Shown here: in pieces, positions 1 to 36,043 of the stretch
How positions within the stretch are numbered: the stretch's first letter is position 1
Layout of the letters: each line of letters opens with the position of its first letter
NCBI GenBank assembly: GCA_900555705.1
Contig: USLV01000001.1
Location: 1 to 36,043 of the forward strand
From: an uncultured Oscillospiraceae bacterium
Lineage (GTDB): Bacteria; Bacillota; Clostridia; Oscillospirales; Acutalibacteraceae
Reading direction: 5' to 3'
Length of the DNA stretch: 36,043 nt
Made by a program: the position numbers and the translations under genes
The notes under the pieces: generated by a model
The model's database searches: none
Seen by the model: only the letters and a program-made list of their open reading frames with translations
What the model was told of the DNA's origin: nothing

Positions 1-18
1 GATGTGTATAAGAGACAG
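1..18. other. Nextera/Tn5 mosaic-end adapter remnant at the contig start; a library artefact, not genomic sequence
   Basis: GATGTGTATAAGAGACAG at 1-18 matches 18 of the 19 nt of the Nextera transposase mosaic end AGATGTGTATAAGAGACAG (recalled from memory). Confidence 0.85.
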
Positions 19-166
19 CGGTTACCGTATTGGCAGCCATCAAAGCCGCTGAGGAGATCGCCGCGCAGACAACGTCGCGGCCTGCTTCGGCAGCTCCGCT
101 GTGTCCCTGTATCCGGAATCCGCGCAGCCGCCCGTCCGGCATCGTCAGAAATCGCACCCGTGTCAT
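19..166 (-). CDS. prp: Ribosomal-processing cysteine protease Prp (YsxB family), N-terminal part, truncated by the contig edge
   Basis: Hand translation from the ATG at 166-164 gives MTRVRFLTMPDGRLRGFRIQGHSGAAEAGRDVVCAAISSAALMAANTVT. This fits the Prp pattern (GHA/GHS ... D-[IV]-VCAA-[IV]-S). It lies directly downstream of rplU, the conserved rplU-prp-rpmA arrangement. Confidence 0.75.
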
Positions 167-172
167 GGACGA

Positions 173-529
173 TTATTCTGCTTCAACCGTCTCGTCCGCA
201 GCCTTCGCACGGGCCGCCCGCTGATGGATGGCACCGATCTGCACCTTGGTATAGGGCTGACGATGGCCCAGCTTGCGCTGGCTGCCCTTCTTCGGACGAT
301 AGGTGAAAACCGTGATCTTCTTGCCCTTGCCGTTCTTGAGAACGGAGGCATCGACACTCGCGCCCTTCAGATACGGCGCGCCGAGCTTCAGCTCCTTGTC
401 GTTGTGGAGAGCCACCACTTTGTCAAACGTGACAGCGGCCTCTTCCGCGGCATCCAGCTTTTCAATGAACAGAACGTCGCCGGTCTGTACCTTGTACTGC
501 TTGCCGCCGGTCTCGATAATGGCGTACAT
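173..529 (-). CDS. rplU: 50S ribosomal protein L21
   Basis: The 118-aa ORF starts MYAIIETGGKQYKVQTGDVLFIEKL, the canonical L21 N-terminus. ATG at 529-527, TAA at 175-173. Confidence 0.95.
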   Translation of the reverse strand: MYAIIETGGKQYKVQTGDVLFIEKLDAAEEAAVTFDKVVALHNDKELKLGAPYLKGASVDASVLKNGKGKKITVFTYRPKKGSQRKLGHRQPYTKVQIGAIHQRAARAKAADETVEAE

Positions 530-615
530 AGAGAAACCTGCCTTTTTTCAGTCTCGCTGGTATCGGGCGGCACCCAAAAGGGCGCACTTCCAGAATGGCC
601 CGTTCCATGCGGCAA
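530..615 (-). ncRNA. 5' leader of rplU; possible L21-leader-type structured region (unverified)
   Basis: About 90 nt lie between the predicted -10 box (621-626) and the rplU ATG. The region contains the GC-rich pairing GCGCCC-TTTT-GGGTGC. Firmicutes are known to have an L21 leader RNA upstream of rplU. I cannot verify the covariance model by eye. Confidence 0.25.
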
Positions 616-620
616 CCGTT

Positions 621-649
621 ATTTTAGCATGATTTTCCCGCCCTGTCAA
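621..649 (-). promoter_or_regulatory. Sigma-A type promoter for the rplU operon
   Basis: Minus strand reads TTGACA (649-644), a 17-nt spacer, then TAAAAT (626-621). Confidence 0.55.
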
Positions 650-796
650 TGCTTTTCGGCAAAATAACTGTGAACAAATGAGGCTGGTCCAGGATGTCAT
701 GTTTTGAGAGAAGAGAGATCTATGAAAAAGCAGTAGTCGCTGTGACCGCTGCGTTTGCGGTGAAGGTGATAAACCGCTGATAACGCGAAAGATAGA

Positions 797-840
797 CCAG
801 CCTCGGTTGTCGTGAAAACGACGGCCGAAGCTGGTTTTTT
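797..840 (+). terminator. Intrinsic terminator hairpin. It looks stronger on the plus strand and also sits just after the spoVAD stop on the minus strand.
   Basis: Arms CCAGCCTCGGTTGTCG (797-812) and CGACGGCCGAAGCTGG (819-834), loop TGAAAA, then TTTTTT (835-840) on the plus strand. My hand count on the plus strand is 13 Watson-Crick pairs, 2 G-U pairs and 1 mismatch. On the minus strand there are 2 A-C mismatches and only a weak T tract. Confidence 0.5.
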
Positions 841-844
841 ACAC

Positions 845-1855
845 TTATTCCGAGACGAGATGCACGAGATGGGCAATGCCGGGAATGCTCTCGCCCTGCT
901 GGGAGGAGGTCGGGGACATCAGGGCGCCGGTGCCGATGAACAGCACGCTGTTCAGCTCCCTTTTCTCCATCTTGCTGAGGATATAGGAGCAGACGACGGC
1001 CGCTGAACAGCCGCAGCCGGAGCCGCCCGCGTGGACGTCCTGCTTTTCGCGATCATAGATCATCAGTCCACAGTCGCTGTGGCGGCTGCCGAGTGTGATG
1101 CCCTGCCGGGAAAGCAGCTCATGCAGCAGATCGCTGCCGACCTGCGACAGGTCGCCGGTCAGGATAAGATCATAGTCCTCCGGAGATGTGCCGGTATCCT
1201 TGAGGAAATTGGCGATGGTATCCGCTGCGGCCGGGGCCATGGCAGCCCCCATGTTGTTGGCGTCGTTGATGCCGAGATCGGTTACACGGCCGCCGCAGAC
1301 CGCCGCGATACGGACGCCGCTGCCGCCCATGCCGATGATGGCGGAGCCGGATGCGGTCGCGGTCCACTGGGCCGACGGGGGGCGTTGGCCACCGTATTCA
1401 AGCGGCAGGCGGAACTGCCGCTCGGCTGCGCAGAAATGGGAGGAGGTGACGGCGGCACAAACATCAGCGGCTCCGCTGTCGACGAATATGGCGGAAAGCG
1501 CCATGGTCTGCGCCATCGTGGAGCAGGCGCCAAACTGGCCGAACAGCGGGATCTTGAATTCCCGCAGCCCGAAGGTGGAGGCGATGTTCTGGTTGAGCAG
1601 GTCGCCGCAAAAGAGATAGTTGACCTGTGATGGCGGAAATCCGGCTTTGTCCAGCGCGCGTGTAAGCGCCTCACGTTGGAGGGCGCTTTCCGCCTTTTCC
1701 CATGTTTTTTCCCCGAGGTGGGTGTCCGCGAAAATCGCGTCAAAATAGCGTGCAAGCGGCCCTTCTCCTTCCTTTTTTCCCACAACCGCGGCATAGCCGA
1801 GGATGGTCGGTCGGCTGGACAGCGTAACGGTGAATTGTCCTTTTCTCTCCGGCAT
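845..1855 (-). CDS. spoVAD: Stage V sporulation protein AD (SpoVAD)
   Basis: The translation MPERKGQFTVTLSSRPTILGYAAVVGKKEGEGPLARYFD... is typical of SpoVAD (thiolase-like fold). I chose the internal ATG at 1855 because GAGGAGAGGA lies just upstream. The longer ORF to 1930 overlaps spoVAC. Confidence 0.9.
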   Translation of the reverse strand: MPERKGQFTVTLSSRPTILGYAAVVGKKEGEGPLARYFDAIFADTHLGEKTWEKAESALQREALTRALDKAGFPPSQVNYLFCGDLLNQNIASTFGLREFKIPLFGQFGACSTMAQTMALSAIFVDSGAADVCAAVTSSHFCAAERQFRLPLEYGGQRPPSAQWTATASGSAIIGMGGSGVRIAAVCGGRVTDLGINDANNMGAAMAPAAADTIANFLKDTGTSPEDYDLILTGDLSQVGSDLLHELLSRQGITLGSRHSDCGLMIYDREKQDVHAGGSGCGCSAAVVCSYILSKMEKRELNSVLFIGTGALMSPTSSQQGESIPGIAHLVHLVSE

Positions 1856-1871
1856 GATCGTCCTCTCCTCT

Positions 1872-2315
1872 CTACAGCAGTTGCAGCACGAATAGCACCA
1901 GGCCGTAGACGATGGAGGCGGTGATGCCATAGACCAGCACGGGCCCTGCGATTACGAACATCTTGGCGCCGAGCCCCAGGATAAAGCCCTCGCTTTTAAA
2001 TTCGATGGCGGGAGAAACGACTGCGTTGGCAAAGCCTGTGATCGGGACGAGCGTCCCCGCGCCGCCATGCTTGGCGATGTCGTCATAGATGTTGAAGCCG
2101 GTCAGTACGACGCTCAGCAGGATCAGCGAAACCGAACAGAGCAGTCGTGCGTCCTTCTGCTCCATGCCGTTTTGCTGACCGAGATCGATGATAACCTGTC
2201 CAATGGTACAGACCAGACCGCCGATCAGAAAGGCCTTGAGGCAGTTTTTGATTACCGGCGAGTTGGGCGACGCCTGCTTGCTGAGCTTTTTGTACTCCTG
2301 ATTGGTGACGTCCAA
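1872..2315 (-). CDS. spoVAC: Stage V sporulation protein AC (SpoVAC)
   Basis: 147-aa membrane protein reading ...EYKKLSKQASPNSPVIKNCLKAFLIGGLVCTIGQ..., typical of SpoVAC. TTG start at 2315 preceded by AAGGGGG. It lies immediately upstream of spoVAD. Confidence 0.88.
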   Translation of the reverse strand: MDVTNQEYKKLSKQASPNSPVIKNCLKAFLIGGLVCTIGQVIIDLGQQNGMEQKDARLLCSVSLILLSVVLTGFNIYDDIAKHGGAGTLVPITGFANAVVSPAIEFKSEGFILGLGAKMFVIAGPVLVYGITASIVYGLVLFVLQLL

Positions 2316-2400
2316 AAAGATACCCCCTTGTTATAATAGCCGGACGGCGTGCCGGCAGCTTTTGCCACTAGTATACCGGGAAATAGCGGGAATATACTCC

Positions 2401-3903
2401 TTAGAGGGAGAGATGCTTATCCGCCGGATTGTTGAGTACATGGCCGTCGATATCGTAGCGCGAGCCGTGGCAGGGGCAGTCCCACGTCTGCTCCTCCTGA
2501 TTAAAGAGCAGCGCGCAGCCCATATGAGTGCAGAAGGGGTGGACGGTGTGCAGGCTGCCGCTGCTATCCTTGAATACGCCGACCTTCTCGCCCTTCATCG
2601 AGACAACGGCCCCCTCGCCTGCGTGCAGTGAATCCACCGTCTCCTTCGGAAGCCGGAAAAAGCCACCGATGTAGTTCTTCAGCATATCGGTATTTTCCAC
2701 CACGAATTTTTTGGCCTTGGCCGCCGGGTCAAAGCGGGCGGGGGAAAAGACATCGGCGTGGGGATTGAATTTGCCGGTGAGCTCGTCGCTGATGATGTCT
2801 GCGGCCACCATGCTTCCGGTCATGCCCCATTTGCCGAAGCCGGTCGCAAGATAGACCCGGGGCGCGAGCAAATCGTCGAGCTGCTTATACCGGCCGATAA
2901 AGGGAATGCCGTCGTGGGTCATGCAGTCCTGTGCCGACCAGCTCGCGACCGGTTTCCCATCCGGATACCAGTTCTTTGCCGCCTTTTGCAGCTCGTGATG
3001 GTGGTTCTCCCGGCATTCGTGGCCGGTTTTGTGATTGCCGCCGCCGACCAGAAGCCCCGCCGCTCCCTCCGACGTCGTATAGGAGCGAAAGGAACAGGTT
3101 CCTTCCTCGAGGCCCCAGTAAAGATGCTGCATGGATGGAACGTCTTCCAGCGCGATCAGATAGGAGCGTTCCTGCCAGAGCCGCGCGAAGTAGAGCCCGG
3201 CCTTGTCCATGAAGGGGAAATGGGTTGCGAGTACAACCGTGTCAGCGGAGATGCTGCCGTGCTCTGTTTGGATGCTGCCGGAGAGCTGGCTTGTCTCGTG
3301 CGGCATCGCCTTGGTATGGGGATAGATCGTGACGCCGTCCGCTGTCAGGCGTTCGGCAAGGCCATAGGCAAAGCGGAGCGGCTGCATACAGGCCTGTTCC
3401 GCGAAGCGGACGCCGCCCGCTACCGAAAAGGGAAGCTCGGTTCGCGTGACGAAGGTCGCGGGAAGCTCCAGACGCGAGGCTGCCGTAACTTCCTGCTCTA
3501 CCTCAAGCAAATGAGCGGGATCAACAGCATAGGCGACCGCATCGCAGCGCCGGAAATCACAGTCGATGTCCGCTGCGAGTGCCGCATACTCTTCAACCGC
3601 CTTCTGGTTGGCGGCCGCATATTGTGCCGCGCGTTCCTGCCCTTGATCCTGTAAAAGTCGCGCATAGGGCATGCCGTGTTGGGCGGTAATTTTGGCGGTT
3701 GTACGGGCTGAGGTGCCGCCGCATAAGGGACCGGCGTCGATGACTGTGACGCGGTCGATCCCCTTTTCCCGCAGACGCCAGGCCGTCAGCAGGCCGCACA
3801 GACCGCTGCCGATTACCAGCACATCGGTTTGGATGTCTCCCTGTAGAGACGGCAGCTCCGGCGGCTGTAGTTGCTGCTGCCAGACAGAAGTCAGAGATTG
3901 CAT
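2401..3903 (-). CDS. FAD-dependent oxidoreductase with a C-terminal Rieske [2Fe-2S] domain
   Basis: The N-terminus has a dinucleotide-binding motif (DVLVIGSGLCGLLTA). The C-terminus has the Rieske motif CTHMGC...(x17)...CPCHGSRY. Start set at ATG 3903 (MQSLTSVW), which has AAAGGAGGG 9 nt upstream. Confidence 0.85.
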   Translation of the reverse strand: MQSLTSVWQQQLQPPELPSLQGDIQTDVLVIGSGLCGLLTAWRLREKGIDRVTVIDAGPLCGGTSARTTAKITAQHGMPYARLLQDQGQERAAQYAAANQKAVEEYAALAADIDCDFRRCDAVAYAVDPAHLLEVEQEVTAASRLELPATFVTRTELPFSVAGGVRFAEQACMQPLRFAYGLAERLTADGVTIYPHTKAMPHETSQLSGSIQTEHGSISADTVVLATHFPFMDKAGLYFARLWQERSYLIALEDVPSMQHLYWGLEEGTCSFRSYTTSEGAAGLLVGGGNHKTGHECRENHHHELQKAAKNWYPDGKPVASWSAQDCMTHDGIPFIGRYKQLDDLLAPRVYLATGFGKWGMTGSMVAADIISDELTGKFNPHADVFSPARFDPAAKAKKFVVENTDMLKNYIGGFFRLPKETVDSLHAGEGAVVSMKGEKVGVFKDSSGSLHTVHPFCTHMGCALLFNQEEQTWDCPCHGSRYDIDGHVLNNPADKHLSL

Positions 3904-3961
3904 AAAAATCCGCCCTCCTTTTTTCAACAGTGTTTCCGAAAAAAGGAGGGTTATACGCGAC

Positions 3962-4006
3962 GAAGAAACAGTAACCGCCTTCCTGCTGGAAAACAGGAAG
4001 GCGGTT
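3962..4006 (-). terminator. Stem-loop immediately after the GT2 gene stop; probable terminator
   Basis: Perfect 13-bp stem AACCGCCTTCCTG (3973-3985) / CAGGAAGGCGGTT (3994-4006) with an 8-nt loop. On the minus strand it is followed by ACTGTTTCTT. Confidence 0.5.
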
Positions 4007-4008
4007 TG

Positions 4009-4989
4009 TCAGCGGTTATTTTCGGCCGAATCGTCTGGATTTTCCAGAAATGCCTCAATGAGATAGCGCGGCCGTGCCTTGACCTCGCTGTAGATCTTAC
4101 CGATATAGGTGCCGAGGATGCCGACACAGAGCAATTGGATGCCGCCGAGCAGCCAGATGGAACAGACGATGGCCGTCCAGCCCGGTACTGTCCAGCCGCA
4201 GAAATAGGAGATCAGCGCATAGAGCAACCCCAGCAGACTGGCGGCGGAGAAGAGCAGCCCGAGATTCGAGATGAGGCGGAGCGGGCGAACGCTGAAAGAG
4301 GTGATCCCCTCAAGGGCAAATCCCAGCATTTTTCGAAACGGATATTTCGACTCGCCGGCCAACCGCTCCCGTCGTTCGTAGGTGACGGTGGCGGTTTTAT
4401 AGCCGATTGTCGGGACGATGCCACGCAGGAACAGGTTGACCTCGTGATATTCCGAAAGGCCGTCCAGCGCCCGTCGACTCATCAGCCGATAATCCGCATG
4501 GTTCGAGACGACCTCGGCGCCAAGCAGCCGCATCAATTTGTAAAACCCCTGTGCGGTCACGCGCTTAAATGCCGTGTCGGTGTCCCGGCGGCTGCGGACA
4601 CCATAGACGATGTCGCAGCCCTCGTGGAAGCGGTCTATAAACTGATCCAATACCTCAATGTCGTCCTGAAGATCGGCATCCAGCGAGACTGCGCAGTCTG
4701 CCCGTTTCCGTGCCGCCATGAGTCCGGCCAGCAGCGCATTCTGATGACCGCGATTGTGCGTCAGCTTGAGTCCGCTGACGAGCGGATCGGCGTGATGATA
4801 TTCCTCGATCAGTGCCCAGGTTCTGTCGCGGCTGCCGTCGTCGACAAACAGAATGCGGCTGGCCGGGGAGGCCTTGCCGTCCGCCATCATGCGGCGGAGC
4901 TTATCTGCCAACCGTTTCACCGTCTCAGGAAGAACGGCCTCTTCGTTGTAACAGGGAACCACTAGGTATACCACGGATGCCACGCTCAT
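4009..4989 (-). CDS. Family 2 glycosyltransferase, GtrB / polyprenyl-phosphate glycosyltransferase-like, with C-terminal TM helices
   Basis: The sequence MSVASVVYLVVPCYNEEAVL...FVDDGSRDRT...DADLQDD carries the GT2 signature. Two hydrophobic C-terminal helices match GtrB/ArnC-like enzymes. Start set at ATG 4989 with GAAAGGA upstream. Confidence 0.85.
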   Translation of the reverse strand: MSVASVVYLVVPCYNEEAVLPETVKRLADKLRRMMADGKASPASRILFVDDGSRDRTWALIEEYHHADPLVSGLKLTHNRGHQNALLAGLMAARKRADCAVSLDADLQDDIEVLDQFIDRFHEGCDIVYGVRSRRDTDTAFKRVTAQGFYKLMRLLGAEVVSNHADYRLMSRRALDGLSEYHEVNLFLRGIVPTIGYKTATVTYERRERLAGESKYPFRKMLGFALEGITSFSVRPLRLISNLGLLFSAASLLGLLYALISYFCGWTVPGWTAIVCSIWLLGGIQLLCVGILGTYIGKIYSEVKARPRYLIEAFLENPDDSAENNR

Positions 4990-5281
4990 CGTCCTTTCAC
5001 CGCTGTTGATGATAGGAGTATTATACCCGTTTATCCGACAATTGGCAAATATGCTTTTGCGCGCCATGTAATACGGCCCAGCGGCCTTGCGGCTGATTTC
5101 CGGCATGGAGCGCGGGGCGGGGGATTACAGTCGGCAGGCTACCGCTGGATTATATCCATCTTTGCCTATCCCCTGCGATATTGTCCGAAACGTCGGCATA
5201 TGGCATGACCGACAGTGTTGTGCACGATCTATGAACAAATGAATATACCTGACCAAGCGGCATAAAAGGGGGGGAGAAGTT

Positions 5282-5353
5282 ATGCAAACCATCGTGTTTC
5301 TCAATATCAAGGATGGGGTCAGAAAGACAATCAGTCGGGTTTCGGTACTATAA
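5282..5353 (+). pseudogene. Possible decayed N-terminal remnant of a ParA/Soj-type ATPase gene
   Basis: GGGGGGGAGAAG is followed by an ATG and the peptide MQTIVFLNIKDGVRKTISRVSVL, then a stop. This resembles the ParA N-terminus with a degenerate Walker A box (KDGVRKT versus KGGVGKT). The peptide is only 23 aa, so chance resemblance is possible. Confidence 0.25.
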
Positions 5354-5413
5354 AGCTGTAACAGAAAACACGTGGAAATCGGCAATAAAATGCACCGTTA
5401 AGAAGGCCATTGT

Positions 5414-7201
5414 CTATTCTGTGAGCGTCCGCCAATTCACGTTCTGGAATCGGGCCGCACCTTCAGCAACCTGCACGCCGATATATCCTCGGAGCGCCTG
5501 CATATGGCTAAATTGACATATCTCTTTGCCATTCAAAAAAATTGTTAACAATGAACCGTTTAGATGCAATACAAACCGAAAGCTCTCTCCAACTCGTATA
5601 CCGGTGGGGATTTTAATCAAATCACCGGCCGGTTCCCATACCTTGAGTGTGCCGTCAGCATCCATCACTACACAGGTAAAGCTGCTTAGATCTTGTGCAG
5701 CACGAGTCACCAGCATCGCGCCACCGGTGTTTAGTAAGGTGATATCTGCTTCTAATTGACCGTCGTCATAGATCTCAGAAGAAAGCAGCGCTGCGGTTTG
5801 GTCGGCAACACCCTCCGCTCCGTTATCGACTTCCCGCCAAGACATCCCCATGGGCTTCAATCCAGGGATATTACTGATAAATCCAGGGTGGACACAATGG
5901 AAACGGCAATGGGCGGCATGTTCTCCGTCGGCGGTGATGGCGGATAGTTCGGTTTGCCCGGGTATAAGCCCCTCCCAAACGGAATGGTCATCGTTTTCTT
6001 CAACCAGTGACACCGCGCAAGGATCATATGACCAAATGTAACGACCCGAAACAGCCTGACGAATTGGCGGGTGGGATGGCAGGGTAAACCGTTTGCCGGG
6101 CTTACCGGCCAGGTTTATTCTGTACGGCAAATCATCCCGCTTTTCTCCAATCGATATGGCAAGCAGGGGAGATCGAGTATCGCTTAAAGATGTCAGCAGA
6201 TATTCCAAAATCTCTCTTTCCCAAATGGCAGCCTGTTCCAGCGGCGCCATCACCCGATTGACCAGCCGTTTGTCGAAAGTGGTATAGAGTTTTAGCAGCA
6301 GCATTTTTGCCTTTCTTGCATTTTTGACCACTTTGCGATATTGAGCGTAAATATATTCTGCATTCGCCAGATAACCCAGTTCTCCCAGATGTCGAATCCG
6401 ATCGCTCATCAACTCTTTATGCTCACAGATGACGGATATAAACCGATAGTCCAAAAAGCAGCCGGTTTCCACACATTCCTGTAAAAAGGACTGAAACGCA
6501 TTATAAACTGACATCCCATAAGTGTAATATATCTGGTGTTCCCGTATGATATCGTTGGGAAAGATGTATTCGTAGCTGTTGACACTGTCCAAATAGTCTC
6601 GAATTCCCCGACGAATCAAAGGGATGTTGAGAACGTGATCGCGAGGATACCAACAGAGGAATTCAATTCCATTTCCCTGATATTTTTGTGCAACCAGTGA
6701 CGGTGCTTCTCGAAACGCGATTTCCATACTGGCGTAGTCCACCGTCATGCGGGTATACTGTTTGTTTTCATTATATGATACCACATAATACACTTCCTGT
6801 TCATCGTCATATCCATAGATGAACAGGTCGTGAAAGTTGTGCCAGCTTTTATAGGGCCGGGTATGTGGAATATAATATTCGTCCACTTCAAGATAAGGGT
6901 AATTCCCGACATCAATGTTTTCCCGCAGAAATTCGATCAACGTACAACTGCGGCGGGCAAGCCATGCCCGGCTGACCCGTTGGTAATAAACAAACGGACA
7001 GGCTTTCCAGACGGAATAGGGAAAGTAGAAATCCGCACGAAAATCTTTCTTATCCGTTGTGTCTGTCTTAACGGTTAATTGAATGTAATTGTTATAAAGC
7101 CATGTGTCGGCTTCCGCATGGTTGAGGACAATTCCAAGGATATCCGCATGGTAGTGGTAGCATTTGACAGGAGTATCGGCAAGGGGCAAGATTCGTTTCA
7201 T
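5414..7201 (-). CDS. Multidomain protein: an N-terminal BtrH_N / DUF4872-like domain (papain-like fold; acyltransferase or peptidase), then an Ig-like segment and a concanavalin/LamG-like C-terminal domain
   Basis: The long ORF has AT-rich codon usage. N-terminal features are ...VKCYHYHADILGIV... and ...LEVDEYYIPHTRPYKSWHNFHDLFIYGYDDEQEVYYVVSYN..., which match my recollection of BtrH_N. A helical region then resembles DUF4872. The C-terminal beta-rich region ends ...IFLNGKEICQF...GYIGVQVAEGAARFQNVNWR. Start set at ATG 7201 (MKRILPL) with GAAAGGTGG 8 nt upstream; the tracked start at 7213 is a GTG. Confidence 0.55.
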   Translation of the reverse strand: MKRILPLADTPVKCYHYHADILGIVLNHAEADTWLYNNYIQLTVKTDTTDKKDFRADFYFPYSVWKACPFVYYQRVSRAWLARRSCTLIEFLRENIDVGNYPYLEVDEYYIPHTRPYKSWHNFHDLFIYGYDDEQEVYYVVSYNENKQYTRMTVDYASMEIAFREAPSLVAQKYQGNGIEFLCWYPRDHVLNIPLIRRGIRDYLDSVNSYEYIFPNDIIREHQIYYTYGMSVYNAFQSFLQECVETGCFLDYRFISVICEHKELMSDRIRHLGELGYLANAEYIYAQYRKVVKNARKAKMLLLKLYTTFDKRLVNRVMAPLEQAAIWEREILEYLLTSLSDTRSPLLAISIGEKRDDLPYRINLAGKPGKRFTLPSHPPIRQAVSGRYIWSYDPCAVSLVEENDDHSVWEGLIPGQTELSAITADGEHAAHCRFHCVHPGFISNIPGLKPMGMSWREVDNGAEGVADQTAALLSSEIYDDGQLEADITLLNTGGAMLVTRAAQDLSSFTCVVMDADGTLKVWEPAGDLIKIPTGIRVGESFRFVLHLNGSLLTIFLNGKEICQFSHMQALRGYIGVQVAEGAARFQNVNWRTLTE

Positions 7202-7222
7202 AAGATAGACCACCTTTCATTT

Positions 7223-7240
7223 ACAGATGACGCCATCTGT
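7223..7240. promoter_or_regulatory. Palindrome in the promoter region of the 5414-7201 gene; possible operator
   Basis: ACAGATG-ACGC-CATCTGT has perfect 7-bp arms. It lies 22 nt upstream of the ATG, between the tandem terminator-like elements and the RBS. Confidence 0.3.
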
Positions 7241-7269
7241 TAACAAGGGCAGACACGGTCTTTCGGGAT

Positions 7270-7349
7270 AAAAATAGGCGCTGGCGGCGTTGTCCTCGTT
7301 GCCGGGCGTTAGCCCGGCGGCCTCGTCCGCCTTGCCAGTGCCCGTTTTT
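7270..7349 (-). terminator. Copy 1 of a duplicated long-hairpin element flanked by an A-run and a T-run; bidirectional terminator-like
   Basis: AAAAAT, then GGCGCTGGCGGCG...GCCGGGC-GTTA-GCCCGGC...CGCCTTGCCAGTGCC, then GTTTTT. The outer arms pair imperfectly and the apical hairpin is perfect. See copy 2. Confidence 0.4.
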
Positions 7350-7383
7350 CTACCCGAAAAACTCCACAGGACCGGACGGCGGT

Positions 7384-7464
7384 CAAAAAGGGCGCTGCCG
7401 TCGTTCTCGGATTTGGCGGGCGTTAGCCCACCTGTATCCTGTGGCCTTGCCAGCACCGCCTTTT
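7384..7464 (-). terminator. Copy 2 of the duplicated long-hairpin element; probable terminator of the SDR/ABC operon
   Basis: CAAAAAG, then GGCGCTGCCGTCG...GGCGGGC-GTTA-GCCCACC...GGCCTTGCCAGCACCGCC, then TTTT. It starts 53 nt downstream of the SDR stop at 7517. On the minus strand the hairpin is followed by CCCTTTTTGACC. Confidence 0.45.
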
Positions 7465-7516
7465 GTTCCGCTGTCCGACGTGTTTGTCCTTGTCAACCGA
7501 TGGTGACCTGCTCGTT

Positions 7517-8257
7517 TTATAGAATACGGGCATCCAGATGAAACGTCTGCCCGCTGACACCGCTGAAACAATCGGACGCGGCATAAAGCAAAAAATTCAC
7601 CAGATCATCCAGCGCGTCCGTACCATCCAACACACTTTGCTTTCTGGCCCGTGCAACCTTGTCCTCCCGACCATCATTAAGGCCGGTCTGTATAAACCCG
7701 GGGCAGACACTGTTGACAAGAATGTTATGTGCTCCCAGTTCTTTTGCCAGAGACTTGGTAAAGCCCGCGATAGCCGCCTTGGAGGTGGCGTAATTGCTTT
7801 GTCCCGCACTGCCGATCTGACCCATTAAAGAGGAAATATTAAACACCTTGCCCTTGCGGCGTGTTCGCATGTGTACGGTAAAGTATTTGCAGCATAGAAA
7901 ACAGCCTGTCAAATTTACGTCAATCACCCGCTGCCATACCTGTGTCTGCATATGTTCTACCGAATCGTCAGCACAAATACCGGCATTGTTGATCAAAACA
8001 TCCACATGCCCGAAATGCGCCAATGCCTGATCGTATAGAAGCCGTACGTCCTCCTCTCGCGATACATCCGCTTTCACTATCAGACAATCGGTCTGATGAG
8101 ATATATCCCGATATAGTTCCAGAGCCTCCCGCTCGCTTTGGCAGTAGTTGATGACGACATGTGCGCCCTCCCTTGAGAATGCGCGTGCCAGCGCACTGCC
8201 GATGCCTCTCGAGGAACCGGTGATCACCACAACTTTATCTTTCAAATTAATAATCAT
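7517..8257 (-). CDS. SDR-family oxidoreductase, 3-oxoacyl-ACP reductase (FabG)-like
   Basis: MIINLKDKVVVITGSSRGIGSALARAF carries the TGxxxGIG motif. NNAG is present, and the catalytic S...YxxxK appears as SNYATSKAA. 246 aa. Confidence 0.9.
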   Translation of the reverse strand: MIINLKDKVVVITGSSRGIGSALARAFSREGAHVVINYCQSEREALELYRDISHQTDCLIVKADVSREEDVRLLYDQALAHFGHVDVLINNAGICADDSVEHMQTQVWQRVIDVNLTGCFLCCKYFTVHMRTRRKGKVFNISSLMGQIGSAGQSNYATSKAAIAGFTKSLAKELGAHNILVNSVCPGFIQTGLNDGREDKVARARKQSVLDGTDALDDLVNFLLYAASDCFSGVSGQTFHLDARIL

Positions 8258-8273
8258 AGCGATATCCTATTCA

Positions 8274-10091
8274 TTATGAGATTTGGACACCCGACATATA
8301 TTTCTGCCCCTGTAGATGAAACAGATACGCATACTGTCCGTCCAAAGCCATCAGCTCCCGATGAGAACCGTTTTCTATGATCTTTCCGTTCTCCATCACC
8401 AAAATACGATCCATCAGCACGGTATTGGACATTCTGTGTGAAATCATCAGCAAGGTTTTATTCTCATACAGTTTCTTGAAATACGCCAGTATCCGATGCT
8501 CCGCTTCCGGGTCGAGAGAGGCGGTTGGCTCGTCCAAAATAATGGTATCAGATCCGCGAAAGACCGCGCGGGAAATAGCCAGCTTCTGGTTTTGTCCTCC
8601 GGACAGCTCCACGCCGTCCGGATCAAATATTTTGCCGACAAAAGTGTCCAGATTGCCGTTTCGATCAAAAATATCGTTGTGAAAATCAGAAAAGGCGAGG
8701 GCATCCCATATCCGGGCGTCGTCCTGCGTGTTGGCGGGATTGGATACGCCCACATTTTCTCTCACAGTAAAAGCATATACGTTATAATCCTGAAACACAC
8801 TGGACAGGCGGGAACGCAGGCTTTTGATATCCAGACAGCGCACATCCATGCCGTTGATATAAATAGAACCGGAATCGGGTTCATAAAATCGCATCAGCAA
8901 TTTGATAAGCGTAGTTTTACCGGAGCCGTTAATGCCGATGAGCGCGACCTTTTCTCCTTTGTTGATATGAAAGTTCACGTGGCTGAGAACCTGGCGGGCG
9001 GTACCGGGATAAGTAAAGCAGACGTCCCGAAATTCAATGGAGTTGATGGCATTGATCCGGAGCTCTCCCGAGGTCACCTCGCTTTCACTCAACAGGAAGT
9101 AGCGTTTGAAGTCCTCTATTTTCTGGTTATAACCGATATACATCGAGATGCTGCCGATCAAGCCGCTGATTCTGCCGGACAAGTTGCCGTAGAGGCCGGG
9201 GATATAGTTCAGATCGCCCAGCGTATAGGTGCGCCCGATAATCCGTATGATAATATAAACCTGTATACCAATATTCAGGGCTGTTTGCGGCAGTCCAAGG
9301 AGGATATTGATAAAATTATTTTTCTTGTTAAAGGATTTGCGCCGCAGGAACAGCTCTTTGTCCTTTTTTAAAAATCGTGCCAGCAACGTATCGGCCATGC
9401 CGAAAAAGCGCAGCTCTTTGGCCGCCTTTTTATTGAACAGCAGCGAGTGGATATAGCCGTTCTGCCGGTCCTCCCGGAAAATGCTTTTGTCAAACTCATA
9501 CCGCCGTTTCTCCAGTCCCTTTCTGAAAAGGAAGCTGGGGATCAGCGACAAAAAGGTAAGCAGTGTCAGCCAGACGTTGATCCGCAGGGTCAGTATCAGC
9601 GCCGTAATCAGGTTGACGATAGTAGTGAAGGTGCCAACGGTGGAAAACACAATTTCATGCATGGCATGAGAATTGTTGCGGCTGCGCGACATATCATCAA
9701 ACTTATCCGGTATATCGAAATAAGAGATATCGATATCGGCCGATTTCCTCATCAGGGAAATATTGATATAGGTTAACAGATTCTGAGTCTGCAGACCGGA
9801 TATTTTTCCGCCGAAATCGCTGATAAAGGTTACCAGAATACTGATGCCGAAATATAAAACCAGGCTGGACACAACGGAGGCCCATAGCGAAGCGTCGCCG
9901 GTCACATCGGTGCTCAGGATAGCCGAAATGTCGTCAATGATTCCCTTCATCACGTACATGTTGAAGAAAGGTACGATTCCCGTTATGAGGTTGATGGTCA
10001 TAATAACGAAAAAATTGCATTTATTGGCCTTAAAAACCAATTGCAGGCAAAAGGCGTAATTGCGAATGAAATTTTTCAGCTTTCCAATCAT
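8274..10091 (-). CDS. ABC exporter, fused permease and ATP-binding subunit (half-transporter B)
   Basis: 605 aa with an N-terminal 6-TM-type domain. Walker A is GINGSGKTT, the signature is LSGGQNQK and Walker B is IILDEP. Its ATG overlaps the upstream gene's TGA (ATGA at 10091-10088). There is no N-terminal C39 peptidase domain. Confidence 0.9.
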   Translation of the reverse strand: MIGKLKNFIRNYAFCLQLVFKANKCNFFVIMTINLITGIVPFFNMYVMKGIIDDISAILSTDVTGDASLWASVVSSLVLYFGISILVTFISDFGGKISGLQTQNLLTYINISLMRKSADIDISYFDIPDKFDDMSRSRNNSHAMHEIVFSTVGTFTTIVNLITALILTLRINVWLTLLTFLSLIPSFLFRKGLEKRRYEFDKSIFREDRQNGYIHSLLFNKKAAKELRFFGMADTLLARFLKKDKELFLRRKSFNKKNNFINILLGLPQTALNIGIQVYIIIRIIGRTYTLGDLNYIPGLYGNLSGRISGLIGSISMYIGYNQKIEDFKRYFLLSESEVTSGELRINAINSIEFRDVCFTYPGTARQVLSHVNFHINKGEKVALIGINGSGKTTLIKLLMRFYEPDSGSIYINGMDVRCLDIKSLRSRLSSVFQDYNVYAFTVRENVGVSNPANTQDDARIWDALAFSDFHNDIFDRNGNLDTFVGKIFDPDGVELSGGQNQKLAISRAVFRGSDTIILDEPTASLDPEAEHRILAYFKKLYENKTLLMISHRMSNTVLMDRILVMENGKIIENGSHRELMALDGQYAYLFHLQGQKYMSGVQIS

Positions 10092-11950
10092 ACCGTCACC
10101 CCCGCCGCCTCATCCACGAAATTCGAAGCCTGCAGATTGAACAAATACGCATACCGTCCGTTTCGTGCCATCAGTTCTTCATGGGTGCCATCCTCCAGCA
10201 CCACGCCATCCTCAATCACCAGGATTCGGTCCATCAGCGTTGTATTCGACAGCCGGTGGGAGATCATCAGCAGGCCGCGACCGCTATACAGCCGCTCAAA
10301 CTGTCGGAGGATTTCATATTCCGCCACTGGGTCGAGAGAAGCGGTTGGCTCGTCCAGAATCACCATATCCGCCTTGCGGAACGCGCCGCGGGCAATGGCC
10401 AGCTTTTGCTTTTGCCCGCCGGACAGCTCCAGTCCATCGTCTGAAAAATCCCGGCTGATATCGACGTCAAGAGAATCTATTCGTTCCAGAATGCCATGAT
10501 CCAGTTCGGCGAGAGTCAACGCCTCCCGGATGCGGGCGTCGTCCTCCCGGTTTTCATAATCTGACATTGCCACATTGTCTCTCACACTGAGCGAATAGGT
10601 GATATAATCCTGAAATACCGTGGAAAACACCTGGCGCAAGCTATTTAGCGTATACGCCTTGATATCCAGACCGTTTATGAGAATCTGTCCCTCATCCACA
10701 TCATAAAATCGCAGCAGCAGCTTGACAATGGTAGACTTTCCGGCGCCGTTCAGTCCAACCATGGCAATCTTCTCATGGCCCTGAATCCGCAGATTCAGAT
10801 GGTTCAGAACCGGCTGTTCTGTCAGCGGATAGGTGAACATCACATCTCGGAATTCAATGGTTTCCAGCTTTTTCAGTTTTCTTGTTCCGTTGTCCGGCAC
10901 AAAGGCCTTCAGCTTCATAAAGGAATCATATTTTTCAATGGTATAAGAGGTCTCGCCCAAACGCGCGATATTGTCAACGAGGTTGGTAAAGCTGCTCTTC
11001 AGGGTCGAAGTCATCCCGAGCAGATAGGCGAAATCGCCGATGGCGTTGCGTCCCTGAAAAATGCCCAGCAGCACCATGTACATGCTGATCCCGATCCCAA
11101 TCGTAGGCAGCATATTGCACAAGGAGTCCGCAAATCCCAGACGAACCGTCAGCCTTCTTTTTCCGCTGATATACGTGTTCCAATGCTGCCTGTATTTGTC
11201 CACCACCATATCGGACATGTCGTAAAACCGGACCTCCTGTGCGGTTTGCTTGCCCATAGCCACTCCGGCCAGATAGGAGACGCGGCGCATGATATTCTGG
11301 GTCTGCAGACCGTACTCGAACTGACGGCGAAGATACCGGCCCCGTGTGAAGAGAGGCGGCAGGGTAAACAGAACAATCACCAACGGAATCCAGGCATTGG
11401 TGGACAAAATGGTAACGGTGGTAGAGATGACAAGCGAGATCGTATTAATGATAAAGCTGAGGGTTCTCGTATACAGGACGCTCAACTGGGATTTCCCATT
11501 ATTGGCCTGCTCAATATGGTCATAATACCGGTCGTTGTCAAAATAGGAGATGTCGAGCGACGCCACTTTTTGTGCCATTTCCGTGTTGATATACTGATTG
11601 AAGCGGAGCTGCTGGGTTTCCCCGATCAACGAGGAAGCAAAATTGAGCAGGGTGAGGCCGAGAGAGAGCGCGGTAGAAACCAGTATCCAGAAACCCACCG
11701 GTTCCACCGCTTCATGGAAAGACCAGTGATTGATCAGCGCGAAGCTGAGGGTGTTGATCAGTTCCCTGCCGCAGTACATGAGCACAAAAGAGGACAGGGT
11801 ATTGATCAACGTGACGATTGTGGTCACCACGAAGAGACCGGGACTCGACATAAAAACCTTTTTGACGGAAAATGCGAGGAGCTTTAATAAAGCCAGCCGA
11901 CCGCCGGTATCCTTTTTATTCTTTTCAGAGGCAGAGGGGCCCTTTACCAT
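10088..11950 (-). CDS. ABC exporter, fused permease and ATP-binding subunit (half-transporter A)
   Basis: 620 aa. Walker A is GLNGAGKST, the signature is LSGGQKQK and Walker B is VILDEP. It is translationally coupled to the next ABC gene, which suggests a heterodimeric exporter. Confidence 0.9.
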   Translation of the reverse strand: MVKGPSASEKNKKDTGGRLALLKLLAFSVKKVFMSSPGLFVVTTIVTLINTLSSFVLMYCGRELINTLSFALINHWSFHEAVEPVGFWILVSTALSLGLTLLNFASSLIGETQQLRFNQYINTEMAQKVASLDISYFDNDRYYDHIEQANNGKSQLSVLYTRTLSFIINTISLVISTTVTILSTNAWIPLVIVLFTLPPLFTRGRYLRRQFEYGLQTQNIMRRVSYLAGVAMGKQTAQEVRFYDMSDMVVDKYRQHWNTYISGKRRLTVRLGFADSLCNMLPTIGIGISMYMVLLGIFQGRNAIGDFAYLLGMTSTLKSSFTNLVDNIARLGETSYTIEKYDSFMKLKAFVPDNGTRKLKKLETIEFRDVMFTYPLTEQPVLNHLNLRIQGHEKIAMVGLNGAGKSTIVKLLLRFYDVDEGQILINGLDIKAYTLNSLRQVFSTVFQDYITYSLSVRDNVAMSDYENREDDARIREALTLAELDHGILERIDSLDVDISRDFSDDGLELSGGQKQKLAIARGAFRKADMVILDEPTASLDPVAEYEILRQFERLYSGRGLLMISHRLSNTTLMDRILVIEDGVVLEDGTHEELMARNGRYAYLFNLQASNFVDEAAGVTV

Positions 11951-12083
11951 AATAGTTCACCAGCCAATTCTGTATAATCAACGGCCAGTCAGGATGACTC
12001 CGTTTCCTCGCCCGGACTGGTCGAAAAATTTGCGCCGTTAATGATCCGCCGTGGGAGACAACTCGCGTTGAAGCCGGAACAGG

Positions 12084-12118
12084 AGCCGGGTATACGCATT
12101 GGATGGGTATACCCGGCT
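12084..12118 (-). promoter_or_regulatory. Stem-loop between the precursor genes and the ABC genes (second of two)
   Basis: Perfect 12-bp stem AGCCGGGTATAC (12084-12095) / GTATACCCGGCT (12107-12118) with an 11-nt loop. No clear T tract on either strand. Confidence 0.35.
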
Positions 12119-12165
12119 GTCCATGTTATGTCATGATCCTTGGGAAACGGTTTATTTCCATATTT

Positions 12166-12193
12166 CCCGTGGCGGGTAACGTCCCGCCACGGG
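12166..12193 (-). promoter_or_regulatory. Stem-loop downstream of the last precursor gene; possible attenuator or processing site
   Basis: Perfect 11-bp GC-rich stem CCCGTGGCGGG (12166-12176) / CCCGCCACGGG (12183-12193) with a 6-nt loop. On the minus strand it is followed by AAATATGG, not a T tract. Confidence 0.4.
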
Positions 12194-12285
12194 CATGGTT
12201 CAATGTTCTCTCAGCCGTCCGGCCCAGCGCTGCTGCGCAGGGCCGGTGAACGGCGTGAGGTTATTATACCGTGACCAAAGGGATG

Positions 12286-12468
12286 TTACTTCGAACCGCC
12301 GGAACAGTCACCAGAGCAGCTGCCAGCGCAGTCGCCGGAGCAGGTTCCGGCGCAGGTTCCGCCGCATGCGCCCTCGCAATCGCCGGAGCAGGTTCCCGAG
12401 CAGGTAAACCAGCAGCTGCTGGCGGCCGCCACAAAGTCCGTGTTCTGATTGCCCAACATATAGGTCAT
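12286..12468 (-). CDS. CXXX-repeat RiPP precursor peptide 3 (60 aa, 10 Cys at strict i+4 spacing)
   Basis: MTYMLGNQNTDFVAAASS-CWFT-CSGT-CSGD-CEGA-CGGT-CAGT-CSGD-CAGS-CSGD-CSGGSK. AAGGAGG lies 7 nt upstream of the ATG. I verified the translation by hand from the DNA. Confidence 0.85.
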   Translation of the reverse strand: MTYMLGNQNTDFVAAASSCWFTCSGTCSGDCEGACGGTCAGTCSGDCAGSCSGDCSGGSK

Positions 12469-12598
12469 AAAAACGCCTCCTTGTTATGGTTTCAATCGTC
12501 CAAGCTATTGGGATACATTGTTCACACCATATCTTGTGTATGCTCGCTCAGTATGGCTCCTGTCGCATCGCAGCCTGGACAGTAAAGGACCGAAAAGG

Positions 12599-12760
12599 TT
12601 ACTTTGAGCTCGCGGTACTCGAGCGGCAGCTGCCATGACAACTGCCCTTGCAGCCGCCATCGCAATTGCCCGCGCAGGAACTATAACAGCTGCCCGTACA
12701 ACCGTCACAGGAACGGGCCACCGGAGACATTGCATCGGCTCCGCCCAGCAAATAATTCAT
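12599..12760 (-). CDS. CXXX-repeat RiPP precursor peptide 2 (53 aa, 8 Cys). It is below the length cut-off of the supplied ORF track.
   Basis: Hand translation from ATG 12760 gives MNYLLGGADAMSPVARS-CDG-CTGS-CYSS-CAGN-CDGG-CKGS-CHGS-CRSSTASSK, ending at TAA 12601-12599. AAAGGAGG lies upstream. The tracked ORF 12505..12735 is in a different frame and is Ala/Arg-rich. Confidence 0.8.
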   Translation of the reverse strand: MNYLLGGADAMSPVARSCDGCTGSCYSSCAGNCDGGCKGSCHGSCRSSTASSK

Positions 12761-12848
12761 GAGAAGTCCTCCTTTCTGCTAAGATGGATCCGCTATGTAT
12801 GCCAAACGGATCGACTCTTTGAGAGCCCCGCCTGTCGGCGGACGAAAG

Positions 12849-13031
12849 TCATTTCGAGCTGCCTGCGCAGCTGTCTTTGCAGGAACCGTGGCAGTCGCCA
12901 CTGCAGGCCCTGGCGCAGGCAGCCTCACAATCGCTTGTGCAGGCGGCCGTGCACCCGCCGCTGCAATAGTGAATGCACCAGCCGGCAGCCGGTATAAAGG
13001 CACCCTGATTTTGGCCAGTTAAATAGGTCAT
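12849..13031 (-). CDS. CXXX-repeat RiPP precursor peptide 1 (60 aa, 10 Cys at strict i+4 spacing)
   Basis: MTYLTGQNQGAFIPAAGW-CIHY-CSGG-CTAA-CTSD-CEAA-CARA-CSGD-CHGS-CKDS-CAGSSK. AAAGGAGG lies upstream. The leader start (MTY-x-x-G) and the C-terminal SK are shared with the paralogues. Confidence 0.85.
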   Translation of the reverse strand: MTYLTGQNQGAFIPAAGWCIHYCSGGCTAACTSDCEAACARACSGDCHGSCKDSCAGSSK

Positions 13032-13172
13032 GTGTTTTTTCCTCCTTTCAAAAAGACTGGTTCATCTTTTAGGCCGATGCTGCTTTGAGAAACAGGCAGA
13101 CACCGCCCGGCTAATCAAACATGGGAATCACCCCCTTTTCGGAGGAATCTCCTATTCTTGTCCGCATAGGAC

Positions 13173-14483
13173 TCATACTGAAGCCATATGATTTACAAAA
13201 AAATTCAGCTTTTTGCTGCCGACGTCGGGGGTGATCTCCTTCACATACGTGAACGTCCAACGGGTGTTCCCAAAGCCGTAGGGCTCGAGCGCTTCCAGAA
13301 AACGGGTGCGAATCTGCCGGTCCAGCTCGTCGCATTGCCTGTCCGCCGGCACAACGAGCTGCAGCTCAAAGTCGGAGATGTCCTTTTGGATCGCCCGGAA
13401 CTGCAAAATGCATTGGTCAAGATAGGTGTTGACGGCCTCCACGGCATAAAACATAATGACGCATTCTATCTCCGTGCCGTCCGGCCGGGTGATCAATTCG
13501 TTGCCGCGCCCGGCCTGCACGTCCAGAATCGGATGAATATTGCCGCAGGAGCAGCTCTCTCCCGGAAGCAGCCGGGCACGGTCGCCCAGATCATAGCGGA
13601 TAAAGGGCATGGCCTTGTTGTTCAGTCCTGTGACGCAGACATTACCCACTTCCCCCGGCGGTACAGGGCGGCCATTTTCTATAATTTCCACATGCACGTT
13701 GCGGGGCATCACATGCAGGTGTCCTTCGGCACATTCGAACGCAATGCCGTTGACCTCCCGGGCGCCGTATTCGTTTACTGCCGGCACCTGCATGATCTCC
13801 TCAATCGCCTGCCGGCAGGCGGGCTGTAAGAACTCGCCGGCCAGTTCAATATATTTTAAGCTTTTGATCGGCGGCAGGCCGTGGGACTGCATATGGCGGG
13901 CCAGCAGCAGGACGGTGGAAGGATGCCCCATCATCCACTCCGGTTCGAACTGAACGATATGGCGATAGTATGTATTGAGCGCTCGTTCGCTGAAATCGAG
14001 TTTGCTGAACGACAGGACAATGCCGTTTTCCCGCAGCATGATGCGAGGTGAGAACACCTGCTTGACGGTTTCACTCACATCGTTTCCCTCGTCGTCGAGT
14101 CCGCCGCTTTCCCGATAAGCAATTGAATGGAAAAACACGCATTTTGAATCCGGCATAATACCGAAGCGCTGGCGACGCCGTGACCAAAGGCTCATCAGGG
14201 AGCGAATATGCTGGTGCTTTTCCCAGTAGATGTCCAGGATTTTGCCGGTTGAACCGGAGGTCCGATCATGCAGAAGATCCTTTTTGCTGTATTCGTCGGA
14301 GAGAAAGTCGTCCGCTCTGGCGCGTACATCCTCTTTTTTCACAATGGGGAGCGATTCGAAAACCGACGCAATATCCTGACTGTCCGGTCGGATGCCGGCC
14401 CTGTCATATAGCTCTCTGTAAAAGGCTGTGTGACGGTAAGCGTACGCTACCATATCCGACAACTTGTCCTGATACTTATCCAT
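13173..14483 (-). CDS. Adenylate-forming enzyme of the phenylacetate-CoA ligase (PaaK) / F390 synthetase / CapK family
   Basis: MDKYQDKLSDMVAYAYRHTAFYRELYDRAGIRP...LPIVKKEDV...DRTSGSTGK is the typical PaaK-like N-terminus and P-loop-like motif. Start set at ATG 14483 with GGAGGG 8 nt upstream. It overlaps the ACP stop by 8 nt. Confidence 0.8.
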   Translation of the reverse strand: MDKYQDKLSDMVAYAYRHTAFYRELYDRAGIRPDSQDIASVFESLPIVKKEDVRARADDFLSDEYSKKDLLHDRTSGSTGKILDIYWEKHQHIRSLMSLWSRRRQRFGIMPDSKCVFFHSIAYRESGGLDDEGNDVSETVKQVFSPRIMLRENGIVLSFSKLDFSERALNTYYRHIVQFEPEWMMGHPSTVLLLARHMQSHGLPPIKSLKYIELAGEFLQPACRQAIEEIMQVPAVNEYGAREVNGIAFECAEGHLHVMPRNVHVEIIENGRPVPPGEVGNVCVTGLNNKAMPFIRYDLGDRARLLPGESCSCGNIHPILDVQAGRGNELITRPDGTEIECVIMFYAVEAVNTYLDQCILQFRAIQKDISDFELQLVVPADRQCDELDRQIRTRFLEALEPYGFGNTRWTFTYVKEITPDVGSKKLNFFVNHMASV

Positions 14484-14739
14484 TTGTCGAGCCCTCCGCC
14501 GACAGCGCCTGCCGCACATATTCCCACAGCTTGCCATACGAGGTCAAAATTTCATAGTCCAGCATATCGTCGTCAAATTCGATGCCGAACAGGTTTTCGA
14601 TATCCACTACCAGTTTGACAAAGCTGATGGAGTCAAATTCCAGATCGTCGACCAGATCCGTTTGTTCATTGATGTCTTCGTGGGTCAACTCCTGTCGTTT
14701 CGCCGAAACCAGCACCAGGTCCTTGAGTTTAGCTTCCAT
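14476..14739 (-). CDS. Acyl carrier protein
   Basis: 87-aa acidic protein with the phosphopantetheine attachment motif LEFDSISFVKLV (DSI/DSL type), followed by helices typical of ACP/PCP. Confidence 0.85.
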   Translation of the reverse strand: MEAKLKDLVLVSAKRQELTHEDINEQTDLVDDLEFDSISFVKLVVDIENLFGIEFDDDMLDYEILTSYGKLWEYVRQALSAEGSTNG

Positions 14740-14760
14740 GGTATTTTCCGCCTTTCTACT

Positions 14761-15087
14761 TTATTGTGCTTGCTGTTCCTTTGGCTTTGAAAAGATTATC
14801 TTTTTATGAACGTCAACCAACAACAGACTGTTTTCATCATGTACCAGCATGTATTTCTCGTCCATCCGTTGCCACCATTTGGAGAAAGCACGGTAGGTAT
14901 CCCGGTAAAGCTCGCGATAGGAGGGCGCTTTCTCCAGCCCCACCTCCGCCATCAGCTCCGGATGATCCTTTAAGCCCAGCCGCAGGCTGTGGTAGGCAGA
15001 AAGACGTTCCAGAAGAACGATATATTCGTCGTTTTCCTCTTCCGTAATGGAGACCGGCTGCATCAACTCATACATCATATTTTGCAT
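14761..15087 (-). CDS. Small helical partner protein of the maturase; candidate CXXX repeat peptide modification system protein
   Basis: 108-aa ORF. AGAGGTG lies 6 nt upstream of ATG 15087, inside the 3' end of the rSAM gene, giving a 20-nt overlap. No recognisable catalytic motif. The family name is recalled from NCBIfam/TIGRFAM naming and was not verified. Confidence 0.5.
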   Translation of the reverse strand: MQNMMYELMQPVSITEEENDEYIVLLERLSAYHSLRLGLKDHPELMAEVGLEKAPSYRELYRDTYRAFSKWWQRMDEKYMLVHDENSLLLVDVHKKIIFSKPKEQQAQ

Positions 15088-17224
15088 TTAACACACCTCT
15101 GTTTGAAATATAGATATCAATAAACGGGTCGTCGTACGTCGGCTTATCATCCGACTGGATCAGCTGCTTCTCCAACAGGGCCTTTTTGAGCTTTTGGGAA
15201 ACGGCATGATTGAGATGGCTGATCCGACATTGGATTCTGGGCGAGATCGCGAGTTCTCTTGTGCCGGCTTTATGAAGATACATGCAGCGGTTGCAGATCT
15301 TGACGTCACAGCTTGTGCACAAAGGAGAGGCGTCCCGACGGCAGAATTTGCTCTGCGACAGATCGATGCCATGCTCAAGGTCTCCAATGCTGTCCATTCC
15401 GTTAAAATAAAAGGCGGGGCAGATATAGAATTTCCCGTCCGGTGCCAGCGCGGCAGTGGTCGCACCGGCAGAACAATCGATTTCATTGGTTTTGTCAAAT
15501 GCATCCGTCAGCAAATTCAGAGCAGGCTTGCAGCCCGCTTCATACTGCTCGATCAGATAATCAGAGAGCGTTTCCAGCTGTTCTTTATACAGCGCGTAGT
15601 CCGCTTCCTTCCAAGACAACAGATCCTGCAGAAAAATGTTCAGTCTGGGCGACTTGACGAACAGAGCTTTTGCCATATCCGCCATATTCGACAGCGTATT
15701 GCGGGAAACCAGCAGAATGGTGGCCTCACCGCCCTCGAAACCATCATATACCTGATTGTCATGAACCGTTATGGTGCCTGCTGCTCCGTCTCTGTCGGCG
15801 CCGTTGATCTGAAAATACATATTATCCACCTGGTTCAGCCCATGATCGCATTCGCCGAGGAACACAGGAACCAACTGGTTATCGGTGCAATAGGCCAGTC
15901 CCTTTTTCAAAACTTCTTCGGACATTACTACATCGCTTTCGGGCCGGGATTCATAGGAGCAGTGAGGCGTGATATTGTCGGCGGTAATGAAATACAGATG
16001 CTTCAGGCCGATATTTCCTATCGAATTGGCTTTGGCGGTGGTAAGGGGAGCGGTCTTGCCCGTCGCCTCGCTGTACCGTTTCCAGAAATACCGATTGGCC
16101 CGGGCATTTGCTTTGTGCATATTGCAAAGAGAGATGGTGCGTTCAAAGATGGTATCCTTATCCGATGCCTCATAATTATGGGCTACGCACCATCCGCAGC
16201 CGAGTCCCACATCACAGGTATTGCAGTCATGCGGACTTTGGGATTTCCAGTCCAGCGAGATAAAAGAACGAAGCATGTCCATATTGATACCGTGTTCGAT
16301 ATCTCCCACAGTGAGCTTCTGATGGCCGGGACTGAAGCACATCTGCAAAAAGCGGATACAGGGATAAATAGATCCTTCACTGTCAAAGGCAAACGTCTTG
16401 TATCCCGCGCCGCAGCGATTACGATTCAAAGCCTCTGTTGTAACCGGAAGACCTACGGTAGCATTAAAAAAGGAGGTCGAAACCTTGTCCCACAGTTCAT
16501 TTTCAATTACGTAATCCGCCAGTTCCATGAGCTGATTCTCGAAAATGACATCGTCACCCTCCTGCCAGACATCTTCGTACACCAGATTCGCGGTAGCGAT
16601 AGAAAGACCGGTGTTCCAGAGATGAATGATGCTGTCTTTTAAATAGGGCAGGTCGGCGTGGGCAAAGGTTGCCTTTGTACTGGCACCCGGGAATTGACGC
16701 AACCAAAGCGGAACGTTTTTGATGACATCGTCATACGAGCCGGTACCGTCAATCTTCTTTCTGGACAAGTCGTGCTTCTCTTTGTTGCCGTCCAGACTGA
16801 TGGTGAACGAGCAGTGTCCTTCGTGCTTCTTGAAATAAGCCTGTACCTTTTCTTTATGATACAGTGTTCCGTTGGACGAAAAGGAAAACCGGTATCGATC
16901 GAACCACTTATGGCCGGTCGCGTACATCTTTGCTACAATATAATCGCTGATTTTATCGATGAGGTCGATCTCCAGTAACGGCTCGCCGCCTATAAAATCC
17001 CACACAACGGCGTCTTCGCTACAGATATAGGGATCTTCCAACACGTAATCTACGATCTTTTTCGCTGTTTCATAGTTCATCACATGAAACTCATTTTTGC
17101 CTACCATGTAGCAATAGGTACAACGGAGATTACAGTCCTCTGTCACGCAGAATGTCAGGGTCACACATTTTCCGCTGCGCCATGACTGGGCCCCCTGTGC
17201 CATATAGACGTTTGCATCATACAT
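15068..17224 (-). CDS. Radical SAM/SPASM peptide maturase (CXXX-repeat target type) with a long C-terminal extension carrying a second SPASM-like Cys cluster
   Basis: The CNLRCTYCY motif (CxxxCxxC) is near the N-terminus, followed by GGEPLL. The first SPASM region is ...RCGAGYKTFAFDSEGSIYPC...CNTCDVGLGCGWCVAHN. The second is ...CSAGATTAALAPDGKFYICP...CTSCDVKICNRCMY.... Start set at ATG 17224 (MYDANVY) with GAGGAAG upstream. It overlaps the ligase stop by 8 nt. Confidence 0.88.
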   Translation of the reverse strand: MYDANVYMAQGAQSWRSGKCVTLTFCVTEDCNLRCTYCYMVGKNEFHVMNYETAKKIVDYVLEDPYICSEDAVVWDFIGGEPLLEIDLIDKISDYIVAKMYATGHKWFDRYRFSFSSNGTLYHKEKVQAYFKKHEGHCSFTISLDGNKEKHDLSRKKIDGTGSYDDVIKNVPLWLRQFPGASTKATFAHADLPYLKDSIIHLWNTGLSIATANLVYEDVWQEGDDVIFENQLMELADYVIENELWDKVSTSFFNATVGLPVTTEALNRNRCGAGYKTFAFDSEGSIYPCIRFLQMCFSPGHQKLTVGDIEHGINMDMLRSFISLDWKSQSPHDCNTCDVGLGCGWCVAHNYEASDKDTIFERTISLCNMHKANARANRYFWKRYSEATGKTAPLTTAKANSIGNIGLKHLYFITADNITPHCSYESRPESDVVMSEEVLKKGLAYCTDNQLVPVFLGECDHGLNQVDNMYFQINGADRDGAAGTITVHDNQVYDGFEGGEATILLVSRNTLSNMADMAKALFVKSPRLNIFLQDLLSWKEADYALYKEQLETLSDYLIEQYEAGCKPALNLLTDAFDKTNEIDCSAGATTAALAPDGKFYICPAFYFNGMDSIGDLEHGIDLSQSKFCRRDASPLCTSCDVKICNRCMYLHKAGTRELAISPRIQCRISHLNHAVSQKLKKALLEKQLIQSDDKPTYDDPFIDIYISNRGVLNAKYDV

Positions 17225-18728
17225 TGTGTACTTCCTCGTTTCTTTTTGTTTTTCCGTTATAGGTTTTTGCCAGCGCTTTGACAAATTCGATCCTGCGAGG
17301 CGCTTTATAGCCGGAAAGCCTGTCCAGGCAATAGTTAATCAGCGCCCCTTCGCTAACCTCCTCTCCCTCCTTTATAACAATCTTGGCGCATGGCAGTTCT
17401 CCCATATATTCATCCGGCACGCCGTAAACCATGACGTCCGCCACACAAGGATGACTGAATAACACCTCTTCTACTTCCTCCGGGTAAATGTTGATTCCGC
17501 CGCTGATAATCATATTTTTTCTGCGGCCTGTCAGGTAGAGATAGCCTTCTTCGTCCAGCCGGCCAAGATCGCCGGTATACAGCCAGCCATTCCGTAAGAC
17601 AGCGGTTGTGGCGGAATCATTTTTGTAATACCCCTTCATTACGTTTTCGCCGCGCACTACAATTTCGCCAATTTTTCCATGATCCAAAACCTGTCCCTGT
17701 TCATCCACCACGGCTACCGTTACACCGGGAATAGGTCGTCCAACCGAACCCAGCTTGCGAACAGAATCTTCCGGCAATAAGGCGGTTACACGAGGAGATG
17801 CCTCTGTTTGCCCGTAGGTTTGCACAAAACCAACAGTGGGGAAGGCGCTGATCAGTTGCCGCAGCTTATCCACCGGCATTTTTCCTCCGCCAAAACAGAT
17901 ATACCGGAGAGAATGGATGTCGTATTCCTCTCGGCGGCGATAATCCAATAGGGAGAGCAGCATAGTGGGTACGCCTGTAAAATTGGTAACGCGGCATGTC
18001 TCCACAGCAGAAAAGAATTTCTTTGCAAGAAACATTCCTTCCAAAATCACCATAGATGCCCCCAGGTAAACATGAGTCAGGAACTGCGCCGTGTTACAGT
18101 ATCCAAAATACATGGGGAGGGCAATGAGAACAACATCATCTGCATTTAGAGAAAGGGAAGCGATGTTGGAACGTATATTGCACAACAGATTTTGATGAGT
18201 GAGCATTACCCGCTTGGGATGACTGAGTGTTCCCGACGTATGTAACATTACAGCAGTGGCATTTCGCCCTTCGTTATCCGCGACGCCTGCGGTCTTGATA
18301 ATCCATCCTTTTTCTCCTGCCAGCTTGGTCACATGCAAGGTATCTGTGTTTAGCAGATAGATCGAGTAAGGATAAGACTCTAATATCTGAGTTAATCCCG
18401 GTTGCAGCGCTGAATTGGTGATTATCAGATCAATTTCACAATTTTCCAGCGTGCTCCGTATCTCCGGCCCTTTGGACTGAGGGCCAATGGGTATAATAGT
18501 TCTATTTGCATATAGAATTCCAAAATATGAAACAGCATAGGCAATGGAGTTGGGCAAAAATAATGCCACATGGCATGAACTTGGAGACAGGCATCGAGAG
18601 AGAGAAATGGCTATATTTGTCGCTTTTGCATGCCACTCACGGTAGGATAGCCGTTGTTCTCCTTGCGTAATCGCCGTTTTGTCGTGGTATTTCCAGCGCG
18701 ACAATAGTCCACAGAGATGATCTATCAT
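17217..18728 (-). CDS. Class I adenylate-forming enzyme (acyl-CoA/acyl-ACP synthetase, ANL superfamily)
   Basis: ANL core motifs are present: LHTSGTLSHPKRV, YGQTEASP, GWLYTGDLGRLDEEGYLYLTGRRKNMIISGGINIYPEEVE, and a C-terminal YNGKTKR. Start set at ATG 18728 with AAGGAGGG 8 nt upstream. Confidence 0.88.
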   Translation of the reverse strand: MIDHLCGLLSRWKYHDKTAITQGEQRLSYREWHAKATNIAISLSRCLSPSSCHVALFLPNSIAYAVSYFGILYANRTIIPIGPQSKGPEIRSTLENCEIDLIITNSALQPGLTQILESYPYSIYLLNTDTLHVTKLAGEKGWIIKTAGVADNEGRNATAVMLHTSGTLSHPKRVMLTHQNLLCNIRSNIASLSLNADDVVLIALPMYFGYCNTAQFLTHVYLGASMVILEGMFLAKKFFSAVETCRVTNFTGVPTMLLSLLDYRRREEYDIHSLRYICFGGGKMPVDKLRQLISAFPTVGFVQTYGQTEASPRVTALLPEDSVRKLGSVGRPIPGVTVAVVDEQGQVLDHGKIGEIVVRGENVMKGYYKNDSATTAVLRNGWLYTGDLGRLDEEGYLYLTGRRKNMIISGGINIYPEEVEEVLFSHPCVADVMVYGVPDEYMGELPCAKIVIKEGEEVSEGALINYCLDRLSGYKAPRRIEFVKALAKTYNGKTKRNEEVHNV

Positions 18729-18813
18729 GTGAAAACCCTCCTTAATATAGATATAAGTATCACGCATATATATATTACATCACATAATTTGATAAAATCA
18801 TTCCTTTTATGCT

Positions 18814-18842
18814 ATTATATTTGAAAAATAAAACAATGTCAA
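18814..18842 (-). promoter_or_regulatory. Consensus sigma-A promoter of the RiPP operon
   Basis: Minus strand reads TTGACA (18842-18837), a 17-nt spacer, then TATAAT (18819-18814). A very AT-rich UP-like tract lies upstream. The -10 box is about 85 nt upstream of the first ATG at 18728. Confidence 0.65.
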
Positions 18843-19294
18843 TAATATTAAATAAAATAATAAGATATTCGACAAAAAATATTGTTTTTATATTGTGGAC
18901 AAATTTCCTTGTCATATTTATGGAGGGTGACCGATGTGCAGAAGTTGAATGGGAAAGAACGATCTTTCCGCTTCCTGTGACATCTAAGTCGGCAGATTCG
19001 AAGGTGAAATGAGATGTTGCGTGTTGATCGGCATACTTTTGCAATGCGTCTCAACCCCTTACGGGTTAACACATGTCGCATGTTTTTTGTCCTGTGCCAT
19101 ATGGAAAAGAGCAGGTTCCAGTCAACATACATGATCGTTTCCATGGACGGAAAGCACTGGATCAGGAAATAGCGGCTGCAGCATGCGGGGATGTGTCTGA
19201 ATTCTGTTAAGTGACGAGCCGTTAGCACGGAACGGTACATGTCTTTTATATAGATTTTATTGCATGAGTACGAGACTGGTCGTTTGATTTTCCT

Positions 19295-19328
19295 TATAAA
19301 ACAAAGAACCGGGCTTTTAGCCCGGTTC
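19295..19328 (-). terminator. Rho-independent terminator (minus strand)
   Basis: GAACCGGGCT (19306-19315) pairs with AGCCCGGTTC (19319-19328). On the minus strand it is followed by TTTGTTTTAT. Confidence 0.6.
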
Positions 19329-19930
19329 CGCGACACTGCGAACTTTTTTCTTTTTTCAGATCCTGATAATCATCAAAAGCTGTGATGAAACAAAAGAGCG
19401 AAAGAAATTTTCGCTGACGTTGACGGCCCTGGCAAGGCCGGCCGCGTTGTAAACAGTAGATGGAAGAATCATCTGTGAAAGCGATCTGCACAGTGGGTTT
19501 CGTATGGTTTCATCGAGTCACGATAAAATAACCTCTGCCAAGTCCTGGCGGATTTTGTGCTCTGATGGTGCAGGATTGACGGAGGTTTTTAGCTCTGTCA
19601 CAGCAGACTGACCCGACAAGTGAATGTCACCCCAACGAACATCTACAGGTGATACCTTGACCAATAGATAGTATCCCACGAATCGGATTTCCGGCAAGCG
19701 CACCTGCATCGCACAGCGATGGTATGGGACTGTTTTACGCGCATCATTTACGTAAATAACCAAAGCCTAGATAAGATAATATCTGCGCTTTGATTATTTG
19801 TTTTGTTGTAACAGAGTAAATGAAAACAGCCTTTCGGCTGGCATGGTCACTTCACAATGTCGTCGCTATCCACACGGGTTTCTGCCCTTTTGAACAATTT
19901 TCCCAGAACCCTGCGGTTCGCCGCCTGCTC

Positions 19931-19974
19931 CTACAATAAAGAAAAGAACAGCCCGCCCTGTCGGGCAGACTGTT
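19931..19974 (-). terminator. Terminator of the tRNA operon; bidirectional appearance
   Basis: Stem AGAACAG (19943-19949) / CTGTTCT (19968-19974) with an inner CCCG/CGGG helix. It is followed by TTTCTTTATTG on the minus strand and by TTTTTT on the plus strand. It lies directly downstream of tRNA-Val. Confidence 0.6.
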
Positions 19975-19981
19975 CTTTTTT

Positions 19982-20058
19982 TGGTGGGCGTAAACGGACT
20001 CGAACCGCTGACCTCTTGCGTGTGAAGCAAGCGCTCTAACCAGCTGAGCTATACGCCC
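19982..20058 (-). tRNA. tRNA-Val (anticodon CAC), CCA encoded
   Basis: The reverse complement is GGGCGTATAGCTCAGCTGGTTAGAGCGCTTGCTTCACACGCAAGAGGTCAGCGGTTCGAGTCCGTTTACGCCCACCA. I folded the cloverleaf by hand; the anticodon loop is TTCACAC. Confidence 0.9.
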
Positions 20059-20066
20059 GTAAAAAA

Positions 20067-20141
20067 TGGTGACCCGGACGAGAATCGAACTCGTGTTACC
20101 GCCGTGAAAGGGCGGTGTCTTAGCCGCTTGACCACCGGGCC
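20067..20141 (-). tRNA. tRNA-Glu (anticodon TTC), CCA encoded
   Basis: The reverse complement is GGCCCGGTGGTCAAGCGGCTAAGACACCGCCCTTTCACGGCGGTAACACGAGTTCGATTCTCGTCCGGGTCACCA. The anticodon loop is CTTTCAC. Confidence 0.9.
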
Positions 20142-20144
20142 AAA

Positions 20145-20221
20145 TGGTAGCGGTAGTCGGATTTGAACCAACGACACTGCGGGTATGAACCGCATGCTCT
20201 AGCCAACTGAGCTATACCGCC
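20145..20221 (-). tRNA. tRNA with anticodon CAT; elongator tRNA-Met, or tRNA-Ile2 if modified with lysidine
   Basis: The reverse complement is GGCGGTATAGCTCAGTTGGCTAGAGCATGCGGTTCATACCCGCAGTGTCGTTGGTTCAAATCCGACTACCGCTACCA. The anticodon loop is TTCATAC. It lacks the three G-C pairs in the anticodon stem that mark initiator tRNA. The 1-72 pair is G-U. Confidence 0.85.
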
Positions 20222-20251
20222 ATATAAAGCCCCACAAAAGGGGGCCTTGTT

Positions 20252-20280
20252 ATTATATAATAGGGACAAGCATTTGTCAA
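20252..20280 (-). promoter_or_regulatory. Consensus sigma-A promoter upstream of the tRNA cluster
   Basis: Minus strand reads TTGACA (20280-20275), a 17-nt spacer, then TATAAT (20257-20252), about 30 nt upstream of tRNA-Met. Confidence 0.6.
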
Positions 20281-20289
20281 CTAAAATTT

Positions 20290-21102
20290 TCAAACTTTTT
20301 GGTCTGCGATTTCCGTGCTTCCCATCTGGATACAGCCGACCGGACAAGAAGAAACACAGGCGCCGCAGCCGACGCATTTGGAGCCGTCGATCTCTGCCAG
20401 AAAGCCGGTTACATGGATGGCGTCGTATTCGCAGACCTTTGTGCATTTCATGCAGCCGATACAGCCTTTGCTGCATGCCTTGCGCACCTCCGCGCCTTTC
20501 GCATGGCTGCTGCAGCGGACAACGGCGGGCTGCGCAGCGGGCAGCAGGGCAATCAGCGATTTCGGACAGGCGCCGACACACAGTCCGCAGGCGCGGCACT
20601 GGTCCGGATCAATGACCGCCAGGCCGTTCTCCACCGAGATGGCGCCATATTCGCAGACTGCCGCACAGTCGCCGTAGCCGAGGCAGCCATACGCGCACAG
20701 CTTGTCGCCGCCGAAAAATTGCGTCGCAGCTGCGCAGGAAGGGATGCCGTGATAATCGGCGCGCCTCCCGGCAATCTCATCACAGCCGCCGCAGCGCACC
20801 CTTGCTGCTGTTTTTTCCATGGAGACCTCACCGCCGACCAGCGCCGCAGTCGCAGATGCGACCTCCTCGCCGCCGGGGGAACAGAGTCCGGGCTTTGCCT
20901 CGCCGCTGGCCATCGCGGCGGCATAGCCGTCACAGCCGGAGTAGCCGCAGGCGCCACAGTTCGCGCCGGGCAACAGTGCCCGGATCGCCTCCGCTTTCTC
21001 GTCCCGCGGAACAGCCAGAAGGACGGAGGCAACCGCCAGAATCAGACCGGCCGCAAGCGCCAGCCCGGCCACGATCAGCACAGCCAACAGAATCGGATTC
21101 AT
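20290..21102 (-). CDS. rnfB: Rnf electron transport complex subunit B (polyferredoxin)
   Basis: N-terminal TM helix, then LPGANCGACGYSGCDGYA, followed by several CxxCxxCxxxCP ferredoxin motifs. It is the last gene of the rnfCDGEAB order. Confidence 0.9.
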   Translation of the reverse strand: MNPILLAVLIVAGLALAAGLILAVASVLLAVPRDEKAEAIRALLPGANCGACGYSGCDGYAAAMASGEAKPGLCSPGGEEVASATAALVGGEVSMEKTAARVRCGGCDEIAGRRADYHGIPSCAAATQFFGGDKLCAYGCLGYGDCAAVCEYGAISVENGLAVIDPDQCRACGLCVGACPKSLIALLPAAQPAVVRCSSHAKGAEVRKACSKGCIGCMKCTKVCEYDAIHVTGFLAEIDGSKCVGCGACVSSCPVGCIQMGSTEIADQKV

Positions 21103-21175
21103 ATGTCAGGACCATTCCTTTCTCTGCACTTTCTGCCGGTTCCGTACAGACGAGCGGCAGCGGGTTTGCACATGG

Positions 21176-21763
21176 TTACAGACCGAAAAGCCCCTGGAAG
21201 CCCAGGAAGGAGACCGAGACCAGCGACGCGGAAACCAGCGTGATGGGGAGCCCCTGAAGGCTCTTCGGAACTGCCGCGGTCTCGAGCCGTTCCCGTACTC
21301 CGGCGAACATCACCATCGCGAGCAGGAAGCCCAATCCCGCACCGAGTGCGTTGACCAGTGACTGGGCATAGGAATAGCCACTGTCGATGTTGAGGATGGT
21401 GACGCCGAGAACCGCACAGTTGGTCGTGATCAGCGGAAGATAGATGCCGAGCGACTGATAGAGCGGCTTGACAAAGCGCTTCAGCACAATTTCGACGAGC
21501 TGCACCAGCGCCGCGATCACGAGAATGAAGACAATGGTCTGGAGATAACCGAGGCCGTTTGGGGTCAGCAGATAGGTCTGAATGGGCCAGGTCGCCGCCG
21601 TCGCCATCAGCATGACGAAAATAACGGCAGCGGACATGCCGGCTGCAGAGCCAATTTTTTTCGAGACGCCAAGGAACGGACAGATGCCGAGAAACTGGGA
21701 CAGCACGAAATTGTTGACCAGCAGTCCGCCCATCAGGATGGCAAAAAAGGATGCATCAGCCAT
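21176..21763 (-). CDS. rnfA: Rnf electron transport complex subunit A
   Basis: 195-aa polytopic protein reading ...LLVNNFVLSQFLGICPFLGVS...TNCAVLGV..., the RnfA/NqrE signature. Confidence 0.92.
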   Translation of the reverse strand: MADASFFAILMGGLLVNNFVLSQFLGICPFLGVSKKIGSAAGMSAAVIFVMLMATAATWPIQTYLLTPNGLGYLQTIVFILVIAALVQLVEIVLKRFVKPLYQSLGIYLPLITTNCAVLGVTILNIDSGYSYAQSLVNALGAGLGFLLAMVMFAGVRERLETAAVPKSLQGLPITLVSASLVSVSFLGFQGLFGL

Positions 21764-22457
21764 TGTCGTCGCCCCCTTCCTCTGTCGTCGCGGCGTTCAT
21801 CCGGGCACAGGCCGCGGCATTCGGGCAGGCGGCGCAGCCGGTCGACTGCCGCGGTTCAAAGCTCCGGTCAAAACGGGCGGAGAGACGGTTGGTTAGCCAG
21901 ATCAGCATACCGAAGACGAAGAAACCACCCGCCGGGAGTACAAAAATCGTGATCGCCGGTAGCAGCCCACCCTCCGGCCAGCCGAACAGTGTGCCGTTGC
22001 CGAGCAGCTCGCGGATGCTGCCCATGATCACCAGTGCGGCGGTGAAGCCGGCGCCCATGCCGAGCCCGTCCAGTGCAGACAGACCGACACTGTTTTTACT
22101 CGCGAACGCCTCCGCGCGGCCGAGGATAATGCAGTTGACCACGATGAGGGGGAGATAGATGCCGAGCGAGTCGTTGACCGCCGGCAGGAAGGCTTGCACC
22201 AGCATTTGTACGATGGTGGTGAAGCCGGCGATGATCACAATATAGGCGGGCAGGCGAACCTTATCCGGGATTACCTTCCGCAGCAGGGAAATCACGATGT
22301 TGGAGCAGACAAGCACAAAGGTGGCCGCCGCGCCCATGCCGAGCCCGTTGACGGCGGCGGTGGTGACCGCCAGCGTCGGACAGGTGCCGAGCACCAGCCG
22401 CAGAACGGGATTTTCCTTCAGGATGCCCTTCGCAAAGGACTGGGCATATCGGTTCAT
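21756..22457 (-). CDS. rnfE: Rnf electron transport complex subunit E
   Basis: ...GILKENPVLRLVLGTCPTLAVT...VVNCIILGRAEAFA... is the RnfE/NqrD signature. Its ATG overlaps the rnfG TGA (ATGA). It has a roughly 30-aa C-terminal tail containing GCAACPNAAAC. Confidence 0.9.
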   Translation of the reverse strand: MNRYAQSFAKGILKENPVLRLVLGTCPTLAVTTAAVNGLGMGAAATFVLVCSNIVISLLRKVIPDKVRLPAYIVIIAGFTTIVQMLVQAFLPAVNDSLGIYLPLIVVNCIILGRAEAFASKNSVGLSALDGLGMGAGFTAALVIMGSIRELLGNGTLFGWPEGGLLPAITIFVLPAGGFFVFGMLIWLTNRLSARFDRSFEPRQSTGCAACPNAAACARMNAATTEEGGDDNG

Positions 22458-22990
22458 GCAGTCCCCTCCTCTCCGATCAGCTCATAATAGGACAGCGCCA
22501 GTTCCACGCCGTGAAGCACGCCTTTGGAGGTCTTGGTCGCCTGGGAAACGGTGTCAACACCGTCGACAGAGGGTTTCCCGGCGAAGGCATCGAGCAGGCC
22601 GGCCTTCCGCACCTTGTCGATGTAACCGGCGGTTTCGTTTTCCTCTGTGACCTCGACGCCGGTGACAGTGCCGTCGGACGCAATGCCGGTCATGATGACC
22701 AGTCCGGAACTCTTGCCGGTGGTGGTGGCGGTGAAGACATAGCCGACGAGCGCACCGTTTTTCAGCGCACGATGATATCGCACCTCCCGGCCGTCAGCCG
22801 TCAAAGAGGCCTCTTCAAAGCTGTCGGCGTCGATCACAGTCTGCCGGGCGGTGGTGGCGGTCTGTTCATTGATTGCCGCAATGCGATCCGCCGTCAACGC
22901 ATTGGTACCGGCCAGAGCGGCGGTGACGCCGCCGCCGATGATCGCCAGTGCCAGTGTGGACACCGCGATATCGCGCAGGTTCTTACTCAT
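22454..22990 (-). CDS. rnfG: Rnf electron transport complex subunit G (FMN-binding)
   Basis: N-terminal TM helix and an FMN_bind-type domain (...VDTVSQATKTSKGV...). Start set at ATG 22990 (MSKNLRD) with GGAAGGAGG upstream. Confidence 0.85.
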   Translation of the reverse strand: MSKNLRDIAVSTLALAIIGGGVTAALAGTNALTADRIAAINEQTATTARQTVIDADSFEEASLTADGREVRYHRALKNGALVGYVFTATTTGKSSGLVIMTGIASDGTVTGVEVTEENETAGYIDKVRKAGLLDAFAGKPSVDGVDTVSQATKTSKGVLHGVELALSYYELIGEEGTA

Positions 22991-23951
22991 GGCGGAGCCT
23001 CCTTCCGAGCGCCGCCCAGCGGCTCTCGCCAAAGGGAGCCGGGCGCGTCGCCCGTTCGATCAGCGGCGTCAGGATATTCATGATGACGATGGCAAAGGAA
23101 ACGCCCTCCGGCAGCGAGCCGAACTGCCGGATCAGCACGGTCAGCAGGCCGCATCCGATGGCAAAGACCACTTTGCCGGATTTGGTGATCGGGCTGGTCG
23201 TATAGTCGGTCGCCATAAAGATGGCGCCGAGAAACAGGCCGCCGGACAGGATCTGAATCAGCGCCCTGTCCAGACTGCCGCCGATCAGCCAGGACAGCAC
23301 AAACACCGTCCCTATGTACAGCACCGGCACCGTCGGGGAGATAACCCGCCGTATCACCAGATAAACAAAGCCGAGCAGAAGCGCGAGAATGCAGGTTTCG
23401 CCGAGCGAACCGGGCCGCATACCGGTCAGCAGCGCGGACAGCTCGTATCCGGCCGGTTCACCCGCCGCGAGATTGGCGAGCGGGGTCGCGGAGGAGACAG
23501 CATCTGCTCCGGCGAAGGGAGAGGTCCAGCTGTTCATCGTATCAGGAAAGCTGCCCATCAGCACGATCCGTCCGACCAGCGCGGGGTTGACGAAATTATG
23601 GCCGATGCCGCCGAACATCTGCTTGGCGACCACGATCGCCACCACGCCGCCGAATGCTGCCTGCCAGAGAGGGATCGAAACCGGCAGATTGAAGGCGAGC
23701 AGCAGTCCCGTCACCATACAGGACAGGTCGCCGACTGTCTGCGGTCGTTTCATCACGACACGGCTGAGATATTCCGCCGCGACACAGGAGGCGACGCAGA
23801 CCAGCTCCACTGCCGCCGCACGCCAGCCGAACAGCCACATCGAGGCGACCGCTGCGGGCAGCATCGCGATCAGCACGTCCAGCATGACATGCCGGGTGCT
23901 GGCGCCGCTGTGGAGATGCGGCGAGGAGGACACAATATAGGAATTGTCCAT
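22983..23951 (-). CDS. rnfD: Rnf electron transport complex subunit D
   Basis: MDNSYIVSSSPHLHSG is the typical RnfD N-terminus. ...DAVSSATPLA... is the flavinylation-type motif. Start set at ATG 23951 with GGAAAGGAGAC 8 nt upstream. Confidence 0.9.
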   Translation of the reverse strand: MDNSYIVSSSPHLHSGASTRHVMLDVLIAMLPAAVASMWLFGWRAAAVELVCVASCVAAEYLSRVVMKRPQTVGDLSCMVTGLLLAFNLPVSIPLWQAAFGGVVAIVVAKQMFGGIGHNFVNPALVGRIVLMGSFPDTMNSWTSPFAGADAVSSATPLANLAAGEPAGYELSALLTGMRPGSLGETCILALLLGFVYLVIRRVISPTVPVLYIGTVFVLSWLIGGSLDRALIQILSGGLFLGAIFMATDYTTSPITKSGKVVFAIGCGLLTVLIRQFGSLPEGVSFAIVIMNILTPLIERATRPAPFGESRWAALGRRLRHE

Positions 23952-23971
23952 ATGGGTTTGTCTCCTTTCCG

Positions 23972-25294
23972 TCATTTCCGCAGCTCCGCCTTGGCGAGGC
24001 GGAGGGTTTGCACGAGCGGTCGGTTGGCCGGGCAGGAATAGGAACAGCAGCCGCATTCCATGCAGGTCGCGAGACCGCCGCGAACAAGCGCCTCCCGGTC
24101 ATGGCGTTGGAAAGCACCGACGAGGGTGGGGGGCACCAAATGCATCGGGCAGGCCGCGACACAACGGCCACAGCGGATGCAGTCGGTCGGGGCGGGGAGC
24201 ACCGCGTCCGCCGCCGAGAAGGCGAGGATGGCGTTGTTCTGCTTGAGGACCGGCGCCTGGTCGCTGATCATGGCGAGGCCCATCATCGGGCCGCCCATCA
24301 GCAGCTTGCTCACCTCATCCCGCAGGCCGCAGAAGGCGAGCAGGTCGGCGATCGGCGTGCCAATCACGGCGCGGACGTTTTTCGGCTCGGCGATGGCGGA
24401 GCCGTCGACCGTCAGTCGCTTGTCGAGAAGCGGGCGGCCGGTTTTCAGATAACGGGAGAGAAAGGCGATCGAGGTGACGTTCATCACGACACAGCCGACA
24501 TCCGCCGGCAGCTTGCCCGCCGGCACGCGGCGGCCGGTACAGGCGTCGATCAGCACCTTTTCGGCCCCCTGCGGATAGCGGGCGGGCAGCGCCTTGACCG
24601 TGACGGTCCGGGCGGGCGTTGAAACGCCCGTGGCAATTTTCGAAAGCTCCGCAATGGCAGCAGGCTTGTTGTTTTCGATGGCGATCATGGTCCGGCGGAC
24701 ATCGAGAAATTCCATCACCGTCTGCACGCCGGAGACGATATCCCAGGAGTTTTCGAGGCATTCGCGGTAGTCGGTCGTGATATAGGGTTCACACTCGGCC
24801 GCGTTGATGATGAGGGTGTCCACCTCGTCGACGTTTTTGGGATTCAGCTTGATATGGGCCGGGAAGCCCGCGCCACCGAGGCCGACGAGACCAGAGGCGC
24901 GCACCGCCCGGAGAAAATCCTCCTTATTGTTGACAACCGGCGGCTGCATGTCCTCCGCAGGCCGCTGTTCGCCGTCGTTTTCGATGACGACGGCCGGTGT
25001 GACCCTCCCGTTCGGGAGGGTGAAATCCGAGACGGCACGCACCTTGCCGGACACACCGCTGTGGATCGGGGAGGAGACTGGCTGATCGCTGTCTCCGACG
25101 ATCTGGCCGACCGCCACCGTGTCCCCCGGCTTGACAACCGGCACACAGGGGGCACCGAGATGCTGGGTCATGGGCAGTGTGATGACAGCGGGTGGCGGCA
25201 TGATCACCGTCTCGCAGTCAGCCGTATTCTTGCGGTGCGGCGCGTGTACGCCGCGGCTGCTGAGCAACGAGGCCGCTTTCTGCAATATCGACAT
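23972..25294 (-). CDS. rnfC: Rnf electron transport complex subunit C
   Basis: 440 aa. It has an RnfC N-terminal barrel, the GLGGAGFPAHIKL motif (NADH/FMN-binding domain) and two C-terminal CxxCxxCxxxCP motifs. Confidence 0.92.
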   Translation of the reverse strand: MSILQKAASLLSSRGVHAPHRKNTADCETVIMPPPAVITLPMTQHLGAPCVPVVKPGDTVAVGQIVGDSDQPVSSPIHSGVSGKVRAVSDFTLPNGRVTPAVVIENDGEQRPAEDMQPPVVNNKEDFLRAVRASGLVGLGGAGFPAHIKLNPKNVDEVDTLIINAAECEPYITTDYRECLENSWDIVSGVQTVMEFLDVRRTMIAIENNKPAAIAELSKIATGVSTPARTVTVKALPARYPQGAEKVLIDACTGRRVPAGKLPADVGCVVMNVTSIAFLSRYLKTGRPLLDKRLTVDGSAIAEPKNVRAVIGTPIADLLAFCGLRDEVSKLLMGGPMMGLAMISDQAPVLKQNNAILAFSAADAVLPAPTDCIRCGRCVAACPMHLVPPTLVGAFQRHDREALVRGGLATCMECGCCSYSCPANRPLVQTLRLAKAELRK

Positions 25295-25300
25295 GCGCGA

Positions 25301-25807
25301 TCATCCTTTCAGAAGGGTATGGAGTTTGGGGAAAACCAGCTGTAAAACCAGTCCTGTCAGCGTGCCGGCGACTACCGCCGCCAACAAGAGAAACGGCGCG
25401 TAATACAGCAGCGCGGTATCGAAGAGCAGCATGGCTGCCAGAAGCTGACCGCTGTTGTGGGCGACCGCGCCGAGGATGCCGGTGCCGATCAGGCCGACAC
25501 GGCGGGAGAAAAATCGGAAACAGGCAGCCATCACCAGTGTGCTGAGCAAACCGCCTGCGAGACTCATCCAGAAGGCGGCGCCGCCGCGCAGCAGCGCGAA
25601 CAACGCCTTGACCGCTGTCACGCCGAGCGCCGCGGGGAGTCCGAACAGCGAGAGCGCCGTCATGGTCGCGAGATTCGAGAGACCGAGCCTGGCGCCCGGA
25701 ATCGGCAAAACCGGCAAAAGTCCCTCGAGAAAGGAGAGCGCCATCGCGAGCGCGGCGAGTAGTCCGGTCACCGCCAGCCCCAAAACCGGCCGTTTATTAT
25801 CCTGCAA
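25301..25807 (-). CDS. Gx transporter family protein (heptaprenyl diphosphate synthase component I-like membrane protein)
   Basis: 168-aa polytopic protein reading ...ALSFLEGLLPVLPIPGARLGLSNLATM...GAVAHNSGQL.... It pairs with a NusG-domain-II gene next to rnf, a recurrent arrangement in Firmicutes. TTG start. Confidence 0.7.
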   Translation of the reverse strand: MQDNKRPVLGLAVTGLLAALAMALSFLEGLLPVLPIPGARLGLSNLATMTALSLFGLPAALGVTAVKALFALLRGGAAFWMSLAGGLLSTLVMAACFRFFSRRVGLIGTGILGAVAHNSGQLLAAMLLFDTALLYYAPFLLLAAVVAGTLTGLVLQLVFPKLHTLLKG

Positions 25808-26168
25808 CCGCGTCCACCTCCGCTTCTCCGGTCAGCCGGACGAAAATGCCGGCCGGGACACAGGCGGCCGCGTCCCCGACCCGGGTGAGCGAACCACTGT
25901 GGACACAGAGCTGATCCGGACAGCCGCTCGAAGAAAATCGAATCGCCCCATTTTCGACCGAGAGGACGACCGTGATGCCGCTGTTTCCGACAAGTGCGCG
26001 GCTGGTGTTTTCGTCCAGCGGCAGAAGAAAAGAGCCGTCCGGTGTGATGACTTCTGCTGTTCGTCCCTGCGGCGCGAGCAGCGCCCGTACAGCAAACAAC
26101 AGGCCTGCCAGCAGTACGACCACTGCCGCCACTGCCAGATCGCCCCAGCCGGGCCGCCTGCGCACCAC
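25797..26168 (-). CDS. NusG domain II-containing protein (DUF1312)
   Basis: N-terminal TM anchor, then ...VLSVENGAIRFSSSGCPDQLCVHSGSLTRVGDAAACVPAGIFVRL..., the CPDQxC motif typical of the family. GTG start at 26168 with GGGAGG 7 nt upstream. Confidence 0.7.
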   Translation of the reverse strand: MVRRRPGWGDLAVAAVVVLLAGLLFAVRALLAPQGRTAEVITPDGSFLLPLDENTSRALVGNSGITVVLSVENGAIRFSSSGCPDQLCVHSGSLTRVGDAAACVPAGIFVRLTGEAEVDAVAG

Positions 26169-26342
26169 CCAAACGCCTCCCTCAATACAGATTACAGGCG
26201 ACGGAAAACCGCCTGTATGCAGGATTAATCATACCCTATTTTGACAGAAAGCACAAGTTTTTTCTCGCATTTTTTGGTGAGAGTCAGAAATTTCCCGGAC
26301 AGAACCGATCGGCTCGGCATATACTGGCGCGAGGTGATACAT

Positions 26343-26840
26343 ATGACGACCATGCAGAGACATCATGGCCGGGGCTACGGCGCACTGCTGTGGCACGGCC
26401 GTCCGGCGGCATATGCCGATGTGCGGGGCTCGGTGGACTATCCCGACATCCGCGGCTCGGTGCTCTTTTTCCCGGTTCACGGCGGCACACTGGTGTCCGC
26501 CGAGATAAACGGACTGCCGGTCGGAGAGGGGGTCTGCGGCAATCCGGTCTTCGGTTTTCATATCCACGAATATGGAGACTGCACCGGCAACAGCACCGAT
26601 CCTTTCGCAGATACCGGCGGACACTATAATCCGCAGGACTGTGACCATCCGTTCCACGCGGGGGATCTGCCGCCGCTGTTCGGCAACAACGGCTATGCCT
26701 TCTGTGCGTTCTTTACCGACCGGTTTCAGGTACGGGAGGTGCTGGGGCGGGCGGTGGTGATACACAGCCATCCGGATGATTTCCGAACACAACCGTCCGG
26801 GGATTCCGGCTCCAAAATTGCCTGCGGCGTGATTCTGTGA
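26343..26840 (+). CDS. sodC: Cu/Zn superoxide dismutase family protein
   Basis: FHIHEYGDC...GGHYNP...HAGDLP...VVIHSHPDDF...GDSGSKIACGVI are Cu/Zn-SOD metal-ligand motifs. Start set at ATG 26343 with GAGGTGA upstream. No obvious signal peptide. Confidence 0.85.
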   Translation: MTTMQRHHGRGYGALLWHGRPAAYADVRGSVDYPDIRGSVLFFPVHGGTLVSAEINGLPVGEGVCGNPVFGFHIHEYGDCTGNSTDPFADTGGHYNPQDCDHPFHAGDLPPLFGNNGYAFCAFFTDRFQVREVLGRAVVIHSHPDDFRTQPSGDSGSKIACGVIL

Positions 26841-26845
26841 GCACC

Positions 26846-26887
26846 TTTTGAAAAAAGGGCGGGGACGGCTTGATCGTGCCCGCCCTT
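26846..26887 (-). terminator. Terminator between the convergent sodC and HNH nuclease genes
   Basis: Stem AAGGGCGGG (26855-26863) / CCCGCCCTT (26879-26887) with a 15-nt loop. On the minus strand it is followed by TTTTTCAAAAGG. Confidence 0.5.
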
Positions 26888-26893
26888 TGGCCG

Positions 26894-28015
26894 TTAAACC
26901 GACAGGCGCAGATCCTCGATCTTTTTCATCAGGATCAAAACCGGTGGAATATCGGCCTCTTTGTTCAGCAGCATTTGTTCCAGTTCGCTGTCATCCAGCA
27001 GAAGGATCATCTTTCCTTCCATCAGCCAGAGATCGCGCTGGTGCCGTCGAGTACCTGCGTTGCCGCCGCGGCGGCAGCAGATAATTCCCAGCATACCCGG
27101 GCCTTTTTCGCATAGATAATGTGCCATTTGCAGGATATCCGCCTTGGTCACCGCTTTTCCTGTGTTTTTGGCATCCACCACCAGATAATCGGCCCGATAG
27201 CGCTCGCGCAGGTAGCGCCACTCGTTGTCATAGGCATAATTGGGAAGAATGAAATCCCGGCGATTGGCCGCACCGAGATCGCAGTCCTGTTCAATCGGTG
27301 GTGCCAGCGGCGGACAGAACAGCAGTGCCAGCGCTTCACCGACCCATTTTTGATAGCGGCTCCAGTGCTCCCGTCCGCAGGGACAGGCCTTCAGGCGACG
27401 GATCAGCTCCCGGACGGGAGAAACCGACGCGGCAGCTGGTTTGCCGAAATGCGGCTGTTCCTGCATTTCATGTGCGAAGGTTTTGGCAAGAAAGGCGATG
27501 TCCCAAAGAGCAATACCAGCTTCCCGCAGTCGGCGCTGGTGACTGTCCGGCAGCTGCGCAGGAATGATGAGTGTGGGGATAGCATCCGGCATTGCCGTTT
27601 GCTCTTCCAGCAGACGGGCTATGACGGCACTCAGCCGATCATCTGTAAAGCCTCCGGCAGCAGCCTTGACCTCTGCGAGGATTCGCTGCTCAGGTCTGCC
27701 GTTCCCGGCACGGCGGCGAAAGACCAGATCCACCAGCCGTCGGTTTCCCAGCGATACATTCTGCCGGATGTCGTCATAATCGGGATTTCGATTCAGTAAT
27801 CCGATGACATACGAGATAAAAGCCGATTCACTGAAGGACCGGTTTAACCGTGTGTGATGGCAATCGCGGCAGAGCAGGATCAAATTGTCCAGGGCGTCGC
27901 TGCCGCCTGCTGCGAGCGGATGGAGATGATGACGCTCCCACTCCCCGGGTTTGAGCGGACGTCCACAGACGGCGCAGCGATAGACGGGTTCTTCGGTTTG
28001 TTTTGCAACAGCCAT
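26894..28015 (-). CDS. HNH endonuclease fused to restriction-endonuclease-like (PD-(D/E)xK) region(s)
   Basis: The N-terminus reads CAVCGRPL...ERHHLHP...GGSDALDNLILLCRDCHH (HNH with a CxxC...CxxC zinc finger). The middle segment ...RLVDLVFRR...ILAEVKAA... and the C-terminal segment ...RRDFILPNY...YLVVDAKNTGKAVTKADILQMAHYL... look like D...(D/E)xK nuclease cores. The ATG at 28015 is 3 nt after the HAD stop, and the GGAGGAA within the HAD stop region would serve as its RBS. Confidence 0.7.
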   Translation of the reverse strand: MAVAKQTEEPVYRCAVCGRPLKPGEWERHHLHPLAAGGSDALDNLILLCRDCHHTRLNRSFSESAFISYVIGLLNRNPDYDDIRQNVSLGNRRLVDLVFRRRAGNGRPEQRILAEVKAAAGGFTDDRLSAVIARLLEEQTAMPDAIPTLIIPAQLPDSHQRRLREAGIALWDIAFLAKTFAHEMQEQPHFGKPAAASVSPVRELIRRLKACPCGREHWSRYQKWVGEALALLFCPPLAPPIEQDCDLGAANRRDFILPNYAYDNEWRYLRERYRADYLVVDAKNTGKAVTKADILQMAHYLCEKGPGMLGIICCRRGGNAGTRRHQRDLWLMEGKMILLLDDSELEQMLLNKEADIPPVLILMKKIEDLRLSV

Positions 28016-28018
28016 CTG

Positions 28019-28783
28019 TCATTCCTCCAGCACATAGCGGCGGATCGCGGCTGCAACGCCGTCAGCCGAGCAGGAGAGCGTCACGGCGTCCGCCGCCGCT
28101 TTCACTTCGTCAGGAGCATTCCCCATGGCAATCCCGAGCCCGGCATAGCGCAGCATATCGAGATCGTTGCGGCTGTCGCCGAGGGCGACACTGTTTTCCC
28201 GCGGGATACCGAGTTCGGCGAGTGCGGCCTGCATGCCGACCGCCTTGCCGCAGCCGAGTGGCAGCGCCTCTGCGTAGCCGGGATGCTGGATAACCTCGAA
28301 ATCTCGTCTGAGCAGGGCGAGGATATCCGGCGGCACGGCGCCGTCGATGGTCAGCTTGCTGATCCGCGCGCCGACATAGCGCCGGTCAAAATCATCCGGC
28401 GCGGAGACAGGTTTCCAGTCTGACTCGCGATAGCCGACATGGCCGATGAGAAACATCTCGGTCTCTCCCTCCAGCACGCAGGGCGTGCCTTCCCGCAGAT
28501 AGCAGGCGCAGACCCGGCGGAGCACGTCGGGAGACAGACAAACGCTGCGTATTACCCGTTCGCCGATTTGGACATAGGCGCCTCCGCCCGCGACCACACC
28601 GTCGAAGGCAGCCGCCGCGAGCAGAGGGGCGGGAATACATCTCATCGAACGGCCGGTACAGAGCAGAACGGCGTGTCCCTCCGTCCGCGCACGGCGGATG
28701 GCCTCCCGATTGGCCGCCGAGGGAATCGGTCGGTCATAATTCAATGTGCCGTCGATGTCAAGGAAAATGGCCTTTCGCTGCAT
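28019..28783 (-). CDS. Cof-type HAD-IIB family hydrolase (sugar phosphatase-like)
   Basis: MQRKAIFLDIDGTL contains the DxDGT motif. ...LCTGRS... and ...ALGDSRNDLDML... (the GDxxND motif) are also present. Start set at ATG 28783. Confidence 0.85.
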   Translation of the reverse strand: MQRKAIFLDIDGTLNYDRPIPSAANREAIRRARTEGHAVLLCTGRSMRCIPAPLLAAAAFDGVVAGGGAYVQIGERVIRSVCLSPDVLRRVCACYLREGTPCVLEGETEMFLIGHVGYRESDWKPVSAPDDFDRRYVGARISKLTIDGAVPPDILALLRRDFEVIQHPGYAEALPLGCGKAVGMQAALAELGIPRENSVALGDSRNDLDMLRYAGLGIAMGNAPDEVKAAADAVTLSCSADGVAAAIRRYVLEE

Positions 28784-28883
28784 GGTCACAGGGTTCTCTC
28801 CTTTCGCTGTGGGCCGGGCACCAAACCAGGGCAGCCGGCGTAAACTGGAAAGAGCGGCCGACGCTGAATCGCCGGCCGCCTGT

Positions 28884-30125
28884 TTATGAAAAGGCATATT
28901 GTCCATTCACATCATAGAGGATATAAGCGGCATCCGCACCGGCCATTTCGGTCACGGCGCGCACCTCCTCCCTGATCTGCGCGGCATTGTAGCCGCTTGC
29001 CTGAATCCACGGCATGACAACGGGCTGCTTCTCCATCAGGCCGACGCGCGACTGAATCTGGGAGAGCAGAAGGGATATCGTCTCAAAGGGATGTGCCTGC
29101 GGTTCCACAACCTTTTCTGTGCCGACAGTGAGCTTTGTGCCGAAGGAAGAGGGGGTCAGCACCGGGGCGACGGCGCCCGCGCCGAAGGTGACCGGATTGC
29201 CGCCGAAGGGGCCGGTGCCGTCGCCGATGGCGGCGAGCCCGGGCATCGACAGGATCCAGCCGTTTTGGCCGACCGCTGCGTTCATCTCCTCCGCAAACAG
29301 CGCCAGCACCTCTCCTTTGGAGAGAGAGGCCCATTCGGTGGTGGTGAAATCCGCGCTGGAGGTTTGATAAGGAAACTGGACGCTGTCCAGCATCAGCAGG
29401 TCAAATCCCGCCCCTTTCAGTTCAGCGGCGAGCTCGGTGATAAAACGGCGGGCATCCGCGGAATAGGGGTTGAGCCAGCGTTTGCCGCCGTTCGATGGAT
29501 CGTTGTCATACCAGGAGGCGATGGAGTTGCCGGCAACGGTGATCTTGGCGGTGGCGAGCCGTCCGGCTGCAAGATGATCCTGGAAGGCGTGCAGCCGGGG
29601 GACCGGCGTCAACCCCTTTTCACGAAGTCGGTTCGCAGCCGTCTTCAGCTCCTCGAGGGTGAGCGCGTCGGAGGCAGCGGTCTGCGCCGCCACAGCGAGC
29701 TCGGTCGAGGAGACATAGCGCATCTGGCCGGTCTGTTCCTTCAGATCAAACAGCACACCGTTATAGCCCGCCTGTATTGCTGCGTCCAGCCGGGCGTTCC
29801 AGGCATCCAGCTCCTTCAGCGCCGAAACCGGCAGATAGATCAGCCGAAGTCCCCGGGTCGTGTCGACAGGCGGATCCGGCGTATCCGGCTCAGGGATATC
29901 CGCCGGTGCAGACGTACCGGCTGTCGAGGGGGCCGTTGTTTCCACCGCCGCATCCGAACCGTCAGAGGACGTGGATGGGCCGGCGGTCATCATATAGCTG
30001 GCGGCATAGTAGCCCGCTACCACCAGCGCCGGTACCAGCAGAATCGTCAACACCGTACCCACGATTTTGCCGATATTCCGACGCTTTTGAAACATTTTCC
30101 GTCCACGTTTCAGTTTTGTCCGCAT
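28884..30125 (-). CDS. Membrane-anchored putative glycoside hydrolase-like TIM-barrel protein (DUF4015 / GHL-type)
   Basis: Basic N-terminus plus a TM helix, a low-complexity Ser/Thr/Pro/Ala linker, then ...GYNGVLFDLKEQTGQMRYVSS...WLNPY...FDLLMLDSVQFP..., which resembles the DUF4015 family. Start set at ATG 30125 with GGAGG 8 nt upstream. The family assignment is from memory. Confidence 0.5.
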   Translation of the reverse strand: MRTKLKRGRKMFQKRRNIGKIVGTVLTILLVPALVVAGYYAASYMMTAGPSTSSDGSDAAVETTAPSTAGTSAPADIPEPDTPDPPVDTTRGLRLIYLPVSALKELDAWNARLDAAIQAGYNGVLFDLKEQTGQMRYVSSTELAVAAQTAASDALTLEELKTAANRLREKGLTPVPRLHAFQDHLAAGRLATAKITVAGNSIASWYDNDPSNGGKRWLNPYSADARRFITELAAELKGAGFDLLMLDSVQFPYQTSSADFTTTEWASLSKGEVLALFAEEMNAAVGQNGWILSMPGLAAIGDGTGPFGGNPVTFGAGAVAPVLTPSSFGTKLTVGTEKVVEPQAHPFETISLLLSQIQSRVGLMEKQPVVMPWIQASGYNAAQIREEVRAVTEMAGADAAYILYDVNGQYAFS

Positions 30126-30174
30126 CGTCCATGCCTCCAGTCTTTGCAATCATATATGAGGGAAGCAGCCGTTT

Positions 30175-30759
30175 TTATACCAGCGCACCAGGGCCGAAAC
30201 CAAGCAGCGCCAATGCGACCAGACCGAGGAACAGCAGCACCCCCGGCAGGCCGCGGAACGCGGCGGGAACCCCGGGATTGTCCATTCTCTCTCTCGCTTC
30301 GGCGGTCAGCCAGCTCAGCAGCAGGAAGCCGAGACAGGCGCCGAGCGTCAGTCCAATGGTGCCGGGCAGCGTGAGCGTGACCTTGTGGTTGGCAACCAGT
30401 GCCAGGCCAATGGTCAGGTTGTTGAATGCCGCGAGCGAGAGCATCCGCTGTATGCGCGGGTAGACGGCAGGCAGCATTTTTTTCAGCAGCAGCACCGCGA
30501 GCAGGTAAAGAAGCGCAGCGATTGCCACCATCAGGACGGGGCGGATCATCTTGGCCAGCGCTGTGTTACCGAGCAGCAGGTCCAGCGGATAGACGATCAG
30601 AACCGTCAGGAGAGAAAAACCGGTCAGCAGACCGCTGAACAACAGGATATCGCGGGGACGCCGGGTGATACGCAGCAGCATCGACGCACCGAAGCCGGTG
30701 GTCAGAATGGCATTCTGCATCACCGCCATAGCAAGCAGCCAGAGCAGCCATTCGGTCAT
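30175..30759 (-). CDS. RnfA/NqrE-like polytopic membrane protein (second, divergent copy)
   Basis: 194 aa reading ...VMQNAILTTGFGAS.... Length and hydrophobicity pattern resemble RnfA/RnfE. Its ATG overlaps the upstream TGA (ATGA at 30759-30756). It is much more divergent than the canonical rnfA at 21176. Confidence 0.6.
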   Translation of the reverse strand: MTEWLLWLLAMAVMQNAILTTGFGASMLLRITRRPRDILLFSGLLTGFSLLTVLIVYPLDLLLGNTALAKMIRPVLMVAIAALLYLLAVLLLKKMLPAVYPRIQRMLSLAAFNNLTIGLALVANHKVTLTLPGTIGLTLGACLGFLLLSWLTAEARERMDNPGVPAAFRGLPGVLLFLGLVALALLGFGPGALV

Positions 30760-31403
30760 ACGGCACCCTCCCCTCTCTCGGAGACACGCGTCAACAGCGA
30801 ATGAAAATGCTGAAGCAGCGCGGAAAGAAAGGCGAGCAGCAGGAAGCCGACGAAGGGCAGCGCCGCCTGTGGCAGCACCAGCGGCATATGGATCGGGATG
30901 TCCCAGATCGTGCCGTAGGCCGCCATTTCCCGAAGAGCCGACATCCCGCAGATCACGAGGCCGAATCCAAAGGAGGAGCCAAGCGCGTCCACCAGCGCGG
31001 CGGCAGGACGGTTGGAAACTGAGAAACCGCCGGCGCGATAGGTGAAGAGCGTATTGACGGCCATCAGCGGCAGGAAAAGATAGAGCGCCGCATAAATCTC
31101 ATGGGAGATACAGGTATCCAACAGAAAGGCGGCGCCGAGCAGCAGAATCGAGGCCCCAAGGGTATAGACCGGAGGGCGAAGCCAGCCGGGCAGCCGGTCC
31201 CGCAGCAGAGACATCAGCAGGCTGGTCGGCAGCAGTACCACCGCTGTGCAGACACTCAGTGCCACCCCGTATTTCAGATTGACGCTCGCCGCGAGAATGG
31301 GACAGAGGCCAACTGCCTGTACCAGCACAATGTTCCGAAGAAGAAAGGTATCGAAAAAGATGCCGGCCAGTTGTCGCGCAGAATGCCTGGCGGAGCTCTT
31401 CAT
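30756..31403 (-). CDS. RnfE/NqrD-like polytopic membrane protein (second, divergent copy)
   Basis: ...FLLRNIVLVQAVGLCPILAASVNL... parallels the RnfE/RnfA motif ...N-x-V-L-x-Q-x-LG-x-CP-x-LA-x-S. Start set at ATG 31403, overlapping the TGA of the upstream gene (ATGA). Confidence 0.6.
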   Translation of the reverse strand: MKSSARHSARQLAGIFFDTFLLRNIVLVQAVGLCPILAASVNLKYGVALSVCTAVVLLPTSLLMSLLRDRLPGWLRPPVYTLGASILLLGAAFLLDTCISHEIYAALYLFLPLMAVNTLFTYRAGGFSVSNRPAAALVDALGSSFGFGLVICGMSALREMAAYGTIWDIPIHMPLVLPQAALPFVGFLLLAFLSALLQHFHSLLTRVSERGEGAV

Positions 31404-32386
31404 GCCTGGACACCTCCTTTCCGGTATTGCCGCCACCGGCGGAGCCGATGGGTCAGCATCCAACAGCCGCGGTCCAGAATTGTGGCGAACAGATTGATGA
31501 GCAGGACGGCAAAACAGCAGCCCTCCTCATATTGGCCGAAATGGCGCAGGCACATCACAAGCGCACCGGCCAGCGCACCGTAAAGAATACGTGCCAGCCA
31601 GTGGCGCGGCGCGGTCACCGGGTCGTTCAGCAGGAAGATACCGGCGAAGAGCAGATAACCGGAGCAGAGCTCCAGCATCAGGCTCGAGGACCAGGTGTTG
31701 CCCACACGGGGGAAGAAGAAAGCACCCAGTGCACAGACTGCGAGATAAGGCAGGGTGATCAGTGGTGAGGCGCTGCGCCGGGAAAAGAGATAGAGCGCGC
31801 AGGCGGCCAGGATGGCAATCGCCACCGCGCCGATCGGGCCGGGGAAATTGCCAAGCAGCATATTCGGCAGCGTATAGAAGGATTCGCCGCCGGATTGCAA
31901 CAGCGCGGCGGGGGATTTCGCCGTAATGACCGCCGAGAGATCGTCGAGCGGTCGGCCCGGATCCGGAAAGAGGAACATCTGCTCCGGAAAACAGACGGTG
32001 ACAAACGCGAGCCCGCCCGCTGCCGGGTTAAACAGATTGCGGCCGTTTCCCCCGAAAGGCATCTTGACAACCAGAATGGCGAAGCCTGCGGCGACAACCG
32101 GGAGCCAGAGCGGGGCGATCGGCGACATCACCGCGCCGATCAGACCGCCGGTAACGGCGGCGGTACCGTCCAGCAGGGAGGGACGTCTGCGCATCAGCAG
32201 GCAGGCCAGCAGCTCAAAGCCGAGAGCCGCGCCAATCGAGGCCAGCATCACCGTGACCGGCCGAATCCCGAAATAGACACAGGAGAAAACCGTCAGCGGC
32301 AGCAGCGTGATCAACACATCGAGGCAAAGCATCGAGGCGCGGTCGTGCCGCCGCAGATGAGGCGCCGCACTGGTGTTATAGCTCAT
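31400..32386 (-). CDS. RnfD/NqrB-like membrane protein (second, divergent copy)
   Basis: MSYNTSAAPHLRRHD parallels the RnfD N-terminus (xSSSPH). The topology is polytopic. The canonical SGATPL flavin site is replaced by ...VITAKSPAAL.... The start is ambiguous between GTG 32395, ATG 32392 and ATG 32386. Confidence 0.6.
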   Translation of the reverse strand: MSYNTSAAPHLRRHDRASMLCLDVLITLLPLTVFSCVYFGIRPVTVMLASIGAALGFELLACLLMRRRPSLLDGTAAVTGGLIGAVMSPIAPLWLPVVAAGFAILVVKMPFGGNGRNLFNPAAGGLAFVTVCFPEQMFLFPDPGRPLDDLSAVITAKSPAALLQSGGESFYTLPNMLLGNFPGPIGAVAIAILAACALYLFSRRSASPLITLPYLAVCALGAFFFPRVGNTWSSSLMLELCSGYLLFAGIFLLNDPVTAPRHWLARILYGALAGALVMCLRHFGQYEEGCCFAVLLINLFATILDRGCWMLTHRLRRWRQYRKGGVQA

Positions 32387-33635
32387 CGTCATCACCCCAA
32401 TTCAGGAAGAAGGTACCGTCGGATCGAGATGCCTCGAGCACCTGTGAGGTGAGCTCCAGCCCGGCGGGACAGACATGGGAACAGGCGCCGCAGCCGTCAC
32501 AGTCGTCGACACAGAGTGCCGCAAGACGCTCATAGTGTATATTCTCCGACTGTCGTACAATCTCATAGGGCAGCAGACCCGCGTGACAGACCCGTGCGCA
32601 ACGCCCGCAGCCGATGCAGACGCCGGTGCGGCTGCCTGCCGGTTCTGCAAGTGCCAGCACGCAGGTCACGCCGGGCAGCACCGGCGTATCGAGGCTGTCC
32701 GCCGCGACGCCGGTCATCATATCGCCGAGAATTACCCGTTCCGGCTCGGCGGAAAGACCACAATGGCGGAAGAGAGCATCAATCGGCGTGCCGAAGGGAA
32801 CCCAGAGGTTTTTCGGCGTGGCGACTGCGGTTCCCGCGACCGTCACGACACAGCCGATATGCGGCTCATCGAAAGCGACGGCGCGGTAAAGGGCCAGCAG
32901 TGCCTGCACGCCGATCCGGCCAATGGCTTTGCCGAGGGGATGGTCGTCGTATCGAACCACCGGATAACGGCTACCGACCTGATACAGCCGGTTGTCTCCA
33001 AGTCGCTGCTGAAGCGGACGGCGGCGTCCGCTCGGAAGCCGCACAGCGATCTGAACGGCATCGGCACCCACCACTCGCGCGGCCAGCTCAAGACCGGCCT
33101 GTACACGTTCGATATGCGCATTCAGCACGGCCCAGGCGCTGGAGGCATAGGGCTCCGCCTCCACGCCGTCGCCGACGAGCAGATCACAGCCCTCTGTGCT
33201 GAAGCGACGCAGCTTTTCATAGAGATAGACGCCGTCCAACTCGTCCACAATTGCCGCCTGCCGGGCAATATCCAGCAGGGCAGAGGCCGACAGGGAACCC
33301 GGTCGTACCACCTCCTGCGGCGGTGCGGGAACACTCACCATGCAGTCCAGTACCGCATAGCAGAGTTCGCCGAACAGCGGATGCGGCATGGTGCGCAGGC
33401 CGGTGAAAACACCGCTGACAGAGGCGGGAATCGTCGGGGCGTTCGGATGGGTAGATTGGGAGACGGCCTGCCCCCGCAGGACGGTGGCGTACTCCCGGAG
33501 CACGCACTGCCCCTCACCGGTGTAGGAGAGTGGGATATAGACACGCGGATTATCCGCGATTTCTTCGATGCTGCGGGAGGCGGCAGGCTCTTTCAAAGAC
33601 GGCAGCCGCACACCGCGTCTGGTTAGAATCGACAT
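32376..33635 (-). CDS. RnfC-like protein that lacks the NADH/FMN-binding GGAGFP motif but keeps two C-terminal 4Fe-4S motifs
   Basis: It starts MSIL like the canonical RnfC. An N-terminal barrel-like region is present. The C-terminus has CIGCGRCARVCHAG and CDGCGACSHVCPAG. No GGAGFP-type motif is present in the translation. Start set at ATG 33635, with GGAAAGG 9 nt upstream. Confidence 0.6.
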   Translation of the reverse strand: MSILTRRGVRLPSLKEPAASRSIEEIADNPRVYIPLSYTGEGQCVLREYATVLRGQAVSQSTHPNAPTIPASVSGVFTGLRTMPHPLFGELCYAVLDCMVSVPAPPQEVVRPGSLSASALLDIARQAAIVDELDGVYLYEKLRRFSTEGCDLLVGDGVEAEPYASSAWAVLNAHIERVQAGLELAARVVGADAVQIAVRLPSGRRRPLQQRLGDNRLYQVGSRYPVVRYDDHPLGKAIGRIGVQALLALYRAVAFDEPHIGCVVTVAGTAVATPKNLWVPFGTPIDALFRHCGLSAEPERVILGDMMTGVAADSLDTPVLPGVTCVLALAEPAGSRTGVCIGCGRCARVCHAGLLPYEIVRQSENIHYERLAALCVDDCDGCGACSHVCPAGLELTSQVLEASRSDGTFFLNWGDDDEL

Positions 33636-33756
33636 CTCGGGCATCCTTTCCGACGGCGTTTCCGCCGTGCAATTTCCATCATTCCCCGTCTTGCCGAAAG
33701 GGCGGGTTCAGCGGTATGATAATAGCAGTACATATGATGAAGAGGAGGTGCAGCCA

Positions 33757-34329
33757 ATGCACATGGAATTGTCGGAGAGCGGCTGCCTGACGATGATTCT
33801 GACGGATGCGGACCTGCTGCAGTTCGGCCTTTGTTTTGAGGAACTCGACTATGATAAGCCGGAGACCCGAAACGCCATCCAGGCGCTGCTTGCGGCGGCG
33901 AGGCGGGAGTTGGGGTTCCAGCCGACCGGCAGTCTGCTGGTCGAAGCGTTGCCGATTGAGGGCGGCTGTCTGCTGATGGTGACGCCCGCAAAAGCGGGAC
34001 GTCGTCTGCGGATGAAGCGCGCGGCCGGACCGTTTATCTATTCTCTGGCCGATGTAGATGCGTTGCTGCAGCTGGCCGCGGGCTGGCCGTTTGATGAGCC
34101 GCCCGAGGGCGGCAGCTCTCTCTATGCGTTCGGCGAAGGCTACCGACTGGTGCTGTACGGGAAGACCGCGGAGGGCAGCCTGATTCTTGAGGAGTGTGCA
34201 AAACAGATCGGGGAGGGAGATGCCGCTGCGGCTTTTACGGCAGAGCATGGGCGTGCACTGCTGGTAGGCGATGCGTTGACGCAGCTCTGCGCCGCCATGC
34301 ACCCCAGCACCGGCGGCTATAATGCCTGA
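33757..34329 (+). CDS. mecA: MecA-like adaptor protein (short clostridial type)
   Basis: MHMELSESGCLTMILTDADLLQFGLCFEELDYDKPETRNAIQALLAAARRELGF...VEALPIEGGCLLMVT resembles the MecA N-terminal region. GAGGAGGTG lies 6 nt upstream of ATG 33757. The tracked ORF from 33568 has no such support. Confidence 0.55.
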   Translation: MHMELSESGCLTMILTDADLLQFGLCFEELDYDKPETRNAIQALLAAARRELGFQPTGSLLVEALPIEGGCLLMVTPAKAGRRLRMKRAAGPFIYSLADVDALLQLAAGWPFDEPPEGGSSLYAFGEGYRLVLYGKTAEGSLILEECAKQIGEGDAAAAFTAEHGRALLVGDALTQLCAAMHPSTGGYNA

Positions 34330-34961
34330 ATCGACGCCACCAGTGCGGCGGGGTCTTCGGCAGCAAAAAAGGCGTTCCCAATCACAGCGGCAGTCGCACC
34401 GGCGGCGGCCGCTGTTTTGGCGTTGTGTTCGTTGACACCGCCGTCGATCTCGATGAGAAGGGCCTGTCCGCGTCGGGTGGTTTCCTCGCGGAGGGCTGTT
34501 ACCTTGCGCAGCATCTCCGGCATCAGCGACTGTCCGCCGAAGCCGGGTTCCACCGTCATGATGAGCGCCTGATCCAGCAGATCAAGATAAGGGAATATGG
34601 CCTCGACCGGCGTGGATGGACGGATCGACAGGCCTGTCCGCCTGCCAAGCGAACGAATGCGGCGGAGGGTTTCAGCAATCGGCGCACTGCATTCGAGATG
34701 GATGGTCAAACTGTCGGCGCCGGCATCAACGAACGCCTCCAGCAGTCGTTCCGGGTGCTCCAGCATCAGATGCACGTCAAAGGGCAGCGTACTGAGCGGC
34801 CGGAGCTGCCGGACGATCGGCGGGCCGAAGGTGAGGTTCGGGACAAAAACGCCATCCATGACGTCCAGGTGCAGCATATCGGCACCGGCGGCCGCCACCC
34901 GCGCGACCTCGCTGCCGAGGCGCGTGAAATCGCAGGTCAGAATCGATGGAGAAACCTTCAT
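34317..34961 (-). CDS. rpe: Ribulose-phosphate 3-epimerase
   Basis: MKVSPSILTCDFTRLGSEV...LHLDVMDGVFVPNLTFGP...DVHLM... carries the canonical Rpe motifs. 214 aa. Confidence 0.93.
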   Translation of the reverse strand: MKVSPSILTCDFTRLGSEVARVAAAGADMLHLDVMDGVFVPNLTFGPPIVRQLRPLSTLPFDVHLMLEHPERLLEAFVDAGADSLTIHLECSAPIAETLRRIRSLGRRTGLSIRPSTPVEAIFPYLDLLDQALIMTVEPGFGGQSLMPEMLRKVTALREETTRRGQALLIEIDGGVNEHNAKTAAAAGATAAVIGNAFFAAEDPAALVASIQAL

Positions 34962-35129
34962 AATGCCTCCAGAAATAATATCTTCAGTTTATCATTTTAC
35001 CTTATCTTCTGCCAAAGGTCAAGTCCGGTGTCAGCAGCAGGAGGAGATCGCGCGGCTGCTTTCAGAAATCTGGAAAGCACATATGAATGCCGAAAAATGT
35101 GTTATTACACCGTGAAAGGTGTGGAATAC

Positions 35130-35158
35130 TTGCAAAAATATGGAAAATATTGTATAGT
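35130..35158 (+). promoter_or_regulatory. Sigma-A type promoter upstream of the PqqD-like gene
   Basis: TTGCAA (35130-35135), a 17-nt spacer, then TATAGT (35153-35158). A 7-bp hairpin CAGCGAC/GTCGCTG follows in the 5' UTR. Confidence 0.5.
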
Positions 35159-35217
35159 GAAGGTGACAGACAGCGACCTTGGTTGTCGCTGGATACGATG
35201 AAAAACAGGAGGCGGAT

Positions 35218-35487
35218 ATGATGACATATGAGCGTAATGACAAGCTGGAGTATCTCGATACGGAGGATGGCCGGATGGTGGTATTTGATCCGGATTCGGG
35301 AGACACCCATTTTCTGGACGAAACAGGCCGGGAGATCCTGATGCTGCTGGAGGAACCGCTGGAAGAGACGGCATTGCTGCGGCAGTTGGCCGAGCGGTAC
35401 GAGGGAGACGAGCAGACAATCGCCGCAGATCTGCAGGTGTTTCTCGCAGAGCTCCAGCAGAAGCGCGTTCTGCTGGAGCGGACGTGA
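35218..35487 (+). CDS. PqqD family protein (stand-alone RiPP-recognition-element-like peptide chaperone)
   Basis: MMTYERNDKLEYLDTEDGRMVVFDPDSGDTHFLDETGREILMLLEEPLEETALLRQLAERYEGDEQTIAADLQVFLAELQQKRVL shows the typical PqqD pattern: beta strands, then the helices ...LN.tg..iw.ll....t...l...l...y.v......D...fl..L...gl. AGGAGG lies upstream of ATG 35218. Confidence 0.75.
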   Translation: MMTYERNDKLEYLDTEDGRMVVFDPDSGDTHFLDETGREILMLLEEPLEETALLRQLAERYEGDEQTIAADLQVFLAELQQKRVLLERT

Positions 35488-36043
35488 CGCCTGGAAAGCC
35501 GGACGGGCGGCCGACTTACCGGGAGGCGCTCGCCGGACGGATGGACGGCGCACGAAATGAACCGTTGGCGATCATCTGTAATGTGACACTGGAGCCGGCT
35601 TTTCTGGATTTCCTATACTATTATGATCCGCACACAGTTGTCTCGTTTTGTGAACCGGCGGCCTGGCTGGCCGAGCCACCGACTGAGCGGGTAGTGTGTC
35701 TGCTGCGGCTGCAGGAGCTCTGCCCCCGGTTGTACCATGGCATCTATACCATGTCGGAGGCGGAGCAGGAGGCTGAGTTGAAACAGGCATTGACGCTCTA
35801 TGAACAGCTTGCGGCGGTCTGGCGAATGCGGCGGACAGTGGTTTTACTCTTCCTGCCGGAGAGCGATCCCGGCGAGCGGGTTCCTCATGGGCTGCCGTCC
35901 TTCAACCGGGCAGTGGCACGCCTGAACCGGCGATTGGTGGAGCTTTCCGAAACCTGTCCAGCCCTGACGTTGGTGTCCGCTGACCGGGTGCTGACACGGG
36001 AAGGGTTTGAAACGGCGTGGGATCGGCGTGGGCTGTATGCGTT
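35484..36043 (+). CDS. Partial ORF (N-terminal about 186 aa, runs off the window); resembles the N-terminal region of FkbH-like / HAD-IIIC family proteins
   Basis: I translated it by hand; it is not in the ORF track because it has no stop. It reads VTPGKPDGRPTYREALAGRMDGARNEPLAIICNVTLEPAFLDFLYYYDPHTVVSF...VVLLFLPESDP...FNRAVARLNRRLVELSE...LTLVSADRVLTREGFETAWDRRGLYA. The GTG at 35484 overlaps the pqqD-like TGA (GTGA). An alternative start is ATG 35538. The family call is from memory of FkbH-domain patterns. Confidence 0.45.
   Translation, partial: MTPGKPDGRPTYREALAGRMDGARNEPLAIICNVTLEPAFLDFLYYYDPHTVVSFCEPAAWLAEPPTERVVCLLRLQELCPRLYHGIYTMSEAEQEAELKQALTLYEQLAAVWRMRRTVVLLFLPESDPGERVPHGLPSFNRAVARLNRRLVELSETCPALTLVSADRVLTREGFETAWDRRGLYA

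Follow-up and report, generated by a model that had tools for sequence, protein, structure and literature searches.

Why would an operon for Cys-repeat peptides carry, beside its radical-SAM (rSAM) enzyme, an acyl carrier protein (ACP), two adenylate-forming ligases, and a FabG-like short-chain dehydrogenase/reductase (SDR)? We addressed this question for a contig of an uncultured Oscillospiraceae bacterium. The window is the whole stretch of DNA analyzed (36,043 nucleotides), and all features described below lie on its minus strand. An initial annotation had suggested that these genes form a built-in tailoring module for an acylated polythioether peptide.

Organization of the operon

The operon is a real operon for small, Cys-rich, enzyme-modified peptides, and every open reading frame listed in the initial annotation is present at its position on the minus strand. 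The proposed promoter (positions 18814 to 18842) is a perfect sigma-70 consensus, matching TTGACA-17-TATAAT at 12 of 12 positions, with an AAGGAGG ribosome-binding site and then an ATG at 18728 downstream. The operon had been assigned a span of 7517 to 18842; the genes listed for it stand, but its 3' limit does not, as the unit runs on downstream to 5414 and takes in a gene for a 599-amino-acid (aa) BtrH_N-domain protein. By their coordinates, neighboring genes overlap by 8 nt (ANL ligase and rSAM), 20 nt (rSAM and partner protein), 8 nt (ACP and PaaK-like ligase), and 4 nt (the two ABC transporter genes), and 16 nt separate the second transporter gene from the SDR gene. Larger gaps, of 141, 88, 130, and 335 nt, are found only around the precursor genes. 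The operon is low in GC and was probably acquired horizontally.

Maturase pair, precursors, and exporter

The 718-aa rSAM enzyme (15068 to 17224) had been placed in a CXXX-repeat maturase family, and profile searches bear this out. It is a fused radical-SAM/SPASM maturase with a CXXX_matur domain, scoring above the NCBIfam cutoffs for both TIGR04115 (489.5 bits; cutoff, 350) and TIGR04119 (CXXX_matur; 226.8 bits; cutoff, 150). Invariant columns of the rSAM alignment include a CX3CX2C motif, the seven cysteines of the SPASM domain, and, in the C-terminal half, a further group of eight conserved cysteines; the closest solved structure is CteB (5wgg). The 108-aa partner protein (14761 to 15087) matches TIGR04116 at 35 bits (E value, 1.1e-8), below the cutoff of 50, and its homologs are syntenic, following the rSAM gene in loci L003, L004, L089, and L090. 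The fused rSAM enzyme and its small partner are shown by homology to be the predicted maturase pair of the CXXX-repeat RiPP system (TIGR04115, TIGR04119, TIGR04116, and TIGR04114/04117), which is known only bioinformatically.

Three precursor genes, each with its own GGAGG ribosome-binding site, encode precursors A (60 aa, 10 Cys, ending in AGSSK; 12849 to 13031; TIGR04117, E value of 1.3e-5), B (53 aa, 8 Cys, ending in ASSK; 12599 to 12760), and C (60 aa, 10 Cys, ending in GGSK; 12286 to 12468). Their 8 to 10 cysteines keep a strict four-residue spacing, with three residues between Cys, and the repeats give rise to a 12-nt periodicity in the DNA (repeat family D1), seen in precursor C. The precursor A ortholog in L001 preserves the Cys frame and both termini. 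The Cys-X3 repeats described initially hold for the window precursors, but the closest relatives of the cluster have C-X2-C instead. The locus shares with the CXXX system an rSAM with CXXX_matur above cutoff, a syntenic partner, an ABC exporter, and Cys-repeat precursors with a common M-x-[YFH]-L leader start, although the window partner and precursor repeat fall below the cutoffs of the CXXX HMMs.

The Cys chemistry is presumed to consist of rSAM-made thioether or related crosslinks, and a polythioether product is a prediction. The PapB/freyrasin system is a ranthipeptide system that forms Cys-to-Asp/Glu thioethers (PMC12373016, PMC10739248). By profile, PapB is the closest biochemically characterized family to the rSAM N-terminal domain (NF047865, 205 bits), and both enzymes act, as predicted for that of the window, on Cys-repeat substrates; however, the window enzyme falls below the PapB cutoff of 340 and has the extra CXXX_matur domain. 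PapB-type Cys-to-Asp thioethers were ruled out as the clade-wide chemistry because many relatives' cores contain no Asp or Glu, and for the same reason the acceptor chemistry must differ from that of PapB.

The two ABC half-transporters (620 aa, 10088 to 11950, PF00664 and PF00005; 605 aa, 8274 to 10091, assigned by family profiles) are without a peptidase domain and presumably form the exporter. The top NCBIfam matches of the first are type-1 exporter models, and every relative has kept it, among them the sister locus L085, which lacks the cassette.

An acyl-activation cassette that accompanies the maturase

The ANL-superfamily adenylate-forming ligase (503 aa; 17217 to 18728; PF00501 and PF13193) has FadD13, oxalyl-CoA synthetase, and MenE as its closest solved relatives. 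The 87-aa ACP (14476 to 14739; PF00550, 36 bits) carries the conserved Ser in an FDS motif (LEFDSISF). The PaaK/CapK-like adenylate-forming ligase (436 aa; 13173 to 14483) matches the DVU_1553 family first (121 bits) and PaaK second, and its nearest solved structure in the PDB is PaaK 4r1l (E value, 9e-25); it has an invariant P-loop (TSGSTGK) and an invariant C-terminal Lys. The SDR (246 aa; 7517 to 8257; PF00106) scores 218 bits against TIGR01830, and its top PDB matches are FabG structures.

A neighborhood comparison of the rSAM clade, set beforehand as the test of the built-in module, came out in its favor. The module accompanies the rSAM in five sequence-distinct relatives with 49 to 55% rSAM identity and differing genomic surroundings. 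The ANL, ACP, and PaaK-like genes occur with the rSAM in the window, L001/L002, L003, L004, L086/L087, and L089, and the short contig L090 has the ACP and PaaK-like ligase with the rSAM. ANL orthologs (47 to 55% identity) are present in all cassette-bearing CXXX loci, the ACP-PaaK pair is found in every cassette examined, and the SDR is found wherever the contig extends far enough (L001, L003, where it is shifted upstream, L004, and L086). In the rSAM tree, the cassette-bearing loci form one clade with L085 as sister, and the module is absent from L085 and from the canonical loci L005 to L010 and L088. Canonical CXXX loci, from Clostridium, Faecalibacterium, and an Anaerococcus plasmid, are without ANL, ACP, PaaK-like, SDR, and BtrH_N genes, and their precursors have hydrophobic C-terminal tails, whereas those of the cassette-bearing operon end in G-S-K.

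The cassette also occurs outside CXXX loci. ANL-ACP-PaaK recurs in the CcpM/CLI_3235 RiPP clusters L091, L098, and L099 and in the multi-rSAM cluster L093, with orthologous ANL ligases at 52 to 55% identity (55% in the CcpM-type L099 and 52% in L093) and a 53%-identical SDR copy inside the cassette of L099. On C. perfringens plasmids, a four-gene unit, BtrH_N-ANL-ACP-PaaK, is found (L100). PaaK-like homologs with at least 43% identity, where placeable, are all in the rSAM context of the CXXX clade, and those at 30 to 37% identity are in other RiPP clusters. A reciprocal search with the PaaK-like ligase as query recovered rSAM-linked loci only; in both of these, the genes for the rSAM, partner, and ACP lie immediately upstream.

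We consider it highly improbable that chance placed the ACP, ligase, and SDR genes beside the RiPP genes as a pathway unrelated to them. The sole point for such an arrangement is that each enzyme family is generic, and it is countered by co-conservation with gene overlaps across lineages at about 50% identity in different contexts and by the rSAM-linked outcome of the reciprocal search. Comparative genomics shows a portable, putatively thiotemplated cassette (ANL, ACP, PaaK-like, SDR, and predicted BtrH_N transacylase) inserted into a CXXX system and inherited along with it. In agreement with the initial view of an uncharacterized class, our literature search found neither the exact architecture nor such decoration of ribosomal peptides described in searchable papers.

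A predicted transacylase at the end of the operon

The 599-aa protein (5414 to 7213), which lies outside the coordinates of the initial annotation, matches PF14399 (BtrH_N) at 36.5 bits, above the Pfam gathering score of 29.7. Its N-terminal approximately 350 aa resemble carrier-protein-dependent, papain-like amide-forming enzymes, and its C-terminal part is a CBM66-like beta-sandwich (PF06439). An AlphaFold model of moderate quality (pLDDT, 72.8; 8 sequences) retrieved CcbD with Foldseek (7yn2 and 9dkr; E value of about 1e-6; TM score of 0.55 on the target), as well as AziU3/U2 and CBM66 4b1m (E value, 2e-10); a CcbD-PCP complex entry is among the fold matches. From the best structural matches, we predict a papain-like transacylase of the BtrH/CcbD/CtaG type. 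Among BtrH_N homologs only His128 and a GYD motif are invariant, and the presumed N-terminal nucleophile, Cys18 in the window protein, is Ser, Thr, or Ala in several of them.

CtaG, AsbE, and BtrH are papain-like ligases with carrier-protein-bound donors, and AsbE and BtrH use free amine acceptors (PMC12865890). The 599-aa protein resembles the papain-like amide-forming group of CtaG (closthioamide), AsbE (petrobactin), BtrH (butirosin), and CcbD (lincosamides) in its BtrH_N domain, its papain-like N-terminal domain that leads into a helical region, its fold match to CcbD, and the location of its gene beside adenylating-enzyme and carrier-protein genes. Unlike that group, it has a CBM66-like C-terminal domain and an N-terminal Cys that is not conserved among homologs, and the known acceptors of the group, which are small amines or aminoacyl groups bound to a carrier, do not include ribosomal peptides. 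The set of adenylating enzyme, carrier, and BtrH_N protein mirrors the AsbC-AsbD-AsbE logic of petrobactin.

In L001, L003, and L086 the operon ends with a gene for a BtrH_N homolog, and in L091, L097, and L100 (the C. perfringens plasmid) such a gene accompanies the cassette; none was seen in the available DNA of L004, L098, and L099, and none is visible in L093. The papain-like fold could also fit a missing C39-like leader peptidase, in which case any acylation would take place at the new N terminus or on Ser/Thr through another enzyme. The operon encodes no other protease, its ABC transporters have no C39 domain, and the L091 homolog weakly matches Peptidase_C39_2. We nevertheless regard a leader peptidase as very doubtful because L091 encodes an S8 peptidase alongside its BtrH_N protein and canonical CXXX loci do without a BtrH_N protein: cassette-free loci have no BtrH_N gene, although their leaders share the M-x-[YF]-L motif. 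Moreover, the BtrH_N protein is linked to ANL-ACP-PaaK even away from RiPP clusters, and in structure it is best matched by amide-forming enzymes rather than by peptidases.

Proposed acylation of the peptide

A C-terminal Lys is present in 18 of 18 precursors from cassette-bearing CXXX loci versus 0 of 11 from cassette-free loci, whose tails are mostly hydrophobic; the cassette-bearing loci form one clade, and the correlation there represents roughly one evolutionary event. CLI_3235-type precursors likewise end in Lys (FWK, FWK, YHK, GGK, and GGK) in five of five cases, counted in cassette-bearing loci only, without a cassette-free control. L093 has the cassette, yet its predicted precursor ends in Trp. 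The idea of built-in tailoring is strengthened by the transacylase gene at the operon end, the invariant C-terminal Lys of the precursors, and the cassette in other rSAM RiPP families.

Our preferred reading, which we give about an even chance of being right, is that acyl-S-ACP donates an acyl group to the peptide, with the C-terminal Lys as the most likely site; an acylated product is a prediction. One adenylating enzyme would load a carboxylic acid onto holo-ACP, and the PaaK-like ligase, as the constant partner of the ACP, is a likelier loader than the ANL ligase. The other ligase and the SDR may elaborate the ACP-bound unit, with a second building block added or activated and a keto group reduced to a hydroxyl. 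The papain-like enzyme would then transfer the acyl group from acyl-S-ACP to a free amine on the peptide; the invariant C-terminal Lys (tail x-G-[S/A]-K) offers the best candidate acceptor in its epsilon-amine. The added group could substitute for the hydrophobic C-terminal tails encoded by cassette-free relatives. Within the window, we found no ketosynthase to supply a 3-oxoacyl substrate for the FabG-like SDR and no GNAT.

Acylated RiPPs include lipolanthines, goadvionins, selidamides, and lipoavitides, in which a dedicated acyl-supply module provides the acyl group; in selidamides it is placed on a Lys or Orn side chain. Those systems combine GNAT acyltransferases and PKS/FAS with lanthipeptide-type or nitrile-hydratase-leader-type scaffolds, whereas the operon described here combines a predicted papain-like transferase, an rSAM Cys-repeat scaffold, and two stand-alone adenylating enzymes that would feed one ACP.

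Alternatively, the peptide itself could be the acyl donor. The PaaK-like ligase would adenylate the C-terminal Lys carboxylate and pass the peptide to the ACP, and the papain-like enzyme would join it to an amine, either external or internal to give a macrolactam, with the ANL ligase and SDR making the amine partner or another cap. In favor of this route, the cassette has the translationally coupled ACP-PaaK pair as its invariant core, an adenylating enzyme that recognizes the C terminus would select for a conserved last residue, and in the PapB literature relatives of the window rSAM recognize peptide C-terminal carboxylates. Still, this route is unlikely: known CtaG/AsbE/BtrH/CcbD members transfer small acyl or aminoacyl groups, PaaK-family enzymes characterized to date activate small acids, and the contrast between hydrophobic tails without the cassette and G-S-K with it would be left unexplained.

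The cassette might instead make a separate small molecule that is regulated, and perhaps exported, together with the peptide but not covalently linked to it; a thiotemplated amide like those of the C. perfringens and B. cereus plasmids would be one example. BtrH_N-ANL-ACP-PaaK units without visible RiPP genes in L100, L101, and L097 agree with such a product. We think it rather unlikely, as in the window the ANL gene overlaps the rSAM gene and the ACP and PaaK-like genes follow the partner gene and precede the precursor genes, the cassette is found in three different RiPP families, and the precursor C terminus shifts systematically with its presence.

Noncoding features

An insertion of about 268 bp (7231 to 7498) between the SDR and 599-aa genes is missing from the 97%-identical locus L001 by blastn and contains two copies of a 45-nt repeat that includes GGGCTAACGCCCG. 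It carries terminator-like T-runs and parts the SDR gene from the transacylase gene, which counts against acylation from acyl-S-ACP. The spacer between the precursor and transporter genes (11951 to 12285) is highly structured, with two long hairpins and an RNA minimum free energy of -140 kcal/mol (z = -6.1 versus shuffles), and is possibly an attenuator or processing site.

Proposed acylation of a CXXX-repeat RiPP

We tentatively propose, as a possible rather than a probable reading of the operon, that carrier-protein-bound assembly by a mobile thiotemplated cassette yields a small (hydroxy)acyl unit, which the cassette then puts on the epsilon-amine of the invariant C-terminal lysine of radical SAM (rSAM)-modified, cysteine-rich peptides. 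The cassette would comprise an ANL ligase, an acyl carrier protein (ACP), a PaaK-like ligase, sometimes a FabG-like SDR, and a papain-like transacylase of the CtaG/BtrH/CcbD type. At least three rSAM RiPP families that are unrelated to one another (CXXX-repeat, CcpM/CLI_3235, and a multi-rSAM/B12 cluster) would have acquired it in independent events. In such a pathway, an acid would be adenylated and loaded onto the ACP, and the second adenylating enzyme and the SDR would elaborate the ACP-bound acid. The papain-like enzyme would move the acyl group to the peptide, with the epsilon-amine of the C-terminal lysine as the likeliest acceptor, and there the group might functionally replace the hydrophobic tail encoded in cassette-free relatives.

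Maturase, partner, and precursor peptides

The 718-aa rSAM enzyme scored 489.5 bits against TIGR04115, above the cut-off of 350 for CXXX-repeat maturases, and a TIGR04119 (CXXX_matur) domain is fused at residues 502 to 704 (226.8 bits; cut-off, 150). By these profile matches, it is the fused maturase of a CXXX-repeat system. Positions that do not vary among its relatives include the CX3CX2C motif, the SPASM cysteines, and a further set of cysteines toward the C terminus, and the nearest solved structure is that of CteB. The 108-aa partner protein reached 35.1 bits against TIGR04116 (cut-off, 50; E value of 1e-8), and its position after the rSAM gene is conserved; judged from sequence, it is probably a divergent member of that family. 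Both ABC proteins are half-transporters without a peptidase domain.

Read directly, precursors A, B, and C contain 8 to 10 cysteines at strict C-X3 spacing, with a 12-nt periodicity in the DNA, and score just below cut-off against TIGR04114 and TIGR04117. The C-X3 repeats noted in the initial annotation hold for all three precursors of the window; the peptides of the closest relatives are mostly C-X2-C. Compared with the related locus L001, the enzymes are 95 to 97% identical, whereas the shared precursors are just 68 to 77% identical, which suggests that the precursor cores are diversifying fast; conserved between them are the cysteine frame, the leader, and the terminal S-K. L001 also has a fourth precursor (L001 positions 14186 to 14443; 85 aa, 16 cysteines) that is missing in the corresponding interval of the window (13032 to 13172).

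Operon architecture

Every open reading frame of the initial annotation was recovered with the same boundaries on the minus strand in our ORF listing. The promoter at 18842 to 18814 is a perfect match to TTGACA-17-TATAAT, with an AAGGAGG ribosome-binding site between it and the ATG at 18728. Tight packing was likewise borne out, with overlaps of 4 to 20 nt at the ANL/rSAM, rSAM/partner, ACP/PaaK, and ABC1/ABC2 junctions; the precursor genes are the only ones set apart, each with its own GGAGG site. The operon had been delimited at 7517 to 18842, and although all of its genes are present, the unit runs longer, with a 599-aa open reading frame (5414 to 7213) downstream of the SDR gene.

The 340-nt spacer that separates the last of the precursor genes from the ABC genes (11951 to 12290) has a predicted folding energy of -140 kcal/mol (z = -6.1 versus shuffled controls) and forms two long hairpins. 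Strongly folded spacers are typical for RiPP operons that decouple precursor from enzyme mRNA levels, and this one may be an attenuator or mRNA-processing element setting the precursor-to-enzyme ratio. The SDR gene and the last gene are about 35 nt apart in L001; in the window they are separated by a GC-rich insertion of about 268 bp (7231 to 7498), missing from the 97%-identical L001, in which a 45-nt repeat (core GGGCTAACGCCCG) occurs twice with a T-run after each copy. The insertion might act as a terminator that partly uncouples the last gene, or it might be a small mobile repeat.

Co-conservation of the acyl module with the maturase

Family and structure matches upheld the identities given earlier to the ACP, ANL ligase, PaaK/CapK-like ligase, and FabG-like SDR. 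Alignments of the 503-aa ANL ligase with FadD13 (a CoA ligase), oxalyl-CoA synthetase, and MenE span its full length and leave no room for the insertion of about 20 aa found in fatty acyl-AMP ligases, an assignment that we rejected. The best NCBIfam match of the ACP was AmcB at 37.7 bits, below the cut-off of 80, and the cispentacin paper does not call AmcH PaaK-like; a cispentacin link was also discarded. There is no ketosynthase in the operon. The module also differs from those of the GNAT/PKS-lipidated RiPPs lipolanthine, goadvionin, and selidamide, whose GNAT and/or PKS/FAS genes were found nowhere in the window; a GNAT gene occurs only in the relative L086.

The complete ANL-rSAM-partner-ACP-PaaK-precursors-ABC-ABC-SDR set recurs in L001/L002 (97% rSAM identity), L003 (55%; SDR gene moved upstream), L004 (52%), and L086/L087 (49%), and L089 (51%) has the same gene order up to its contig end in the first ABC gene. 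The surroundings of the module vary, from Rnf and tRNA genes in the window to rpsB-tsf in L086 and an HTH gene in L003. In a neighbor-joining tree, the module-bearing rSAM enzymes form one clade, with the cassette-free L085 as its sister. None of the four module genes was present in L085, L088, or six canonical loci (36 to 46% identity; Clostridium, Faecalibacterium, and others), the latter being the full-length fused homologs among the matches listed in a scan of genome contigs with the rSAM profile, used as cassette-free controls only. A reverse search of JGI metagenomes with the PaaK-like ligase returned two loci, both with the rSAM, partner, and ACP genes directly upstream, while a PaaK-profile scan of viral contigs returned no locus.

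The initial annotation suggested that the acyl genes are part of the system while allowing that they might belong to a neighboring pathway never co-conserved with it. That the ACP, ligase, and SDR genes are chance neighbors of the RiPP genes is contradicted by the recurrence of the module with rSAM relatives in differing surroundings and by the rSAM linkage of both loci from the PaaK search. Gene content and phylogeny instead show the cassette to be inherited together with the RiPP core.

A papain-like protein at the end of the operon

The 599-aa protein combines a BtrH_N domain (PF14399; 36.5 bits; cut-off, 29.7) with a 3-keto-disaccharide-hydrolase/CBM66-like domain. The operons of L003 and L086 likewise end with genes for BtrH_N homologs, of 513 aa and 334 aa, respectively, and the one in L086 comes right after the GNAT gene. 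An AlphaFold model of moderate quality (pLDDT of 72.8, from 8 sequences) has an alpha/beta domain at residues 1 to 190, helices at 197 to 342, and then a beta-sandwich. Foldseek matched the first 350 or so residues to CcbD and AziU3/U2 with a probability of 1.00, the CcbD-PCP complex being among the matches, and the beta-sandwich to CBM66; a profile search against PDB sequences gave nothing better than a marginal AziU3 match (E value of 1.3). CcbD is a carrier-protein-dependent enzyme that acylates an amino sugar in lincosamide biosynthesis. In a 2026 paper on closthioamide, CtaG, AsbE, and BtrH were grouped as papain-like ligases in which a cysteine accepts the acyl group of a carrier protein before the group is passed to an amine, with free amine acceptors for AsbE and BtrH (PMC12865890).

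The modeled fold places the 599-aa protein in this class of papain-like, carrier-protein-dependent ligases (CtaG/AsbE/BtrH/CcbD), and acyl transfer is its predicted activity. Of a putative Cys-His-Asp catalytic triad, His128 and Asp136 are invariant in alignment A4 of its homologs, and a GYD motif is invariant as well. The candidate nucleophile Cys18 of the window protein is replaced by Ser, Thr, or Ala in homologs; Cys72, invariant in alignment A3 and missing in L086 and L091, is an alternative candidate nucleophile. Being papain-like, the protein may instead be a leader peptidase; its gene family occurs together with a carrier protein and a loading enzyme in the window, L001, L003, L086, L091, L097, and L100, an association consistent with transacylation.

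An invariant C-terminal lysine accompanies the cassette

All 18 precursors from cassette-bearing CXXX loci end in lysine, with tails of the form x-G-[S/A]-K or G-S-S-K, versus none of the 11 from cassette-free CXXX loci, where the tails are mostly hydrophobic (LLFG, IIKAIFG, GFMF, GLWGST, and LILYILSED). Within the CXXX family, this correlation amounts effectively to one evolutionary event. The CLI_3235-type precursors belong to an unrelated family, and those from cassette-bearing CcpM loci, the only ones considered, also end in lysine (5/5: FWK, FWK, YHK, GGK, and GGK).

The nearest characterized relatives of the rSAM enzyme are the PapB ranthipeptide maturases, but it scores 205 bits against the PapB HMM, whose cut-off is 340. 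The cores in the window also do not supply the one Asp or Glu acceptor per cysteine of PapB-type chemistry, having 2 to 4 acidic residues for 8 to 10 cysteines. Across 11 cores of relatives (L003, L004, L086, L089, and L090), 10 lack Asp and Glu and one has a single acidic residue, which excludes PapB-type Cys-to-Asp links as a general feature of the clade. PapB can also link a cysteine to the C-terminal residue (PMC12373016), so the C terminus may still serve in crosslinking. The peptide may also be the acyl donor itself, its C terminus activated by the PaaK-like ligase; under lysine acylation, by contrast, it would be the acceptor.

Related cassettes in other clusters

Homologs of the PaaK-like ligase at 30 to 37% identity are located in other peptide clusters. 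In L091/L092, ANL-ACP-PaaK genes accompany a CcpM rSAM enzyme, a TIGR04066 protein, CLI_3235 precursors, an ABC protein, an S8 peptidase, and a BtrH_N protein; the same RiPP family is joined by ANL-ACP-SDR-PaaK in L099 and by ACP-PaaK in L098. L093/L094 combine ANL-ACP-PaaK with a 39-aa peptide, four rSAM/B12-rSAM enzymes, and PqqD, and L097 has ACP, ANL, BtrH_N-like, and PaaK genes. The ANL and SDR proteins of L099 are 55% and 53% identical to those of the window, as close as within the CXXX clade, suggesting that the same acyl chemistry has moved between systems.

The cassette may alternatively make a separate, co-produced small molecule. On Clostridium perfringens plasmid NZ_CP075936.1 (L100; 30638 to 34684), genes for a HAD hydrolase and an NRPS-type adenylation protein adjoin an overlapping four-gene BtrH_N-ANL-ACP-PaaK unit, in what looks like an uncharacterized thiotemplated pathway related to the window cassette; such plasmids, of about 70 to 75 kb, occur in many C. 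perfringens isolates. The lysine-acylation proposal differs in that the cassette product would end up on the RiPP.

In the cassette-bearing CcpM/CLI_3235 clusters, the TIGR04066 gene is followed by one for an 84- to 95-aa protein (L091, 9367 to 9633; L098, 13502 to 13756; L099, 10058 to 10345) with a carrier-protein-like length and helical pattern and no Pfam match; in L091 and L099 the usual serine is missing, with D-L in place of D-S.

Implications

There are precedents both for acylated RiPPs and for papain-like thiotemplated ligases. The searchable full-text literature, which excludes subscription-only papers, contained no description of this cassette with an rSAM Cys-repeat scaffold and an invariant C-terminal lysine, nor any characterization of products of the CXXX-repeat and CcpM/CLI_3235 rSAM families, although these families are large (the rSAM search alone gave more than 4,000 homologs). 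The operon would thus represent a RiPP-tailoring strategy without a description in that literature, one that combines known kinds of enzyme. As the presence or absence of the cassette tracks one precursor residue, it yields a testable prediction of both modification site and enzyme. If the proposal is true, papain-like thiotemplated ligases would gain ribosomal peptides as a new class of acceptor; confirmation would join RiPPs with these recently recognized carrier-protein-dependent enzymes, two fields now separate, and would provide a modular, transferable acylation of peptides at the C-terminal end. The products of these uncultured producers, anaerobic Bacillota known from metagenome assemblies only, could be new antimicrobial or signaling lipopeptide-like molecules.

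Genomic setting

Between about 5.1 and 19.9 kb, the GC content is 40 to 55%, compared with about 60% in the flanks. This RiPP island follows immediately on a tRNA Met-Glu-Val cluster (19982 to 20280), which has its own perfect consensus promoter (20280 to 20252) and a strong terminator (19979 to 19942). Neither a duplicate of the tRNA-Val 3' end nor long direct repeats at the flanks were detected, so the island has no recognizable att site; an Rfam search of the window returned the three tRNAs and nothing else. An AT-rich stretch of about 1.1 kb (18848 to 19940; 40 to 46% GC) separates the tRNA-Val terminator from the operon promoter. None of its ORFs matches Pfam, and it has no match in Rfam; one ORF of 162 aa, also called as a gene in L001, has no known domain.

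The operon is closely followed, in DNA of higher GC content, by a family 2 glycosyltransferase gene (4009 to 5106) with its own near-consensus promoter (5048 to 5020), probably a host gene; a large GT2 protein is also encoded at the end of L099, and a link to the peptide is conceivable. The window, a metagenome contig of 36,043 bp, further contains two separate Rnf-type operons (20290 to 25300 and 30175 to 33644), the second more divergent, and the sporulation genes for SpoVAC and SpoVAD (845 to 2315). Taken together, these two kinds of genes indicate that the host is a spore-forming, anaerobic member of the Bacillota.

Follow-up and report, generated by a model that had tools for sequence, protein, structure and literature searches.

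Three cysteine-ladder precursor genes and an acyl-carrier gene set in a CXXX-repeat radical SAM cluster from an uncultured Oscillospiraceae bacterium

Three small genes lie in tandem in a 36,043-nucleotide stretch of DNA from an uncultured Oscillospiraceae bacterium, hereafter the window, and each of them encodes a peptide in which Cys recurs at almost every fourth residue. The locus raises the question of what these peptides are and what the enzymes encoded around them do to them. By the matches of the maturase encoded upstream, the peptides belong to the CXXX-repeat radical SAM system (TIGR04114-04119), a kind that is already catalogued, which the initial annotation of this DNA had missed. 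The CXXX-repeat family is large, yet we found no paper that describes how its enzyme modifies the peptide. With its three precursors and single maturase, the window is a compact system in which to study this. What is new in the cluster is a set of acyl-carrier genes. The overall explanation that we consider probable is that CXXX-repeat precursors are matured by thioether formation, undergo carrier-based acyl tailoring in a rare sub-group of the family, and are exported by an ABC transporter.

The precursor genes were confirmed as minus-strand ORFs, in agreement with the initial annotation, which had described three paralogous precursor peptides with 10, 8 and 10 Cys in C-x3 register (Table 1). 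In peptides 1 and 3, the ten Cys occupy positions 19, 23 and so on to 55, in nine consecutive i+4 spacings. The eight Cys of peptide 2 are found at positions 18, 21, 25 and so on to 45, with one spacing of 3, the sole irregular unit C-DG-C, followed by six spacings of 4. The leaders of peptides 1, 2 and 3 have 18, 17 and 18 residues, respectively. All three peptides start with M-[TN]-Y-[LM]-x-G and end in S-K, as had been reported, and the leader-start motif is conserved beyond the window, being common to the Firmicutes part of the family. Each gene has its own strong ribosome-binding site, with GGAGG placed 9, 7 and 7 nt before the ATG of peptides 3, 2 and 1, respectively. The bias in unit composition noticed earlier is also borne out: of the 24 units, 16 have Gly at position 2 and 20 have S, D, T or A at position 3. 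Cys makes up 25% of the cores, with small residues in between. When each core was shuffled separately in 200,000 trials, the observed i+4 run was matched in 0, 1 and 0 trials for the three cores, and when all six frames of the whole window were searched for (C-x3)x4-C, these three ORFs alone matched. The Cys periodicity of the three ORFs is thus far beyond chance. In the gene of peptide 1, the DNA itself has a 12-nt periodic repeat in step with the C-x3 unit. Each of the three ORFs is a genuine precursor gene, duplicated in tandem, for a ribosomal, post-translationally modified peptide.

Table 1 Coordinates of the cluster features in the window.
Feature	Position	Strand	Remarks
BtrH_N-like protein with C-terminal lectin-like (3-keto-disaccharide hydrolase / DUF1080) domain	5414..7213	-	likely start ATG at 7201
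FabG-like short-chain dehydrogenase/reductase (SDR; 246 aa)	7517..8257	-	PF00106 195 bits
ABC exporter half-transporter 2 (605 aa)	8274..10091	-	domain and family matches
ABC exporter half-transporter 1 (620 aa)	10088..11950	-	ABC_membrane + ABC_tran; no peptidase domain
Two strong RNA hairpins	12158..12259 (12210-12259, 12158-12198)	-	between last precursor and ABC exporter genes
Precursor peptide 1 (60 aa)	12286..12468	-	last of three; MTYMLGNQNTDFVAAASS-CWFTCSGTCSGDCEGACGGTCAGTCSGDCAGSCSGDCSGGSK
Precursor peptide 2 (53 aa)	12599..12760	-	middle gene; MNYLLGGADAMSPVARS-CDGCTGSCYSSCAGNCDGGCKGSCHGSCRSSTASSK
Precursor peptide 3 (60 aa)	12849..13031	-	first in operon; MTYLTGQNQGAFIPAAGW-CIHYCSGGCTAACTSDCEAACARACSGDCHGSCKDSCAGSSK
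PaaK/F390-synthetase-like adenylate-forming enzyme	13173..14537	-	likely start ATG at 14483, 436 aa
Acyl carrier protein (ACP; 87 aa)	14476..14739	-	PF00550 PP-binding 36.2 bits (cut-off 20.8)
Small accessory protein (108 aa), divergent 'CXXX repeat peptide modification system protein'	14761..15087	-	TIGR04116
Maturase, radical SAM/SPASM fused to CXXX repeat peptide maturase domain	15068..17284	-	TIGR04115 + TIGR04119
FadD-like acyl-CoA/acyl-carrier ligase (516 aa)	17217..18767	-	PF00501 249 bits, PF13193 66 bits

The maturase gene is located 2 kb upstream of the precursors, in the same operon. Its ORF comprises 738 amino acids from a TTG codon, and the likely start, an ATG at 17224, gives a protein of 718 residues. 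The maturase passes the curated cut-offs of TIGR04115, which PGAP names 'radical SAM peptide maturase, CXXX-repeat target family' (489.3 bits, cut-off 350), and of TIGR04119, the 'CXXX repeat peptide maturase' (226.7 bits over residues 522-724, cut-off 150). The CX3CX2C motif, formed by C51, C55 and C58, is invariant, as are the seven SPASM Cys. CteB (5wgg), the maturase of the SCIFF peptide thermocellin, is the closest solved structure to both halves of the protein. It matches the N-terminal half with an E-value of 4e-29, but CteB has an N-terminal recognition domain that the window maturase lacks; the alignment starts at CteB residue 96, past this domain. The predicted structure of the C-terminal half is similar to entire rSAM-SPASM enzymes, CteB being again the best match (E 1.9e-9), and on this model the maturase carries a second, degenerate rSAM-like/SPASM module. 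The putative partner protein that follows is a divergent relative of its family, matching TIGR04116 with an E-value of 1.1e-8 and 35.1 bits (cut-off 50), while its orthologue in locus L087 reaches 51.1 bits. A gene is found at this position in nearly all loci of the family. The AF2 model of the partner has low confidence (pLDDT 64), because the homologue search returned near-identical sequences only.

The precursors themselves score just below the curated models, with 19.2 bits for peptide 2 and 17.9 bits against TIGR04114 (cut-off 20) and 25.1 bits against TIGR04117 (cut-off 50); peptide 3 is a weak match to both. Scoring covered more than 3,700 proteins related to the maturase, found in Clostridia and Bacteroidales of gut and environmental origin, and in dozens of loci homologous maturases stand next to precursors that share the leader start and have Cys-rich cores. 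The window shares with the CXXX-repeat system the two maturase domains above their cut-offs, an ABC exporter and adjacent precursors of about 55-60 residues with Cys at every fourth residue. The Clostridium members also share the leader start M-x-[YFH]-L-[LF]. However, the window has no S8 peptidase, has two ABC half-transporters instead of one, includes an additional five-gene acyl-carrier set and, like the rest of its sub-group, has precursors that end in [SA]-K.

The initial annotation had read the strict i+4 period as compatible with a ladder of thioethers installed by a radical SAM enzyme. The association with a radical SAM/SPASM maturase holds, on the common operon and the curated cut-offs. 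The strict period, on the other hand, is not required by the system, since Cys spacings of 2, 3 and 4 occur within the same sub-group and its loci other than the window have mainly the spacings C-x-x-C and C-x-C. We infer thioether cross-links on the precursors from the maturase's homology to PapB and CteB, two thioether-forming enzymes that are its closest studied relatives. This chemistry is an extrapolation, because our literature searches brought up no experimental work on a TIGR04115 enzyme or on this peptide family; the CXXX-repeat family is known from comparative genomics only. After its own family, the best NCBIfam match of the maturase is PapB, the enzyme of the ranthipeptide freyrasin, with 205 bits, below the NF047865 cut-off of 340. 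Both systems have repeated short Cys units in each peptide and an enzyme with no N-terminal recognition domain. PapB makes several thioethers per peptide, linking the sulfur of Cys to the carbon adjacent to a carboxylate (PMC12373016). The units of its substrate PapA are C-X3-D, in which the carboxylate is obligatory, whereas in the window Asp is found at unit position 3 (i+3) in 5 of 24 units and the rest have mostly S, T, A, G or N; most units therefore have no carboxylate acceptor, and PapB's rule alone cannot apply. Moreover, PapB has neither a second rSAM-like module nor carrier-protein genes, and the window has both. The SCIFF class differs as well: the maturase scores 121.5 bits against TIGR03974 (cut-off 425), and the 45 residues of a SCIFF peptide contain six Cys with no periodic ladder, compared with the 8-10 periodic Cys here. 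The window also differs from sactipeptides, whose cores have the Cys donors in the N-terminal half and Cys-free acceptor residues in the C-terminal half: its Cys run through the whole core, and the recognition domain of sactipeptide maturases is absent, the radical SAM motif beginning at residue 51.

The additional set is composed of a FadD-like ligase, an acyl carrier protein, a PaaK-like adenylate-forming enzyme, an SDR and a BtrH_N-like protein. The closest PDB entry to the FadD-like ligase is FadD13 (3r44, E 3.5e-66), and the stop codon of its gene overlaps the start of the maturase. In the ACP, the attachment residue Ser37 of the F-D-S-I motif does not vary across six loci, and locus L095 is adjoined by a gene for a phosphopantetheinyl transferase. 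The PaaK-like enzyme matches phenylacetate-CoA ligases of the PDB at E 7e-25; its best NCBIfam matches, the DVU_1553 family and PaaK, are all below cut-off. Its relatives at 43% identity or more form about 10 clusters only, among 5.8 billion proteins, and a metagenome scan with its alignment gave only two further loci. The SDR scores about 218 bits against FabG-type models, below the equivalog cut-offs. The BtrH_N-like protein matches PF14399 with 36.5 bits (cut-off 29.7) over about 50 residues, the last third of the domain, and PF06439 with 30.1 bits. Its orthologues are found in L001, L087, L089 and L095, with H124 and the segment Y-G-Y-D 129-132 invariant; the N-terminal Cys14 is not invariant, so that the expected nucleophile Cys is not conserved. 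The five genes (the BtrH_N-like gene where the contig allows) are syntenic in eight loci, namely the window, L001/L002, L003, L087, L089, L091, L092 and L095, and the set was found in none of 80 species-representative loci. In this rare sub-group, the carrier set replaces the usual S8 peptidase. The presence of two adenylating enzymes for one carrier protein counts against the overall explanation given above.

Parallels for such a set exist in other pathways. The lipidated ribosomal peptides (selidamides, lipolanthines/goadvionins and lipoavitides) combine a peptide cluster with fatty-acid-type activation and carrier genes, and in the selidamides the acyl acceptor is the side chain of Lys or Orn. 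These systems use GNAT-type acyltransferases and have a different core chemistry. The window resembles them in its activation and carrier genes, but no GNAT-family acyltransferase was found among the scanned ORFs of the island, and L089 alone in the sub-group carries one. A second parallel is butirosin biosynthesis, in which BtrH is a carrier-protein-to-amine acyltransferase. As in the BtrH/BtrI system, the genes here include a PF14399 protein, adenylating enzymes and a free-standing carrier protein. In contrast to butirosin, the substrate would be a peptide and not an aminoglycoside, and a lectin-like domain is fused at the C-terminus.

The C-terminal residue of the precursors follows the distribution of this set in Firmicutes. 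All 22 complete precursors of the carrier-set loci end in [SA]-K, while in the nearest sister loci, which have no carrier set, 8 of 8 precursors end otherwise, mostly in hydrophobic tails such as GGFMF and GSLFW; an NJ tree was drawn alongside this comparison. Within Firmicutes, the Lys tail occurs only in loci with the carrier-protein set. In the proposed mechanism, the short leader (M-x-Y/F-L-x-G...) would bring the peptide to the 718-residue maturase, with the degenerate module and the small partner protein as candidates for binding the leader. The radical SAM half of the maturase would abstract hydrogens from the core and join the Cys sulfurs to carbons of neighbouring residues, giving a run of small thioether rings, a step modelled on the homologous PapB and CteB. 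The FadD-like ligase, the PaaK-like ligase or both would then activate an acyl or other carboxylic-acid unit, which would be carried on the ACP and tailored by the SDR. Transfer to the peptide would be performed most plausibly by the BtrH_N-like protein, the best candidate for the acceptor being the invariant C-terminal Lys, and the heterodimeric ABC exporter, of which half-transporter 1 resembles bacteriocin and MsbA-type exporters, would secrete the product. In its most specific form, this would make the peptides a new hybrid class, in which a thioether ladder of 8-10 Cys, made by a tandem active/degenerate rSAM enzyme, is combined with an acyl group delivered by the carrier protein and the BtrH-like transferase onto the C-terminal Lys, with the acyl-lysine taking the place of the hydrophobic tails of the sister clade. 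We put this forward tentatively and regard it as unlikely in its entirety. Few ways of acylating ribosomal peptides are known, and the sub-group could nevertheless contribute one that depends on a carrier protein; the opposition of Lys tails with acyl machinery to hydrophobic tails without it is a concrete hypothesis that can be tested.

The terminal Lys had been proposed from the outset as an acylation or recognition site. The acyl-carrier machinery and the [SA]-K end in 22 of 22 precursors, unlike the sister group, speak for acylation. Against it, Bacteroidales relatives that have no ACP, ligase or SDR genes carry nearly identical tails (...SCAGSSK and ...CAGSTK). With the same tail present where carrier genes are absent, the support for a part in recognition or processing is at least equal to that for acylation. 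Furthermore, an end in a basic residue after a Ser/Gly stretch is common among 107 profile matches. It is thus possible, if somewhat doubtful as a complete account, that the Ser-Lys end serves the core maturase, the exporter or a protease throughout the family, as a charge element or as a signal for recognition or processing, and does not accept an acyl group; the carrier genes would then modify the new N-terminus left by leader removal or Ser, Thr or Cys, and the papain-fold BtrH_N-like protein would be the leader peptidase. It could take the place of the S8 peptidase of the canonical loci, as it is the sole protease candidate where S8 is missing, and PF14399 is related to C39-type peptidases. 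Against this account, the Firmicutes tail is tied to the carrier-protein set, and the sister loci L088, L093 and L094 have neither an S8 peptidase nor a BtrH_N-like protein, which argues that the BtrH_N-like gene came with the carrier set and not as a replacement protease.

Metal binding was the other use suggested for the ladder. The peptides would then be mainly thiol ladders for metal or iron-sulfur binding, similar to metallothioneins or metallophores, with few positions modified and most Cys free. The high Cys content of the cores with small spacer residues and the lack of an obvious acceptor residue in most units agree with this, as do the twin-arginine leaders and the adjacent TatC gene of the Bacteroidales relatives, given that this pathway exports folded or cofactor-bearing cargo. 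However, those characterised enzymes that are closest to the maturase use up the thiol of Cys in forming thioethers, and export in the window is by an ABC transporter, as for bacteriocins. Moreover, the cores evolve fast. Compared with L001, a locus that is 97%-related to the window, 55 of 92 non-Cys core positions are identical, and the dN of the cores is 0.11-0.28 against 0.012-0.028 in the flanking enzymes, or about ten times faster. Such divergence is more in keeping with an antagonistic or signalling molecule than with a chelator, and we consider the metal-binding reading improbable. Azoline/azole formation of the heterocycloanthracin type or lanthionine formation, suggested superficially by the repeats rich in Cys, Ser and Gly and by a trace match to TIGR03601 (11.6 bits, E 0.33, cut-off 35), is very improbable and was rejected on gene content as effectively refuted, since the scan of all ORFs of the island showed no gene for a YcaO cyclodehydratase, a dehydrogenase of this kind or a lanthionine synthetase.

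The same comparison with L001 decides the coding frame. The Cys codons are conserved in 28 of 28 cases (10/10, 8/8 and 10/10), with synonymous TGC/TGT changes among them, and all insertions and deletions between the precursors are multiples of three. Conservation also extends to the start codons, the ribosome-binding sites and the final Ser-Lys-stop, and homologous peptides adjoin homologous maturases across phyla. The sense, minus-strand frame is the coding frame of the precursors. That the plus-strand Ala/Arg-rich frames (12271-12585, 12635-12997 and 12795-13022) are coding instead, as the initial annotation had named beforehand as a possible refutation, or that the region is non-coding, has a practically negligible probability in view of the conserved Cys codons and in-frame indels, even though these antisense ORFs are long and one such ORF was called as a gene in L001. 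The observation that such precursors are easily missed applies to this relative as well: its gene caller listed 1 of 4 precursors and placed a spurious 258-residue antisense gene over the others. On the practical side, gene callers overlook precursors of this kind and predict spurious antisense genes instead.

The genes of the cluster are all co-oriented, with overlapping stops and starts. In the hairpin region (151 nt), the minimum free energy is -74.3 kcal/mol (z-score -8.1), and 0 of 200 shuffled sequences were as good. By this folding prediction, the hairpin pair is likely to be an attenuator or a transcript-stabilising element; no U-tract follows, so it is not a canonical terminator. An Rfam search gave nothing but three tRNAs. 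The cluster was probably acquired horizontally, since the low-GC island that carries it lies beside these three tRNA genes; att-like repeats of the tRNA ends were not found at the other border of the island. A 162-residue ORF (18848-19336) was rejected as spurious, with its odd composition, no family match and a similarity of only 28 residues in L001. The contig also carries an Rnf operon.

The three Cys-rich open reading frames of the window are real genes of a catalogued, experimentally unexplored family, and they belong to a rare variant of it with added acyl-carrier tailoring genes. The ORFs, of 60, 53 and 60 aa, lie on the minus strand exactly where the initial annotation had placed them, and all three have a GGAGG ribosome-binding site, with the ATG 7-9 nt downstream. 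Cysteines occupy positions 19, 23, ... 55 in peptides 1 and 3 and positions 18, 21, 25, ... 45 in peptide 2, where the first unit, C-DG-C, is indeed the sole irregular spacing. Leaders of 18, 17 and 18 aa (peptides 1, 2 and 3) and a C-terminal Ser-Lys in all three were likewise recovered. Gly is found at position 2 of the C-x-x-x unit in 16 of 24 units, and Ser, Asp, Thr or Ala at position 3 in 20 of 24. When the cores were shuffled 200,000 times, an i+4 run as long as that observed arose 0, 1 and 0 times for peptides 1, 2 and 3, respectively. When all six frames of the window were scanned for five Cys in C-x3 register, these three ORFs alone emerged. The gene of peptide 1 contains a 12-nt periodic DNA repeat [12299-12406] with six overlapping copies, 60-71% identical to the reference copy, which suggests that the core may have expanded unit by unit.

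The coding status of the ORFs was assessed against L001, a closely related locus, whose enzymes are 94-97% identical to those of the window and which holds orthologues of all three peptides and a fourth precursor. All 28 Cys codons are kept, as are the start codons, the ribosome-binding sites and the terminal Ser-Lys-stop, and the two indels measure 12 and 3 nt. Non-Cys core positions are identical in just 55 of 92 cases, and dN in the cores is 0.11-0.28, versus 0.012-0.028 in five neighbouring genes. This pattern marks a translated peptide in which the Cys are fixed while the core evolves fast, and it excludes the antisense frames as coding frames. The automatic gene caller recorded just one of the four L001 precursors and instead predicted an antisense ORF of 258 aa, which justifies the earlier warning that such genes get missed. 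The four precursors lie within [14186-15546] of L001, the extra one having 85 aa and 16 Cys. The 3' end of the PaaK-like gene is present there a second time, as a fragment [14482-14655], which indicates that a tandem duplication copied the ligase end together with a precursor.

The operon that contains the precursors runs on the minus strand and takes up an entire low-GC island (about 5.1 to 19.9 kb; GC about 0.49 versus 0.60 in the flanks). The genes for tRNA-Val, tRNA-Glu and tRNA-Met [19982-20221] border the island, with an Rnf operon beyond them; a search for an att-like repeat at the far island border found none. Stop and start codons overlap at the ligase/maturase, maturase/partner and ACP/PaaK junctions. 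The two hairpins between the last precursor and the exporter genes are very stable and lack a U-tract. Upstream of the operon there is an AT-rich, non-coding 1.2-kb stretch [18770-19980], which presumably contains the promoter. A 162-aa ORF within this stretch [18848-19336], rich in Arg, Cys and Lys and without a family match, looks spurious. Compared with the starts called in L001, the longest ORF is extended at its 5' end by 18 codons in the PaaK-like gene [14484-14537] and by 20 codons in the maturase [17225-17284]. The PaaK-like extension (MASCGNMCGRRCRRRARQ) is probably not translated, since it is Cys/Arg-rich and overlaps the ACP gene.

Features of the precursor operon, in the direction of transcription
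Feature	Position	Strand	Detail
FadD-like ligase	17217-18767	minus	
Maturase	15068-17284	minus	
Partner protein	14761-15087	minus	108 aa
Acyl carrier protein (ACP)	14476-14739	minus	
PaaK-like adenylating enzyme	13173-14537	minus	
Three precursors	12286-13031	minus	
Precursor 3	12849-13031	minus	60-aa ORF
Precursor 2	12599-12760	minus	53-aa ORF
Precursor 1	12286-12468	minus	60-aa ORF
Two strong RNA hairpins	12158-12259		z = -8.1
Two ABC half-transporters	8274-11950	minus	without peptidase domains
FabG-like SDR	7517-8257	minus	
BtrH_N-like protein	5414-7213	minus	lectin-like C-terminal domain

The maturase, a radical SAM/SPASM enzyme, scores 489 bits against TIGR04115 ('radical SAM peptide maturase, CXXX-repeat target family'; cut-off 350) and 227 bits against TIGR04119 ('CXXX repeat peptide maturase'; cut-off 150), and the partner protein matches TIGR04116 (E 1e-8). 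Many of the relatives scored, of which there are more than 3,700, already carry the CXXX-repeat maturase name from the NCBI pipeline; the kind is therefore known, at least in silico. A search of a literature library found no paper on the chemistry of any member of this maturase family. After its own family, the best NCBIfam match of the maturase is PapB (205 bits, below the cut-off of 340), and among solved structures CteB comes closest (E 4e-29). PapB and CteB both form Cys thioethers and, because they are the closest characterised matches, the best we can infer is that the maturase may do so as well. In the PapB reaction, the Cys sulfur becomes bonded to the carbon adjacent to a carboxylate (PMC12373016). 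Most units of the window peptides lack a carboxylate.

The radical SAM motif begins at residue 51, so the maturase lacks an N-terminal peptide-recognition domain. An AF2 model of residues 398-738 (window [15068-16093]; pLDDT 77) matched whole rSAM-SPASM maturases, CteB (E 1.9e-9, TM 0.59) followed by anSME and SuiB. In this segment a seven-Cys SPASM-like pattern is kept and the CX3CX2C motif is absent. From the model and these motifs, the 'CXXX maturase' domain appears to be a second rSAM-like module that is catalytically degenerate and duplicates the catalytic half. Bacteroidales encode each half in a gene of its own, for example in the Prevotella merdae locus L051 [9157-13494].

Three layouts were seen among the Firmicutes loci. 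In canonical Clostridium loci an ABC exporter comes first, then the S8 peptidase, the maturase, the partner protein and the precursors. A sister group (L088, L093, L094 and L012) has two ABC genes and neither a peptidase nor carrier genes. The carrier type, that of the window, was found in eight loci and combines the full FadD-like, ACP, PaaK-like and SDR set with, contig permitting, the BtrH_N-like gene. The set occurs in 0 of 80 species-representative loci, and the PaaK-like marker gave only about 10 clusters at at least 43% identity among 5.8 billion proteins. In a neighbour-joining maturase tree, the carrier-type loci group next to the sister group. The attachment Ser of the ACP is invariant, and in the related locus L095 a phosphopantetheinyl transferase gene [6739-7278] lies 3 kb upstream. 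A further carrier-type relative, L089, has an extra GNAT acetyltransferase [19010-19516], flanked by the SDR and BtrH_N-like genes.

The Pfam match of the BtrH_N-like protein is above the cut-off and spans just about 50 residues. In its orthologues, His124 and Y-G-Y-D [129-132] are invariant, and Ser or Thr stands in place of the N-terminal Cys. BtrH is a transferase, and the BtrH_N-like protein could be one too, or a leader peptidase. As the sister group lacks both this protein and the S8 peptidase, the gene and the carrier set were acquired together, which slightly favours the transferase reading.

The conserved leader start noticed in the window extends, as M-[DTNE]-[YFH]-L-[LFT], to all three Firmicutes groups. 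At the other end, [SA]-K terminates all 22 complete carrier-type precursors, with the Lys 4-5 residues past the last Cys, except in peptide 2, where the distance is 8. Lys ends none of the eight sister-group precursors, whose tails are mostly hydrophobic (e.g. GGFMF, GSLFW, GSLFLG), and one of 11 from canonical loci. This distribution is consistent with the proposed acylation of the terminal Lys. A serious caveat comes from Bacteroidales, where precursors often end in ...SCAGSSK (many in ...CAGSSK), almost the window's own tail, at loci without carrier genes. A Lys tail therefore serves some purpose independent of the carrier machinery; the role of the Lys as acyl acceptor is plausible but unproven. 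The Bacteroidales precursors lie upstream, their leaders are of the twin-arginine type (SRREFFKK...), and the partner protein is followed by an adjacent TatC gene. Strict i+4 spacing is not general, the other carrier-type loci having mainly C-x-G-C. A profile of the three peptides also matched the very long proteins P0258, P0259, P0261 and P0267 (1,400-1,800 aa), in which as many as 15 separate C-x3 repeat stretches occur.

Follow-up and report, generated by a model that had tools for sequence, protein, structure and literature searches.

A candidate acyl-transfer cassette within a CXXX-repeat radical SAM peptide operon of an uncultured Oscillospiraceae bacterium

We analysed a 36,043-nt stretch of DNA (the window) in which genes for an acyl carrier protein (ACP), two adenylating ligases, a short-chain dehydrogenase/reductase (SDR) and a BtrH-like protein lie among those of a CXXX-repeat radical SAM RiPP pathway. 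Together these five proteins would constitute a portable thiotemplated acyl-transfer cassette that has been grafted onto the RiPP pathway and acylates the C-terminal lysine of its peptides. Drawing on sequence comparison and a structural model, we give this reading a probability of about one half. The acyl cassette and the RiPP genes form a single minus-strand operon, which runs from a promoter at ~18842 to position 5414. All the genes named in an earlier note on this DNA were found, on the minus strand, at the coordinates below.

18814..18842, minus strand: promoter-like site 5′ of the operon, TTGACA-17 nt-TATAAT (12/12 matches to the sigma-70 consensus)
17217..18728, minus strand: ANL (class I adenylate-forming) ligase, 503 aa, FadD13/MenE/oxalyl-CoA-ligase type, without the FAAL insertion (PF00501, 249 bits; PF13193, 66 bits)
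15068..17227, minus strand: radical SAM/SPASM maturase (TIGR04115, 489 bits against a cut-off of 350) fused to a C-terminal CXXX-repeat maturase domain (TIGR04119, 227 against 150 bits)
14761..15087, minus strand: CXXX-repeat peptide modification system protein, the small partner (TIGR04116, E 1e-8, 35 bits, under the cut-off of 50)
14476..14739, minus strand: ACP, 87 aa, phosphopantetheine site in DSIS (PF00550, 36.2 bits against a cut-off of 20.8)
13173..14483, minus strand: PaaK/CapK-like adenylating ligase, 436 aa, translationally coupled to the ACP (PF00501, 34.2 bits against a cut-off of 29.9)
12849..13031, minus strand: precursor peptide 1, 60 aa, CxxxC repeats, C terminus ...CAGSSK
12599..12760, minus strand: precursor peptide 2, 53 aa, CxxxC repeats, C terminus ...SSTASSK
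12286..12468, minus strand: precursor peptide 3, 60 aa, CxxxC repeats, C terminus ...CSGGSK
10088..11950, minus strand: ABC exporter half-transporter 1, without a C39 peptidase domain
8274..10091, minus strand: ABC exporter half-transporter 2, without a C39 peptidase domain
7517..8257, minus strand: FabG-like SDR (adh_short, 195 bits)
7262..7475, minus strand: two tandem units of ~114 nt, each a long hairpin followed by a U-run (z-scores -5.8 and -4.9)
5414..7201, minus strand: BtrH-like protein with BtrH_N (PF14399, 36.5 bits against a cut-off of 29.7) and a C-terminal DUF1080/3keto-disac_hyd domain (PF06439)

The ANL gene lies three genes upstream of the ACP gene, as had been noted, with the radical SAM gene and that of the CXXX-associated protein in between. 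Its ATG at 18728 has a AAGGAGGG ribosome-binding site 7 nt before it, and each of the three precursor genes has a strong ribosome-binding site of its own. The SDR gene had been taken to close the operon. Two terminator-like hairpins do come after it, but the BtrH-like gene then follows in the same orientation, as it does in relatives; from their sequence the tandem hairpins between the two genes could possibly be attenuators or terminators. The reported lack of a ketosynthase, condensation domain or thioesterase was borne out, since ketosynthase, NRPS condensation and thioesterase domains were all absent from the operon and the ten flanking ORFs scanned. Neither a GNAT domain nor a PPTase was found among the window proteins scanned; a GNAT is encoded between the SDR and BtrH-like genes of one relative (L001), and an ACPS-type gene stands beside the cluster of another (L003). 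A search of the window with Rfam returned three tRNAs only.

The ACP and the PaaK-like ligase are the invariant, translationally coupled core of the cassette. The 8-nt overlap of their genes is exact, ATGGATAA being common to the ligase ATG and the ACP stop, and the ligase start is preceded by a GGAGGG ribosome-binding site. The ACP carries the motif LEFDSISFVKL, the phosphopantetheine serine lying in DSIS here and in DSL, DSI or DSV in orthologous ACPs. The carrier proteins AmcB and AsbD are among its best NCBIfam matches, all of which are weak. In the ligase, residues T75-G80 (TSGSTG, from the P-loop TSGSTGK), E243 of the YG..E motif, D301, R326 and K425 are invariant across 44 PaaK-like sequences, and the A5, A8 and A10 lysine motifs are kept. 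Its best PDB matches are phenylacetate-CoA ligases (4r1l, E 9e-25), AjiA1 and NatL2-type PaaK-like ligases. The label PaaK/F390-synthetase-like holds at the level of the superfamily: orthology to PaaK or F390 synthetase is ruled out by the curated equivalog cut-offs (NF041878, 98.6 against 700 bits; TIGR02155, 81.5 against 646; TIGR03335, 60.8 against 459). Nor are the two adenylating enzymes mechanistically different, as had been supposed, since both belong to the class I adenylate-forming family (PF00501, with 249 bits for the ANL ligase and, just over the cut-off, 34.2 for the PaaK-like one).

Directly upstream of the PaaK-like ligase gene there is an ACP gene in 13/13 loci scoring ≥165 bits (L013 excepted), these being the cassette loci from the first round of searches; among generic CapK-like loci, 1 of 73 (L049) has an ACP nearby. 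The ACP-linked PaaK-like proteins make up one clade of the ligase tree, apart from the generic CapK-like proteins. A scan of species-representative genomes with the ligase gave nothing closer than 34% identity. The 80 loci from that scan are mostly generic CapK-like genes without an ACP and were used as a negative control, not as relatives.

The ANL ligase retains the AMP-binding_C domain. All of its NCBIfam matches fall under their cut-offs, and its best PDB matches are FadD13, oxalyl-CoA synthetase and MenE. Its suggested role as a fatty-acyl-AMP ligase (FAAL) had to be given up. FAALs have ~570 aa or more, whereas this protein has 503, and its residues 24-494 align end to end with residues 41-502 of FadD13, a CoA ligase; because that alignment leaves no room for the FAAL insertion, we describe the enzyme as lacking one. 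The SDR has a glycine motif and YxxxK visible in its sequence and scores under the TIGR01830 cut-off (218 against 297.75 bits); it is FabG-like and not the housekeeping FabG. It adjoins both ANL and ACP genes in L098 and L167, and an ANL gene in L177.

The RiPP part of the operon is that of a CXXX-repeat system. PapB is the next-best family for the radical SAM protein, at 205 bits, and its homologues number more than 2483. A small-partner gene occupies the same position in L001, L003, L175 and L177. The three precursors contain 8–10 cysteines at CxxxC spacing and score under the cut-offs of the curated precursor models.

The BtrH-like protein was informative only in an exhaustive HMMER search and by fold comparison; a word-indexed sequence search gave 2 close homologues and a profile search of PDB sequences gave nothing relevant. 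In its AlphaFold2 model (pLDDT 91.4) the N-terminal ~340 residues adopt a papain-like plus helical bipartite fold, with strands and helices in residues 1–185 and helices in 193–338, and are followed by a C-terminal beta-sandwich. Foldseek matched the model to AziU3/U2 and to CcbD, including CcbD–PCP complexes, with probability 1.0, E-values of 3e-9 to 1e-6 and TM scores of 0.5–0.59; sequence identity to CcbD is 11–13% only. A published class of papain-like, carrier-protein-dependent ligases, marked by a Cys11-His128-Asp144 triad, takes in CtaG, AziU2/U3, CcbD, AsbE and BtrH (PMC12865890). The modelled fold matches this CtaG/AsbE/BtrH/CcbD class of carrier-protein-dependent amide ligases, CtaG itself not being among the Foldseek matches returned. 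Cys14 and His124 are the candidate catalytic residues. The third triad position, 18 residues past the histidine, is Ser142 in the window protein and Asp or Glu in most of its close relatives (32 of 62 relatives overall), and the nucleophile position across the family is S, C, T or G.

The gene set of the operon is found again, at 43–49% protein identity, in L001/L002, L003, L175 and L177, and the arrangement is therefore not chance. Operon order in the window and its relatives is ANL, radical SAM, small partner, ACP, PaaK-like ligase, precursors, two ABC genes and SDR. The window belongs to a small CXXX clade that gained the cassette, which 79 of 80 other CXXX radical SAM loci lack; L098 alone has ANL, ACP and SDR genes. 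The BtrH-like gene was seen in 0/80 of these other CXXX loci and in 0/3 cassette-free CLI_3235 clusters, and the other cassette genes are likewise missing from cassette-free CLI_3235 clusters. The cassette is also present in CcpM/CLI_3235 radical SAM clusters (L004, L006, L011, L014, L167 and L168) and in a cluster with multiple radical SAM genes (L005). CXXX-repeat and CcpM/CLI_3235 are unrelated peptide families, and the cassette-bearing CLI_3235-type clusters sit in at least three separate places of the ligase tree.

Conservation of these genes without RiPP genes had been named in the earlier note as evidence that would tell against its proposal. The cassette does occur without radical SAM or precursor genes, in L007, L008, L010, L176, L169, a Clostridium perfringens plasmid (L172) and Bacillus cereus plasmids, as well as within RiPP operons; it is thus a portable unit and not specific to RiPPs. 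In C. perfringens plasmids the BtrH_N, ANL, ACP and PaaK-like genes are contiguous, and L007 has BtrK-like, BtrJ-like, second ACP and second BtrH-like genes in addition. The ACP and PaaK-like pair is usually accompanied by an ANL ligase and a BtrH_N protein, and in several loci by an SDR. A BtrH-like gene is found in most cassette loci, including those without peptide genes; none was seen in L005, L167, L168, L169 or L175, some of which are incomplete contigs. L014 has the BtrH-like protein, the ACP and the PaaK-like ligase, without an ANL ligase.

The presence of the cassette correlates with the last residue of the precursors. All 21 precursors from 11 cassette-bearing clusters end in lysine, against 12 of 65 from clusters without it; counted by cluster, 11/11 compare with 6/54 (Fisher p = 1.4e-8). 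The CXXX loci with the cassette form a monophyletic clade, and this common descent lessens the weight of the correlation. A terminal K, often within SSK, is also present in ~19% of CXXX precursors from loci without the cassette, and the cassette-free CLI_3235 precursors in the count number three. An Enterococcus plasmid match (H3) was dropped as a negative example since an IS element disrupts the cluster.

Several secreted neighbour proteins end in K in the cassette loci that have no peptide genes; in AT-rich Clostridia such termini are uninformative.

What we observed are gene content, synteny, conserved catalytic motifs, fold class and the C-terminal lysine correlation; ACP loading, the nature of the acid, the site that accepts it and the sequence of events are our interpretation. 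A carboxylic acid would be adenylated and then thioesterified onto the holo-ACP, the likeliest loader being the PaaK-like ligase because it is the sole partner always present and always ACP-coupled. The minimal set of L014, having no ANL ligase, likewise indicates the PaaK-like enzyme. The ANL ligase and SDR may supply or tailor the acyl unit; a second building block could be activated, or a keto acid could be reduced by the SDR while thioester-bound. The BtrH-like papain-fold ligase would take the acyl group from the ACP and join it through an amide bond to a primary amine on the Cys-crosslinked peptide, most likely the epsilon-amine of the invariant C-terminal lysine, and the product would be exported by the ABC pair. 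Passage of an acid through the ACP to the peptide by way of the BtrH-like protein had been proposed in the earlier note. That path gains indirect support from the BtrH-like gene travelling with the ACP and ligase genes and not with the RiPP core, from the CcbD/AziU3 fold and from the invariant lysine; the supposed difference in mechanism between the ligases drops out of it.

Some features speak against acylation of the peptide. One ACP with two adenylating enzymes exceeds what simple acyl transfer needs. Two terminator-like hairpins part the BtrH-like gene from the SDR gene. Ser142 at what appears to be the third triad position, in a family whose predicted nucleophile position is variable, also counts against it. 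Finally, the cassette exists without RiPP genes, and its product need not be a peptide adduct.

A strictly C-terminal lysine is compatible equally well with recognition of its free carboxylate. The PaaK-like ligase might adenylate this alpha-carboxylate, to be captured by an amine, a hydroxyl or the ACP thiol, with the ANL ligase and ACP supplying the partner and the BtrH-like protein resolving a thioester; the products could be an amide or ester at the C terminus, a lysine lactam or a peptidyl-S-ACP. Such chemistry would explain why two ligases surround one ACP and why lysine is always the very last residue (21/21) and not just within the core. Moreover, the sequence-level relatives matched by the PaaK-like ligase include NatL2-type, AjiA1 and BagE/FevW enzymes, and these make esters or amides directly from adenylates. 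We nevertheless hold it to be unlikely. Loci without precursor peptides also have members of this PaaK-like clade, at similar distances, which points to one small-molecule substrate shared by every context; strict coupling of ACP and ligase is what is expected of a carrier and its loader; and no PaaK-family enzyme is known to us to use the C terminus of a peptide.

It is also improbable, in our view, that the cassette is merely co-regulated with the RiPP genes and that its product or target is not a peptide at all, being instead a small acylated amine, a cell-envelope component or an immunity function. The autonomy of the cassette in the RiPP-free loci and plasmids listed above is what this would predict. 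Yet, both in the window and in relatives, a single operon interleaves cassette and RiPP genes, and wherever the cassette has inserted independently, in two unrelated RiPP families, the precursors end in lysine.

We attach a good deal less weight to the idea that the whole crosslinked peptide is thioesterified onto the ACP, the PaaK-like ligase acting on the carboxylate of the C-terminal lysine, and that the papain-fold ligase resolves the resulting peptidyl-S-ACP by making an amide. The product could be a lysine lactam or a macrolactam, or the peptide could be coupled to an amine from the ANL branch; to our knowledge there is no precedent for a direct ribosomal-to-carrier-protein hand-off. Highly improbable, finally, is a BtrH-like protein that serves as leader peptidase, a papain-fold hydrolase unrelated to the ACP, with the ACP and ligases serving another step: its papain-like fold with Cys14 and His124 would suit such a role, and the domain scan found no other protease or C39 domain encoded in the operon, but the lack of a BtrH-like gene in all 80 other CXXX loci means that the core pathway can do without one, cassette-bearing CLI_3235-type clusters have an S8 peptidase in addition to the BtrH-like gene, BtrH-like genes accompany the ACP and ligases in precursor-free loci, and the closest structural matches are to transferases or ligases rather than proteases.

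Acylation of the lysine that ends each peptide is thus the reading we retain. The cassette probably acts in this way, and would then represent a route to acylated ribosomal peptides without description in the literature searched. Full-text searches, with most subscription journals outside their scope, returned no description of this cassette. In the literature searched, acylated ribosomal peptides appear solely in connection with GNAT transferases (PMC13647313), and the class of papain-fold carrier-protein-dependent ligases was not recognised until 2026, and then in ribosome-independent pathways alone (PMC12865890). If our reading is correct, RiPP acylation and papain-fold carrier-dependent ligases are joined in one pathway, in which a compact, portable module of ACP, ligases and ligase-transferase adds a non-ribosomal acyl group to a gene-encoded peptide at a predictable C-terminal lysine. 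It would set apart a new subclass among the CXXX-repeat and CLI_3235 peptides of gut and anaerobe Clostridia, and provide a genome-mining rule (ACP-linked PaaK-like clade, BtrH_N protein and K-ending precursor), an engineering tool for site-specific peptide acylation and an initial clue to what the cassette does on C. perfringens plasmids.

The radical SAM protein passes both curated models of the CXXX-repeat system (TIGR04115/04119/04116, related to PapB/freyrasin-type ranthipeptide maturases) and its precursors have CxxxC repeats, whereas 79 of the 80 other members sampled have no ACP, ligase, SDR or BtrH-like genes. The PaaK-like ligase shares the short-N-domain class I fold, the P-loop and the A10 lysine with PaaK and PaaK-like ligases (NatL2, AjiA1, BagE/FevW and CapK), but scores far under the equivalog cut-offs and falls in a clade of its own, whose members are always linked to an ACP.

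Goadvionins receive their acyl group from an ACP-bound donor. These peptides, selidamides, lipolanthines and lipoavitides are GNAT-dependent RiPPs acylated on Lys/Orn side chains or at the N terminus (PMC13647313; PMC8784127). In contrast, no GNAT was found among the window proteins scanned, and the candidate transferase has a papain fold; moreover, the cassette brings its own ACP and two ligases, and the scaffold is radical SAM-crosslinked and Cys-rich.

In the pathways to butirosin (BtrI/BtrJ/BtrK/BtrH) and the lincosamides (CcbC/CcbZ/CcbD), a BtrH_N/CcbD-fold enzyme transfers a carrier-tethered acyl group to an amine of a finished scaffold. Their acceptors are amino sugars, however, and an ATP-grasp enzyme or an NRPS A domain loads the carrier in place of a PaaK-like ligase. 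In the petrobactin pathway, AsbC is an ANL ligase that adenylates an acid and loads it onto AsbD, a stand-alone carrier protein whose model the window ACP weakly matches. The papain-fold AsbE (class according to PMC12865890) moves the acyl group to a free primary amine. Here the likeness in sequence is at family level only, the acceptor is spermidine and not a ribosomal peptide, and petrobactin biosynthesis has no second, PaaK-like ligase, no SDR and no radical SAM enzyme.

Closthioamide assembly in Ruminiclostridium, by CtaG with CtaH, CtaI and CtaE, likewise employs stand-alone clostridial thiotemplated enzymes. CtaG, a papain-like bipartite ligase with a Cys-His-Asp triad, follows a ping-pong mechanism in accepting an acyl group from a carrier protein (PMC12865890). 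It passes that group on to a second carrier protein; in the window there is a single ACP, the proposed acceptor is a peptide, and Ser occupies the third position of the triad. Nevertheless, the two proteins have AziU2/U3 and CcbD as structural neighbours in common, and Cys14 and His124 of the BtrH-like protein lie at positions near-identical to those of the catalytic pair in CtaG.

The cassette genes lie in a low-G+C block of the window, a 36-kb contig, at ~5.1–19.9 kb (about 5100–19980; G+C ~0.49 versus ~0.60 in the flanks), every gene of which is on the minus strand. The block adjoins a tRNA-Val/Glu/Met cluster (19982–20221, minus strand), with a strong terminator hairpin after the three tRNAs at 19979–19942, and the examined ORFs of the window include no integrase gene. 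The operon-bearing block resembles an acquired island. A perfect sigma-70-type promoter (18842–18814, minus strand) stands ahead of the operon, which is organized as follows.

17217–18728, minus: ANL ligase, first gene of the operon
15068–17227, minus: radical SAM/SPASM maturase fused to a CXXX-maturase domain
14761–15087, minus: small CXXX-system protein
14476–14739, minus: ACP (Pfam PP-binding)
13173–14483, minus: PaaK/CapK-like ligase (PF00501)
12849–13031, minus: precursor peptide
12599–12760, minus: precursor peptide
12286–12468, minus: precursor peptide
10088–11950, minus: ABC half-transporter without C39 domain
8274–10091, minus: ABC half-transporter without C39 domain
7517–8257, minus: FabG-like SDR
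7202–7516, minus: SDR–BtrH spacer, 315 nt
5414–7201, minus: BtrH-like protein

The RiPP core is a CXXX-repeat radical-SAM system (TIGR04115, 489 bits, cut-off 350; TIGR04119, 227 bits, cut-off 150), the next-best family of its radical SAM enzyme being the PapB-type ranthipeptide maturases. The 53-aa precursor at 12599–12760 (MNYLLGG...CRSSTASSK), which has its own strong ribosome-binding site and sits between two 60-aa precursors, is shorter than the 60-aa ORF listing threshold and easy to overlook. SpoVAD and parts of two Rnf operons among the ten flanking ORFs scanned identify the host as a spore-forming member of the Clostridia. The Rnf-type operons appear paralogous, with RnfB, RnfD and RnfC-like genes at 20290–25294 (minus strand) and a second RnfD and RnfC-like pair at 31400–33644 (minus strand, within 30175–33644); between them lie genes for an HNH endonuclease (26894–28015), a HAD hydrolase and a DUF4015 protein.

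The ACP is recognized by Pfam PP-binding (36.2 bits, cut-off 20.8), its serine lying within LEFDSISF, and its stop codon shares ATGGATAA with the start of the PaaK-like ligase, GGAGGG lying upstream, which bears out the 8-nt overlap described in an earlier note. Ribosome-binding sites likewise agree with that note's start codons for the ANL ligase (18728) and the BtrH-like gene (7201), and we too found no ketosynthase, NRPS condensation domain or thioesterase in the operon and the ten flanking ORFs. Its description of the two ligases as mechanistically different is unjustified, since both are class I adenylate-forming enzymes (PF00501). The closest solved relatives of the 503-aa ANL ligase are FadD13, oxalyl-CoA synthetase, MenE and feruloyl-CoA synthetase; a FAAL was considered and rejected because the alignment with FadD13 runs end to end, leaving no FAAL insertion. 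The PaaK-like ligase matched phenylacetate-CoA ligases, AjiA1 and NatL2-type ligases at superfamily level only, and PaaK or F390 orthology was discarded, scores being far under the equivalog cut-offs. Its P-loop (TSGSTG), E243, D301, R326 and A10 lysine K425 are kept in an alignment of 44 relatives, so it should be an active adenylating enzyme.

The same operon recurs in the related loci L001/L002, L003, L175 and L177, which encode proteins 43–49% identical to the window PaaK-like ligase and share the order ANL, radical SAM, small protein, ACP, ligase, precursors, ABC, ABC, SDR. Further downstream, L001/L002, L003 and L177 also carry a BtrH-like gene; none was observed in L175. A GNAT gene is additional in L001, and L003 has a PPTase gene close by. 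More distant relatives of the ligase (28–37% identity) occur in clusters of a second, unrelated radical SAM peptide family, CcpM/CLI_3235 (L004, L006, L011, L014, L167, L168), and one in a multi-radical-SAM cluster (L005). Moreover, the cassette is found without radical SAM or precursor genes in L007, L008, L010, L169, L176, C. perfringens plasmids and a B. cereus plasmid. The earlier note had counted conservation of these genes as an independent pathway without RiPP genes against its reading, and this holds in part: the cassette is autonomous, yet is interleaved with RiPP genes in the window operon.

In L007 (2416–12292, Eubacteriaceae), a butirosin-like set of BtrH-like protein, BtrK-like PLP decarboxylase, BtrJ/PGM1-like ATP-grasp protein (PreATP-grasp and PGM1_C domains) and ACP is accompanied by a second ACP, an ANL ligase, a PaaK-like ligase and a second BtrH-like gene; large secreted proteins are encoded downstream, and the locus has no radical SAM or precursor gene. 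One BtrH-like gene per ACP is the pattern here and, roughly, in another locus, L012. The PaaK-like ligase had matches on about 30 C. perfringens plasmids of roughly 70–75 kb. In the plasmid examined (L172; NZ_CP076002.1, 6142–12785), BtrH_N, ANL, ACP and PaaK-like genes are contiguous, the last annotated solely as 'hypothetical protein'; the set is preceded by ABC-2 transporter genes and followed by genes for a HAD hydrolase and a 622-aa amino-acid adenylation protein. These genes resemble a small thiotemplated pathway, so far uncharacterised, carried by clinically relevant plasmids.

A sharp split emerged when 86 loci were surveyed with phmmer: L013 excepted, an ACP gene lies directly upstream of every PaaK-like gene whose protein scores at least 165 bits (13/13), and among 73 generic CapK-like loci, drawn from many phyla, only L049 has an ACP or ANL gene nearby. 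ACP-linked PaaK-like proteins form one clade in a neighbour-joining tree without support values; the CXXX type is monophyletic there, and members of the CLI_3235 type are spread over three or more positions, mixed among non-RiPP loci. ANL, ACP and SDR genes occur together in 1 of 80 metagenomic CXXX radical-SAM loci (L098) and a BtrH-like gene in none of the 80; the latter is also absent from three cassette-free CLI_3235 clusters. The order differs in L098 (7449–11596, human-gut contig), being ANL, ACP, SDR and then the CXXX radical SAM gene, within which the contig stops. The invariant core of the cassette is the ACP and PaaK-like pair, with ANL and BtrH_N as frequent companions and an SDR in CXXX-type clusters, L167 and L098; the whole is accessory, repeatedly inserted into differing pathways. 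An ANL ligase is missing from one CLI_3235-type cluster (L014) that does encode the ACP, the PaaK-like ligase and the BtrH-like protein, so that by elimination the PaaK-like ligase is the likeliest ACP loader.

The SDR–BtrH spacer contains two tandem ~114-nt units (7262–7475, minus strand; 73–78% identical), each folding into a long hairpin that is tipped by GGGCUAACGCCC and trailed by a U-run on its 3′ side (z-scores −5.8 and −4.9), and their core motif GGGCTAACGCCCG occurs nowhere else in the window. These could be attenuators or terminators, or a mobile-element remnant. The GNAT gene of L001 occupies the matching position between SDR and BtrH-like gene. That the SDR closes the operon may hold partly for transcription, given the hairpins and U-runs, but the BtrH-like gene is conserved next in L177 and after the GNAT gene in L001.

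Lysine ends 21 of 21 precursors in the 11 cassette-bearing RiPP clusters.

C-terminal residues of precursors in cassette-bearing clusters (window and related loci)
Window: ...GSSK, ...ASSK, ...GGSK
L001: ...GSK, ...GAK
L003: ...GSK (three)
L175: ...GSK (three)
L177: ...GSK
L004: ...FWK (two)
L006: ...SYK
L011: ...SGK
L014: ...ITK
L167: ...GGK (two), ...SGK
L168: ...YHK

Among cassette-free CXXX systems, 12 of 62 unique precursors end in lysine, as do all precursors in 6 of 51 loci; 'SSK' endings are also present in some cassette-free CXXX peptides. The cassette-free CLI_3235 set is small, at 3 precursors, none ending in lysine (SacP23 ...GIGN, C. pasteurianum ...VFWS, C. tagluense ...GASV). 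Fisher tests of cassette against C-terminal lysine gave p = 1.4e-8 (clusters) and 6e-12 (peptides), figures that treat the observations as more independent than they are; counting four independent lineages is fairer, and the probability of lysine endings in all four is then ~1e-4 to 1e-3. Many metagenomic CXXX loci (among L101–L163) form a large precursor subgroup with long leaders bearing a twin-arginine-like SRR[ED]FFKxAAK and then a hydrophobic stretch, which look like Tat-signal-like leaders on RiPP precursors; here the radical SAM and CXXX-maturase domains are two genes, and many peptides end SSK, SSR or SSY. LytTR response regulator and histidine kinase pairs adjoin the clusters in L168, L171, L176 and L177, and L171 also has AgrB and a cyclic lactone autoinducer peptide, which suggests quorum-sensing control.

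An exhaustive HMMER search with residues 1–370 of the BtrH-like protein returned 2710 relatives, mostly ~340 aa. An AlphaFold2 model built from 62 relatives (mean pLDDT 91.4) is alpha/beta in its N-terminal part and helical in its C-terminal part, and Foldseek against the PDB gave two kinds of significant neighbour only, AziU3/U2 (E 3e-9 to 5e-8) and CcbD (E 5e-7 to 1e-6), its complex with the CcbZ PCP among the hits, with TM-scores of 0.5–0.59 and 11–13% identity. The same two are the structural relatives reported for CtaG, the papain-like, carrier-protein-dependent ligase of closthioamide, in a paper that describes a bipartite fold and a Cys11-His128-Asp144 triad and assigns AsbE (petrobactin) and BtrH (butirosin) to the class as well (PMC12865890). 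The model thus puts the window protein in the CtaG/AsbE/BtrH/CcbD fold class, with the triad partly retained as Cys14 and His124 and a serine 18 residues past the histidine, at a position that is Asp or Glu in most close relatives. The nucleophile position across 62 family members is Ser in 24, Gly in 16, Cys in 9 and Thr in 7; variants in this alignment comprise Ser-His-Asp/Glu (22), Gly-His-Gly (14) and Cys-containing (9), and Thr or Ala stands at the nucleophile position in the family members from L010 and L176, which are peptide-free loci. Judged from these residues, either covalent catalysis is not common to the whole family or part of it is non-catalytic. The C-terminal ~225 aa are a DUF1080-type beta-sandwich, with counterparts in RiPP-associated relatives as extra domains (L004, L008, L011) or a discoidin domain (L006).

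We propose, with a probability of about 0.5, that the cassette acylates the C-terminal lysine of the precursor via the ACP and the BtrH-like ligase. The PaaK-like ligase would charge the stand-alone ACP with an acyl group that the ANL ligase and SDR supply or tailor; a keto acid might be reduced by the SDR while thioester-bound, or two building blocks might be coupled, in the manner of NatL2/BagE-type PaaK-like ligases, which join units directly. The papain-fold BtrH-like ligase would transfer the acyl group from the ACP to a primary amine, the epsilon-amine of the terminal lysine in the Cys-crosslinked peptide. The strictly terminal position of this lysine would also suit activation of its C-terminal carboxylate by the PaaK-like ligase, which we consider unlikely, as the same ligase clade occurs in peptide-free loci. 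A separate product of the cassette, or its action on some other acceptor, is similarly doubtful: the autonomy of the cassette might suggest it, but its genes are interleaved with RiPP genes, and the lysine correlation too speaks for coupling. That the BtrH-like protein is a leader peptidase is highly improbable: the core CXXX system manages without it and CLI-type clusters have an S8 peptidase besides.

RiPP N-acyltransferases are the subject of a 2026 paper that mentions no families beyond GNAT-modified lipopeptides and prenylated RiPPs (PMC13647313); the title of a 2025 preprint hints at a further route through the lipoprotein pathway, and papain-like carrier-protein ligases are described in ribosome-independent pathways only (PMC12865890). 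A literature search of incomplete coverage returned no paper joining such ligases with RiPP acylation and no description of the cassette in CXXX or CLI_3235 clusters. The proposed mechanism is closest to that of AsbC/AsbD/AsbE, with CtaI/CtaH/CtaG and BtrI/BtrH as further analogies: one ligase charges a stand-alone carrier protein, from which a papain-fold ligase passes the acyl group to a primary amine. Finally, the priming of one ACP by two enzymes of the adenylating superfamily has a precedent in AuaEII/AuaE of aurachin biosynthesis.
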